Origin: Orbicella franksi
Lineage: Eukaryota
Direction: 5' to 3'
Assembly (NCBI GenBank): GCA_964199315.1
Contig: OZ116699.1
Coordinates: 38,192,001-38,256,000, forward strand
DNA: 64,000 nucleotides
Part shown: positions 1 to 64,000 of the stretch, in pieces
How positions within the stretch are numbered: the stretch's first letter is position 1
Layout: every line of letters begins with the position of its first letter
Notes under the pieces: model-generated
The model's database searches: none
Told to the model about the DNA's origin: nothing
What the model saw: only the letters and a program-made list of their open reading frames with translations
Translations under genes and position numbers: made by a program

Positions 1-219
1 CATGTCGTCCCGCCAAGTCCTCATGGTTCGCAACATTTGGTACCAGTCTCCGCACCAGAGGAGCCCGATTTGTCTGCTGTGCCACAATCGCAGATGCCTA
101 AAGTGTCCAGAACAGAAGAACCCGTCAAAGCTACAGAAGAACCCGCTAAAGCTCAAGTTCCAAAGTGTTATCCAACCAGAGTTCGAAGTAAACCAAAGCC
201 ATTAATTGAAGAAATTTAG
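1..219 (+). mobile_element. Probable C-terminal tail of an LTR-retrotransposon pol (post-integrase low-complexity tail), truncated by the window edge
   Basis: Pro/Glu/Lys-rich open frame ending ...PKCYPTRVRSKPKPLIEEI*, resembling the R-x-x-R-x-x-K-P tails of Gypsy pol. No catalytic motif is visible. It abuts a LINE fragment at 217. Confidence 0.35.
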
Positions 220-1520
220 GATGTCTATAAGTTCAGCCTATTATCAGGTTTTTTTGTTTATGGCGTTCAAGATCTACCCAGCACGCCTCCTCGTAAATTC
301 TAAATCACTGGAGAGATATAGGCCGACGCCTCCTGCCTGCGTTTTTGAATTAGTATTTACAAAACCATACCCTGGTATGTTTAAATTTGTATTTTCCCTC
401 ATTTTACTTTCGGAAATTGCAATAATATCCGGTTGAGTTTCAACTGTTTGTAGGATATCATGCAATAAGGATATGTTTTCCCCAGGCTACGAATGTTGCA
501 GTGTAAAACTGAAAATCCGTTTCGCTTCGCGGCATCATTAAACAGTCTGCAGATTTATTTATCGTATAATATTTCGATTCGATATAGTCCTCATGCGAGC
601 TTTTCAATGCATCATCTCTGTCGGGGGATTCAATAATATCCCGATATAGATCGATATTTTTTTAGAAAGCCGATCAGTTGAATGATAGATCCAAGAACAT
701 GTGGTTTTAAGAAAATCAATTTGGTCCAGATCTTAAAAAGGAAATGAATAAATTATATTGTTATCATCATTATAACCTGACATAAGGAAATGGTCTGCTA
801 CTTATACTTAAGGTCTAGTTTAAGATGTATACGGCTATGTGATATAGCACGGAGTCTACTTATCTTTGTGAGAAACCAAATGATCAGTTTCCATTGGAGG
901 CTGTGCATTAGTCAGTGACGAAGACTTCGCTCAAAGTCTGCCAACTGTTCGTGTGTGTAAATCACTACAGGTTTGGACCTTTCCGCTTCTTTAAGAAAGA
1001 TACGGCTGTTCTGGGTCCACATATGCTTCCATCTTAGCGTCTTCTTTAGATTATTAACATCTTCTTTAGATTGTTAACATTCCCAAAAAGATGTTTTTTA
1101 TACCTTGTTAATGACTCAGATATATAGATCTTCTCCTCCTCTTCCAAACCAAGCCCAGGGAGTTTGTTCGTCTTCTTGTTGATTAACTTTCGGCGATTTG
1201 GGTAGAAGGCATCCCCTGCATCACGCCGAGTGAATTTCACTATGATTCTCGGTGGAGTATCCGAGTTGTGGGACAGTAGAGGGTGGGAGGTAGATATATC
1301 CTCTTCTTTAATGGGGACGTCGATGACTCGACCGACGGCAATAACGATGTCGTTGCTGGTGCAATTTTCACTGGGAGGAATACCCGAGATCTCGAGACAG
1401 TAGTCCCTGCTCGGAAAGTGCGCGAGGTTTTCAAGGCCCATGCGCAAGGTTTTCAAAGACCACGCTTTTTCATGTTCAAGTCAGCTTTGTATGATTTTAA
1501 TTCAAAATTTTGTTTCAACC
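217..1520 (-). mobile_element. Degenerate CR1/L2-group LINE, 5' part (ORF1 plus ORF2 APE endonuclease N-terminus)
   Basis: ORF 1046-1456 has L1-type RRM motifs (SRDYCLEISGIP, IIVKFTRR, IYISESLT), followed by KWKHMWTQNSRIF. Downstream on - are APE motifs HCNIRSL, IIAISESK, GGVGLY and CWVDL...YRHP, with frameshifts and stops. Confidence 0.85.
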
Positions 1521-1746
1521 CGAGTTGAAATAAAGTTACTTACTTACTTATATCTGTTACTTGTTCGCTCCTGATCTTTTTTGATACAGAAAGAGGGAGA
1601 TAAAATGAAGTAGGCTTTCCAAGAATCCCTGGGAGCAGGCATAGAAAGCATATGGTATCGTTTAGTTTGGTGTCGTTTGTGTTACCCGCGATCGTCTCCT
1701 TGAGTATTGTCATCCTTCATATTATGATAAGCAAATGCCATATACG

Positions 1747-2180
1747 TTTCTGGCTCTTCCAGGTTAAAGTCCTGGCATCATTGTAAGCCCGAGTATTTCT
1801 GGGATATTTTATAATATATACCATGATTATTATTTAATTTTTGAGATGTGAGTTTAAGTATTTACAATGCAGATATGTATGTATTATATATCCTTTCTGA
1901 TTCATTCAGGTTGAATTCCTGACATCAGTGTATGCCTGAGTATTTCTGGGATTTATAACATGTTTAGTATTTAATTTTTGAGATGTAAGTTAAAATATCT
2001 AGGTATTTGTTAAATATCCTTTCTGGTTCATCCAGGTTGAATTTCTGGCATCTCTGTATGCCTGAGTATTTTTAGGATGTATAGCATGATTAGTATTTAT
2101 TTAAATTTAAATTTTGAGATGTGAGTTGAATCTGGGTATGTGTTATATAATATCCTTTCTGGCTCATCCAAGTTGATCCA
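1747..2180 (+). repeat. Degenerate tandem repeat, ~126-147 bp period, ~3.3 copies
   Basis: Recurrent TTTCTGG(C/T)TC(A/T)TCCAGGTT...CCTGAGTATTT...TTTTGAGATGT(G/A)AGTT, with unit starts near 1747, 1894, 2020 and 2156. Confidence 0.75.
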
Positions 2181-2672
2181 CTATCTCAATTCTTGGTTTT
2201 TAAAATTCCTTAACTCTAAGACTCTCTAGGCAGTCATTAATATTTGCCAGGAAGTTGCTGGAATTTTGGGCATATATACACATGTATTGCTTTTCTGTTT
2301 TCCCCACAATTTTGATCGTTAGCTTTTAACTGTGAATTGAAAAACTGATGTGTTCACCATTTATCAACTAGTGTTGCATTACATGCACCTATATCGTTAA
2401 AACATCATCCCATTTCCACACCCTGTTTTCCTTTTTCCTTGGAAAGTTTTTAAAATCTACATCAGGTTGTACATGTACAAGCCATTTCTTGTTTCACTGT
2501 TGCTTTGTCCTTGTAATCTTTTTCCTGCAAATGGAAACATGGAAATGCAACGGAAATACAAATGGCCAACTTAACCCTGCCGCAAAAAAACCCGTAGAAA
2601 TTCACATGCTCTTTCATTTGAGAATCGTGTACATTTGATTTATATGCATGGCATGAAAATTTAAGTATTTAC

Positions 2673-2801
2673 CTCTTTTTTGACGTTATACTCCATGCAC
2701 TGAGTTGCCCTAAATTGCAGTAGAACTGAGGACTTCAACGGAAGCCCGCGGCAAACCCGCGAAAAAGAATGGCTACAGAAAGCAGCTCCTAAGCACGCCA
2801 T
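2673..2801 (-). CDS. Candidate first coding exon of a leftward gene (mitochondrial presequence-like N-terminus)
   Basis: acaATGGcg start, then MACLGAAFCSHSFSRVCRGLPLKSSVLLQFRATQCMEYNVKKE (Arg/Ser/Leu-rich, no acidic residue in the first 36 aa), then GAG|gtaaat donor in phase 0. A possible next acceptor tttccatttgcag lies at 2525. No homology recognised. Confidence 0.35.
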
Positions 2802-4762
2802 TGTACGGAGAAAAAAAATATTTCGTTGATATCAGCTAGGTGTTGTCCCATGAAACTCCCATCTTCATCATGGTCGAACCGCGCGTGTGCTACTCCGAGT
2901 TACAGAGCCAAAACTAAATAACATAACGATCGTGTCAACTCCAGGGTGAAGCGACGGTCAGCTTGCTCGTCCCTTTCAAAGTTTTCATCGAAATTTACCG
3001 TGATAATCGTAATTTATTGCTTATAAGCTTAACTTAATACCAGTTATTTGCCAATATCATCAAATAAAGTTCAGTAAATTATTATTTGTGTTCCAGTTAA
3101 ACTTCCTCGTCAATAAAAACAAAATGTCAAAGTCGTTATCAGGGAATAACGCCAAAATGGGCAGTTTTCGCTATCCATCAGTATGATAATAAAAAACTTA
3201 TAATAGTCTTTTCTCTAGCAAGTTAAATGGCAATTTGGACGCATTTTATTTTTGTCGTTCCGCTATAAAATCAATATGCAATGTTTTCACTTGTATAATA
3301 ATTTCCAATCAGTAATGGTACGAGAAATGACATACACCCTTTTTCATGAGAATATTGTTTTTTCCGGCCGAGGCAGAATATTTTTATTTTTCTGGCTGTT
3401 TTAGTAAGAAAATATTCTTGTGAATATTTTCCGATTATAGCGTATGACATATCTGTTTACCAATGTATTTGGTGTCTGGATGGTGTTTAAGTAATTTTGG
3501 AGTCAGTCTCCAGGTATTTTAAGACTTAAAGCCTGATGTCACGCACATAACGTGTTGCCGGAATATTAATAGCATCGAACATAATGCTAATGCTGTTTTT
3601 TGTTGCTTTCTGGCCAGTTTTGCCGTTTAGAGAAATGAAGAATTTTATACGTTCAAGTTAGATACATATAATTGTACTGTATTTACAAATTTTTAACACA
3701 CAAAATTATATTCTCTGCCTTGGGTTTATTCTTAAAATGTCCTTAAAATAAATAAAATAAATAAAGAGAGTAGGGGATTGCCGCTTTTTTCGCGCACCCT
3801 TTCGTTACAACACATCGAATTTAGTGAGTCCACGTTGATCCACCATTACAGACCCAACATTTCTTTTCTTCATACCTGTCTCAGAGACTCATAGCATTCA
3901 GTGAATGGGCCGTTACGTCTCAAACTTGAAAAGCAACATTTTGCATCGAATATAGAATTTCCTGGCGCTCAAATTATAAAGTTTGTTGAATCGGAGAACT
4001 TTTAGTGAAGCTGAAATTAAAACGATTTTCCACCATTGTAAAAATCCTCCCTTGCGACATTTTTAGAACCAGAGCAAAGCAGAGCGGGTAAGAAAATGCT
4101 AAATAAACGAACTCTCACGCTTTCGGACATAACTTTCAAAGATAACATATTTGTGCGAAAGTTAACCCACAGAAACGGTCAATGACATGGATTTAATTAC
4201 AGTGGAGTGTTGTTGAAGGACTAAAAGTTCTACATCACCACGGATTCTCAGGTCTGTATTTTGGTTGCTGTGAACGTCTAGCTCGTTGAATAAGACTCGC
4301 CTTCATTAAAACATTAATCGGTCTAGATCTCTAAGCAAACAACATTGACAGTGCCGAAACACGGGCGCAAATACAATATTTACTTTCCTAATCGATGTTC
4401 ACTTAAGCTAGTCACGGAACTGTTCTGTAATGTTCCTATTAAAGGTTTTCTAAAGCCTACGTTGGGTGTGAAAACCCTTTCTCTGATACAACACACCAGG
4501 TAAGAAGCCTTGGTATGGTCGAGCCAGGGAAACCAACTGAAATAATTGAATTTTATTTTAAGATATTATTAATGCAAATTTAATGTCCCCTTTTGTATTT
4601 TCTTAGCTGTTTCTGACTTTAATTTGTAAAGGAAAAGCAATCGTTTCCTTTAACTGTTGATTGAATCCGATTCGTGATCATGAAGATAAGACGAGAGTTG
4701 TTTGTATAGGTGCGTGAAAATGTGTGCCAATGCTACACGTAACACCTCAATCACGAAAGACC

Positions 4763-4865
4763 GTGTTTGACCACGTTTCCAAACACTGAGAGGAGAGTTG
4801 AAAACACTTCGCCCAGCATAGTATTTTTGACGACCTTCGAGGTGTTTGGAAATGTGGTCAAACAC
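4763..4865. mobile_element. Short palindromic MITE-like repeat
   Basis: GTGTTTGACCACGTTTCCAAACAC ... GTGTTTGGAAATGTGGTCAAACAC inverted arms. Confidence 0.65.
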
Positions 4866-7800
4866 TGCTTGTACCGTTTGGTATATATTATCAATCGAAA
4901 CTAAGGCTAAGGAGAAAGCGGAGGAACAAAAGCGTAAAAATATATGTTAATTAATTTCAGATACCCCAACAGGGTCACGGTCATGGATGTAGCAAATTAA
5001 ATCTGTCCATTAAAACACTGAGCCGAAGGAGATCGACTGAAAGTAAAACAGTGATATTTATTACATTCTAAATTAATGTAGGCCATAAAAGAACCATCTT
5101 CATTTACCTTTAGATATTTTCTTGCCATCGACAAACTGTAGCGAGCTTAATTTAAAAATTGCTGCTTGAATTGTGGTGTTCAAATTTACAAGTAAAAAAC
5201 ATTGCCAAGTCTAAGACTTTGAAATTGCGGATTTTCATCTGAAAATAATTTAGTTCATAAAAATTATATCTGGAATATTTAAGAATATATACAATTACCG
5301 AAAATGGCGCAAAATATACAGTAGAACTGGTAAATTCAGCTGGCATCGTCAAAACACGAACCCATTCCATTTTGCATGTTCAGCAGATTACGAACTACTC
5401 TTGATAATGCATTTTTCTAAACTTCCACTTCAGTGAAGGTAGCACCCTCTAATATAACTACAACAAAACGCCATTTTGTCTGGAAGTTTCAACAGAAGTT
5501 TTTGATCGTTTTCAGTTTCAAAATATCTTTAATAAAGTTTTTATTTTATTTACAAAGAACTTCTAAACAACAAAGCGTAACCCAAGTATATAGCACAACG
5601 CACTTATTTAGCCTTTGCTGTTATTTGGCAAAGGTTTCATTCAGTGTAAATATGATTTAACCGGTTCAGTTCTTTATGCTTTGGCTCTGTTTGCACTTTT
5701 TGCATTTTGGCTATGTTCTGTAATAAAACAAACGCTGCAGCGAGCACGTCTAAGCTTCTTTTGGGCTGCTCCAAGAGCTCTCTTATGCACCATTTGCCAA
5801 TCAAAGTGGCTATGAGCCACTCAAATGTTCGTCTGTAAACAGTGACGATTTCGGTGCCACTGACTTGAGGTTTCAATCCGTACGTTAAGTTAAATTTTAA
5901 TTCTACTGGCAAAACGCAACGTTTAGAGGATACACGAGGAGATGTAACACCGTTGAAAACATTCATGAAGTTATTGGTGATCCTCGTCCGAGACAATTAA
6001 TTAAAGTACGACTTCTTGTCCGATCAGGGGGGGGAGGGGGGTTCTGCATGCTTGGATGGCTTAGCAATTTCGTATACCCCATGTTGTAATAAGTTTTTTT
6101 TTCTCTTGTTTTCCTTCCCTTTCCAAGGCGATATTAGTGACTACTGAACTTCCAGTCTTGTGTAATTAATGTCTTTTTTTCTATTTATCAACTATTTTGT
6201 TCAACTCACTTCGCAATGTCCATATTCATCTTTGAAGTATTTATTTACAATACTGTATAAATAATAGCGAAACGCGTCGTTCGAATTCTCCTCAATTCTC
6301 TTGTGTGTTGATCTCTCCATCGAGTACGCAAGTCGGGTCTACAAGTGCCCACGGGATCCTTTCTTGAACAGTGGCTAGTAATCGAACCCATTCCGTTTTA
6401 AGTGGTATGTTTTAGGAGTCTTATGAAGCTTGAGTAATGCCCACATTAGTCTTCTTTAAGAGTCGAATTCAAATTTTCCGACGAGCATCCCTGACCTCCT
6501 CATATGGGAGTTCCCCCCAAGGATTCCAAATGTCCAACAGGAAGTGACCCAATGAAGGAGTGAAGGAGTGAAATCGTCCCACTACTACAAGCCGGAAAAT
6601 ATAAATATTTTCCAAGTTAAGAAGGAGGTGGTTTTCTTCAATAGGAGGTAAGTGCACGGCTTTTCGCACACTCAAAAGTGTCTTTTTTAACTCAATATAT
6701 AGTACTTGCTCGCTGTTTACGATTTTTTATAAATATAATGAAAGTTAGACATTGATTCTTCGATAGGACTCCTTAACTAACGCCCGTTATAACTGAGATT
6801 GCTAAGCTTAAGTACAACGTGGACCGATATAATGTTCAGCTCATTTGTAAATTGTTAGGTAAATACGGACGTCTTAGTTTCCTACTTTTAAGCCTTTTTT
6901 TTATCTTTATTACTTTTGCACGCTTCATTAATTATTTGAATCTCTTCTTTTCCTGTACAAGTATATTCTCCAGTTATATGCATGCACTTTCTCGTTGTCA
7001 AAGTAAGACTTCCTCGTAAGTTGACTTCTATATGAATAAAAGATATATTTTGACCTATTGCACTAAGTTAATAACTCGGGCTTCCGTAGGAAATCCTGAC
7101 TCATAAAATATAATGCAAGTCGTTTTCTGTTGGTAGCCAAAGGGGGATCATGGTCCCAAGCGTTCCTAGCGTAGAGCGTGAAAACGGCGGATGTGACAAC
7201 TTGCTTAATGTTTGGTTGCTCTTCGCCAACAACGTAATGTATAGAATGCCGTGTTTTGTGAAGAACGTTTGGGTAAAATTTGTGCGTTCATCTCACAAAC
7301 AAAGATGTCGATCGTTTTCGGAACGGGTCGCTCCACGAATTATATCGCTCAAACGCCTGCCAAATGCGCAATTCTCGCGAGATAACAAATGAGCCATGCA
7401 CGAATTCAGACTACGAAAACACTGAAAACTATATGATGCTGAGTCGAACGCCTGAGATGTTGAAAAAATCAAGAATCGTCGTAAACAAAACTCAGGACAG
7501 TTCAGAGATTTATTGTGTTCAACAAGTTTACTTGTAAAATACGATTTGATATTGCGGTGCGGAGCCCGAGTAAAATGCTCATAGAGCGTCTAGTTATAAA
7601 GATAAAATCTCACGCGAGTAAACATTCTCAGTTTCGAACTAGCTACAAAGCTCTGATTCAGTGCTGTAAGAGTTGACTGTCCGATTAGCATGTGTAAAAA
7701 TATATAGATCGATTTAGGTTAGCGTTAAATCGGAGCTCCACATTCAAAATACATTGATTCATGCACATTCCAAGCCTATAGACGATATTCTTCTACAGGT

Positions 7801-9511
7801 GCTCAATTGGAATAAACTAGACTTGCTAAAACTGGAATCTCAATTCCTCCGGCTTATTTTACGCGACAACAGTGGTTCAAAGGCAACATAAACACGGCGC
7901 CGTTTGATGGGATCGTTTGTATTCAAAATGCCAAAGAGGAAGACATTTTTGCCTTGGTGCACGCACAACGTACCGAGTTGCTATCTTTGTGCCATTTTTC
8001 CAGCCCATCAGCTTTTATCTGCTCGTTCACTTGTTGAGAACTAAAAGCCAAAGAATACATAAATATCCCCAGAGGAAGGGGAAAATAGTTTTGGCTACAT
8101 CCAGTGCTGGATCTTAAATCCTATTATAATAGAGTTTCCATATAACGCGCACTCTGACTGGCTGAAACAGCGTGCTTTATCAGAGAACAGAGCATGGGTT
8201 GGCTTTCAAATTTTTGCTTCGGAATTTTGACAAATTTGACCCAAATTAAACATCCTCTGTGACTCAGACAAACGCAGTGGAAACAAGCTATTTGTCTGCA
8301 ATGAATATGGCTCACAGAGACCATTGTTAGCAACAGTAGTGTTAAAACTGTACTAAAATAACAAGTTTTGCTAGATTCCCGCCGACAAAATACGTAGCGA
8401 AATAAACAAATTCTCAACCTAAACAGTGCTTCGATAAAAGACATTATATTTGTTACGAAGGCAGAAATTATACTTGTTATTCAAACTCTTTAGCGACGAT
8501 ATGGAACTAAATTTATTCTCCAAAACAATTACTGTATAAAAAATAATAACAATTTTATTCTCTGAAAATTTTACGGAAATCATGACTGAAAATACTCACC
8601 GTATGCATCGGAGGTCTAAATGAACAAACAAGGCCACGACATTGACTGCACAGCTGCTTGCACAATTAGACAAAAATGAATTATCGCACGGATTGAATTT
8701 AATTGAATATAAAGTTCTACTAATATTTCCCCAGCTGTTGCTATGGTTCCTTAAACCTAATTAAATGCTTGCTCTTTAGTTTTGACCAAAATAGGTTCGT
8801 TCAAAATAATCCAGTTTTAGCAAACATCTTAGCCTGACAAAAGTCCAATGCTTGAAGTAGGGGTTGGATTATTCAGAATGATGTTCACGTTGCCGAAAGT
8901 TTAGCAAAAGAAACTCGCAGCTAAACTCGACGGAAATTCTGCAGCTAAAATGAAACTGCACACGTCGCACGCTTTGTTATTAAACTCCCTTTTTACTTTA
9001 ATGGCCTAATGGATCTCGAGGAGTTGCCATCTAAACGTCTGCTTTTTGCCTTGTTTTAACCCACGCCTCATCGGTTAACTGGTTTTTGGAAAGTAAACAG
9101 TTTGGTTCAAAAATTCTCCACTTACGTATAGGATTTTAGTAACCAGCAAGCCTCTTCATAATTTCCCTTATTGGCCCCTATAGAAACTGCTTTTTCTGAT
9201 ATCGATTAAAACTTCTGGTCCCTTCGTCATCTTTAAATTAGTTGCTCAACATTATAAAAGGAAGATATCATTATTTCTTTGGTTCAAACAAAGTCTCTTT
9301 ACCTGGTGTAGGGAATCACCCCTAAAATAAATATATAATTAATTGAGACAATTATGGAGTTTACCAAAGTTATTGATTTTAAAGAACATTTCCGTGAGAT
9401 GGTAGCATATGTGCACCTCCATTAGGATTGAAATATTTGAGTGGAAGTTCCCGCAAGGTCATATTTGTTATTTGTTAATGGACAGAGTCTTATTTCTCAA
9501 GCCTGCGTGGG

Positions 9512-9548
9512 CATAAATATGGCCCTGAAACAAGGAACCTTTTCATTC
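9512..9548 (+). promoter_or_regulatory. Candidate TATA box plus initiator of the MAM-trypsin gene
   Basis: CATAAATA at 9512-9519 and Inr-like TCATTC with A at 9545 (~32 nt spacing), 22 nt before the signal-peptide ATG. Confidence 0.4.
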
Positions 9549-9566
9549 ATCTTTGATTGTCTCAAG

Positions 9567-9612
9567 ATGATATTGCTGGTTTTGCTGCTGCCGCTAGGAA
9601 GCGTTGTAACGG
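9567..9612 (+). CDS. Exon 1, signal peptide [15 protein letters not shown](A)
   Basis: aagATGa start, hydrophobic core, phase-1 donor ACGG|gtgagg. G+CC of the next exon gives Ala, then FKCNF. Confidence 0.8.
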
Positions 9613-12600
9613 GTGAGGGAATTGCACGCTCTTATTATTAGAGTATATCGTTGAAAAATTGGAGCTGGGTTTGATCCCACTCATTGATTCGAACACATCG
9701 CACAATCCTCGTAAATTAAGTACCGTAAAATACTGATCATGTTTCCCTGACTTAGTTTTGTTTGTTTGGTTCTTTCAGAGATAGTGAGCTCTTTCCTAGA
9801 GTTGGCTTGTTTTCGATCGGGTTGATATTCAGTAGGGCGGATCATACCATAATTATAATGATTGGAAGTCCAAGAACTCAGCTTTTAACAAGGCGCTCCG
9901 AGGGCTAAGAAAGGCCTTTCTAAGAAATTGCTACATCATTACTGGTTTGGTCCTTGTATTATAGAAATGTGGAGTATGCCAACTGCCAGCGATACAGTTC
10001 TGCTGTGACACAATATAATGAAACCATTCATCAGTCCAAGCCTAAAGATCAATTGATCTACTATATTCAATTTATATTTATGAAAATGAAATTATATGAC
10101 GGATACGAAAGTACATGGATTTTCTCAAGGCCAAATTTCAGACCTCATTCGATCGAACAAGAAAAGCTTCAGCAGTTTACAACATAAAGAGGACGAATGT
10201 AGGCCATCATAACCTGATGCAACCTTCAAAGCATTTTACTAGATCTTAATGACGACAGTCATTTCTGTGGAGGTTGAGCGTGGCGCAGTGGTTAAGACGA
10301 CGGTCTTGAATCTAAAGGTCGCAGGCTAATATCTCGTGCTGACCACTAGCTGCTGTTGTTCTTGAGACTCTCAGCCGTGCTTGTATATTCCTCCAAACAG
10401 CTGGGGTTGTTATCCACAATTTTGTTCATTTATTTGATTTGATTCATTGTTTGTTTCATTTGGCCGAAAAAAGTAAAGACGTGGTCGATCAATTTATAAG
10501 ATTGATTTATAAGATATTTATTTATTAGATCTTAAATGCGAACACCGAGTCGCCTTTGCTTCTGATCAAAACTGTGGATTACCGCCATTTTTTTTTTAAT
10601 TTTCAGCCTTTAAATGCAACTTCGATACATCCATGTGCGGATTTGCTCAGGATAGCAATGATAAGTTTGACTGGACACGACGTAAAGGAAGTACTCCGTC
10701 TAGAGCTACGGGACCATCCGTTGACCACACTACTGGAAATGGTATGAAAAGGTTTCCTTGATTGCATCTTCTTCCTTTACTTCTTTTAAATAAACGAGAG
10801 TGATGTCATTTATTGTAACGGGGGAGTTTTATACCCAAAGGAGAGGATCTAAAACTGAATCGATCGAGGTTATAAAAATACCGTTTTAACAAAGGTCATG
10901 TAATTTTAGATCGTAAATAAGGTAGGATAGTCTTTCAAACTCAACAGAGTTCAAAAAGCTTCTTTCTCATTGGTAATATAACAATAAGTGATTGAAGTTG
11001 ACACATTGGGTTTGCAGCAACACAAAAATTGAACAAGAAATTCCAGTCCTTTACTACCTACATACTTTAATTGTAACAGGTTAAGCGTTGACTACTTGAC
11101 TTAATCAGTATAGATATGCATTTGGCACGAGTGCACAACTGAAGGGCATAAAAGGCTAATTGCCTTCATCACGTTTAAATGAAGTTGTAAATAATTCCCC
11201 TTTGCCTATCCCTACAGGATACTACATGTACATTGAAACATCAAGCCCTCGACAGCAAGGTGACAATGCCAAACTAAACAGCCCCAAGCTGCAATTCAGC
11301 GGGAGCATGTGTCTGCAGTTCTACTACCACATGTATGGTGCGGACATTGCGACGCTAAATGTCATAATTAATGGGAACAACGTGTTCACCGCAAGTGGGA
11401 ATAAAGGTAACAAGTGGCTAGGAGCGGCTATTGATGTCAGTTTATCAGGACAACATGCGGTAAGATATATTATCATGCCTTTTGGAGGGTTCATCGTTTA
11501 TTCCAATTGTAACGACTTTACGTTGTATTTTTTGGTACTCGAGGTCAGCCACAGCACATGGTGCTTTTTCTTTGTTTTTGAGAACAACACATTCAAAAAA
11601 TTCACTGTACGCTTTCGGGTAGTCAGAAAAGAGATAGTGAGTTCAATGTATAATTATATGAATTATTGTCATTTCATCAACTCCCATGCCATCCGTTACC
11701 CTAGCCAGATAAACGATTTTGATATTTTGTTAACTTTAATTGGCTATTGGCGTGCAATTGTTTAGTTAGCATCGTGCTCCAACTCAGATGCTTTTTGTTG
11801 TCATTTTAAATGCTTTTACTACATGGCTAGCTCCGCGAGCAGGCAGGATGAATCAAATCCTGCGCTGTGATTGGCTACCCGAGCGGACAAGATGGAGCTA
11901 TCTTGTCCGCTCGGGACTACCCGCCGTGTCCCGCAAGAAAAATTTCCCCGAAAGCCATATAATAAATATGGGTTATTGACCAAGTGTGAGGTCAAGATGG
12001 CTGGATATTGGCCTCGTTCCTTTTTTGCGAGTTTATGGACCTCGACTCCATCTCGGTCCATAAACTCGCAAAAAAAGAACTTGGCCAATATCCAGCCATC
12101 TTGACCTCACGCTGGGTCAATAACCCATATATCTTCATCTCTTGATCTCTTGTAATGGTTGTAGGTTACATTTGAAGGAATACGGGGCAGTGATTACCAG
12201 GGTGACATCGCAATAGACGACTTTTTGTTGGAACAAGGGTCGTGTCCTTTAAGTGAGTAAATAAAAGTGCAACTGATATAGAGCCTTTCACAAAATGCTC
12301 TCAATTATATATTGTTATCTAAGTATTAATATTACGGTCTAGAAACTATTCTCGTTATTGAGTTGATAACTAAAAAGAATTTTCCTTCTCAATCGAGTTT
12401 AGTCAGGTTAATTTAAATGTATACAATATAATTTTTCCTTAGGCAACCATTGTTTTTAAAATGGTCTATACAAGAAACTGATTGATGCATAAAATTGCTG
12501 ACACTTTTACGTTAGATTCATGATCCAAGGGGCAAAGCAATTTAGAGTTGAGTGAATTGAAACATGCATGTGGCATGGATACTTCTGCTATATCCATGAA

Positions 12601-15600
12601 TGCATTTTAAAGGTCACTTGAGGGTAAATCACTTCAGGAGATCATTCCACCCGAATTAAAATGAATCGGAAGGGGCCATTTTGTTTATCCTTTATCCCTT
12701 TGAAAATAATGTATTCGAGTTTGTAAATATCAAGTTTTAATTGCTCTTTTAATTGAACAAAATAATTAGTAACATAAATTAGTTTAACAGGGTCAGTGAT
12801 TTATATATGGCGTACATTACCGTTTTGTCAGTAAATAATCATTTTTTTCTTATTTTTAGCCTTTGGTTGCAGCTTCGATACATCCATGTGCGGATTTGTT
12901 CAGGATAGCAATGATAAGTTTGACTGGACACGACGTAAAGGAAGTACTCCGTCTAGAGCTACGGGACCATCCGTTGACCACACTACTGGAAATGGTATGA
13001 AAAGGTTTCCTTGATTGCATCTTCTTCCTTTACTTCTTTTAAATAAACGAGAGTGATGTCATTTATTGTAACGGGGAAGTTTTATACCCAAAGGAGAGGA
13101 TCTAAAACTGAATCGATTGAGGTTATAGAAATACCGTTTTAACAAAGGTCATGTAATTTTAGATCATAAATAAGGTAGGATAATCTTTCAAACTCAACAG
13201 AGTTCAAAAAGCTTCTTTCTCATTGGTAATATAACAATAAGTTATTGAAGTTGACACATTGGGTTTGCAGCAAAACGAAAATTGAAGAAGAAATTCCAGT
13301 CCTTTACTACCTACATATTTTAATTGTAACAAATTAAGCGTTGACTACTTGACTTAATCAGTATAGATATGCATTTGGCACGAGTGCACAACTGAAGGGC
13401 ATGAAAGGCTAAATAATCTACATCACGTTTTAATGAAGTTGTAAATAATTCCCCTTTGCCTATCCCTACAGGATACTACATGTACATTGAAACATCAAGC
13501 CCTCGACAGCAAGGTGACAATGCAAAACTAAACAGCCCCAAGCTGCAATTCAGCGGGAGCATGTGTCTGAAGTTCTACTACCATATGTATGGTGCAGACA
13601 TTGCGACGCTAAATGTCATAATTAATGGGAACAACGTGTTCAGCGCAAGTGGGAATAAAGGCAACAAGTGGCTAGGAGCGGCTATTGATGTCAGTTTATC
13701 AGGAAAGCATGCGGTAAGAGATATCATCATTCGTTTTGGAGGGTGCATCGTTTATTCCAATTGTAACGACTTTGCGTCGTCTTTTATGGTACTCGAGGTC
13801 AGCGACAGCACATGGTGCTTTTTCTTTGTTTTTGAGAACAACACATTCAAAAAATTCACCGTACGCTTTCGGGTAGTCAGAAAAGAGATAGTGAGTTCAA
13901 TGTATAATAATATGAATTATTGTCATTTCATCAACTCCCATGCCATCCGTTACCCTAGCCAGATAAACGATTGTGATATTTTGTTAACTTTAATTGGCTA
14001 TTGGCGTGCAATTGTTTAGTTAGCATCGTGCTCCTACTCAGATATTTTTGTTGTCACTTTAAATGCTTATCTTGATCTCTTATAATGGTTGAAGGTTACA
14101 TTTGAAGGAATACGGGGCAGTGATTACCAGGGTGACATCGCAATAGACGACTTTTTGTTGGAACAAGGGTCGTGTCCTTCAAGTGAGTAACTAAAAGTGC
14201 AACTGATATAGAGCCTTTCACAAAATGCTCTCAATTATATATTGTTATCTAAGTATTAATATTACGGTCTAGAAACTATTCTCGTTATTGAGTTGATAAC
14301 TAAAAAGAATTTTCCTTCTCAATCGAATTTAGTCAGGTTAATTTAAATGTATACAATATAATTTTTCCTTAGGCAACCATTGTTTTTAAAATGGTCTATA
14401 CAAGAAACTGATTGATGCATAAAATTGCTGACACTTTTACGTTAGATTCATGATCCAAGGGGCAAAGCAATTTAGAGTTGAGTGAATTGAAACATGCATG
14501 TGGCATGGATACTTCTGCTATATCCATGAATGAATTTTAAAGGTCACCTGAGAGTAAATCAGTGCGGGAGATCTTTCCACCCGAATTAAAATGAATCAAA
14601 ACGGGCCATTTTTTTTTATCTTTTATCCCCTTGAATGTAATGTATCTGCGTTTGTAAATATCAAGTTCAGATCGCCCTTTTAATTAAACCAAATAATTAG
14701 CAACAAAAATTAGTTCAACAGGGTTAGTGATTTATATATGGCGTACATTACCGTTTTGTCATTAAATAATTATTTTTTTCATATTTTTAGCCTTTGTTTG
14801 TAGCTTCGATACATCCATGTGCGGATTTGTTCAGAATAGCAATGATAAGTTTGACTGGACACGACGTAAAGGAAGTACTCCGTCTAGAGCTACGGGACCA
14901 TCCGTTGACCACACTACTGGAAATGGTATGAAAAGGCTCCTTGATTGCATCTTCTTCCTTTACTTTTTTTTGACAAAAGAGAGTGATGTCATTTATTGTA
15001 ACGGGGAAGTTTTTTACCCAAAGGAGAGGATCTAAAACTGAATCGATTGAGGTTATAGAAATACCGTTATAACAAACGTCATGTGATTTTAGATCATAAA
15101 TAAGGTAGGATAATCGTTCAAACTCAATAGAGTTCAAAAAGCTTCTTTCTCATTGGTAATATAACAATAAGTTATTGAAGTTGACACAATGGGTTTGCAG
15201 CAACACAAAAATTGAAGAAAAATTCCAGTCCTTTGCTTCCTACATACTTTAATTGTAACAAGTTAAGCGTTGACTTAATCAGTATAGCTATGCATTGGCA
15301 CGAGTGCACAACTGAAGGGCATAAAAGGCTAAATAGCCTTCATCACCTTTGAATGAAGTTGTAAATAATTCCCCTTTGCCTATCTCTACAGGATACTACA
15401 TGTACATTGAAACATCAAGTCCTCGACAGCAAGGTGACAATGCAAAACTAAACAGCCCCAGGCTGCAATTCAGCGGGAGCATGTGTCTGCAGTTCTACTA
15501 CCATATGTATGGTGCAGACATTGCGACGCTAAATGTCATAATTAATGGGAACAACGTGTTCACCGCAAGTGGGAATAAAGGCAACAAGTGGCTAGGAGCG

Positions 15601-18600
15601 GCTATTGATGTCAGTTTATCAGGAAAGCATGCGGTAAGAGATATCATCATTCGTTTTGGAGGGTGCATCGTGTATTCCAATTGTAACGAGCTTTGCGTCG
15701 TCTTTTATGGTACTCGAGGTCAGCAACAGCACATGGTGCTTTTTCTTTGTTTTTGAGAACAACACATTCAAAAAATTCACTGTACGCTTTCGGGTAGTCA
15801 GGAAAGAGATAGTGAGTTCAATGTATAATAATATGAATTATTGTCATTTCATCAACTCCCATGCCATCCGTTACCCTAGCCAGATAAACGATTTTGATAT
15901 TTTGTTAACTTTAATTGGCTATTGGCGTGCAATTGTTTAGTTAGCATCGTGCTCCTACTCAGATATTTTTGTTGTCACTTTAAATGCTTATCTTCATCTC
16001 TTGTAATGGTTGTAGGTTACATTTGAAGGAATACGGGGCAGTGATTACCAGGGTGACATCGCAATAGACGACGTTTTGTTGGAACAAGGGTCGTGTCCTT
16101 CAAGTGAGTAACTAAAAGTGCAACTGATATAGAGCCTTTCACAAAATGCTCTCAATTATATATTGTTATCTAAGTATTAATATTAGTCTAGAAACTATTC
16201 TCGTTATTGAGTTGATAACTAAAAAGAATTTTCCTTCTCAATCGAGTTTAGTCAGGTTAATTTAAATGTATACAATATAATTTTTCCTTAGGCAACCATT
16301 GTTTTTAAAATGGTCTATACAAGAAACGGATTGATGCATAAAATTGCTGACACTTTTGCGTTAGATTCATGATCCAAGGGGCAAAGCAATTTAGAGTTGA
16401 GTGAATTGAAACATGCATGTGGCATGAATACTTCTGCTATATCCATGAATGAATTTTAAAGGTCACCCGAGAGTAAATCAGTGCGGGAGATCTTTCCACC
16501 CGAATTAAAATGAATCAAAACGGGCCATTTTTTTTTTATCTTTTGTCCCCTTGAATGTAATGTATCTGCGTTTGTAAATATCAAGTTCAGATCGCCCTTT
16601 TAATTAAACCAAATAATTAGCAACAAAAATTAGTTCAACAGGGTTAGTGATTTATATATGGCGTACATTACCGTTTTGTCATTAAATAATTATTTTTTTC
16701 ATATTTTTAGCCTTTGTTTGCAGCTTCGATACATCCATGTGCGGATTTGTTCAGAATAGCAATGATAAGTTTGACTGGACACGACGTAAAGGAAGTACTC
16801 CGTCTGGAGCCACGGGACCATCCGTTGACCACACTACTGGAAATGGTATGAAAAGGCTCCTTGATTGCATCTTCTTCCTTTACTTTTTTTTGAAAAAAGA
16901 GAGTGATATCATTTATTGTAACGGGGAAGTTTTTTACCCAAAGGAGAGGATCTAAAACTGAATCGATTGAGGTTATAGAAATACCGTTATAACAAACGTC
17001 ATGTGATTTTAGATCATAAATAAGGTAGGATAATCGTTCAAACTCAATAGAGTTCAAAAAGGTTCTTTCTCATTGGTAATATAACAATAAGTGATTGAAG
17101 TTGACACATTGGGTTTGCAGCAACACAAAAATTGAAGAAAAATTCCAGTCCTTTACTTCCTACATACTTTAATTGTAACAAGTTAAGCGTTGACTTAATC
17201 AGTATAGCTATGCATTGGCACGAGTGCACGACTGAAGGGCATAAAAGGCTAAATAGCCTTCATCACCTTTGAATGAAGTTGTAAATAATTCCCCTTTGCC
17301 TATCCCTACAGGATACTACATGTACATTGAAACATCAAGTCCTCGACAGCAAGGTGACAATGCAAAACTAAACAGCCCCAAGCTGCAATTCAGCGGGAGC
17401 ATGTGTCTGCAGTTCTACTACCATATGTATGGTGCAGACATTGCGACGCTAAATGTCATAATTAATGGGAACAACGTGTTCAGCGCAAGTGGGAATAAAG
17501 GCAACAAGTGGCTAGGAGCGGCTATTGATGTCAGTTTATCAGGAAAGCATGCGGTAAGAGATATCATCATTCGTTTTGTGGGGTGCATCGTGTATTCCAA
17601 TTGTAACGAGCTTTGCGTCGTCTTTTATGGTACTCGAGGTCAGCAACAGCACATGGTGCTTTTTCTTTGTTTTTGAGAACAACACATTCAAAAAATTCAC
17701 CGTACGCTTTCGGGTAGTCAGAAAAGAGATAGTGAGTTCAATGTATAATTATATGAATTATTGTCATTTCATCAACTCCCATGCCATCCGTTACCCTAGC
17801 CAGATAAACGATTGTGATATTTTGTTAACTTTAATTGGCTATTGGCGTGCAATTGTTTAGTTAGCATCGTGCTCCTACTCAGATATTTTTGTTGTCACTT
17901 TAAATGCTTATCTTCATCTCTTGTAATGGTTGTAGGTTACATTTGAAGGAATACGGGGCAGTGATTACCAGGGTGACATCGCAATAGACGACTTTTTGTT
18001 GGAACAAGGGTCTTGTCCTTCAAGTGAGTAGATAAAAGGGCAACTGGGATAGAGCCTTTCACAAAATGCTCTCAATTACAGATCGGTATCTAAGTATTAA
18101 TATTAGTCTAGAGACTATTCTTGTTATTGAGTTGACAGTTAAAAGGAATTTTTCTTTCTCAAACGAGTTTAGTGCAGCTAATTTAAATGTATACATTATA
18201 ACTTTTCCTTAGGCAACCATCATTTTTAATATGGTCTATAAAAGAAACTGATTGATGCATGAAATTGCTGACACTTTTGCGTTAGATTCATGATCCAAGA
18301 GGCAAAGCAATTTAGAGTTGAGTGAATTGAAACATGCATGTGGCATGGATACTTCTGTTATATGCATGAATGAATTTTAAAGGTCACCTGAGGGTAAATC
18401 AGTTCAGGAGATCTTTCCACCCGAATTAAAATGAATCAAAACGGGCCATTTGTTCATCCTTTATCTCTTTGAATATAATGTATTCGAATTTGTAAATATC
18501 AAGTTTTAATCGCTCTTTTAATTGAACAAAGTAATTAGTAACATAAATTAGTTCAACAGGGTCAGTGATTTATATATGGCGTACAGTACCGTTTTGTCAT

Positions 18601-21600
18601 TAAATAATTATTTTTTTCATATTTTTAGCCTTTGGTTGCAGCTTCGATACATCCATGTGCGGATTTGTTCAGGATAGCAATGATAAGTTTGACTGGACAC
18701 GACGTAAAGGAAGTACTCCGTCTGGAGCCACGGGACCATCCGTTGACCACACTACTGGAAATGGTATGAAAAGGTTCCTTGATTACATCTTCTTCGTTTA
18801 CTTCTTTTAAAAGAAGAGAGTGATGTCACTTATTGTAACGGGGAAATTTTATACCCAAAGGAGAGGATCTAAAACTGAATCGATTGAGGTTATAGAAATA
18901 TTGTTATAACAACGGTCGTGTGATTTTAGATCATAAATAAGGTAGGATAATCTTTCAAACTCAATAGAGTTCAAAAAGCTTCTTTCTCATTGGTAATATA
19001 ACAATAAGTTATTGAAGTTGACACATTGAGTTTGCAGCAACACGAAAATTGAAGAAGAAATTCCAGTCTTTTACTACCTACATACCTTAATTGTAACAAA
19101 TTAAGCGTTGACTACTTGACTCAATGAGTATAGATATGCATTGGCACGACTGCACAACTGAAGGGCATAAAAGGCTAAATAGCCTTCATCGCGTTTAAAT
19201 GAAGTTGTAAATAATTCCCCTTTGCCTATCCCTACAGGATACTATATGTACATTGAAACATCAAGTCCTCGACAGCAAGGTGACAATGCAAAACTAAACA
19301 GCCCCAAGCTGCAATTCAGCGGGAGCATGTGTCTGAAGTTCTACTACCATATGTATGGTGCAGACATTGCGACGCTAAATGTCATAATTAATGGGAACAA
19401 CGTGTTCAGCGTAAGTGGGAATAAAGGCAACAAGTGGCTAGGAGCGGCTATTGACGTCAGTTTATCAGGAAAGCATGCGGTAAGAGATATTATCATGCCT
19501 TTTGGTGGGTGCATCGTTTATTTCAATTGTAACAACCTTGCGTCGTCTTTTATGGTACTCGAGGTCAGCGACAGCACATGGTGCTTTTTCTTTGTTTATG
19601 AGAACGATACATTTGCATAATCATAGCAATACTTACATGCACGACTCAAGCCTGTATGTCGTTAGATTATACCTACAATTTACATTCGTTTGCAACGTTA
19701 TTTACTATGAAATTTTGCTAGTTGTAAAACTAAACATTTTTTTCAGGTCTTACGTTTATGTACCTCCGTTTAGATAAATAATAAACAATTAGTGGATGAG
19801 GTTTTTGTGATATCCAGAATAATCAAGGTCTCGGTGCGGGTTATCGGCCGAAGCCGAAGGGTGAGGCTGATAACCCCCTTACCGAGACCTTGATTATTCT
19901 GGATATCACAAAAACCTCATCCAATAATTGTTTCAATAAACACTGAACGGAAAAAAATGGAATTCATGTTTTTGCTTCTTCACTGTCGGGAAGTAACACA
20001 AAGCGCGCGAATTTGACAAGATTACTCTTCGAATTCATGCACGGCGGTCATACATGACATGACTACCCTTAACCTTAAGTGTCCTTGACATAATTATTGT
20101 ATAATCTGCAGTTAAGACGTCACAGGCGCTGATTTCGAAAATTCACTGTACACTTTCGGCCAGTCGGAAAACAGATAGTGAGTTGAATGTATAATAATAT
20201 GAATTATTGTCATTTCATCAAGTCAACTCCCATGGCATCCGTTACCCTAGCCGGATAAACTATTTTCATATTTTGTTTACTTTAATTGGTTATTAGCGTG
20301 CAATTGTTTAGCTAGCATCGGGCTCCTACTCAGATGTTTTTTGTTGTCACTTTAAATGCTTATCTTCATCTCTTCATCTCTTGTAATGGTTGTAGGTTAC
20401 ATTTGAAGGAATACGGGGCAGTGATTACCAGGGTGACATCGCAATAGACGACTTTTTGTTGGAACCAGGGTCTTGTCCTTCAAGTGAGTAAATAAAAGTG
20501 CAACTGATATAGAGCCTTTCACAAAATGCTCTCAATTATAGATTGTTATCTAATAGCGGAGCTCCGGCGGCCCCAAGGGCCGCCAAGCGGAGCCCCATAC
20601 TCATATAGGAAAGAAAAAGAAACCCATGAGTTGTTTTTCTCATGGTTATCATGGCTAGCGGTATTGCTCGTGGGCGCGAGCGCACGACGGCGACGACGGC
20701 GACAGAGTTGCCCAACATGGTGGCCATACTCCAAATAATAGGTTGACAGACATGCAGCCTTGGTTTACCGAGTACTTGCTTAATATTGGACATCCATGTT
20801 ATGATCAATTGACACCTCTCAAAACAAGGTATCTGCTGACCAAGTGCTGGTTATCGATTGGATCTATGTTTTTTGCTGTTTTGTTTTGTGTAGAGGGTGA
20901 TTATTAAAACTCAAAACAGAAGGCCAAACAATATACAGAAAACCTCACCGCAAAGTTACAAAACTTAAATCAAAATTCTACCTTTTTCTGGGTTAGCTTA
21001 ATCGGGCTTTGAACAACCCGGCCCAGAAGCTACGCTTTTAGGCTGGCCTCAATCTATGTATAAGATTTTTATCTCAGTATTAATATTAGTCTAGAGACTA
21101 TTCTCGTTATTAAGCATGAGTTCATAGTTAAAACAAAATTTCCTTCTCTAACGCGTTTAGTCAGAGTATATTAACTGTATACAGTATCATTTTTTACTAG
21201 GCAACCAGTTTTTTAAAATGGTCTGTACAAGATGCATAAAATTGCTGATACTTTTGTGTTTGAAACATGATCCGAGGGGCAAAGCACTTCAGAGTTGAGT
21301 GAATTGAAACATGCATGTGGCATGAATACTTCTGCTATATCCATAAATGCATTTTAAAGATCACCTGAGAGTAAATCAGTTCGGGAGATCTTTCTACCCG
21401 AGTTAAAATGAATCAAAACGGGCCATTTGTTCATCTTTTATCCCTTTGAATATAATGTATCCGCGTTCGTAAATATCAAGTTTTAATCGCCCTTTCAATT
21501 GAACAAAATAATTAGCAACAAAAATTAGTTCAACAGCGTCAGTGATTTATATATAGCGTACATTACCCTTTTGCAATTGTCATGAAATAATTTTTTTTCT

Positions 21601-24600
21601 TATCTTTAGCCTTTGGTTGCAACTTCGATACATCCATGTGCGGATTTGCTCAGGATAGCAATGATAAGTTTGACTGGACACGACATCAGGGAAGCACTTC
21701 GTCTAGTGGCACTGGACCATCCTCTGACCACACCACTGGAAATGGTATGAAAAGGTTTCCTTGATTGCATTTTCTTCCTATACTTTTTGTGAAACTGGAA
21801 AGTGATCTTATTTATTCTTACAGTGAAATTTTATACCAAAAGGAGAGGATATAAAAATGAATAGATTAAAGTTATAGAAATAATGTTTTAACAAAGGTCA
21901 TTTAGTTTTACATCATAAATAAGGTGGGATGGTCTTTTAAGTGTAATAGAGTTTAAAACTGGTTCTTTATCATTAGTAATATAAACACTACAATTTATGC
22001 TAGGTGGCAAATTTGGTACACAGCAACACGAAAATGGTAGAAGAAATACTAATTTTCTACCTAGATTGTCGAATTGTGAGTAGTTGAGTGTTGACTACTT
22101 GCCTTAGACAATATACATATGCAATGGCATGACTGCACAACTGAAGGGTATGAAAGGCTAATTTGTTAATCCGACTCAGTACGTTTTTCTGAGTGTATGA
22201 AAATTAAAATCTAGTCAGGAAGGGCCCCTGGAAAAGTCTTGACTGTTTAATGAAATCGAAGATAATTCCCTCTTGCCTACCTCTACAGGATACTACATGT
22301 ACATTGAAACATCAAGCCCTCGACAGCAAGGTGACAATGCAAAACTAACCAGCCCCAAGCTGCAATTCACCGGGAGCATGTGTCTGCAGTTCTACTACCA
22401 CATGTATGGTACAGACATTGCGAAGCTAAATGTCATAATTAATGGGAACAACGTGTTCACCGCAAGTGGGAATAAAGGCAACAAGTGGCTGAGAGCGGCG
22501 ATTGATGTCAGTTTATCAGGAAGGCGTGCGGTAAGAGATATTATCATGCCTTTTGGAGGGTGCATCGTTTATTCCAATTGTAACGACTTTGCATCGTTTT
22601 TAATGGTACTCCAAATATGCCACAACACATGGTGCTTTTCCTTTGTTTTTGAGAACAATACATTTATTTAATCATAGTAATACCTACCTGCATGACTCAA
22701 GCGTATATGTCATTAAATTATACCTCCAATTTACATTCCTTGGCAACGTTATTTACTATAAAACACATTTTCCCAGTTGTAAAACTAGATATTTTCGTTT
22801 TAGGTCTTACGTTTATGTACCTCCGTTTAGATAAATGATATGAATTACTGTCGTATTTCATCAACTCCCATGGCATCCGTTAGCCTAGTGGGATAAGTGA
22901 TTTTCATATTTTGTTAACTTTAATTGGCTATTGGCGTGCAATTGTTTAGGTAGCATCGTGCTCCTACTCAGATATTTTTGTTGTCACTTTAAATGCTTAT
23001 CTTGATCTCTTGCAATGGTTGTAGGTTACATTTGAAGGAATACGGGGCAGTGCTTACCAGGGTGACATCGCAATAGACGACTTTTTGTTGGAACCAGGGT
23101 CTTGTCCTTCAAGTGAGTAGATAAAACTGCAATGTAGAGCCTTTCTCAAAATGCTCTCAATTTTACATTCTTTTCTTAGTATTACAATTAGCCAAGAGAC
23201 TATTCTCGGTATTGAGTTGATAATGCAAATTAATTTTCCTTCTCTAACAAGTTTAGTCAGATTAATTTAATTGTATACAATATAATTTTTTATTAGGCAA
23301 CCAGTTTTTTAAAATGGTTAATACAAAAAACTGATTGATGCATAAAATTGCTGATACTTTTGTGTTTGAAACATGATCCTAGGGGCAAAGCAATTTAGAG
23401 TTGAATGAATTGAAACATGCATGTGGCATTGATACTTCTGCTATATCCATAAATGCCTTTTAAAGGTCACCTGAGAGGAAATCAGTTAGGGAGATTAAAA
23501 TGAATTAAAATGAATCAAAACGGGCCATTTGTTCATCCTTTATCCCTTTGAATATAATGTATCCGCGTTCGCAAATATCAAGTTTTAATCGCCCTTTCAA
23601 TTGAACAAAATAATTAGCAACAAAAATTAGTTCAACAGCGTCAGTGATTTATATATAGCGTACATTACCTTTTTCTTATGAAATAATTATTTTTCTTATT
23701 TTTAGCCTTTGGCTGCAACTTCGATACATCCATGTGCGGATTTGTTCAGGATGGCAATGATAGGTTTGACTGGACACGACATCAGGGAAGCACTTCGTCT
23801 AGTGGCACTGGACCATCCTCTGACCACACCACTGGAAATGGTATGAAAAGGTTTCCTTGATTGCGTCTTCTTCCTATCATTTTGGTGAAAGTGGAAAGTG
23901 ATCTTATTTATTCTGCAGTGAAATTTTATACCAAAAGGAGAGGATATAAGAGTGAATAGATTAAAGTTATAGAAATAATGTTTTAACAAAGGTCATTTAG
24001 TTTTACATCATAAATGAGGTAGGATGATCTTTTAAGTTTAATAGAGTTTAAAACTGGTTCTTTATCATTAGTAATATAAACACTGTAATTTATGCTAGGT
24101 GGCAAATTTGGAATACAGCAACACAAAAATGGGAGGAGAAATACTAGTAATTTTCTACTTAGATTATCGAATTGTGAGTAGTTGAGTGTTGACTACTTGC
24201 CTTAATCAGTATAGATATGCAATGGCATGACTGCACAACTGAAGGGGATGAAAGGCTAATTCGTTAATCTGACTCAGCACGTTTTTCTGAGTATATGAAA
24301 ATTAAAATCTGGTCTGGAAGGGCCCCTGAAAAAGTCTCGACTGTTTAATGAAATTGAAGATAATTCCCTCTTGCCTACCTCTACAGGATACTACATGTAC
24401 ATCGAAACATCAAGCCCTCGACAGCAAGGTGACAATGCAAAACTAAACAGCCCCAAGCTGCAATTCAGCGGGAGCATGTGTCTGCAGTTCTACTACCACA
24501 TGTATGGTGCAGACATTGCGACGCTAAATGTCATAATTAATGGGAACAACGTGTTCACCGCAAGTGGGAACAAAGGCAACAAGTGGCTGAGAGCGGCTAT

Positions 24601-27600
24601 TGATGTCAGTTTATCAGGAAAGCATGCGGTAAGACATATTATCATTCGTTTTGGAGGGTGCATCGTTTATTCCAATTGTAAGGACTTTGCGTCGTTTTTC
24701 ATGGTACTCCAAATATGCCACAACACATGGTGCTTTTCCTTTGTTTTTGAGAACAATACATTTATTTAATCATAGCACTACCTACGTACATGCAAGACTT
24801 AAGCGTACATATCATTAAATTATAGCTACAATTTACATTCTTTTGCAACGTTATTTACTATAAAACACATTTTCCCAGTTGTAAAACTAGACATTTTTGT
24901 TTTAGGTCTTACGTTTATGTACCTCCGTTTAGATAAATAATATGAATTACTGTCGTATTCCATCAACTCCCATGGCATCCGTTAGCCTAGTGGGATAAGT
25001 GATTTTCATATTTTGTTAACTTTAATTGGCTATTGGCGTGCAATTGTTTAGGTAGCATCGTGCTCCTACTCAGATATTTTTGTTGTCACTTTAAATGCTT
25101 ATCTTGATCTCTTGCAATGGTTGTAGGTTACGTTTGAAGGAATACGGGGCAGCAATTACCAGGGTGACATCGCAGTAGACGACTTTTTGTTGGAACCAGG
25201 GTCTTGTCCTTCAAGTGAGTAGATAAAACTGCAATGTAGAGCCTTTCTCAAAATGCTCAATTTTACATTCTTTCCTTAGTATTACAAATAACCTAGAGAC
25301 TATTCTCGGTATTGAGTTGATAATACAAAAGTATTTTCTTTCTCTAACAAGTTTAGTCAGATTAATTTAACTGTATACAACATAATCTTTTATTAGGCAA
25401 CCAGTTTTTTTAAAATGGTCTGTACAAGAAATTGATTGAAGCATAAAATTTCTGATACTTTTGTGTTTGAAACATGATCCGAGGGGCAAAGCACTTCAGA
25501 GTTGAGTGAATTGAAACATGCATGTGGCATGGTTATTTCTGCTATATCCATAAATGCATTTTAAAGATCACCTGAGAGTAAATCAGTTCGGGAGATCTTT
25601 CTACCCGAATTAAAATGAATGAAAACGGGCCATTTGTTCATCTTTTATCCCTTTGAATATAATGTATCCGCGTTCGTAAATATCAAGTTTTAATCGCCCT
25701 TTCAATTGAACAAAATAATTAGCAACAAAAATTAGTTCAACAGCGTCAGTGATTTATATATAGCGTACATTACCCTTTTGCAATTGTCATGAAATAATTT
25801 TTTTTCTTATCTTTAGCCTTTGGTTGCAACTTCGATACATCCATGTGCGGATTTGCTCAGGATAGCAATGATAAGTTTGACTGGACACGACATCAGGGAA
25901 GCACTTCGTCTAGTGGCACTGGACCATCCTCTGACCACACCACCGGAAATGGTATGAAAAGGTTTCCTGATTGCATTTTCTTCCTATACTTTTTGTGAAA
26001 CTGGAAAGTGATCTTATTTATTCTTACAGTGAAATTTTATACCAAAAGGAGAGGATATAAAAATGAATAGATTAAAGTTATAGAAATAATGTTTTAACAA
26101 AGGTCATTTAGTTTTACATCATAAATGAGGTGGGATGGTCTTTTAAGTGTAATAGAGTTTAAAACTGGTTCTTTATCATTAGTAATATAAACACTACAAT
26201 TTATGCTAGGTGGCACATTTGGTATACAGCAACACGAAAATGGTAGAAGAAATACTAATTTTCTACCTAGATTGCCGAATTGTGAGTAGTTGAGTGTTGA
26301 CTACTTGCCTTAGACAATATACATATGCAATGGCATGACTGCACAACTGAAGGGTATGAAAGGCTAATTTGTTAATCCGACTCAGTAAGTTTTTCTGAGT
26401 GTATGAAAATTAAAATCTAGTCTGGAAGGGCTCCTGGAAAAGTCTTGACTGTTTAATGAAATCGAAGATAATTCCCTCTTGCCTACCTCTACAGGATACT
26501 ACATGTACATTGAAACATCAAGCCCTCGACAGCAAGGTGACAATGCAAAACTAACCAGCCCCAAGCTGCAATTCACCGGGAGCATGTGTCTGCAGTTCTA
26601 CTACCACATGTATGGTACAGACATTGCGAAGCTAAATGTCATAGTTAATGGGAACAACGTGTTCACCGCAAGTGGGAATAAAGGCAACAAGTGGCTGAGA
26701 GCGGCGATTGATGTCAGTTTATCAGGAAGGCGTGCGGTAAGAGATATTATCATGCCTTTTGGAGGGTGCATCGTTTATTCCAATTGTAACGACTTTGCGT
26801 CGTTTTTAATGGTACTCCAAATATGCCACAACACATGGTGCTTTTCCTTTGTTTTTGAGAACAATACATTTATTTAATCATAGTAATACCTACCTGCATG
26901 ACTCAAGCGTATATGCCATTAAATTATACCTCCAATTTACATTCCTTGGCAACGTTATTTACTATAAAACACATTTTCCCAGTTGTAAAACTAGACATTT
27001 TTGTTTTAGGTCTTACGTTTATGTACCTCCGTTTAGATAAATGATATGAATTACTGTCGTATTTCATCAACTCCCATGGCATCCGCTAGCCTAGTGGGAT
27101 AAGTGATTTTCATATTTTGTTAACTTTAATTGGCTATTGGCGTGCAATTGTTTAGGTAGCATCGTGCTCCTACTCAGATATTTTTGTTGTCACTTTAAAT
27201 GCTTATCTTGATCTCTTGCAATGGTTGTAGGTTACATTTGAAGGAATACGGGGCAGTGCTTACCAGGGTGACATCGCAATAGACGACTTTTTGTTGGAAC
27301 CAGGGTCTTGTCCTTCAAGTGAGTAGATAAAACTGCAATGTAGAGCCTTTCTCAAAATGCTCTCAATTTTACATTCTTTTCTTAGTATTACAATTAGCCA
27401 AGAGACTATTCTCGGTATTGAGTTGATAATGCAAATTAATTTTCCTTCTCTAACAAGTTTAGTCAGATTAATTTAATTGTATACAATATAATTTTTTATA
27501 AGGCAACCAGTTTTTTAAAATGGTTAATACAAAAAACTGATTGATGCATAAAATTGCTGATACTTTTGTGTTTGAAACATGATCCTAGGGGCAAAGCAAT

Positions 27601-30600
27601 TTAGAGTTGAATGAATTGAAACATGCATGTGGCATTGATACTTCTGCTATATCCATAAATGCCTTTTAGAGGTCACCTGAGAGTAAATCAGTTAGGGAGA
27701 TTAAAATGAATTAAAATGAATCAAAACGGGCCATTTGTTCATCCTTTATCCCTTTGAATATAATGTATCCGCGTTCGCAAATATCAAGTTCTAATCGCCC
27801 TTTTAATTGAACAAAGTAATTAGCAACAAAACTTAGTTCAACAGGGTCAGTGATTTATGTATAGCGTAGATTACCCTTTTGTTTATGATATAATTATTTT
27901 TCATATTTTTAGCCTTTGGTTGCAACTTCGATACATCCATGTGCGGATTTGCTCAGGATAGCAATGATAAGTTTGACTGGACACGACATCAGGGAAGCAC
28001 TTCGTCTAGTGGCACTGGACCATCCTCTGACCACACCACCGGAAATGGTATGAAAAGGTTTCCTGATTGCATTTTCTTCCTATACTTTTTGTGAAAATGG
28101 AAAGTGATCTTATTTATTCTTACAGTGAAATTTTATACCAAAAGGAGAGGACATAAAAATGAATAGATTAAAGTTATAGAAATAATGTTTTAACAAAAGT
28201 CATTTAGTTTTACATCATAAATGTGGGATGGTCTTTTAAGTGTAATAGAGTTTAAAACTGGTTCTTTATCATTAGTAATATAAACACTACAATTTATGCT
28301 AGGTGGCACATTTGGTATACAGCAACACGAAAATGGTAGAAGAAATACTAATTTTCTACCTAGATTGCCGAATTGTGAGTAGTTGAGTGTTGACTACTTG
28401 CCTTAGACAATATACATATGCAATGGCATGACTGCACAACTGAAGGGTATGAAAGGCTAATTTGTTAATCCGACTCAGTAAGTTTTTCTGAGTGTATGAA
28501 AATTAAAATCTAGTCTGGAAGGGCTCCTGGAAAAGTCTTGACTGTTTAATGAAATCGAAGATAATTCCCTCTTGCCTACCTCTACAGGATACTACATGTA
28601 CATTGAAACATCAAGCCCTCGACAGCAAGGTGACAATGCAAAACTAACCAGCCCCAAGCTGCAATTCACCGGGAGCATGTGTCTGCAGTTCTACTACCAC
28701 ATGTATGGTACAGACATTGCGAAGCTAAATGTCATAATTAATGGGAACAACGTGTTCACCGCAAGTGGGAATAAAGGCAACAAGTGGCTGAGAGCGGCGA
28801 TTGATGTCAGTTTATCAGGAAGGCGTGCGGTAAGAGATATTATCATGCCTTTTGGAGGGTGCATCGTTTATTCCAATTGTAACGACTTTGCGTCGTTTTT
28901 AATGGTACTCCAAATATGCCACAACACATGGTGCTTTTCCTTTGTTTTTGAGAACAATACATTTATTTAATCATAGTAATACCTACCTGCATGACTCAAG
29001 CGTATATGCCATTAAATTATACCTCCAATTTACATTCCTTGGCAACGTTATTTACTATAAAACACATTTTCCCAGTTGTAAAACTAGATATTTTCGTTTT
29101 AGGTCTTACGTTTATGTACCTCCGTTTAGATAAATGATATGAATTACTGTCGTATTTCATCAACTCCCATGGCATCCGCTAGCCTAGTGGGATAAGTGAT
29201 TTTCATATTTTGTTAACTTTAATTGGCTATTGGCGTGCAATTGTTTAGGTAGCATCGTGCTCCTACTCAGATATTTTTGTTGTCACTTTAAATGCTTATC
29301 TTGATCTCTTGCAATGGTTGTAGGTTACATTTGAAGGAATACGGGGCAGTGCTTACCAGGGTGACATCGCAATAGACGACTTTTTGTTGGAACCAGGGTC
29401 TTGTCCTTCAAGTGAGTAGATAAAACTGCAATGTAGAGCCTTTCTCAAAATGCTCTCAATTTTACATTCTTTTCTTAGTATTACAATTAGCCAAGAGACT
29501 ATTCTCGGTATTGAGTTGATAATGCAAATTAATCTTCCTTCTCTAACAAGTTTAGTCAGATTAATTTAACTGTATACAATATAATTTTTTATAAGGCAAC
29601 CAGTTTTTTAAAATGGTTAATACAAAAAACTGATTGATGCATAAAATTGCTGATACTTTTGTGTTTGAAACATGATCCTAGGGGCAAAGCAATTTAGAGT
29701 TGAATGAATTGAAACATGCATGTTGCATTGATACTTCTGCTATATCCATAAATGCCTTTTAGAGGTCACCTGAGAGTAAATCAGTTAGGGAGATTAAAAT
29801 GAATTAAAATGAATCAAAACGGGCCATTTGTTCATCCTTTATCCCTTTGAATATAATGTATCCGCGTTCGCAAATATCAAGTTCTAATCGCCCTTTTAAT
29901 TGAACAAAGTAATTAGCAACAAAACTTAGTTCAACAGGGTCAGTGATTTATGTATAGCGTAGATTACCCTTTTGTTTATGAAATAATTATTTTTCATATT
30001 TTTAGCCTTTGGTTGCAACTTCGATACATCCATGTGCGGATTTGCTCAGGATAGCAATGATAAGTTTGACTGGACACGACATCAGGGAAGCACTTCGTCT
30101 AGTGGCACTGGACCATCCTCTGACCACACCACCGGAAATGGTATGAAAAGGTTTCCTTGATTGCATCTTCTTCCTATACTTTTTTTTTTAATGGAAAGTG
30201 ACCTTATTTATTCTTACAGTGCAATTTTATACCAAAAGGAGAGGATATAAAAATGAATAGATTAAAGTTATAGAAATAATGTTTTAACAAAGGTCATTTA
30301 GTTTTACATCATAAATAAGGTAGGATGATCTTTTAAGTTTAATAGAGTTTAAAACTGGTTCTTTATCATTAGTAATATAAACACTATAATTTATGCTAGG
30401 TGGCAAATTTGGAATACAGCAACACGAAAATGGGAGAAGAAATATGTAGCGTAGTCTAAACGAGACCAAAGGATGATAACATAACGGTTTTAATAAAGCT
30501 GCTAAAAGGCCGCCATTACTAGCCGTAATACAACAACAACTACATCCGGGATACATCTCATTCTACTACGGAAGCCCGAAGGGCCTATGACATCATAACA

Positions 30601-33600
30601 TCGTTACATCTCCCTTCTTGAACAAACAAAACAAAGAAATGAGCTGACGGTAAGGTAGGCAATGGACGAAAGGACAAGTGATTAAACAAAACAAATCTAG
30701 CACTGTTCACTGCTCAGAACTTGTCGAAAAGTCTTTACACTGGATTCCTAGGTGGTGAAATCCCTGAGGTAAGCGGGTCTCCTAACAATCCTGCCACTTC
30801 TAGTAGAGACAGGAGCGGGAACACTTGGCGAAGCTGGCTGTAAATCTGGCTGCGAAACATCTGGTAACTGCAACGCTGAAGGTTTAGGGGGCACCTGGAG
30901 TGCCCCCTCAGTAGGTTTCCTGGTGGGGAGTAGAGTTTGAGCATTGACCTTCGATTCCCCTATGTCTCCGTCTGGCATCGCTTGAAAGTTCTCAGGAACT
31001 TTATATAGATGTGAACGGTTTCGGCGGTAGAGCCTACCATCCTCCGTGCGGACTTGATAGGAGCGTGGAGCTTCCTAACTACTCACTTGCGCTTTAAACC
31101 ACTTTGAACGACCTGGTAATGGTCGGACCCGCACCACATCGCCATCTTTTAACGGTTGCAACTCTTTAGCACCTCTGTTGAAGGAGAGCGCTTGCTTGTT
31201 TTCTCTCTGTTGCAAGTTCAGGTGTACATCGGGAATGACTTTTGGCTGAAGCAGGTGGCTAGCCATGGCTAGTGCGGTACGGGTTCTACGCGAGAAGAGA
31301 CGCTGTGCAGGGGTGCTGTCCATTCCTTCTGATTGTGTATTCCGGAAGTCCAGTAGAGACAATTGTGGGTCATGGCTTGCATCAGCAACTTTTTTCAAGA
31401 TATTCTTTGCTGTTTTGACACTGTTCTCAGCCTTCCCGTTGGATTGAGGATACCGTGGAGACGTTTTAACGTGTTCAAACTGGTACTCGGCTGCAAACTT
31501 CTGAAACTCAGCACAGTCGAACTGTGGGCCGTTGTCTGTGGTGAGTCGGTCTGGAAGACCATATCTTGCCAGATGAGGTTTCAGCTTGTTAATGACCGCT
31601 CTGGCTGTTGTAGACGTCAGTATATCCAACTCGAAGAAATTAGAATAGCGGTCAGTTGTAATCAAGTACTGGGTGCCATTGAGCTCGAACAGGTCTGCTG
31701 AGATGCTCTGCCATGGTCGTGTAGGTATTTCGTGACATTTCAGAGGTTCTCTCTGCTGCTTCGGTTTGTAGCTCTTGTAAATGCTGCACCTTGAGATGAA
31801 TTCTGTGATTTGCTTGTAGATGTTTGTAGATTTGCTTGTAGAAGGCTTCTTTGGCTCTCCTGAGGCACCCCTGAATGCCCAGGTGACTGGCATGTACTTT
31901 ATCCATCATGCATTGCCTGAGGCTAGATGGTACTATAATGCGCTCACCCTTGAACACAACACCATCCTGTATTGACAACTCTTCTCTGAAGGGAAAATAG
32001 ACCTGCAACTGGGAGGGTACGTCAGCCCTTCTCTCTGGCCAGCCTTGTGTGATAATAGGAGCTAATGCCTGGAGCTCTGCATCAACTTCAGTGGCACTTT
32101 TGATTTCCTGCAAGGTTAGTTTCCGAATGGGCACAGACTGCCATGTCTATATACTTAGTCTCAACCTCTGTTGGTGATCTTGTGTCAGGAACATTCCATG
32201 CTTCCTGGGTGTCAACTGTTTCTTGTTTAACCAGGGGAAGGTAAGCTCGGCTAAGTGGATAAGCCATGTGCATCTCTGTACCCTTTCTGTAGGAAACCTC
32301 TAAATCAAATTTCCGTAGACGCAACAGCATTCTCTGCAATCGCTTTGGTGCACTCGATAGAGTTTTCTTCACAATAGACTCCAGGGGTTTGTGATCAGTG
32401 TCAATAAAGGTCTTTCTGCCATAGACATAGCCCTCAAATCGCTCAACTCCAACGACAATTGCTAATAGTTCATTTTCTATCTGTGCGTAGTTAGTCTCAG
32501 TAGGCGTCAGATCCCTGGAGGCATACGCCACAGGGTGCCCATCCTGCATCAAGCACGCTCCAAGACCACTCATAGAGGCGTCACACTGGAGTACGGTCTT
32601 CTTTTGGGGGTCGAGGAACTTGAGCACAGGTGTCTGGGTTAGAACCTGCTTCACTTGATCTAGACACTGGCCATGAACCTCATTGTCCCAGACAAACTCA
32701 TTGTCCTTCTTGACAAGCTCTCTCAGTAGTTTGGCCAAATCTGCTAGGTTGGGAGCAAACTTCTGCATGTAATTTATCACGCCTAGTACTCTCTGGACAC
32801 CTTCCTTGTCCGTAGGAGGCGGCATTTCATTGATGGCTTTCAGCTTGTTTGGATCAGCCCGGAGACCCTCCGACGATATGATGTGGCCCATGTAGCTGAC
32901 TTGCCTCTGTCTGAACTGTATCTTCTCTGAGTTGAGCTTGATGCCCTTCTGCCGACAACGGTTGAACACTTCTCGCAGGTTTCGGTCGTGATCTTTGAGT
33001 GTTTCCTCATCGGTGTCTCCCGCTCCGAACACCAGGATGTCATCTGCTATAGCCTTCTGCCCTGGTAGGCCTTCAAATGCAATATCAATCCCCCTCTGAA
33101 ACTCCTCTGGAGCTGGGGATACACCAAACGGCAAGCGAAGCCACCGAAAGCGTCCCCAGGGTGTTCCAAAGGTAGTAGCAAAGCTACTTGGCTCGTCCAG
33201 CTGTATGTGCCAGAACCCATTTTTTGCATCCAATACTGTGAACACACGGGCCTTTGATAACAGAGGCAGCACATCGCCTATTGTAGGTAAGGGGTAATGA
33301 TATCTGTCTAAAGCTTCATTCAATGGTTTCGGGTCAATACACAGTCTAACTTTGCCATTTTTCTTTGTTGCGACCACAAGTGTTGAAATCCAGTTCGTAG
33401 GTGTATCGACCTTCCAAATCACTCCAATATTTGACAACCCTTACCAAACCAAACTCTATTTTAAATGTATTTAAATACTATTTTTAAAAACTGTTTTTAA
33501 CCTATTTGATGAAATAGATTGAAAATAGGGCGAAAAGTGTATTTTTAACGTAGTTTTCGATTGACTTTAATGGTGTTTAAACCTGTTTAAAACACTCTTG

Positions 33601-36600
33601 AAACAAAGTTTGAAACGTATTTTGAAAAGCTTTTAAAAATATAGCTAAAATTCCAAAACTCGAAATCCTTTGCTAAGTTTAAGAATATGATTAAAATAGT
33701 CTGTAACTACTTTAAAAATCTCTCGAGGAACACAGCATTTGGAATGCAAACAGGATACAAATAGTTTTCAAAACAGCTTTTAATCCGCAAGACTATTTTT
33801 AAACTAGTTTAAATGACAATTTTAAAAGTATTTTGTACAAAATAGGTTTAAAATAGGTGCAAAATTATATTTTTAACATATTTTTCGACTGATTTTAAAG
33901 GTGTTAAAACCTGTTTAAAACACTATTGAAATCTGCTGTCTCAAAATATATTTCAATAGCACTTTAAACAGTTTTAAAATTACAGTGGGCCACATAGAAA
34001 AACATAAATATCAAATACATTCTAAACATACGAAAATAGCTTTAAAATAGTCTAGTAATGGCATACACTAATATATCATGAAACAGCATAAAAATAGCAC
34101 AAAATAGGATAAAAGCAGTATGAAAATACAGTAAAAATAGCATTAAAGTAGTATTAAAATTGCATAAAACTAATCTGAAATTAGGTCAAAAGTAGTATTA
34201 AAATAGCATAATTTAAATAGTGCTAAAAAAAACCCTAAACATTACTTTGTTGTAGCTGTGAACTTTGTTGTAGCTTTCTTTGCTTGTATGGGTCTACTCT
34301 TACTTGTATATACAAAAAGCCGTAATAACAGTTGAGTCGGTGATAAAAAACAATTGTTGTTATACTATGGACTAATGCGAAACGGTCAACTAATCAATTA
34401 AAACAATGCAGAATGACAAATTGCCTTGCTGAGGACTGTAATGGCAGTTATTTCTAACATGGAAAAAATAGACGAGTTCAGTAATTATTCACAGCTTGGA
34501 TATATGCAGGAAATATTTTCATTAAAATTTCAATGTCATTTTATTTTGTGTTTTAAAAATGTCAGATATAAAACAAATCTTAAAATAGCTGATTTCCAAA
34601 GAAAATATTTTTTGTACACACCAGAGTGGAAAGCGTTGAGTCATAAGAGGTCACCACTCAAATCGTTGCGAGTAGTATTACTAGTTTATATTAAATCAGA
34701 ACAACAGAAAAATGGTGGGAAGCTAAAAGCAGATTGTAACTCCAATATGAGCAGCCAATCAGATAAGTACTATCTGCTGGTTTATGGTTGGCAATTGTTT
34801 ACAGTGCGACCACTCAAACCGGGCCACCTCGAAGATAGCTAACAATCAAAACGTAAAGTAAGAACAATAAACTGGCTGCTTCTTGTGACAGCAAGTAACA
34901 GTTTGTTTGACGGGAAAACACTATGCACACTTAAAGATTCAGACTGAGTGATAAAAGTGTTGACAAGCCTGCACGACTCCTGCCGTTCGCTGATGAATAA
35001 GTTATAAAGCCTTCATAGCTTAGCTTTAATTATGATATCTTTTAGGGACTTTCCCTTGCGATACGAGATGATGGGGGGCTCCTTAAAGATTTCTCTCAGT
35101 AGCGGGTGATTATCTATTAGTTGCCATTTCCCCATTAGTGTGTCTTTTAGGTTAGGCAACGCCAGGTGGTATTGCGTAACAAAGGGCAGTATTTTCTTTT
35201 GTGCGGTTTTGTTTTTCTGTGCTAGTGACATTTTTCTATCAGAGAATTTAATCTCTGAAAGGTGTTTTTCTACAATTCTAGCTGGGTAACGTCTATTCTG
35301 CAGGCGTGTTTTGAAATACTCTTGTTTTCCTCAAAAGTAAGTTGAGAGGAATTTGTTCTCAGAAGCCTTAACGCATCTCCTTTGATAAAGCCTTTCGTGA
35401 CGCCTGGTGGGTGACACGAATAGAAATTCGTGTATTGAAAGGTCTCTGTAGGTTTGAAATGAGTTCGCACGTCAAGAATAGATTCCGTACTGAATCTGTC
35501 ACCTTTGTACACTTTCGTGTCCAAGAATGTAGTTTCAGTTTCTGAGATTTCAGCCGTGAATTTGATCGTTGGGTGAAAACTGTTTGCCTTTAGAAGGAAG
35601 TCTTCTGTTTTGTCCCTACTTGTGTTCCACATAGATATCAGGTCATCGATGTATCTTTTCCAAAAAATGGGTTTTGTGTAACTTTGTCTCAGTATTTCTT
35701 TTCCTATTTTGGCCATAAATATATTAGCAAAAGCTACGGCCATTTTCGTTCCCATGGCTGTTCCATGAGTTTGGAGGTAATCTTTTCCATTGAATTGGAA
35801 CAAGTTTTCTTGTAGAATCAGATTCAGGCATTTCTCTTACATACCTGCTAGGAATTGGAGGGTTCTCCTGGTAAAATCCTTCATATGCTTCGCATACAGT
35901 GGTAATACCCTCCTCCTGTGGTATGTCCGTGTAGAGACTGGTGACGTCCATAGAGACAAGAATGGTGTTTTTTAGACAGTTTAGTCTTCTCGATGAAGTT
36001 AAGACAGTCTGTTGTATCTTTAAGATACGAGGCTTGCTTTTGTGCCATTGGCTGAATAAAGTGCTCCGTACTATGTGTGTTTCACTTCTGACAACATGTA
36101 GCGTAGTCTAAACGAGACCAAACGATGATAACACAACGGTTTTCATAAAGCTCATAAAAGCCCGCCATTACTAGCCGTAATACAACAACAACTACATCCA
36201 GGATACATCTCATTCTACTGCGCAAGCCCGAAGGGCCTATGACATCATAACATCGTTACAAAATACTAGTAATTTTCTACCTAGATTGTCGAATTGTGAG
36301 TAGTTGAGTGTTGACTACTTTCCTTAATCAGTATAGATATGCAATCGCATGACTGCACAACTGAAGGGTATGAAAGGCTAATTCGTTAATCTGACTCAGT
36401 ACGTTTTTCTGAGTAAACGAAAATTAAAATCTGGTCTGGAATGGCCCCTGGAAAAGTCTTGACTGTTTAATGAAATTGAAGATAGTTCGCTCTTGCCTAC
36501 CTCTACAGGATACTACATGTACATCGAAACATCAAGCCCTCGACAGCAAGGTGACAATGCAAAACTAAACAGCCCCAAGCTGCAATTTAGCGGGAGCATG

Positions 36601-38970
36601 TGTCTCAAGTTCTACTACCACATGTATGGTGCAGACATTGCGACGCTAAATGTCATAATTAATGGGAACAACGTGTTCAGCGCAAGTGGGAATAAAGGCA
36701 ACAAGTGGCTGAGAGCGGCTATTGATGTCAGTTTATCAGGAAAGCATGCGGTAAGAGATATTATCATGCCTTTTGGAGGGTGCATCGTTTATTTCGATTG
36801 CAACGACTTTGCGTCGTTTTTCATGGAACTCGAGGTCAGCGACAGCACATGGTGCTTTTTCTTTGTTTTTTAGAACAATACATTTATCTAATCATAGCAA
36901 TACCTACATGCATGACTCAAGCGTATATGTCATTAAATTATACCTCCAATTTACATTCCTTTGCGACGTTATTTACTATGAAATACATTTTCCCAGTTGT
37001 AAAAGTAAACATTTTTATTTTAGGTCTTACGTGTATGTACCTTCGTTTAGATAAATAATATGAGTTATTGTCATTTCATCAACTCCCATGGCATCCATTA
37101 GCCTAGTGGGATAAGCGATTTTCATATTTTGTTAAGTTTAATTGGCTATTGGCGTGCAATTGTTTACGTAGCATCGTGCTCCTACTCAGATATTTTTGTT
37201 GTCACTTTAAATGCCTATCTTCATCTCTTGTAATGGTTGTAGGTTACATTTGAAGGAATACGGGGCAGTAATTACCAGGGTGACATCGCAATAGACGACT
37301 TTTTGTTGGAACCAGGGTCTTGTCCTTCAAGTGAGTAGATAAAGTGCAATATAGAGCCTGTCTCAAAATGCTACAATCGTTTCAAAGATAATTGTAGGCT
37401 ACATTTGAAGGGGTAAGGGGAAGCAGTTACCAGGGTGACATCGCTATCCATGATTTCCTGTTAGCTCCGGGGAGTTGTTTCGCAAGTAAGTACATAGAAG
37501 AGATTGTCAAGGTAAGGGAGTGAATCCCTCATATAGGTCCTCCAACTAAGATAATCCCTCTTAAGTTATTTTTAGACATTGTACCCACTTATTCCGAGGA
37601 ATTTAACTCGCGCGTTACGTGGTTGTTTTTGTGAGGATCTGTTTTTGTTTCGTTTTGTTTCGTTTTAAAGCAAAGAAAACCCTCCAACGCTGTGGGGATG
37701 TCTTCTGTGATATTTTGATTACGAGCAAAGGAGCTTCGGCTCTCGGTATGTTTTAATTCATTTCGAAAGTTTAATAGGAGTTTAAATAAGAAACGGATGT
37801 CCCCTACACAAACAATAACAACTGAATGATAGGCAGGGAAATGAGTAGACAAACGAGTGCAAAGCAAACAAACGCCCAAACACAAGCTTGGAAACGGAAC
37901 AAACAGATGGTCGAAAGTGCAGGAAGACGATGGCTGCCCGAGTAGCAAAAGCAGTTTAAGCGGCAACAGCAACAACGCCAAAGGCAACGTCGATTAAAAA
38001 ACGACTTAGAATTCAACCTACGAATCTCGCGAGAGTTTAGATTCATTGAGTTTGTCTATGCTGTCAGAAATATCCCAAACAGAATATGCCGGTAAGACAG
38101 CGTCAAAATTCGAAAAAGAAATTTTAAACATTGGCCGTCGTATAGTTCACGTTCTCTCGAATATGCAGAATGTGGCTATTTCACGTTGTTGTTTTGTGGT
38201 CTTTTGTAAACAACGGCAAAGAAATGAATTAAGAATTATAACGCACGCTTACACCGCAATTATACTCGCTGCCGTTAAAGTTTGCTTAATTTTAAAAACT
38301 CCCTAAAACCGAATAAACAGCCAAATACTGAACAGCCAAACTAGCACAAAACAAACGAAATCCCGGCCGAACAAAAAGACGGCTGAGAGTGCAGAAAACA
38401 TCTCTGCCATGAGACAAAATCAAAACATATAAAATGACGTTCCCGCCATTTCGAGAAAGTCGCTTCGGCTGTCCACGCATCGCGCGATTAGCATCCTCGG
38501 AAGAACTGGGTACTATGTCTAAAAATAACTTAAGAGGGATTACCTTAGTCAGAGGACCTATATGGGGGATTCACTCTCTTACCTTGATAATCTCTTGGTA
38601 TATAAGGATAACCCCGATAGACGATTTTTGATAAAATTATGGGGATCTCGTTAATAACTCTTCTATACTTCCGTGTCCTTCTCATAAGTAAACACACGAA
38701 TTCATTTTATACTTTCTCGTGCATTATGGCGGACCTGGAGTTTGAAATACGTCCAATCCTTCCGCTACTTGGAGAAAAGCATTAAAGAAAGAACTGCGAA
38801 AAGCGGCCCGAACTTACTTTTCCAAACCGCAAAACCGACTTCTTTCTCGTTATATCCAAACCATGTTTATTTCGAACTTGGCGTTTTGATTTATCGACTC
38901 TAATGAGTCTATAGAGTGACTGTCTGTACAACTCAGAGAATTCCTCGACGGCGAGAATTCCCGAAATTCA

Positions 38971-39003
<33 letters not shown>

Positions 39004-41013
39004 CATCCTCACGTAATGTTTGCTTAGAGTCCTTAGGGCCGAGACCAAACCATGGTCCTGGGGCACTAGGGGATAGCCAGTTTTTAGCTTGATAGCACCC
39101 TCCTCAAAATGTGTGCTGTACCTAGCAAGGTTATCTTTTGTAGTTCACTGATGCTTAATTGGCCGGGAATTCTTCCAAGATAAGTTTCTAGTCCCTTTTT
39201 GATAGCTCCAAGTGCTCCAATGACAACTGGTATCGTTTCCGTTCTCATGCCCCACATTCGGCTTGTTTCGATTTCCAAGTCCTTATATTTGGATAGTTTT
39301 TCACTGACTTTTACGGATGTGTTTCTGTCTGATGGTACTGCCATGTCAATAAATTTACAGGTTTTCGTTTTGTGGTCTTTAATCACTATATCGGGTCTGT
39401 TGGCTGTTATTTTCCTGTCTGTGTGTATTGGCATGTCCCATAATATCGTGACATCCTCGTTTTCTGTAACTGTTTGCGGCTCATGGTCATACCACTTTTC
39501 TGATGTCTTTATATTATAGTTGTGACAGACTTTCCAATGTATATACGCGGCTGCTTTATCGTGTCTGTGGGTATATTCTGTTTTCGCAAGTTCAGGACAC
39601 CCAGACACGATATGGTCAATTGTTTCGTCGTATTTGTTACACATCCTACATAGGGGGCTAGTACCGTCTTTGATAATGCTGGCGTGGTATGATCTGGTAG
39701 CTAGGCTTTGGTCTTGGGCTGCGATTATGAATCCTTCCGTTTCTGCCTTCAGTCCACTGCTTTTGAGCCACTGGTTGGTTTTGTGGTGGTCAACATCTGC
39801 CTCCTTTATTCTCTTTGGGTATCTTCCATGTAGGGCTTTGTTCTCCCACTGCTTTGTTAATTTTTCTTGGGTCTTATTTCGTGCCATTTGTTTGGTTCTC
39901 TTTGCATATTTGGTGGTTGTTTCTTCTGCTTGTTTATCTGGTATTGTTAGGTCTAGTTCTTGTTTGAATTGTTCTGCTTGCCTTTGTATAGAGTACAATT
40001 TCTTTCTGCCATCATGTTCTTGCACTAGTTTGATTAGGGCATCATCAGTGTTCTTTAGGTATGTATCGAACCCTATCGTGGTTGTTTTGTAGGAGGCTTC
40101 TAATTGGATAAGACCCCTACCACCAGCATTTCTTGGGAGGTAGAGTCTGTCTACATCTGCTTTTGTGTGATGCATTTTTGATAGGGTGAGTAGTTTTCTT
40201 GTTTTTGTGTCTAACCTCTTGATTTCACTCATCTTCCAGTCGATTATGTTAAAACTGTAGGTCACCACTGGGATAGCTAAGGTGTTGATTGCCTCAAATC
40301 TATTGGCAGCGTTGAGCTCCGTTTTTAGGACCATCCTTACTCTGCGGTAGTATTCCTTCCTCACTCTTTCTTTCATCTTGGCATGCTGTATACCATCACC
40401 TTCATCCACGCCAAGGTATTTATATGTGTTCTCTTGGTCTAGTTCCTTGATACAGGTGTCAATGTCAAGTTGTAAATCGGAAGTTTCTGTCAGCTTTCCT
40501 CTTTTGAATGTGGCTTTAGCGCATTTGTCCAGCCCGAATTCCATCTTGATATCATTGCTGAATGTCTTTACAATATTGAGTAGGCCGGTTTGCTGGCTGT
40601 CACTTTTTGCATATGTTTTTAGGTCGTCCATATAAAAGAGGTGGCTGATTGTTCTACCCTGGGCTTCATACCCATAAGTGGTTGCCTTTAGTAATGAGCT
40701 CAGTGGAGCAAGGGCAAGACAGAATAGGAGTGGAGAGAGAGAGTCTCCTTGAAAGATTCCACTTTTGATATTGATAGGCCTTGATGTTATCGACCCTTCA
40801 GCGTGGTTGAGGTGTAACGTTGTCTTCCAACATTTCATGCTTTCTGCGATAAAGTTGACAGTCACAGGGCAGATCTTATAGATTTCCATGCACTTTATTA
40901 TCCACGTGTGAGGTACACTATCAAATGCTTTCTTATAGTCTATCCAGGCTGTGGATAGGTTCTTTTTCTTTGTCTTACAGTCCTCCAGAATCATCTTGTT
41001 TATCAGGAGTTGG

Positions 41014-41061
<48 letters not shown>

Positions 41062-44000
41062 TCGTCATAAAGACTCGCTCAGTGAACTTTTTTCGAAATA
41101 TATTGTATAAAAGTTCCGACGAGTTCATTTTTTTTCCTTGAGATCTAGGAAAGTTCAAATTATACAGTTGTATAATTTATTTATTTCCATTAAAAATCGC
41201 AAATTTACAATTTACCTACCCGCATATAGCGTATAGGCTAATCGAGGCGGTCATTGCAATAAATAGATATATAAATAAATAAATAAATATATATATATCT
41301 ATTAATGGATAGATAAATAAATAAATAAATAAATAGATAGATAAAAAATAAATAATAATAACAATAGTCACAATAGTTAATGTAATAAGCTCACAATAGT
41401 AACAAGTACAATGAGTCGCACTAGTGATAAATAGGACTAATTGGATGAAAGGAATTGTGAAATCAATCACGCTAGATGGCCTATGAAAATAAAGCATGTT
41501 CAATAGCTCAGTACAGATCAGAAAGACTAGAACTTTGACACATTGGACTGGATACTTAGTCTAATGTAAGGACTTTTCAGCTAGCAAAAAACTTGAAAGA
41601 ATAGTCATCCGCTTTGTCTTGGGCAATAGCGCCCTGGCCTCCGGCCGCCATTTTATTGTCACGCCGCTTAAAAGCTTGTAAATTCAAATACACTCTATTA
41701 CAAAACGAAGGAAAACTGTCGAGCTACTACTTTGTTATACGTCAAGTTGTGAAAACGTGTGCCGCCTAAAAGATCATTTTCAGTCATGCAAATCAAACTC
41801 TCAAGAAAAGTTTTGCCCGAAGACTTGTTTGGAAAAAAGAGGCACAAGGTAACTCGGAATAGCCTATCTTCTAAACCTCGAGATAGCTCACACTTAAACA
41901 TCAGTGGCCTCGAACTTGGAAATCTTACTAATTTTAATATCGTTTTCGTACCACGACCGCCGGTTTTTTATGATTGATACCACAGTCCTCGAGAAATCGG
42001 TGTGAACAGACGATCGTGCAGAGGATAAATAGTAGTTCTACATTCAAAATTTGACCAACTTTGATGACTTTAAAGTTTATTGTTACTTCTTTCTTGGTTT
42101 AAAATCTCCGGTTATTATTTTTCTTTTCTCTTTTAAAAGGGGGGAATCAAACTTGCAGTTTGTAACAATGTTGCAATGCAAACACTATTCTGAAGATGTT
42201 CTAATTAATTTTCAGGGTTTTTTTTGTGATAACCCAATTCGCGCAAAATTTTCTGAAATTCTAACGAGTGGCTCTCAAGAAAAAGGCGCATTTCCCAGGA
42301 ATAAATATTCGCTCATTACTGCGCAAGCTGACAAAGCGAGAGACTCTCTAGTGTTATGTTACAGGATCGATTTTGATTGTTTTAAAAACAATGAAAGTTA
42401 AATCCCATGATAATCGCAAGTTAATGAGTTACAATGAGGTAACAAGAAATAGTAGACAAAATTAAGCCACGTGCTTCTTTTTTTACTAACTTAGTATCCA
42501 TGAGCTGCATTTAACTTTGAACGAAAATTTGCAAAATGATTGTAGTAAAGGCTAAAAACCTGCAACACACTGTATAATTTTAGGAAGAAAAGTAGTAGAT
42601 ATAAAATTGACATGTAAAACGATTGCTGTACCAGGGTCTGTTTGACAAAATAAAGGAAAATTCGAATTTTGGTTCCCTTCGTGGAATTTTTATATTTACA
42701 GACAGGCGCTCTTAACTTTTGCTTATTTAATCAAGTTGTTTTCTTTAATTTTTTTTGCATTCGACTTTCGATCTCAACTTTTAATTTTTAACTTACAAAA
42801 TCGTCTTTTCGTTTAGATTTTCTACTTCCAAGTCGATCTTCGAATTTTAATTAATGATTTTGGTGGCTTCGCCCGGCCTCCGTAATAAGCAGACAGATAA
42901 GCATTTCACTATGAAAATGTACTTTAATGTGATTCAAATGCATTCGTTTCTTGTAAAGGTTCTTGTGGCACTCGCTCGAAATCAAGAATCGTCGGCGGTG
43001 TCAATGCTACACATGGCGACTGGCCGTGGCAAGTTCAGTTACGTCGTTCCGCTGTCGGTTCCCCTTACTGTGGAGGCTCCTTGGTGTCAGATCAGTGGGT
43101 GGTCACAGCCACTCACTGTGTCAGAGGAAAACAGCCCAGCTCTATCATTGTGAGGTAAAATATTGATACCCAAAACGGTTGTGTCATATAATTTTTTCTT
43201 TTATAGCGGAGCTCTGGCTGCCCGAAGAGCCGCCAAGCGGAGCCTCATACTCATGTGGGAAAGAAATGAATGGATTTCCTCATGGTTGTCATGGCTAGCA
43301 GTATTGGTGGTGGGCGCGTACGACGGCGGCGAAGTTGCCCAACATGGCGGCCACACTCCAGCTATTAGGTTGACAGAGACATGCAACCTTGGTTTATGGC
43401 GTCCGTCTTTAATACTGGATATCCATGTTATGGTCAATTGACACTTGTAAATGGTATCCGCAGACCAGTTCACGTGACCATTTAGCGGGCTCAAGTTAAG
43501 AGCTCACTGAGGTCACGTTTTTTTTTAATAGTTAACAAAATAATTTTTTTTTTTCTTGTATACAAATGCTTTTCATTTCTTTCGTTTTGTGTGTTGTGAG
43601 ATTATTCAAACTCAGAACAGTAGGCCGAACAACGAGTTAGCCGACAAATTACTAAAACTACAAAATCGCGCCATTAGGGTTATCACCAGGTCTGATTACT
43701 ATTTATAGTGCTACCGCCCTCCGCGGTAGGCTAGCATGGGATAATCTCTATATCAGAAGGAGAAAGGAAAAATTGAAATTAATGTTTAAAACTTTCAATG
43801 ATCAGTCTCCGGAGTTCCTGAAAGGCCTATTTAAACCATTCAGCACGGACTATGGACTTAGAAATAGTGAAAACAAATTGGCTCTGCCTAAGCCCCGTAT
43901 TGATATTTTGAAACGTAGTTTCTGCTACAGTGGGGCACATTTGTGGAATAGCCTTCCATCTAACGTCAGAGCCATTAGATACGAGATAAATCGCCAACTG

Positions 44001-47000
44001 TCCTCCTCATACTCCCACACGGCAAACAAGTAAATCAGTTTTTTTTTTTTTTTTTTTTTTTTGATATATCTCAATCTTGTAACTGATGTTTTTACGGTGT
44101 CTAAATAAAGTGTGTATGTATGTATGTATGTATGTATGTATGTATGTATGTATGTACCTCACCGCAAAGTTACAAACGAAAAAACTCAAAATTCTCGCTT
44201 GTCCAGGGTTGGTTTAATCGGGCTTTGAACAACCCGGTCCAGGAGCTCTGCTGTTAAGTTTGGCTAAACCTATATATTAGCTTTTTGATTTTACTTGGCT
44301 GTCGATCGAGTTCACAGAGTATGCAACCTACTTCAAAAAACTCTTTGGCATTGTCAAAATATATACATGTTATTGGCCGGCTTAGGGTCGGTCCGTATAG
44401 AGAACAAATTTATATCGAACTACTTTATGTTAGTTGCATTTAGTTCATCAGTTAAGTTCTCCAAAAGTGTTTTTTCGGTGTGAAATTTTGTACGAAGTTT
44501 GAAGTTGTACTACAAAATCAATCTCCGTCCGTCGTTGCGAATCACTTGAAATCAGACTTTTCTACCGTATTAAAATTGAATAGCAGAAAGCGAGGAAATT
44601 CGCTAAGTGTATGCCACAGAAATGCTCTCAAATACAGCAAAGATCAGAGAGGTACGTACGCTCGATTGGAATTGACTTGTTTTCTACTTAAAATTGTACA
44701 GAGAGAGATAAATAGGATTACGCGCCATTACAGCGCCGAGCTGCAAACAACTTCAAAACGCTCAATTGAATTTACTTACGGTGACTTTCCTTGCATTTAA
44801 AAGTGAATAGAGATAAACTTGCTTTCATTAATCATCGATGAAAGTGTGAAACTGAAAAGGTAATAGATTCATGATTACCGCTAATTCGTTCACGATTATA
44901 GATCAACGCGACGGGTTTCGCCCGCTGTGGCGGGCTGGATGGGAAAATTCCGCCCGCTCCCGTAACCAATCAGATTGTAGGATTTGTAGAATTCCGCAAG
45001 CTCAAAAGCTGAGAAAAAAATAAATGCACATTATTACTACCATGTTATTACCATATTATTATTGCCTTCAGCCTTGTTTCCGTTACTCCGATAGGTGCAT
45101 ATTGTGTGTTTAAGAATTAAAAAATAACAATCAATCAATCAAACAAGGAATATGTATAGCCATAGGGGCATACGAGCACCTTCGGACTCGACTGATCGAT
45201 CGACAGCCAAGTAAAATCAGAAACCCATAAAAGAAAAAGTTATTTCTTTCTCGTAGGAGCTTGGAGAGAAATTTTAAAACGCCGCCACAGAGCCCCCGCG
45301 ACAGCAAAAGTCTTGGTATTCGTTCGTTTCATTTCTATTGTCCTTGATTTGTTGATGAGAATTTGGGAATGGAAACAATATCCATATTGTGGATTTCCAC
45401 GATACACATTTAACCCATATAAGGCTTTTGCAAAACAAAACACCTCGATTCTTCATATCATTTGACTTTAAGTCCGTTTTGGCAAGACAAACGTAAGACT
45501 GAGGCTACAAGCCTTGAAAATTATTGGAATGTTTTATTCCAAGTGCTGTTCCCTGAATCATGAGCGTTTTTCCCGGAAAATGTTTAGACAGACAGCGGTT
45601 GAAAGTGAATAGCATTTAAAAAGTGTGACTGGATTAGTTTTTCATGGTGAATAATCTGGCAATGTGCTTTGACGTCATCTTCTGTTTCGGTGAAACCTTC
45701 GGTTACAAACAAGGCAACAAGTCAAGGTTGAAGATACTAGAAAACAAAACACAGACGAACTGGAATGGGTACGTTTAAAGGACTCGTGTTACTAGCCTTT
45801 GCTTCGTTCTTTAACATTGTTGACATTATTTGTAAAAGTGCAAGCAATAAACTATGTGGACAACTGGAAAAAGTTCTGCGACAGGACAAGCGCCGATTCG
45901 ATAAGTTTTGGTTAGGACTGTTCCTGAAGGGGAATTTAGACTTACCACACTAAAGAAAGGCGAAAATGCCATGGACCGATAAATAAAGGACTAAAGGAAG
46001 CAAGCAAGCAAGCAGGCAGGCAAGGAATGGATCGATCGATCGATTTCTTTCTCTCTTTCTCTCTTTCTTTCTCTCTTCCTTCCTTCCTTACTTCCTTCAT
46101 TGAGTCGTCAGTCCATGGTCAGTTTTCGTTAGTGTGACAATACTTTGAAGTTACTGTGTCATCAGCTACATTTTAATTTCTTGATTATCGATTGATTATC
46201 TGTTTCTTCCTTTTAAGACTTGGCGCCCACAGACGTGTTAATCTTGTTGGTACTGAACAGGACATTCAAGTAAGCAAAGTGATCACTCATCCATCTTACA
46301 ACAATCCGCTGAGCTACAGTAACGATATCGCATTACTTAAACTGGCAAAACCAGCTCAATTAAACAGGTCAGTTATTGCTCTAAACTCTTTATTGTTATG
46401 ATTTTCAACTTTGTTACCGATACACTTACGTTTTACCGTCTAAAAGTCTCCGGAAAGGCCAGTTCAGGTTCTTAGAACCTAAGAAGACTAGTCACGATGT
46501 ATAATTTGGGTATAAGATAACGTTAACAGTGTTACCCATGTTATTTTTGGTGACATATTTTCATGTTCTTTAAAGTGTACCTATTTCCAAAACGTTTCGT
46601 CGGATTATAGTATCTCATCATGAGCAGTATTTCCGCTATTTCAAGTTATTTTTCTTAGGCCTTGACAGCTCAAAATATCGAGGTTCAATTGTATTGATCG
46701 TACTGTAAAAAATGTCTAATCATCTGACAATCGAACTTGGCTTGATGAACTGGTGACTCTTAAGTTTCACTACCTTGATCACTGACGCGTGGAGCCATAA
46801 CGAAGCTGTTTACGTTGTCTCGCTTCAACCACTGTACCGTTGCATTGCACAAAATCATCGCTTCATGTATGAGCAGATTAAAAATAATCACTAAGTCAGA
46901 CCAGACATAAATTACTTAGGTGATCCAGGCTCTCCTAGTCAATAAAGCTTGGTTTCTGAGGTCTCACTATACCTGATGAAACAAAACTTTGCAATGGAAT

Positions 47001-47813
47001 GGGTAAGAGGTCATACACTTTTTAAAGGGAAAGTTGAGCCGGTTTCGCAGGTAGCGAAATCTAGATGGAAATCTAGCCCTCCGTTATAATACATGAAGCT
47101 CAAAAAGTGAGCCTTTTGGTTGAAAACCACGACATCAATACAAATGATTTCAAGTTTCTTGTACACAGTCAGGAGAGCACTCTTGAGTAAAAATGATGAA
47201 ATATCATTGCGAGAAAGATCTTCGCAATTTATTTATGCATGCTAATTTATCAGTTGCAGAAACAAAGCTTGAAAAAAAAAATTTAGGACTGAATTGAATG
47301 TCAAGGCAACCCATGACCTCTGTGATTCTTCCAAGTGCAATGCCAACTGAGCTTTTGACTGAAGTCAGTTGTCTGGCTCAATAACAAAACGCAGTCTAGA
47401 CAAAAACACCTGAGCAATTTTCTTGATACTTTTAACATTTAAATTACTTTTTTGGCTTCGTAAGATTGTTCTGATGCAAGAAATGTAACTTCCATTTTTC
47501 TGATGCCACCCTTAGTTGAAGTCCCATGGGGTGGGCCAGAAAAGAATTATTTTCTGCCGTTCTAATTACTAACTATATATTGAGTCACTGGCCATTCACT
47601 GGAAAAGAAACTGTGAAGAAATTACCAAGTTTAAGGATAAAAACCCTTATATTGACCCTTCCCCACAAACTGGAAAGAGAAATTACACTTACTTAGGGCC
47701 ATAATTAACAACTCTGTAAATATCAATATAACGTTCTTACGAAAGTGAAGAATGATCATCGCAGTATATTTTCCAATTTAAGCAATTGGAAAGAAGAAGC
47801 CTGAAAAAAATCA

Positions 47814-47847
<34 letters not shown>

Positions 47848-50800
47848 GATACCGGTGCGATGCTCTACCAACTGAGCTATGAAGCCACACATTGGGAGCG
47901 AGGCCACTTAATTGAGTTCATATCTTCCCGTGAGGAGTGAAATGATGTGAAGTTTATATGAAATAATTCATATATGAACTGCGGTTGTAGATGAAAGTGA
48001 AGAATGATCATCGCAGTATATTTTCCAATTTAAGCAATTGGAAAGAAGAAGCCTGAAAAAAAAAAAAAAAAAAAAATCAGGGCTTCTAAGATGATCATTC
48101 TTCACTTTCATCTACAACCGCAGTTCATATATGAATTATTTCATATAAACTTCACATCATAACGTTCTTACATCACATGCAGTTTTGTAAACATAAATAG
48201 AATCATAGAGAGAGATATTTGCTTGAATAGACTTGAACGAAAAGCTACTATTCCCAAAAAACAACAACAACAACTCTGCAATGCCGAGCGACACTTCACA
48301 CGATTTTAGATTACATACTGAAACTGAGAAAAGCCTAACAACAGAAAACACTGTAGAAAATGCAAGAGATATGCCACTGAATTCATTTGGATTCATGTAA
48401 ACAAAAAGTTCAAAACATTGGATAAACTGACGAAAACTTAGACAAAGTGGTACTGACAACTACCAAAGAAAAAGCATAGAATTAAATTTTTCTCCGAAAA
48501 CAAACAGAAAAGAAAGACGAAACTGGAGCAAAATTCATACAATAACTGAGAAAATGACAGGTCTCTGATAGTTGGTATCAACTGATGTCATTTAACTATT
48601 GATGGACACTATTGATGTGCACTTTTGTGACCATTGATACACTGAATGAAATCAATAATTTGTTTTTGCTTTGCATGTCACATACCTTTGCCAGTTTGAA
48701 GTCCAGGAGGTTACCACATTATGAGAAAATATTTCTTGCCATGAGATATATATTTTCCACTAACTAAGTGTGATTACGTCATTAGTCACGTGACCATGTC
48801 TAAAAGTGCGTTTTATGTCAGTGTGAGGACAGGCATTGAATAATTGGAAAGCACTTCACATATTTGGAAGGGCAATCTTTTAGAACATTTAGAATTTGCC
48901 ACGAGACTTTCTGCTGTCTCATAGTTAAGCGGGCTATTCGCACGAGCGAAAAAAGTTGGGGACTTGGTGGAGGGCTATATCTTTTTTTTTTTTGCTATAA
49001 CGTAAAGCAACTGAAACTTGCGTGTTACTAAACATTTTTAGGAAGATACACTATTTGTAATCTCGTGGTTGTGACTTCATTGCTTCGTGATTAGAACGTG
49101 CGGAATTTTTCAGATGACTTTCAAAGTACATTACTCCACATTAATGAACGATTTTTTGTGTCAAGTTGTAGATTTTTAAATTCAGTTTTTGAAAAGAGCC
49201 ACTGATATTTCTTCTAAAAAGGCCCGAGGACGAAACTTGCAGTTGAAAAAAATAAATTTAGAGTGAATTACTCAACCGAAATAGGTGACAAAATATGATA
49301 ATCAAACCTACGAAAATAACATAGCAGCGCCGGTCTGACCTATGCTGCAAAAAACTAAAGCACGAACCCCTAAAGTAGAGCCTCTACAAATGAGTCCGGC
49401 TATTAGTGTCCGCGACATACTCAACAGGCACAACCAATGAATCAAAAGTAAAAGTTTGTGATTAACAGTACTGTTGAAGTCCAGCAGGTAACAGCCCAAT
49501 CTACTTGCATGCTTCAATACGTACGCACATCATGCAGTTAATTAGCATAAAGTACCTCTGACCTCAAAGAAACCTTAAAGGCATCTGATTTCCAACGACC
49601 AAGAGCACGGGTTTGCGCATCAAAATAGCCCTGTTCAGCAACATGACAGGCGCGCCCATACGAAAGCTATGGGTCTTGTACCGACTAGTCAGTGTCTAGA
49701 CCACAATAAGATAAGCCCTGCTGAAGTGCAACATTAAACTGGTGAACCGAAATTGAAGTCTAATCACCTTCGACAGACCACTCGACTTGCGAAGAAACCC
49801 ATCCATCAACATTATCTTGCCGACTGCCCATGAAACATTTGTCAACTTCTTAGAAGAAAGGCAATAAAAACGCTTCTAGGAAATCTATTTTGCCAATCTG
49901 ATTCCCGGCTAATCGTCAACTAGTAAACACCGTAAACACCTCGAAACGCGAAAAACAAAAAAATCCATTGCGTTGAGCTGACATACTCGGCGTCACGAAG
50001 AGAGCTCTGATTTGTGCGAGCACGTGTCAGGCTTTTCTGTGATTTTTTCTTTGCCCCAGGTTCTCGCAATTTCGCAAATTGCATCTTCCCTGGCTATGAA
50101 ACGGCACAGATATTGTGTTATATTGTGTTCCTCTGCTTCTTTTACAAGAGCTTCACATTACTCCATTCTAAATGCCACACTGTTGGAGATTAACAGCGTT
50201 TCCATAAAACAGCAAAAAAAAAAAAGGTTGGATATATTTGAATATAGCAGCGTTTCAGGACTTAAAAGTCTCCCTCCTCTTGCCACACGCTTGCGGGGAT
50301 TTGAGACGTTCCTGAAGTGACGTCATTGGGTGTGGCCGAAGCGGGAAATTCAAAGCTTGATTTCATGGCAAAAAAAGCATCGGAATTCATTTTTTCGGTT
50401 TGAATACATTTTTAGATGTTATAGAGATATCAAAACCACAAAAACGCTGTAGGCCGTACGGACACTTTAAGAAACTCGCATATTAACTCGATACCAGAGT
50501 AGCGGGTTTTCTTACATAAGCTACATTCTTAAGTCAGAACAAACGCAAAAGTTCACGCGTACAATTGGCGCGAGCATACATTATTCATTCACAGCGCGAA
50601 ATCGAAGTCTTGTTTTCGACCCTGAAAAACTCACCTTTTCCATTAGCTCAGAGCATAAAACTACAAATAAGCTTGTGGAGGTAACGTGGCCGAATGGTTA
50701 GTGCACCGAACTAGAAATCCGGAGATCGCCGGTTCAATTTCCGCTCTGACCACTAAGTTGGAGTTGTTTCTCGGTAGACCCTAGTTCAACTCATCGGTCA

Positions 50801-52209
50801 TGCTTGTACAGCTCCCTGATTCTTATTCCCTGCCTTATTCACTGCCATCGCCGTGAAAAATTTAGAGAATCTCGCAACTCTCGCCATTTGGCATGAGAAC
50901 ATCCACGCAAGAGCCCACGACATTTGCGTGGATCCGCGCGGATATATGTTATCAGGGTGGCGCAATTTGTTCTAAAAATAGCAAAATTGTCCCATATCAT
51001 AGGTGCGCGCGGATCCCAAAACTTACGGTCTCCGTCCTCGATTATGACTCCTGATTAGACCTATAGTCTCCCAGTTTTTTTCGCTCATGCGAGTGGCCCC
51101 CTTAATGGTGGGACGGCAGATTTCACCTGACCATTTCTAAATGATCTAAAGCATTACCCTTTCAAATACGTGAAGTACTTTCTAGTTGCTCGATGCCTGT
51201 TCTCACACTGAGATAAAACGTACTTTTTGCCATGGTCACGTGACTGATGACACATCACACTAAGTTTGAAAAAAATATATATTTCATTGCAAGATTTATT
51301 TTTCCATATGTGGTACTCTCCCGGGCTTCAGTCATAAAGTTATTTGATATGCAAACTTTTCATGTGCAACGGTTGTTAATATAATTATAATATTGTTTTA
51401 TTATCATTATCATTGTTATTATCATCATCATCATCATCAGTTCGTATAGTGTGATCGTTCGGATTTCTAGTTCGGTGCATTCACCCGGACGATCACACTA
51501 TACGAACTACGAATACTCCTGGGTTCAAACCATTTACTGTGTTATCATCATCATCATTATTATTAAGAACTTGTGATAATTTCATGTTTATTTTACAATA
51601 ATACTAATAACTTTTTTTTAGAAAATTACAAACTTTAAAATAGCTAAAATTGTTATCATCACTTCTCTTGTTAAAACAATTCGCTTCTGCTTAGAAAACA
51701 TTTCCGCCTAGGAACGCACAACAGATCAGAAAGTTTGGTGTAATTAAGTGATCTTTAAGCAAGAGGTTCGTCTCACTCTATGCTATTCTGCTGCATTTTG
51801 CTTTCCGGTCTTCAGGTACGTAAATTTGGTGTGTCTTCCACATTCCGTCTCTGAACCGTCTGACGGGGCCAAATGCTGGATCACGGGCTGGGGCAAACTT
51901 TCATATGGAGGCGCTAGACCAGACTATCTCCAACAGGTCCAAGTTCCAGTGGTTAGTCGCGCCCGATGTGATAAAGCCTACCCAAAAAAGATCCATGACT
52001 CCATGATCTGCGCGGGCCTGGACCAGGGTGGAATTGACTCCTGTCAGGGGGATAGTGGAGGACCGATGGTGTGTGAGACTGGTGGGAGGTATTATCTTCA
52101 AGGTGTCACCAGCTGGGGCTCTAGATGTGCTTCTCCTGGGAAGTTTGGTGTCTACGCCAAAGTGAAATACCTGTTGAGCTGGATCGTTGGCGAAATGTCT
52201 AAGAACTAA
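9567..52209 (+). CDS. Secreted multi-MAM trypsin-like serine protease (signal peptide + 10 x MAM + peptidase S1A), 34 coding exons, predicted 1811 aa
   Basis: 46 + 10x465 + 196 + 150 + 394 = 5436 nt, with all phases compatible and all introns GT-AG. Activation site SKSR|IVGG, His motif TATHC, Asp motif NDIALL, Ser motif GDSGGP, and S1 Asp in GGIDSC. Confidence 0.9.
10266..10445 (+). mobile_element. Degenerate tRNA-derived SINE in intron 1
   Basis: TGTGGAGG start, A-box-like TGGCGCAGTGG, body CTGACCACTAGCTG shared with the copy at 50674, AT-rich tail. Confidence 0.55.
10607..12252 (+). CDS. MAM cassette 1 (exons 10607-10741, 11218-11459, 12165-12252)
   Basis: [25 protein letters not shown] / [19 protein letters not shown] / VTFEG..GDIAIDD..SC. 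Phases 1-1, 1-0, 0-1. Confidence 0.93.
11816..12130. mobile_element. Non-autonomous palindromic insertion unique to cassette 1 intron B-C
   Basis: Absent from the other nine cassettes at the AAATGCTT|ATCTT junction. 11966-12130 is a ~165-nt imperfect hairpin. Confidence 0.8.
12860..14182 (+). CDS. MAM cassette 2 (12860-12994, 13472-13713, 14095-14182)
   Basis: Same three-exon MAM, open frames. The exon C acceptor is GAAG here rather than GTAG. Confidence 0.92.
14791..16103 (+). CDS. MAM cassette 3 (14791-14925, 15392-15633, 16016-16103)
   Basis: Open frames, canonical splice sites, 4 MAM cysteines. Confidence 0.93.
16711..18023 (+). CDS. MAM cassette 4 (16711-16845, 17312-17553, 17936-18023)
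   Basis: Exactly 1920 bp offset from cassette 3, near-identical including introns. Confidence 0.93.
18629..20483 (+). CDS. MAM cassette 5 (18629-18763, 19238-19479, 20396-20483)
   Basis: Open frames. Its longer B-C intron carries an insertion. Confidence 0.93.
19782..20197. mobile_element. Non-autonomous element with a 150-bp palindrome (19783-19933) in cassette 5 intron B-C
   Basis: Inserted between GATAAATAA and TATGAATT relative to cassettes 6-10. Arms GGATGAGGTTTTTGTGATATCCAGAATAATCAAGGTCTCGGT / ACCGAGACCTTGATTATTCTGGATATCACAAAAACCTCATCC. Confidence 0.8.
20553..21070. mobile_element. Unclassified ~0.5 kb interspersed repeat, copy 1 (cassette 5-6 intron)
   Basis: Absent from other cassettes and homologous to 43203-44285. 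Terminal GC hairpin GGCGGCCC-CAA-GGGCCGCC at 20566-20584. Confidence 0.75.
21610..23112 (+). CDS. MAM cassette 6 (21610-21744, 22289-22530, 23025-23112)
   Basis: First type-II cassette ([20 protein letters not shown]), open frames. Confidence 0.93.
23706..25214 (+). CDS. MAM cassette 7 (23706-23840, 24387-24628, 25127-25214)
   Basis: Open frames, canonical splice sites. Confidence 0.93.
25817..27318 (+). CDS. MAM cassette 8 (25817-25951, 26495-26736, 27231-27318)
   Basis: Open frames, canonical splice sites. Confidence 0.93.
27913..29411 (+). CDS. MAM cassette 9 (27913-28047, 28588-28829, 29324-29411)
   Basis: 2093 bp offset from cassette 8 (exons B and C), near-identical including introns. 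Confidence 0.93.
30006..37330 (+). CDS. MAM cassette 10 (30006-30140, 36509-36750, 37243-37330)
   Basis: Open frames. Intron A-B is enlarged by a 5.8 kb LTR element. Confidence 0.9.
30735..33437 (-). pseudogene. Frameshifted Gypsy pol: RT - RNase H - integrase (gag and protease missing)
   Basis: [33 protein letters not shown] (RT). [24 protein letters not shown] (RNase H). HASHLG, DLFE, TDNGPQF, SNGKAE (integrase). Split over at least three frames. Confidence 0.92.
33439..34260. repeat. Very AT-rich insert with an internal ~80-bp direct repeat, possibly one end of a non-autonomous DNA transposon
   Basis: Starts CCCTTACCAAACCAAACT exactly where Gypsy RT breaks off. AAAATAGG...GGTGTT(T/A)AAACCTGTTTAAAACACT occurs near 33525 and 33850. 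A second terminus was not found. Confidence 0.45.
34930..36060 (-). mobile_element. 5'-truncated Penelope-like element (RT core plus thumb), frameshifted
   Basis: YLKDTTD..., [46 protein letters not shown], ending ...[17 protein letters not shown] with no GIY-YIG after it. Confidence 0.88.
37398..37485 (+). CDS. Extra (terminal-type) MAM exon C', alternative to 37243-37330
   Basis: tgtag|[29 protein letters not shown]|gtaagt. 88 nt, phase 0-1, 67 nt downstream of exon C10. Confidence 0.75.
37498..38596. repeat. 90-bp inverted repeat pair (37498-37587 / 38507-38596) enclosing MITE-like sequence
   Basis: 7 mismatches in 90 nt by eye, no clean TSD. Confidence 0.8.
39004..41015 (-). mobile_element. 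5'-truncated R4/Dong-clade (RLE) non-LTR retrotransposon inserted in a (TAA)n microsatellite
   Basis: Uninterrupted 636-aa ORF (39084-40994): [35 protein letters not shown] (CCHC), RPDIV..ID..K RLE nuclease. Flanked by (TTA)n at 38972-39003 and 41015-41061. Confidence 0.92.
41270..41360. repeat. (TAAA)n / TA-rich simple repeat
   Basis: Direct inspection. Confidence 0.8.
42959..43154 (+). CDS. Protease exon 1 (activation peptide, IVGG, catalytic His)
   Basis: (S)[64 protein letters not shown](R). Phase 1-2. Confidence 0.95.
43203..44285. mobile_element. Unclassified ~0.5 kb repeat, copy 2, interrupted by a LINE tail
   Basis: 43203-43632 and 44156-44285 align to 20553-21070. Confidence 0.75.
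43633..44155 (+). mobile_element. 3' end of a CR1/L2-group LINE with (ATGT)n tail
   Basis: [11 protein letters not shown]..., [36 protein letters not shown] at 44104 followed by (TATG)n. Confidence 0.88.
46218..46367 (+). CDS. Protease exon 2 (catalytic Asp)
   Basis: [49 protein letters not shown](R). Phase 2-2. Confidence 0.95.
47728..48171 (-). mobile_element. tRNA-headed SINE-like retroelement: 1.4 tandem copies of a 252-bp unit plus an inverted 71-bp segment, with a 13-bp TSD
   Basis: TSD ATAACGTTCTTAC (47728-47740, 48159-48171). tRNA-like cloverleaf at 47815-47886 (-). 47942-48012 is the exact reverse complement of 48090-48160. Confidence 0.85.
48668..51355. repeat. Old ~230-bp inverted repeat pair (~48668-48900 / ~51130-51355)
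   Basis: Roughly 75% identity by eye, e.g. AGTCACGTGACCATG and its complement CATGGTCACGTGACT. Confidence 0.65.
50674..50809 (+). mobile_element. 3'-truncated tRNA-derived SINE
   Basis: A box TGGCCGAATGG, B-box-like GGTTCAATTTCC, body shared with the copy at 10266. Confidence 0.7.
51439..51543 (+). mobile_element. Hairpin remnant, probably a Penelope-type 3' end with inverted arm, inside an (ATC)n tract
   Basis: Perfect 20-bp arms at 51439-51458 and 51489-51508, followed by ...ACTCCTGGGTTCAAACCATTTAC. The family assignment is from recollection only. Confidence 0.5.
51816..52209 (+). CDS. Protease exon 3 (catalytic Ser, stop codon)
   Basis: YVNLVCLP...CWITGWG...[20 protein letters not shown]...[18 protein letters not shown]...SKN*. 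AATAAA at 52252 and 52315. Confidence 0.96.
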
Positions 52210-53217
52210 GCTAAATCAACCCGCGATAGTTTCGTAATGGTGTAAGGTAAAAATAAATTCTCCATGCTGGAGATAAGGAAGAACATTAAATAATGTGGTC
52301 GGGAAAAAATTAGTAATAAAAGCATGCATTAAAGAGAAACCTGTGTGCAATTGTAGTCTTTTAAGTCCTGACCTAAGTTAGTGACTATAATCTAAGAAAC
52401 ACGTATTTCCTCGCTTTTTATTAATTTACTAACTTGTAGAGCACTTACAGAAGGTCTAAAAGGGGATGCTGAATGCAACCATCTCTATGCTGTGAACAAA
52501 TTAACACTGAGGCGATCGTCTGAAATTTCAGTTGACTGTTATATACGCAAGTGACTAACTTAACAATCTTTAAAACCAATCAATCAATTAATTGCAAAGA
52601 CCAACCAAAACTTTATCTTAACCAAACAATAATGAATCAAATTCACTTCTCGGTAGTTCCATTTTGTGATTTTATCTATCAGCCGATATTATCTACAACG
52701 GGAAACAAGTGTAAAGTGTTCACCTGTTTTTGGAGGGGCGGATGGCATTTATTCATGCCATTTCAGGTGTGCTTCTGTAACATGGATAAAAATAATGGGT
52801 GTATGTATTGAATGAGCACTTTTAAAGTGTGTGCCAACTGTATTTTTGCATAAGTGCGAATGAATTAATACATTTCGAAATTTTGACATTATTTATCCAC
52901 TATCGTAGATTTTCCATTTTCTAATGACGTCGGGAAATCATTAGAACTGAATCAAAATTAATGAAAACGTATAGTGACAATAGAATTCTTGGCAATAAAT
53001 CTAATACAACTGGTGTAAAAACATCCAAATAGAAAACTGCACAGGAAATCAAAAATATGAACAAACATACCCATTGCATAGTTACCGTGAAAAAACTATT
53101 TTCCTTTCACAAGATTTTGCGACACCAAAATTGTAAGTACCCAGATAAACTTTAGGTAAGAAACAAATTTGAGATTCTACTCTTAAATAGACAGTGTTTG
53201 CTGGTAAAAAATAATAC

Positions 53218-53719
53218 AAGTGAATATATGAAAGATCATTATTTGAAATGCGGGGAAAGATATGAAGAAATGATTGATCATCACAGTTATGTGCACAACC
53301 TTAGCAGCTGTGAGACTCAAGTCATGTCTTCATATCTTTCTCCGCAACTATATTAACTTTCATACATTCAACTGACCTCTGTTATTCGAAAGGTGGATAA
53401 TGCTATCCACCGGATAAATCACTATCCAGCGGATAGCGTGGTTTGTTTTGTTCACACTTATCCACTGGATAGCGATTTATCAGGTGGATAGCGTTATCCA
53501 GACTTCGAACAACTGGGGCCTGAATCTTATCCATGTATGGGTATATTACGAACTTTCACGTTACCAGTTCCCGGTTGGCTTGATAGCTTAGTTGGTAGAG
53601 CACTGCAGTGGTATCTAAGAGGTCATGGGTTCGAAACCCGTTCAAGCCTAAATTTGTCCAGGCTTTAGTTTCACAGCAGAGCTGATTAAGCTGTGTATAT
53701 AACTGCGACGATCAATCAT
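53218..53719 (+). mobile_element. Second, older tRNA-headed SINE-like unit with inverted 5' arm, interrupted by a palindromic MITE (53372-53520)
   Basis: tRNA-like 53577-53648 (GGCTTGA...TCAAGCC). 53218-53272 is inverted relative to 53322-53370. The MITE has GGATA-rich internal palindromes and ends TTCGAACAACTGGGGCC. Confidence 0.75.
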
Positions 53720-54231
53720 AAAGGGAATTGAAGCCATAAACTTCATTTTTTCAGCCGGAAAAAAAACCTGATTTTCCCATGGCAACCGTGTTATGACAGC
53801 CATGTTTTTTAACGGATTAGGAATTTCATTTTTCCCAATGAAAAAAATATATTTCTGAGGTAACTGTCACTTAGCTTTCGTTATCAGGTTTGATTATTTT
53901 TGGACCAGTTTTGGTGGTTTTCGGATGTGTTGATAGATTTATAATGGTAATAGGACTGAGTGGAGTCCAGTTCGGTCTGTAATCATACGAGTGATTAAAG
54001 AGTTTAAGCATAAGGTTTACGGCGGACGGCAAACGGCAAAGATTACCTCTGATTTTTTATTCTACTCTTGTAATCCTTAAATTAATCACACAAAAATATA
54101 AAAAAATGTCTTCTACTATTCACCGCAAATACAAAGATTCTCACTCTACTGTACAGATAGCTGAAGACAGACGGCAAAAGTTTCATTTTTGCCATTTGCC
54201 GTTTGACGCGTTACGTCATGGTCTGAATAAG

Positions 54232-54416
54232 GTTCCCATATGGAAAGGACGTGGGTGCTCCTCGGACATTTTTAAAAGAACCCCTAAGATGTACCAAGAT
54301 CCTGTTTTGTGGGCGCTGTGGAGCTCTTGAGGCTGAACACCCTGAGATGTACCAAAACCGATTTTTAATTCCTAAAAGGTACGACGACCACCTCCGTCCT
54401 TTTCATATGGGAGTTT
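54232..54416. mobile_element. Short MITE
   Basis: CCCATATGGAAAGGACG ... CGTCCTTTTCATATGGG inverted ends. A related fragment lies at ~6480-6520. Confidence 0.6.
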
Positions 54417-54598
54417 CCCCCCCCCCCACCCCCCCACTCGGCGAATAAGGTTTACGCGGCAGACATTAAAGGATGACATTCAGTGCCCCATAAATAGAAC
54501 TCAGTTTGTAATCTAGTTAGACTGTGAGCAGTCCCTTTCTTTTCCTAGCCTGAGAGAAGGGCATAATATCAACTGACTTCCGCGCGCGGAGGATTTAA

Positions 54599-55694
54599 GA
54601 GGCTGTCTCTGTAAAAACCGACCACTGATTTTAATTCGAAAATTCGATTTGTTCAGTTCCCAATCTTCCCGTGAGTATCACATCGTTGATTCCCGTTATA
54701 CTCACGGGAAGATTGAAAACTAAAACGCCTGTGGTAAACACAAAAATGGCCGTGGCATTTATCAATCCTTCCTTGGCTCCCCGGATCACCGTTTACTGTT
54801 CATACATGTATGTGTGCCGAGGGTTGTCTAAAAGAGTCCTTCTACAAACCTTTCAAGAGGACTCTACATGATTAAACCGGCTTCGAGGAAAACAATGGTC
54901 AGTAATACAAAAATCGAACTATGTGATCGTCACGCTCCACACAGATGAAGAACGTATAAACGTACTTTATATACAAGCCTACAGCTGGAAGGAAGAGCTG
55001 GCAGTTTTAATGCTACCTACAGGTTTCAAGGATCGCTACAAACGACCAAAACTTTAATCTTGAAGCCAGGTAAGAGATTTACCTGAATTTATCGGAGCAC
55101 TTTACGAAGGCGAGTGTGTTAGTTACTCGCTGGAATATTTTCAAAATTTCCTGAACTTTAAGCGGTCGTTAGTTTTGAAAACCTAGTGGGCAGACACAAT
55201 TTTATTATTATTTTAAATCAAGCTGGGACATTTATACTTTCTATTCATGTAGTTCAGCAGTTTCAAACAGGTGCCACATTTTTAAAACGTGTCTTCAAAG
55301 TAGAGCTATTTTTGCGTTTGGTTCAAAACTCGATTTAACGGGTAGAAAATCTTCTTTTGACCGTTGAAGGAACAACATTGAATTATAATTGCAACATGGC
55401 TAAACAGACTGCTATGATATATCTATAGTTGAAAACAAAGAATTGGGACTTTTGAGCGAATATCAATTTTTTTAGAGCGCCGGCAATATGTGCTATTTTT
55501 CCAGTTTCGGCCGGCATGCAACTTGTGTCGAGAAGACCGAACTTCAATCAATCCTAGAAAACTTCAATTAGAACTTTTAATCAAATAAAACTCATTTTAA
55601 TGATTGACTAGGTCAGGGCTTCGAAATCCCAGCTTATGAGAAAAATCGAATTTTCGAAGTAAAATCAGTGGTCGGTTTTCACAGAGACAGCCTC
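54599..55694. mobile_element. Non-autonomous DNA transposon with TTAA TSD and GAG...CTC termini (Sola3-like; Kolobok is the alternative)
   Basis: TTAA at 54595-54598 and 55695-55698, ~52-bp TIRs with 2 mismatches, no transposase ORF. Confidence 0.85.
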
Positions 55695-58509
55695 TTAAGG
55701 AGCAAAAACCGACTACGCGTAGTCTATAATCGAGTCAATGAGTTTTGCAAGGAGGAAAGGTTTTCTTATTTGCATGATGGCAGTGCGACTGTTGTAGTCG
55801 TCGGAAATGACAGGGTAAGCCTGTTGTAACAAGGGAAAATTTAGGACAAAAGAACTCGAAAAGGGGCGTAACTTAAGCTGCGTTCATACTTGGTGTTTGA
55901 GCGCTAGTTCCCGGTCACCGGCAGAAAATAGTGTTGCATTCAGATACTGGAACTCCAAGTACCCAAGTACCATACAGTGCCTGAGTACAAGGTCGAGACC
56001 GTGTACTCAGGCAGGGACACAGTGCCCTAATACTGGTGTAAGTGTAAAAGCTGGAGAAAAGGTGTGTTGACAATAGTGTCCAGCGAGAATTGTACTAGAG
56101 TAACGTGCTCGGGCACTAAGTGGCATCTTAACCTTAGAAATAATGGTCTTGAAGCTAAAGGAGTGCTAGGTGATAGGCTAATGGTAAAATTGTTGTGTTT
56201 CTCAATTTTTTGTTACCTTATAATAGGCTGTTTCTCTTACTTCAATTAGTTCTGCTTAAAATGTAACAATCAAACATCCACGTGATATATAACAATGACG
56301 AATTTTAGCATAAGACCGTATTTCTGTAAATTGTTTAATTCGTGTTTAATTGTTTATTCGTTCTTGATAGAAAAAGCAGATTTTCCGTTAGTCCCAAGCT
56401 GGTTTCTCTAATTTATTTACAAAATTCAAAATCTCGCTTAAACATAAATGCTAATTCAAAACTTCAAATTTGCATGCGCAGAGACTCAAATGTTTTACTT
56501 ACTGGGAGGTGACAGGAAAAAATGCAACGATCAGCGTAAAAATTTTCAAAAAAGTGAAATATTTGTTTACAGATAGAATTTTTATGTCCTTACCCGAGAA
56601 GAATTGTTCATCAATTAATTAATTTGACTTCAATCAATTCAGGACAGGGTGAGTGGTCGGGGGCAATTCTTTGTACCCCTATAGAACGCATTGCTGATCA
56701 CGTGGGGACGCGGAGTTATGTGTCATTCTTCAGTGTAAAAGAACGTGGAAAATTTTACGCACCTCCGCCCCTCGCCTTGTCCTCATGTTCTTCTATTTGG
56801 CCTTTTTTGTGCCCTCACCCTTACTGGGTTGAGTATTTTTATGTAGCCAATGTGGTTAAAGTATTTTTTATAAACTTATTTTGTATACTATTTAATATGT
56901 GATTCTGTTTATTACAATAAATGCGGCTATGGGCTCTTCCCATAGCCATTTTGACCCACATGGTATCTGCGTTTCATAACCCAGTAAACGGAGCTCAGCC
57001 AATACAGTACCCCAGGTTTTTAGTAATATAAACGAGGGAAAGACAAAGATGAATACCTTAAAAAAGCGCTTGGTTACCACTACATTTTATGTTATAAAAT
57101 GGAAGTGGCAAGCCTACTAGTATTCAACACGTGATTAGTTTCTGGTTGTGAGGAAAAGCTATTTAGACTGTATTTTAGCTGAGCCAGAAGAAGGCTTTCA
57201 GAGACGCTAAAAGCGCTGTTGCGACGATTTTGTCATTAAAAACATTCCAAAAATTACTTTTATGTTACCTTTTACCAGGTAGCTTTAAGATGTTTAGGAT
57301 TTGTTTGCATTTCCTTACGTAAAGCCGAATTCTAAGGAAATTTGTAAAGAAATATCCTTTCCTTCCTTTTTCAGAAAAAAACGCTTATGTCTGCATTTTT
57401 GTTGAGATTCAAGGCTAATTATCTCGAAAAAATGCTTGCTACCCCTATTTGTCTTTGTGGAGTCCAGTAGCCCTTACAAAGATCTACTTTTCTGGATGGT
57501 CCTAATCTGGCACAAAAACCTTTGTATTTAGTAGGTCAACTGTTACATGATGATTTCAAGTGACTTTGAATTTATTATTTACTTCAGTGTATTATTAAAA
57601 CTCGCATTTTTGATATTATTTGGCCTTGTATATTGATAAAAATGATAATCAAATGACTTTTTCAGGGAATATTATTTATTTGCGCCCTGGCAGTGTCATT
57701 TGCTCGGGCCGCAAAAGACACTACATGAGCTCAAATAAACAATAGTCCCTCAAAAAGTAATTTATTCCTTTATTAACTGGAAATACATCCCCGATTTCGC
57801 AAGAAGAATTAAGAATTAAAACTACTACACTGGTTGGTCTGGCGCCGTGTTCTGAGTAGCCAGTTGAAAGGTGAACGATTAAGGTTGTGAAAGAACCAAA
57901 AGAACAACCACCATAATAGAACTTCATCACAAAACACTTGTCAATGATGCCGGTTGTACGGGACGTCAATTCTTGAACCACTGTTTGGTCAAATTGCTTA
58001 GTTAACCTTGCAAATATAGTAACCCGACTAACTTTGCCTGCCATAAGACCGATGCAGGTGGGCACGTACATTTACGAAAAATGCCAGTGGCAATTTAAAT
58101 TTTGAGGGAACTTTCTCTTTTTTTTTAACCAACTTAATAAATGTAGAAATATCAGCACCACCACCAACCACCAACACTTACTTTGACGTGACTAGTTTAG
58201 AAGTGTAACGTAAACTATCCGAAGATTCGATTCTCCTTTTATCTCAAGGACATTTCTCTCCTTTCTATACTGTTCTCAATTCTGAAGTAAGGCTAATTCT
58301 CTAAACGGACTTTTTCAGTATTAAGCAAAATATGTTAGTGACCACAGCTACGAGGAGAATGAAAAACCACAATTGTCACATAATTATCTTTTCAATGCCT
58401 TTATTAATTATCCCCACAAATTTCCACTATTTTCTTCAACATCTTCAAGAAGAAAAAATTAAGATTTAACTCGATTATCACTAAAAAAACCATGGCCGGT
58501 AGGGTTTGG

Positions 58510-61500
58510 TTAGTTCTTAGACATTTCGCCAACGATCCAGCTCAACAGGTATTTTACTTTGGCGTAGACACCAAACTTCCCAGGAGAAGCACATCCATAG
58601 CCCCAGCTGGTGGCGCCATGAAGATAATACCTCCCACCAGTCTCACACACCATCGGTCCTCCACTATCCCCCTGACAGGAGTCAATTCCACCCTGGTCCA
58701 GGCCCGCGCAGATCATGGAGTCATGGATCTTTTTCGGGTAGGCTTTATCACATCGGGCGCGACTGACCACTGGAACTTGAACCTGTTGAAGAATGTTTGG
58801 AGTGGCTCCACCGGAAGCAAGTCTGCCCCAACCCGTGATCCAGCACTTGGTACCGTCTGTTGGTGCGGGGACGGAATGAGGAAGACATACCAGATTTACG
58901 TACCTGAGAACAAACGAAAAAAGACAAACCAGATTGAGGCGTCTAACAAACGGGAAAGAAAACGTAGCAGAGTCGCAGAGACAGGTGGCACTTCTTGTCT
59001 AAGCTGAAAGGAAAACTGAGGAAATAATGACGGCTTTATTTACTACAAACTCCAGGAAATAATATTTGTCATAAATTTAATGTTAAAAAGCTTGGAAAAT
59101 TCACTAGAGTAGAATCCCTTCAGTAAAGTAGAGCAAGTCTAATCTACATGTAAGGAAAACCTAAATTAAGTTCTGTTCTTCTTATAACAGCGTCGCCCCG
59201 GTGAACATTGATTCTGCCGTCACACCTGTGTTAAACTAAAGTAACTCGATCGTTACTATTAACCCATGAATGCTCGTGTGTGTGCGTGACTAATTTATGT
59301 CTGCCATCGCTAAAAACGTGAAGATAAAATAGACGTACATGACGGAAGACGTTAATAATAATGATAATAATATACAGGCTCTTAATAAAAAAAAGCATTA
59401 TCTTTATATATATATATTTTGCTTTTGTTGTTTTCTATTTGTTTTGGTTTTGTTTTTTGCTGTTATTGCTGCTATTTCTATTCTTTGTTTCTAGTGTATT
59501 TCAAAAATTTAAATTCATCTGTTGACGTGCTTTTTAAGGTGTAATTCTATAATGTAATTATACATAAAAATTCAAATGTTCAATCGCCGAACATTTGCAA
59601 CTGGAGATGACATAGAAATGTTCAGACACGTTTTGTAAATTGAGAAATGTTGTCTCATTTTCTAAACTTGCATCTTGGAATTATATCACGCACTCTGTAA
59701 AGAGCCCCTTAAACCTGGTACCAGTTTTCTCGCGCGGGTAGTAGATCATCGTAGTGCGTCACGCGTGAGTAACACGCACGATAGAGGTGCGAGATTTAAA
59801 ACCCGAAAGACCAAAACAAATATGGCGGCGCGCGGCTTTTTTCGCGCAAGGTTACTTTTGTGCTGTTGGAGACGAAATTCGCATATAAAGGAGGCTTTAC
59901 CTGCTAGAACAACTTAAGTCAACTCTGTGTTTTTAAGAAAAATTGTTTCGGGAATTCAATGTTTCCCAAATTTCAAAGGCAACTCGATCGATCGTGACAG
60001 CCACCGGGAGCGTATAAAGGACTCGCAAAACATAGCAAATCTACCCAGAATTTGTGTAAAAATCCTACAAAGAAAGCCCAGGAGGTTGTCTTAAACGACA
60101 ACTACAACTGTAAATGATGTTTTAGCAGCAAACAAAACAGAACGCCCGTTCGGAGCCCGCTCGCCCGCGCGGGCACACGAAGCAGTCAGCGGTAGTCAAA
60201 ACGGCTCATGAGCAACTGCTGATCTTATAAAGTCTGGATTTTTGAATGCGTGTCTACGCGCGTGGGAATAACGGAACTCGCGAAGGCTTTTACATGAAAA
60301 CAAGCCCGGTGACCCCTTCTTTTTATTGTTTTAATATAATATTATCATTGAGAAGAAACGTCAGAAAAAACTAAAATATCCTACGGAAGGAAATTTGTAC
60401 TTTGTGCAAATTGCCGTTTTACCAAGTTTACAAGAAATCGGCTCCGTAAAATTATTTTAAAATTGTTGTGCATTTTCATTTTCAGATGCCAAAAGTTATT
60501 GACTGAAAAAAACTCGGGGTCACTGGGTTACTTTTTGAGTTATTAGTGACATAAGCGAAAAATCAGGTCTGGAAAATCCTTTTGGAATGTTGCCATGGTA
60601 ACTGCTGACGACAAAATAACAACTCTTTTAGTTCAAGTATAAATTATGTAATCCAAACCTACAAAAATATTACAGTGGCCCTGGTCTGTCTTTTTGCTCT
60701 ATTCTCACAAAGTTATGAGCCGTCAAAAACCTGAAAACTGGTGCGAGCCACCTTAAACGTAAAGGTGTTGTAGCTCAACTAGAATTATTGGTTTTATAAT
60801 AAGCAATTACTTTTAATGCGTATTTTTACTCTTGAGCATTAGGAGTCAGGTGCAATGAAAGCTCTGCCCCTTTCTCCGCCTACTTTTTTGTTCCATTATT
60901 TTGTATAAGTAAACATTAGTAAGAGGCAGTCAAATAAACGTAAAGTTACATATAAATAAGCAAATATCGTAACAACGAGAAGTTCAAAGTGAAATACTAA
61001 CCTGTTTAATTGAGCTTTTTTTTCCAGTTTGAGTACTGCAATATCGTGACTGTACGTTGTCGGTTTGTGATACGATGGATGAGTTATAACTTTGCTTACT
61101 TTGATGTCCTGCACATTTCCATCAGTGTTAGTACGATAGTGGGCGCCAAGTCTTAAAGTTAACGATCAGTTGCTTAATTAAATTAGTGGTCGATCCATAG
61201 ATTGACTGACTGACTTAATTAATCAATCAATCAATCAATAAATGATGGATGATTGATTCATTTAAAATTCATTCATTTACACACCCAATAATTCATATTT
61301 TTTATTCATTCATTTGTTGGTGCTTAAATTACCTTATATACGAATTAGTCTCACACTAGTTCTAATCACATCAGGCAATTTATTGCGGTAACACTGGCCA
61401 ATTAGAAGGAAAGTAGTATATTTCATCAGCATCTTACATTATACTATCTTGCCAGTCGTGAACTATGCACGCTAAATTTGCTTCTGTTCCAAAAGGGAAA

Positions 61501-63857
61501 CTACAATTTAAGACGGATGCCGCCCAAATTTCGAGCAATAAGTGCAAAAATTATTTACTAACAATCTGCTTACAGCATGGTAACTTTTTGAATACTATTT
61601 AAAACATCCCACCTTGATTCATTTCTCTAGGTGACCCCGCGATTAAATCCCAAAGCATTCTCGAGAAAGCTAATGTCAAACGTCGTAAAAATGTTTAATG
61701 CGTGCGTTATTGTGTTTTTAACTAACGGGAAACGTCCATTTTAATGGAAATATGGATAACTTCAAGTTCAATTTTCTCTCGCGGGGTAAGCTTGAAAGTC
61801 TTCTTACCTTTATTCAAAATATTACCATGCTATGTGTTTTGTTTTTTTTTCGTAACTTTATTTTCGCCATTATTGCTCGAATGTTCTGCGGAAATCATCT
61901 TAAATATCTGCAGTAAGATGCCTAGTTTCCATAGAAACAGCAGAGTGAGACCATGTTACGACTGACGACTCATAGAAAGGAAACCTACAGTAAATCACGG
62001 CTTTGATATGATATCGAAAAAAAATATTAGTTGTTTTTGGACTTTATGAAACTTCCAGAATACAGCCCTCTCATTTTTTCGTATAGGTTATTTTGAATCC
62101 AAAAAGCAGTACCAATTTAATTCGTCTATGCCAACTATATTTCTTGGTTCTATATAACTACTCTCGTAATTCTCACCCACAACGGAAAAAGTTGGGTTGT
62201 ATGATAAATAACTTGCCATACATTTTGCTCGACAGAAGTATCTCCTACTTCCGTTTGTAAGATATTATTAATTCCAGTGTTTCTTTTTGGCATGTAGTAG
62301 TTTACCTTATGATTATAGAGCTGGGTTGTTTTCCTCTGACACAGTGAGTGGCTGTGACCACCCACTGATTTGACACCAAGGAACCTCCGCAGTAAGGAAA
62401 ACCGGAAGTGGTACGTAACTGAACTTGCCACGGCCAGTCACCACGCTTAGCGTCGACACCACCGACAATCCTGGTAGGTGGGCGGATGCCGCAAGAACCT
62501 TCAAGAAAAAGTAGACGATAGCATTTTGTTTAAATTACGGTACGAAAATCTTAAAGAGCATTGGTTTGCAATCTAGACGATTCACCTTCGGATGTGGATT
62601 GTTTGCATTGCAATCTAAAGTTGGTTTGGCCACAAATGAAACGGGGAATCTTATTTCCGATCAGAAATATCTTGGTTAAAAGAAACGCTGACTTTAATTT
62701 AAAAACGGTTGTGTAATTATTGGAAGCATAATGCATGGTTCAACTGGTGGCTGCCTTTTGATACAACAGCCAATCGCGAACTCCTATCCATGAATCCTCA
62801 GCAATGCCGCTAACGAGAAAATGCTAAATTGTAAAGGCAATAAAAATTTCATTCTGTCCCTCAGTTAACATTTAAACTTAATTAGCTATGCTCCGCTCTT
62901 TCAAATATCCTGGACTTGGAGTGATTTCTTTCGAATAAATGAGAACTTCATTCAGCAAGTTTCCGCCGTGTTTACTTGCCGAGATGGCATAGATGGCTAG
63001 CTTAGTAACCATGCTCTAGCGGGGTGAATGTCACACGTCATATGATGAGCTTATCGACCAATCAGAATGTCCAATTCTTATATTCACCTCTGAAAATTAT
63101 ACTAATGTTTATTGTTTATAATTTAAAGAGGGGCAGGATAAACATTTTAACAAAATGAATCGCAAACAAATAACAGGTCAGAAGGAATACTTTCTCAAGT
63201 AATTCTGTGAAGTGCCAATGAGCATATTTATTCATAGCAGTTAATGCCTATTCCCTGAAGCGGACTTACATCAGTTCTTACGAAAGATATGATGACTGTG
63301 CTAAAAGAAATTCCTACCTGGTGGGGGTGGGGAACCGGGTGTTGTTGGAGGTGGCGGAGTTACTGCAAAATAACAAGAGGCAGAAGCAACTTAGAGGATT
63401 GGAAAAAGCTGTTTATTTATTTATTCTTTATTTATTTATTTATCTATTTATCTATTTATTTATTCTTTCTTTATTTCTTTATTTATTCTTTATTTGTTTT
63501 ATTTATTTATTTATTTATTTATCTATGTATTTATTCTTTATTTATTTGTTTCATTTATTTACTTATTTATTCTCTGTTACCCGTTTATGTTCTGATTGCA
63601 GTTCCTAGGCCTTCTTTGTGTCGTTTTTTTTCTGTTTGTTGGCATGCTGTTGCTAATTTTGAGGTTACATGTGCGCTAGCTTGTTAACAATTATCAATTG
63701 GAAAACGATAAGAACCTGAATAATTTCGTGAGATACGAAACATAGAAATTTAACTTGTTACAGACTTACTTGATAAACATCTTCCTGGGGTTAACAGGAA
63801 ATCGTCTATTGCTATGTCACCCTTCCAACTTGTTCCCGTTATTCCCTCAAATGTAAC
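58510..63857 (-). CDS. Paralogous MAM-trypsin gene, 3' part (MAM exon C 63770-63857; protease exons 62306-62498, 61002-61151, 58510-58903); continues beyond the window
   Basis: [29 protein letters not shown] / SCGIRPPTR|IVGG..TATHC / HDIAVL / GDSGGP..SWGYGC..SKN*. Same exon phases as gene 1. AATAAA on - at 58400-58405. Confidence 0.93.
59709..60756. mobile_element. Possible old TTAA-type (Kolobok-like) non-autonomous element
   Basis: TTAA-anchored degenerate inverted ends sharing CCAGTTTTC / GAAAACTGG. Confidence 0.35.
63412..63570. repeat. Degenerate (TTTA)n simple repeat
   Basis: Direct inspection. It generates the spurious F/I/Y/L-rich ORFs here. Confidence 0.9.
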
Positions 63858-64000
63858 CTACAATGACGATTAAAAAAAATAACATATTAATCAACGTATG
63901 AAAATGATCGACTTACGAACAGACTTAATCATATGAAAATACAGCATATCAATGTAATCAGTCTTCACGATAAGTATCATAAAATAGTCTTCCTCCATAA

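What the first reader, a model, noticed from the sequence alone, without database searches (positions are those of the whole stretch)
37243..37485. Duplicated last MAM exon acts as a potential protease on/off or either/or splice switch
Seen: two 88-nt phase 0-1 exons, C10 and C', separated by only 67 nt. Either one alone splices in frame to the protease. Including both reads ...CPS-SYI-TGA (stop at 37406-37408), and retaining the 67-nt intron reads ...CPS-SE-TAG, so both give a 10xMAM protein with no protease. C' shares GATTTCCTGTTA and the gtaagt donor with the paralogue's terminal MAM exon (63770-63857), whereas C10 is the internal type (GACTTTTTGTTG, gtgagt). Inference: array homogenisation pushed an internal-type exon in front of the ancestral terminal exon. 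This created mutually exclusive exons or a protease-less decoy isoform. C' also has D>H in GDIAIDD and an internal GGG|GTAAGG donor, so it may instead be decaying.
Basis: partly seen in the sequence, partly recalled or inferred. Interest (0 to 1): 0.75.

Follow-up and report, generated by a model that had tools for sequence, protein, structure and literature searches.

The report
Unused leftover copy of MAM exon
A coral protease gene carries a spare copy of its last MAM-domain exon 67 bases after the working one, but public RNA data show only the working exon spliced to the protease, so the spare looks like a skipped leftover rather than a splice switch.

Summary
C10 (37243-37330) and C' (37398-37485) are two 88-nt, same-frame, AG/GT-bounded copies of the third MAM exon, 67 nt apart. 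Either one alone reads through to the trypsin-like protease.

The gene has ten tandem 2.1-kb three-exon MAM units followed by three protease exons. It belongs to a cluster of paralogues with three MAM units each.

C' is an old lineage, 60-69/88 identical to every other b/c-type MAM exon. It keeps 12 states shared with the paralogue that the array has lost.

RNA contigs do not support a switch. The only exon joint found is 37330->42959, at depth 935 in X1 and 20 in X2. C' appears only in unspliced contigs, at depths (8.5, 4.2) slightly above other intron contigs.

C' also has the weakest acceptor tract, the only D>H at an otherwise invariant Asp, and no Pfam MAM match.

Verdict: a skipped, still-open relic exon. 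Stage-specific use is not excluded, because only three RNA contig sets were informative and the one raw-read run did not express the gene. The scan had noted this same stretch once before (s1-207821).

The parts
10589..37377 (+). Tandem array of ten ~2.1-kb MAM units. Each has exon A (135 nt), B (242 nt) and C (88 nt), with phases 1/1/0. Introns are included in the repeat.
   Evidence: Self-blastn shows units 80-97% identical including introns. tblastn maps A1-C10. Splice sites are listed. Pfam MAM PF00629 matches exons A, B and C10.
30441..36260 (-). LTR retroelement inserted in the A10-B10 intron. It has 168-nt LTRs that are 94% identical and RT/RNase H/integrase ORFs on the minus strand.
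   Evidence: Direct repeats at 30441-30608 and 36093-36260. Pfam RVT_1, RT_RNaseH and rve. Unit identity to unit 9 drops from 97.5% before the insertion to 92.8% after it.
36509..36750 (+). Exon B10, the middle exon of the last MAM unit.
   Evidence: Pfam MAM profile positions 44-124, E 1.6e-14. In X28 the letters before 37243 (one contig) match the B10-type exon-B end (..GGAAAGCATGC).
37243..37330 (+). Exon C10, the array-type last MAM exon. This is the exon joined to the protease in RNA.
   Evidence: 86-87/88 identical to C5-C9, while its flanking B-C intron is only 88-93% identical to the other units. Joint 37330->42959 with GT..AG ends in X1 and X2. Pfam MAM positions 131-158, E 6e-4.
37331..37397 (+). 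67-nt spacer. Its first 42-47 nt are homologous to the start of the internal C-to-A introns. The junction with unique sequence lies at 37373-37390. The last ~7 nt belong to the acceptor shared with other C exons.
   Evidence: blastn. Reading through it gives ...CPSSE-TAG. It is covered only by low-depth unspliced contigs.
37398..37485 (+). C', an open 88-nt copy of the third MAM exon of an older type. It is not seen spliced.
   Evidence: Sequence. Distances and lineage-specific changes. No Pfam MAM match at E<=0.1. Weakest pyrimidine tract of 14 acceptors compared. Only unspliced coverage in X2 and X28, and 0/7 words in X1. Identical in a second individual.
37498..38596 (.). Element bounded by 125-nt inverted repeats (37498-37622 and 38473-38596, 88% identical). 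It begins 12 nt after the C' donor and is multi-copy, as judged from the RNA contigs.
   Evidence: blastn. Many contigs run off in different directions at 38546-38599. It is present in the metagenome contig too.
39084..40994 (-). 636-aa reverse-transcriptase ORF inside the C10/C'-to-protease intron, heavily represented in RNA contigs.
   Evidence: ORF. Pfam RVT_1, E 1.3e-19. Depth 190-1500 in X1, X2 and X28.
42959..43154 (+). Protease exon 1. It holds the activation site ...SR|IVGG and the catalytic His in TATHC.
   Evidence: Pfam Trypsin positions 1-46. Acceptor at 42959. The joint from 37330 and the continuation after 43154 into exon 2 are seen in X1.
46218..46367 (+). Protease exon 2, with the catalytic Asp in NDIALL.
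51816..52209 (+). Protease exon 3, with GDSGGP and the stop codon.
   Evidence: Pfam Trypsin positions 103-220, E 7.7e-40..
63770..63857 (-). Terminal MAM exon of the convergent paralogue (gene 2), used for comparison.

Best explanation
C' is a skipped relic exon. The gene encodes a secreted-type protein with ten MAM domains and a trypsin-like serine protease. Its mature mRNA joins the array-type exon C10 directly to protease exon 1 at 42959, and C' is removed as part of the 5.6-kb intron.

Inferred history:
- The ancestral gene, like its two neighbouring paralogues, had a few MAM units. C' was the third exon of the old unit next to the protease.
- A rearrangement placed an array unit ending 42-47 nt after its C exon only ~20 nt in front of C'. 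This was either a deletion of the old A' and B' exons or a ~155-nt tandem exon duplication that was later homogenised on the upstream copy only.
- The rearrangement stripped C' of its native branch-point and pyrimidine-tract region, so the spliceosome now pairs the C10 donor with the protease acceptor.
- C' was a coding exon for most of its history, so it has not yet collected stops or indels. It has begun to drift, as the D>H in GDIAIDD shows.

Shown: the anatomy, the reading frames, the junction position, the C10->42959 joint, and the absence of any spliced C' in the runs laid.

Inferred: the order of events, the weakened acceptor as the cause of skipping, and recent loss of function.
For: RNA evidence:
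- The only joint at these exons is 37330->42959 (GT..AG), at depth 934.7 in X1 and 19.6 in X2. The joint depth in X1 is close to that of protease exon 1 itself (1183.6), so nearly all transcripts use it.
- X1 holds 0/7 sampled C' words while holding 0.92 of the last-exon words.
- In X2 and X28, C' lies in contigs that run on unspliced (37308-37753 and 37341-37513). Their depths are 8.46 and 4.2, slightly above the other intron contigs (4-5 and 2.5-3.1).
- In X28 the letters before 37243 (one contig) match the end of exon B, so B->C10 is used.

Sequence evidence:
- C10 is 98-99% identical to C5-C9, while the B-C intron next to it is 88-93% identical. This indicates selection on C10.
- C' has the lowest pyrimidine content (9/20) of 14 acceptors compared.
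- C' carries His where all 13 other MAM C exons examined have Asp.
- C' gives no Pfam MAM match, whereas C10 does.
- Array homology ends at 37372-37377 and C' homology begins at 37391.
- Both neighbouring paralogues have three MAM units plus the protease and no doubled C exon.
Against: - C' is still fully open, has canonical AG and a strong gtaagt donor, and fits the frame exactly.
- Its private branch is short: 8 changes, 4 synonymous and 4 not. That is no longer than the branches of the working lineages (12 and 7). This fits either recent orphaning or continuing selection.
- No variant in C' was found in three other individuals or haplotypes, though at ~1% diversity about one difference at most was expected.
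- RNA evidence comes from assembled contigs of three runs. Contigs drop rare isoforms.
- The raw-read run X22 did not express the gene, so no junction counts exist.
- Life stages and tissues of the runs are unknown.
Confidence: 0.72

Rival explanations
1. Conditional mutually exclusive exons. In some stage, tissue or stress condition, B10 is spliced to C' and C' to the protease, with C10 skipped. This gives a protease whose last MAM domain has a different C-terminal strand. Joint inclusion is prevented by the very short 67-nt spacer and punished by the frameshift stop.
For: - Same length, same phase, canonical sites and an open frame. Either exon alone is in frame, and both together give a premature stop. 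This is the classical layout of tandem-duplication MXE pairs, many of which rely on frame incompatibility (PMC5740500).
- C' has a short private branch with 4 synonymous and 4 non-synonymous changes.
- C' is identical in other individuals.
Against: - No C' joint in X1, X2 or X28. In X1 the C10 joint has depth ~935 while no C' word is present.
- No loose end at 37398 or 37485 among those listed.
- Weakest acceptor tract of those compared.
- His replaces an otherwise invariant Asp, and there is no Pfam MAM match.
- No stable RNA structure around the pair (z -0.30).
Confidence: 0.14
2. Protease on/off switch. Regulated inclusion of both exons, or retention of the 67-nt spacer, yields a 10xMAM protein without a protease (a decoy), or an NMD-targeted transcript that lowers expression.
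For: - Both routes end in a stop right after the tenth MAM domain.
- Contigs that run from C10 through the spacer and C' exist in RNA libraries X2 and X28.
Against: - Those contigs also run on past the C' donor, 268 nt (X2) and 28 nt (X28) into the downstream intron. Their depth is near that of other intron contigs, so they look like pre-mRNA or DNA carry-over rather than a defined isoform.
- No 37330->37398 joint was seen.
- X1 (polyA, high expression) has no C' words at all.
- A premature stop more than 5 kb of gene upstream of the last exon junctions would normally be degraded rather than translated (general knowledge of NMD).
Confidence: 0.07
3. C' is a fully dead remnant that has been evolving neutrally for a long time, and its open frame is chance.
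For: - Not spliced in RNA.
- The D>H change and the failure to match Pfam MAM.
- 88 nt is short enough to stay open by chance for a while.
Against: Introns of gene 1 and gene 2 are no longer alignable. C' nevertheless differs from the shared ancestral states at only 8 of 88 sites, half of them synonymous. Long neutral drift since the lineages split would have produced far more change.
Confidence: 0.07

Closest known systems
Mutually exclusive exon pairs born by tandem exon duplication (for example those catalogued in PMC5740500, with mechanisms reviewed in PMC9013439 and PMC6071210)
   Same: Two adjacent homologous exons of equal length and phase with canonical splice sites. Joint inclusion shifts the frame into a stop. 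The spacer is very short and could hinder splicing the two together.
   Different: The defining behaviour, each exon seen spliced on its own to the flanking exons, is missing for C' in the RNA examined. The two copies are old (73% identical) and not a recent duplication. No competing RNA structure was detected.
Anthozoan trypsin-MAM protease clade (Nematostella 'tryptome', PMC6767649)
   Same: N-terminal MAM domains followed by a C-terminal trypsin-like domain with His, Asp and Ser and an R|IVGG activation site. The family is expanded in anthozoans, and here there are three clustered paralogues.
   Different: This copy has ten MAM units kept alike by concerted evolution, where its neighbours have three. 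It also carries an extra orphan third exon.
Relic or orphan exons left at the edge of tandem exon arrays after unequal crossing-over or deletion
   Same: It lies at the array edge, escaped homogenisation, keeps ancestral states, and is skipped by splicing.
   Different: It is still intact: open frame, both splice signals present, no indels.

Membership tests
Mutually exclusive exon (MXE) pair | Neighbouring exons with sequence similarity, equal length and the same reading frame | tested here: met
   88 nt each, 64/88 identical, both open in frame 0.
Mutually exclusive exon (MXE) pair | Joint inclusion is incompatible (frameshift and premature stop), while each exon alone is in frame | tested here: met
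   In-silico isoforms.
Mutually exclusive exon (MXE) pair | Each exon is observed in transcripts spliced on its own to the flanking constitutive exons | tested here: not met
   Only 37330->42959 was found. C' appears only in unspliced contigs. X1 holds no C' words. Limits: contigs of three runs, and no raw-read counts.
Mutually exclusive exon (MXE) pair | A mechanism enforcing exclusivity, either steric hindrance from a short spacer or competing RNA structures | tested here: inconclusive
   The 67-nt spacer is short. No branch point was mapped. The fold of 37200-37530 is no better than shuffles (z -0.30).
MAM domain (Pfam PF00629), C-terminal segment | Match to the end of the MAM profile, including the G-D-I-A-I-D-D motif | tested here: not met
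   For C', no family at E<=0.1 and His replaces the first Asp of DD. C10 matches profile positions 131-158 at E 6e-4. All 13 other C exons examined keep Asp. C' is nonetheless clearly homologous (tblastn E 1.5e-10).
Trypsin-MAM serine protease (whole gene) | MAM domains plus a trypsin domain with the catalytic triad | tested here: met
   Pfam MAM and Trypsin hits. TATHC, NDIALL and GDSGGP are present in the exon translations.

The most novel reading that the evidence does not exclude
C' is a live alternative exon used only in a stage or condition not sampled here, such as larvae, settlement or immune challenge. It would swap the last beta-strand of the tenth MAM domain next to the protease activation site. 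The 67-nt spacer and the frameshift stop would make the choice strictly either/or. That would be a mutually exclusive exon pair created by tandem-array dynamics in a cnidarian.
Probability: 0.12. Interest if true: 0.6.

Novelty: new member of a known kind. Interest (0 to 1): 0.22.

Why it matters
As it stands, this is a caution for annotating repeat-rich coral genes. An intact-looking, in-frame duplicate exon should not be placed in gene models or read as regulation without junction evidence.

It is also a clean small example of how the edge of a concertedly evolving exon array leaves an un-homogenised exon that preserves ancestral states.

If C' turned out to be used, it would be a rare documented mutually exclusive exon pair in a cnidarian, sitting right at the MAM-protease junction.

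Tried and rejected
- Raw-read run X22 gave no reads on the gene, only on repeats, so no junction counts were possible.
- A lay of at most 6,000 letters could not hold both B10 and the protease exon. B10->C' could therefore be judged only from loose ends. None at 37398 was among those listed, but 49 loose ends were not shown.
- A protein search with protease exon 1 in the 90% clusters and in the 50% representatives returned only ORF-style fragments called on unspliced genomic contigs, plus multi-trypsin proteins. No spliced model shows which MAM exon precedes the protease.
- I looked for intron homology between gene 1 downstream of C' and gene 2's terminal intron. Only a simple repeat (41258-41361 against 63413-63571) and the exon edges align, so positional orthology of C' with the paralogue's terminal exon is not shown.
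- I looked for C' grouping with 'terminal' exons of paralogues. It is equidistant from all b/c-type exons (63-69/88), so the 'terminal-type versus internal-type' reading is rejected.
- I looked for remnants of A' or B' exons between C' and 42959. There are none.
- I looked for a first, divergent 'a'-type MAM unit of gene 1 upstream of 10603. None was found within 8 kb upstream of the window start.
- I looked for RNA structure around the pair. There is none above shuffles.
- A word search of earlier scan notes found nothing further.

Full report
**1. What is there**

The window is eukaryotic DNA with about 36-44% G+C. It lies on contig C2 of a 497-Mb genome. Public runs that hold it are labelled as corals.

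- C10 at 37243-37330
- C' at 37398-37485

Each is 88 nt, preceded by ttgtag, and followed by gtgagt (C10) or gtaagt (C'). A 67-nt spacer separates them.

They share 64 of 88 bases. Both are open in the same frame ([29 protein letters not shown] and [29 protein letters not shown]).

I built the isoforms in silico:
- C10 alone or C' alone reads on through protease exons 42959-43154, 46218-46367 and 51816-52209.
- Both exons together stop at ...CPSSYI-TGA (37406-37408).
- The retained spacer stops at ...CPSSE-TAG.

**2. The gene**

A self-comparison shows ten tandem units of about 2.1 kb, 80-97% identical with their introns included. Each unit has three exons: A of 135 nt, B of 242 nt and C of 88 nt.

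Pfam places exons A, B and C10 on MAM profile positions 1-43, 44-124 and 131-158. It places the downstream exons on Trypsin. His, Asp and Ser motifs and an R|IVGG activation site are present.

Unit 10 is split by an LTR retroelement at 30441-36260.

A convergent paralogue (gene 2, minus strand) ends at about 58513. A third paralogue (gene 0, minus strand) lies upstream of the window. Both have three MAM units plus the protease and no doubled C exon.

Trypsin-MAM proteases are a family known to have expanded in anthozoans (PMC6767649).

**3. Where C' comes from**

Homology of the last unit to the other units runs through C10 and stops 42-47 nt after it, at 37372-37377. Similarity of C' to any other C exon begins at 37391. 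A rearrangement junction therefore lies at 37373-37390.

C' is 60-64/88 identical to the ten array exons and 66-69/88 to the b and c exons of genes 0 and 2. It is an old, separate lineage that does not group with 'terminal' exons.

Against the array consensus and gene 2:
- C' has 8 private changes, 4 synonymous and 4 not.
- The array has 12 private changes.
- Gene 2 has 7 private changes.

Introns of genes 1 and 2 can no longer be aligned. A private branch as short as 8 changes therefore means C' was under coding constraint for most of its history.

My reading, which is inference: C' was the third exon of the old unit next to the protease. It was cut off from its A and B exons by a deletion, or it is the downstream copy of a ~155-nt tandem exon duplication. 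The upstream copy stayed in the homogenising array.

**4. What the RNA shows**

Twelve RNA runs hold the last protease exon and six hold C' words. I laid X2, X28 and X1 (contigs) and X22 (raw reads) on 37200-43199.

The only joint at these exons is 37330->42959 with GT..AG ends. Its depth is 934.7 in X1 and 19.6 in X2. In X1 that is close to the depth of protease exon 1 itself (1183.6). The 28-29 letters on the left of the joint are the array-type exon end, which is identical in C5-C10 and unlike C'.

There is no 37485->42959 joint and no 37330->37398 joint.

C' is covered only by contigs that run unspliced across both of its borders:
- X2: 37308-37753 at depth 8.46, against 4-5 for other intron contigs in X2.
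- X28: 37341-37513 at depth 4.2, against 2.5-3.1 for other intron contigs in X28.

This is what pre-mRNA or DNA carry-over looks like.

X1, a polyA library with the highest expression, holds none of the seven sampled C' words. In X28 the letters before 37243 (one contig) match the end of exon B, so B->C10 is used. X22 did not express the gene.

**5. Signs that C10 is the working exon and C' is not**

- C10 is 98-99% identical to C5-C9, while its neighbouring intron is 88-93% identical to the other units.
- C' has the poorest pyrimidine tract of 14 acceptors compared, 9/20 against 12-17/20. Its native upstream intron was replaced at the junction.
- C' has His where all 13 other C exons examined have Asp.
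- C' alone gives no Pfam MAM match.
- No RNA structure stands out around the pair.

**6. What keeps the door open**

- C' is intact and has a strong donor.
- It is identical in X2, X28 and an independent metagenome contig. That contig covers 37168-38762 at 99.0% identity, and none of its 16 differences lies in C10 or C'. At that level of diversity about one difference or fewer was expected in 88 nt, so this says little about selection.
- Contigs drop rare isoforms, and I had no raw-read junction counts.
- The stages and tissues of the runs are unknown.

**7. Verdict**

- Most likely (about 0.7): C' is a skipped, recently orphaned relic exon. The gene makes a single 10xMAM-protease product through C10.
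- Conditional either/or use: about 0.14.
- A protease-less or NMD switch: about 0.07.
- A long-dead remnant: about 0.07.

The layout resembles mutually exclusive exon pairs from tandem exon duplication, where frame incompatibility commonly enforces exclusivity (PMC5740500). The defining behaviour was tested here and not met, so I do not file it as one.

Interest is low. This is an ordinary by-product of exon-array dynamics, worth a note for gene annotation.

Noticed in passing
window 30441-36260: An LTR retroelement (168-nt LTRs 94% identical; RT, RNase H and integrase ORFs on the minus strand) sits in the A10-B10 intron. Identity of unit 10 to unit 9 is 97.5% up to the insertion and 92.8% after it, so the insertion coincides with a boundary of array homogenisation.
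   Followed up: partly
window 39084-40994 (minus strand): A 636-aa reverse-transcriptase ORF lies inside the last MAM-to-protease intron. RNA contigs cover it at depth 190-1500 in three runs, with few differences. It is an actively transcribed retroelement or family.
   Followed up: partly
window 37498-37622 and 38473-38596: A 125-nt inverted-repeat pair (88% identical) bounds a 1.1-kb element that starts 12 nt after the C' donor. Many RNA contigs diverge at its ends, so it is a multi-copy, foldback or MITE-like element. It is also present in the metagenome contig L015.
   Followed up: partly
G000:C2:38157687-38176520 (loci L010-L012), minus strand, upstream of the window: A third paralogue has three MAM units plus a protease. 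tblastn shows an in-frame stop in exon B of its third MAM unit (…LLFTGKK*LQFYYHMF…), so it may be a pseudogene.
   Followed up: no
window 43145 (X1 loose end) and gene 2 at 62514-58513: One X1 contig leaves protease exon 1 at 43145 and continues with gene 2's sequence (…IIRLGAHYRT…). The convergent paralogue is therefore expressed in the same sample.
   Followed up: no
window 4300-9400 compared with about 8.4-16.2 kb upstream of the window start: A direct segmental duplication of non-coding-looking DNA lies between gene 0 and gene 1. The similarity shows in all reading frames and includes stops.
   Followed up: no
G000:C2:28702546-28704877 (L014:3546-5877): A single MAM unit elsewhere on the same chromosome has a C exon that is the closest relative of the array type (81-82/88). 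This is closer than either neighbouring paralogue.
   Followed up: no

Follow-up and report, generated by a model that had tools for sequence, protein, structure and literature searches.

Patchy interlocus gene conversion as the probable source of a mosaic last exon in neighbouring coral trypsin-MAM protease genes

Divergence peaks under gene conversion are described for exon 5 of the red/green opsins in humans and by the model of Teshima & Innan 2008 (reviewed in PMC3924837). In the copepod Tigriopus californicus, the mosaic of the paralogues GOT1p1 and GOT1p2 has been ascribed to gene conversion, with islands of divergence that are possibly selected or not (PMC3728101). The anthozoan trypsin-MAM clade, whose members combine trypsin and MAM domains, is reported to be expanded in anthozoans, with tandem duplication as one mode of its diversification (Babonis et al. 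2019, PMC6767649); the term 'gene conversion' is absent from the text of that paper. Here we describe two neighbouring protease paralogues, denoted A and B, in a window of 64,000 nucleotides from the coral Orbicella franksi (contig OZ116699.1, positions 38,192,001 to 38,256,000). The genes are arranged tail-to-tail, A on the plus and B on the minus strand, and the 6.3 kb spacer between their stop codons (52210..58509) has homologous, diverged 3' UTR at each end.

Gene structure and domain identity

The first protease-domain exon of A, from IVGG to the donor site, was placed at 42988..43154 on the plus strand by tblastn, translation and splice context, and matches Pfam Trypsin with an E-value of 1.3e-15. 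It carries His57 (TATHC), and homology places the true exon start about 30 nt further upstream. The second protease-domain exon (46218..46367, plus strand), also a Pfam Trypsin match, carries Asp102 (NDIALL), and the last exon, 394 nt long including TAA (51816..52209, plus strand, E 1.9e-39), holds Asp189, GDSGGP with Ser195 and the 214-220 loop. The last exon of B, likewise of 394 nt, lies on the minus strand at 58510..58903 and is reproduced with 0-1 differences by contigs from one RNA and three DNA runs. An RNA contig defines the second and first protease-domain exons of B at 61002..61151 and 62306..62500 (minus strand, IVGG starting at 62469), with joints at 58901/61000 (cut +2) and 61151/62306. 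The same kind of evidence shows the first protease exon joined to an exon further upstream whose end lies at 63320, the loose end of the RNA contig mapping to 63320-63349.

The upstream part of A is an array of MAM-domain exon triplets (10599..37496, plus strand), recognised by blastn against paralogues and by Pfam MAM matches on three exon pieces. The array, whose period exceeds the limit of Tandem Repeats Finder, was examined by self-BLAST and comprises about ten or more triplets. MAM exons were found by blastn and Pfam upstream of A, of B and of a third paralogue, C, in each case on the gene's own strand. C is located 34 kb upstream of the window, and a further paralogue, D, 6.4 Mb away.

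Pfam PF00089 matches the three exon pieces of A and the last exon of B with E-values from 1.9e-39 to 2.2e-8, and the matches jointly span profile positions 1-220, covering the peptidase S1 domain as a whole. The translations of A, B and C all contain TATHC, (N/H)DIA(L/V)L, GDSGGP, GIDSCQ and R|IVGG, which predicts S1 peptidases with the triad His57/Asp102/Ser195, Asp189 at the base of the S1 pocket and an Arg-IVGG activation site; residue numbers follow motif alignment to enteropeptidase and trypsin together with general knowledge. Judged by sequence, A and B would be long-separated paralogues within the anthozoan family of trypsin-MAM proteases.

Divergence along the last exon

Positions in the 394-nt last exon are given below as a 0-based index, A 51816 being index 0. 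The gap-free alignment of the last exons of A and B contains 36 differences, of which 27 lie at index 0-114 and nine at index 115-393. The longest identical run, 116 nt, covers index 169-284 (A 51985-52100, B 58734-58619). A direct recount thus reproduced the figures of an initial annotation of this DNA, which had reported 27 differences in the first 115 nt, nine in the last 279 and an identical block of 116 nt. It had also placed five of the nine late differences in the loop stretch, and these indeed fall at index 285, 288, 290, 305 and 307, where ten residues of A correspond to HGATSWGYGC in B. The five differences form a divergence peak of 23 nt inside the converted region, flanked by 0/116 and 1/86 differences.

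The clustering of differences is non-random in 20,000 permutations (longest run, p = 5e-5; max-chi-square, p < 5e-5), and the same tests on third codon positions alone gave p values of 0.007 and 1e-4, respectively. Between A and B, dS falls from 0.98 at index 1-123 to 0.058 at 124-285 and 0.06 at 310-390; the background divergence, taken from exon 2, is 33 differences in 150 nt with a dS of 0.46. A GENECONV-like permutation test of A against B over index 124-392 of the third exon gave a global p of ~0.0005. The low-divergence part had been taken to start at 115, and the diagnostic sites described below move this breakpoint to between index 123 and 132. The 3' UTRs, regarded in the initial annotation as unrelated, proved to be diverged homologues, with 76% identity over 134 nt within the first 150 nt (z = 8 against shuffles). 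At the stop codon identity therefore drops from 85/86 to the background level of the paralogues, the 3' UTR being 24% diverged with indels and the 5' 124 nt of the exon 23% diverged.

A low-divergence patch over the His57 motif is also real, with two differences in 68 nt (43078..43145, plus strand; partner in B ~62382-62315), although the coordinates first given for B were one base out of register. Over the last 77 nt of this exon, A and B differ at 6 positions, B and its orthologue from a coral denoted species X at 6, and A and that same orthologue at 11; A and B differ from C at 21-26. The patch reads as an older or unpolarised affinity between A and B.

Lineage states, trees and competing explanations

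The orthologue set comprised one sequence for A (species Y, last two exons) and two for B (species X and species Y), all of them short or ORF-anchored fragments from other coral assemblies. Over the 116-nt block A and B show no difference, A and its orthologue 6, and B and its two orthologues 6 and 11; the corresponding counts for the last 86 nt are 1, 5 and 10-14. Equal identity among orthologues, which had been named beforehand as an argument for constraint, was thus not found: orthologues are less alike in these blocks than A and B are, with a dS of 0.13-0.36 versus 0.06. At index 0-123 we counted 16 sites with the orthology pattern and no concerted site. The tracts have no orthology-pattern site; in them B has A-lineage states at seven sites, and A and B share derived states at three more (Fisher p = 2e-6 for the contrast).

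Read in order, the last exon of B is B-type, A-type, B-type and A-type, with B-lineage states up to index 123 and again at 285-290, and A-lineage states at 132-272 and 361-393. The first tract spans at most index 124-284 (51940..52100, plus strand; partner in B 58779-58619) and at least index 132-272 (51948-52088), B showing A-lineage states at 132, 150 and 272. The second tract lies at 52177..52209 (plus strand; partner in B 58542-58510), with a maximum of index 291-393 (52107-52209; partner in B 58612-58510) and a minimum of index 361-387, and ends at the stop codon or no more than 6 nt from it. Here B has A-lineage states at index 361, 362, 372 and 384, with derived states common to A and B at 370, 371 and 373; the codon at index 361-363 is AGC in A, in its orthologue and in B, versus CCN in both B orthologues, in C and in another paralogue, F.

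Between the tracts lies an unconverted island, defined by three sites of which one, index 285, is homoplastic across paralogues. Its minimal extent is index 285-290, that is codons 210-212 (52101..52106, plus strand; partner in B 58618-58613), and it could reach index 273-360, so that its length is 6-90 nt. Within it B agrees with the species-X orthologue at 285, 288 and 290 and with the species-Y orthologue at 288 and 290, and A agrees with its own orthologue. Only A carries the two substitutions at index 305 and 307 (TAT GGA to TCT AGA, 52121..52123, plus strand), which give Y217S and G219R: A has Ser217/Arg219, versus Tyr-Gly in nearly all relatives (two further A-like fragments, P0008 and P0010, were compared at the protein level). 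No donor for this motif was found elsewhere in the 497-Mb genome, where the 20-mer occurs only in A with up to one mismatch allowed. The loop differences between A and B are partly retained B-type sites and partly these two A-private changes, and in the C-terminal 90 residues the proteins differ only at 210, 212, 217 and 219.

The trees follow the same division. For the 5' part an A+B clade was rejected (AU p 0.002). For the tracts, (A,B) was supported at 94/93 and its nesting with A's orthologue at 89/94; grouping B with its own orthologues was rejected (AU p 0.00014). In the flanks each 3' UTR groups with its own orthologues, and A retains its own states in the tracts. The pair thus combines bounded near-identity that includes synonymous sites, incongruence between segment trees, and non-reciprocal transfer with an identifiable donor, the features of interlocus gene conversion.

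Recent interlocus conversion from A to B, in two tracts or in one discontinuous tract, is the explanation we regard as highly probable; dS, site patterns and trees agree with the patchy conversion, leaving the loop region unconverted, that the initial annotation had put forward. The mosaic has statistical support and polarity and recurs in independent data, and from it we infer the repair mechanism and the number of events. After the split from the corals that supplied the orthologues, last-exon sequence of A would have been copied into B by non-reciprocal homologous repair, so that A sequence would now occupy B at index ~124-284 and ~291/361-393, with B's own codons 210-212 in between. The tracts would have halted where A-B similarity collapses, in the 5' part of the exon and in the 3' UTR, which fits homology-limited heteroduplex formation. 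The discontinuity may reflect either two events or one heteroduplex in which mismatch repair was patchy, and the A-only Ser217/Arg219 may either lie inside the unconverted island or have arisen after the conversion.

Three other accounts of the near-identity were weighed against conversion from A to B. An assembly chimera, with A reads collapsed into B, could draw on the identical 116-nt block, which short-read graphs cannot phase; Logan contigs (k=31) break in it and give no phasing across its middle. However, contigs of three DNA runs and one RNA run, whose sources include a coral metagenome and two labelled organisms, each cross a mosaic junction of B with 0-1 differences. They join the B intron to A-type sites at index 132 and 150, and the B 3' UTR to the second tract, the island and index 272. 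RNA splice joints agree with the exon model of B, and the loop and UTR stretch of A is whole in 20 runs (share 1.00), polyA RNA-seq among them; B was tested by aligned contigs and A by word share. With all mosaic junctions of B crossed by DNA and RNA contigs of independent origin, a chimera is very unlikely, and the mosaic first reported is borne out. Maintenance of the blocks by nucleotide-level purifying selection on codon usage, RNA structure or splicing signals, with no conversion, is hardly credible either. The central block is conserved in C and D too, which differ from A and B by 6 and 8 nt in 116, but F differs at 23-25, and in the last 86 nt C and D themselves differ from A and B at 24-26 positions. 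B moreover carries multi-nucleotide A-lineage codons (AGC versus CCN), and the synonymous differences of the orthologues and of F led us to reject this account. All four of A-D are unusually alike in the central block, so some of the identity between A and B in it reflects older, family-wide homogenisation. An exchange from B to A, a reciprocal crossover or an ancient chimeric origin is improbable, though not without foundation. In the 3' segment the B orthologues adjoin the A clade and in the 5' segment they adjoin C, so an old chimeric layer exists; at the 3' end the species-Y orthologues of A and B are fairly alike (8/86 differences), so part of the A-B affinity there predates the species split, and both have 'NS' at index 370-374, which hints at transfer from B to A in species Y. 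Against this, all seven polarised sites of the recent layer are A-lineage states in B, no tract site has a B-lineage state in A beyond changes private to A's orthologue, and the tracts tree nests B inside A and its orthologue. A reciprocal crossover of inverted copies would have exchanged the flanking sequence, but each UTR clusters with its own orthologues.

A separate question is whether, conversion from A to B being real, the island and Ser217/Arg219 of A have been kept distinct by selection for substrate preferences, as neofunctionalisation producing a Teshima-Innan peak. This is a possibility that we regard as less likely than not. Four of the five nucleotide differences in the island region are non-synonymous (residues 210, 212, 217 and 219); SWGYGC is nearly invariant in ~20 relatives, and within the A-like lineage the motif varies between YG, DS and SR; dN/dS at index 1-123 is ~0.5 for A against its orthologue and 0.04 for B against its own; and A-private changes cluster in the 140s loop. 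But the sites are only a handful. Paralogues switch freely between Q and H at residue 210 and between V and A at 212, and one of the island sites is synonymous, so that the island may simply be DNA left out of the conversion. The A-only changes (index 305 and 307) lie 2 nt apart and could be a single later multinucleotide mutation; being private to A, they may simply postdate the conversion. It is likewise doubtful that changes in the 140s loop and Ser217/Arg219 have been giving A a new subsite specificity while A overwrote B, in which case the island would be a selected barrier and B would keep the ancestral specificity.

In the 5' part of the exon B is nearly identical to C, with 5 differences, versus 8-10 between B and its orthologues. 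We considered a recent conversion from C to B; should X and Y be sister species, the B-C matches could also be ancestral states. Fold-back conversion, which the initial annotation saw as favoured by the inverted orientation of A and B, would not be required, as B shares a tract with C, which has the same orientation and lies ~92 kb away. In species X the orthologues of B and C are tail-to-tail, 8.4 kb apart, and no B-C tract was seen in that pair, which speaks against the idea that tail-to-tail proximity per se promotes conversion. The species-X copy of C carries a 4-nt deletion and a 13-nt insertion.

Comparison with known systems

Polarity and independent read support indicate that clustered trypsin-MAM protease genes of this coral evolve as mosaics. 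Whole-domain trees of this expanded family would accordingly mix histories, and without masking of the tracts the last exon will give wrong orthology calls and wrong dates. A selected loop island would amount to a compact natural test of S1 protease specificity at residues 217-219; if A has indeed acquired its own specificity, the pair would be a natural case, in a cluster of cnidarian proteases, of neofunctionalisation under conversion pressure.

The protein from which the enteropeptidase light chain derives likewise contains a MAM domain. Among solved structures, the last exon best matches this catalytic light chain (PDB 7wqw, 4dgj and 1ekb; E 4e-35), like the proteins here a trypsin-like S1 domain with Asp189. 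Identity is moderate, however, and the loop reads FGYKC, versus SWGSRC in A and SWGYGC in B; orthology is not implied. Compared with the trypsin-MAM clade as described, the genes here have long arrays of MAM exons.

As in the opsins, linked paralogues appear homogenised by conversion save for a short stretch at differing amino-acid sites. The opsins differ in that a functional effect of the spared residues has been measured and that conversion extends into introns, whereas the A/B tracts stay within one exon, and the island, of 6-90 nt, is known from its sequence. The GOT1p study used population samples, and the polarity of A and B comes from single haplotypes and orthologue fragments of other species (PMC3728101). 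The two cases are alike in being invertebrate pairs with a mosaic of high- and low-divergence exon regions, and, absent selection on the loop, A and B are an instance of an ordinary, well-documented mode of paralogue evolution.

Structure of the two protease genes

The paralogues, here denoted A and B, are convergent, with A on the + strand and B on the - strand. Homology and translation place the protease exons of A at 42988-43154 (from IVGG), 46218-46367 and 51816-52209, and those of B at 62500/62469-62306, 61151-61002 and 58903-58510. The three protease pieces of A and the last exon of B match Pfam Trypsin, and the translations contain His57, Asp102, Ser195, Asp189 and the Arg-IVGG activation site. 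The nearest solved structure is the enteropeptidase light chain, and the named relatives found by protein search are sea-anemone trypsins (~65% identity). Since repeated MAM-domain exon triplets lie upstream of A and of B on the gene strand, we consider both probable members of the trypsin-MAM clade, for which expansion in anthozoans was reported (PMC6767649).

The triplets of A are arranged in tandem, in ~10 units that measure 2.0-2.1 kb and contain three MAM-domain exons apiece (10599-30444 and 36267-37372). Even with their introns, those at 21.6-30.4 kb share 93-98.6% identity, a sign that they were probably amplified in tandem, or homogenised, recently. The final unit is split by ~5.8 kb of GC-richer DNA (30444-36267), and the intron between the last MAM exon and the first protease exon holds a 636-aa ORF with a reverse-transcriptase-like FYMDD motif (39084-40994, - strand), flanked by simple repeats at ~39.0 and 41.0 kb. 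High-copy repeats are present in the B introns (59700-60830 and 61450-61925), with a summed contig depth of hundreds to thousands versus ~20-40 in unique sequence.

Both genes are represented in RNA runs. An RNA-run contig of B splices 58901/61000 (cut +2) and 61151/62306, exactly at the predicted exon borders, and its loose end falls on a further exon upstream, at 63320-63451 (- strand), which is spliced to the first protease exon and codes at its 3' end for a proline-rich linker-like stretch. For A, the loop and UTR stretch is found whole in polyA RNA-seq runs of several studies, and the runs in which it occurs bear the labels of corals or coral metagenomes.

Divergence of A and B against the paralogue background

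Sites in the 394-nt last exon (exon 3) are given as a 0-based index. A and B differ at 36 of 394 nt, 27 of them in the first 115 and nine in the rest, and their longest identical run is 116 nt. These counts agree exactly with the initial annotation, which had proposed patchy gene conversion; a second low-divergence patch that it described over the His motif is real, with only two differences in A 43078-43145. The differences are non-uniformly placed (p = 5e-5 or lower for all sites; 0.007 and 1e-4 for third codon positions alone), and A-B dS falls from 0.98 at index 1-123 to 0.058 at 124-285 and 0.06 at 310-390.

As a check against mis-assembly, we compared Logan contigs of three DNA runs, covering two labelled organisms plus a coral metagenome, together with those of one RNA run. 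The B exon was matched with 0-1 differences. Independent contigs span the mosaic junctions of B, some linking the B intron to the A-type sites at index 132 and 150 and others the B UTR to the second near-identical tract (about index 291/361-393), the island before it (285-290) and index 272. The contig graphs break only within the identical block, as expected at k = 31. Two B-private differences from A are each missing in some runs, index 348 in X2 and index 168 in X9, which brings the two genes still closer together in these samples.

Searching the 497-Mb genome with the exon as query revealed paralogues C, D, F and others. C, situated 34 kb before the window start (G000:C2:38157685-38159429 in contig coordinates, - strand), is compact, with introns of ~430 and 600 nt; D is located 6.4 Mb away, and F and the others are more distant. 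Exon 2 sets the background, with 32-43 differences in 150 sites for every pair among A-D. A and B are near-identical from ~index 124 through the stop codon; in the last 86 nt, 24-26 sites separate C and D from this pair. The 116-nt central block with GDSGGP (51985-52100) shows 0-8 differences among A-D and 23-25 versus F, hence this block alone is weak evidence for an A/B-specific event. Its A-C dS is 0.17 versus 1.0-1.4 in flanking segments, and its similarity among A-D, including the remote D, suggests that an older family-wide homogenisation may have taken place. In the first 115 nt, where 27 sites distinguish A from B, only 5 distinguish B from C, and the B last exon is C-like at its 5' end and A-like at its 3' end. 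A GENECONV-like permutation test on five paralogues yielded two fragments of global significance, A-B at exon 3 index 124-392 and B-C spanning exon 2 index 144 through exon 3 index 315 (global p ~0.0005 for each).

Direction of copying and tract ends

ORF fragments from other coral assemblies were obtained by protein search, and orthology was assigned by intron-encoded leaders. Species Y provided orthologues of A (P0001) and B (P0004), species X of B (P0011) and species Z of C (P0014). Their flanks align at 81-91%, confirming the assignments and providing a neutral yardstick. Index 0-123 holds 15-16 orthology-pattern sites and no concerted ones; at index 124-284 and 308-393 the orthology pattern is absent. 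There, the A-lineage state is present in B at seven sites (index 132, 150, 272, 361, 362, 372 and 384), and derived states at index 370, 371 and 373 are common to A and B (Fisher p = 2e-6 for the site-pattern contrast). Between orthologues, dS over the segments used for the A-B values is 0.13-0.36. The maximum-likelihood trees are incongruent: in the 5' part an A+B clade is rejected (AU p 0.002), whereas in the tracts A and B group together (94/93), nested with A's orthologue (89/94), and the AU test rejects a grouping of B with its own orthologues (p 0.00014). Together, the site patterns, dS and trees give good support to recent copying from A to B, after the split from species Y, and bear out the proposed conversion between the two genes. 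Both B orthologues are nearer the A lineage in the 3' segment and nearer the C lineage in the 5' segment, an older layer that makes B a mosaic of long standing.

The 5' tract boundary is bracketed by index 123 and 132, a point at which A-B similarity drops to 77%; the 3' boundary falls between index 387 and the first base of the UTR. The 3' UTRs, initially described as unrelated, prove homologous, with 76% identity over 134 nt (z = 8), which matches the background divergence of the paralogues. Loss of homology coincides with both tract ends. Homology-dependent repair is expected to stop where homology is lost, and on such general grounds the tract ends would fit this kind of repair.

The specificity loop, orientation and known systems

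The five loop differences, taken at first as a spared specificity loop, are of two kinds. At index 285, 288 and 290 (residues 210-212) B agrees with its species-X orthologue, and at 288 and 290 also with that of species Y; these are B-type sites left unreplaced by conversion. Sparing holds for these three sites but not for index 305 and 307, which are changes private to A, turning Tyr217-Gly219 into Ser-Arg in a motif, SWGYGC, that is nearly invariant in ~20 coral relatives. Because a motif search of the 497-Mb genome detected no second copy of A's loop motif at up to 1 mismatch, we consider Ser-Arg a new mutation rather than an import. The 305/307 changes may have arisen after the conversion, and residues 210 and 212 switch between states from paralogue to paralogue. 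A also carries private, mostly non-synonymous changes clustered at index 52-101 (the 140s loop), where dN/dS against its own orthologue is ~0.5 and that of B is 0.04. The changes in A are compatible with functional divergence but too few to demonstrate selection. That specificity is under selection is possible, though we regard it as rather unlikely.

Inverted orientation had been proposed to favour fold-back conversion. B shows its affinity to C in the same orientation, ~92 kb apart. In species X the B orthologue (L019:18850-19330, - strand) lies tail-to-tail with the C orthologue (L019:10001-10504, + strand), 8.4 kb apart, with no conversion tract between the two. These two arrangements indicate that inversion would not be required for conversion. 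The pairing of the species-X B orthologue with C and not with an A orthologue means that gene order in the cluster differs between species. The last exon of the species-X C copy is altered by a 4-nt deletion and a 13-nt insertion, and this copy may be either a pseudogene or an assembly error.

Overall, the A/B observation is confirmed and conversion from A to B is well supported, with fold-back a possible mechanism and selection a possible influence. Conversion of linked paralogues that leaves short islands untouched is already well described, for opsin exon 5, with the Teshima-Innan model (PMC3924837), and in the same kind of pattern for copepod GOT1 paralogues (PMC3728101). Like these, A and B are linked paralogues in which conversion spared a short island, and they add a clean new case from a cluster of coral trypsin-MAM genes.
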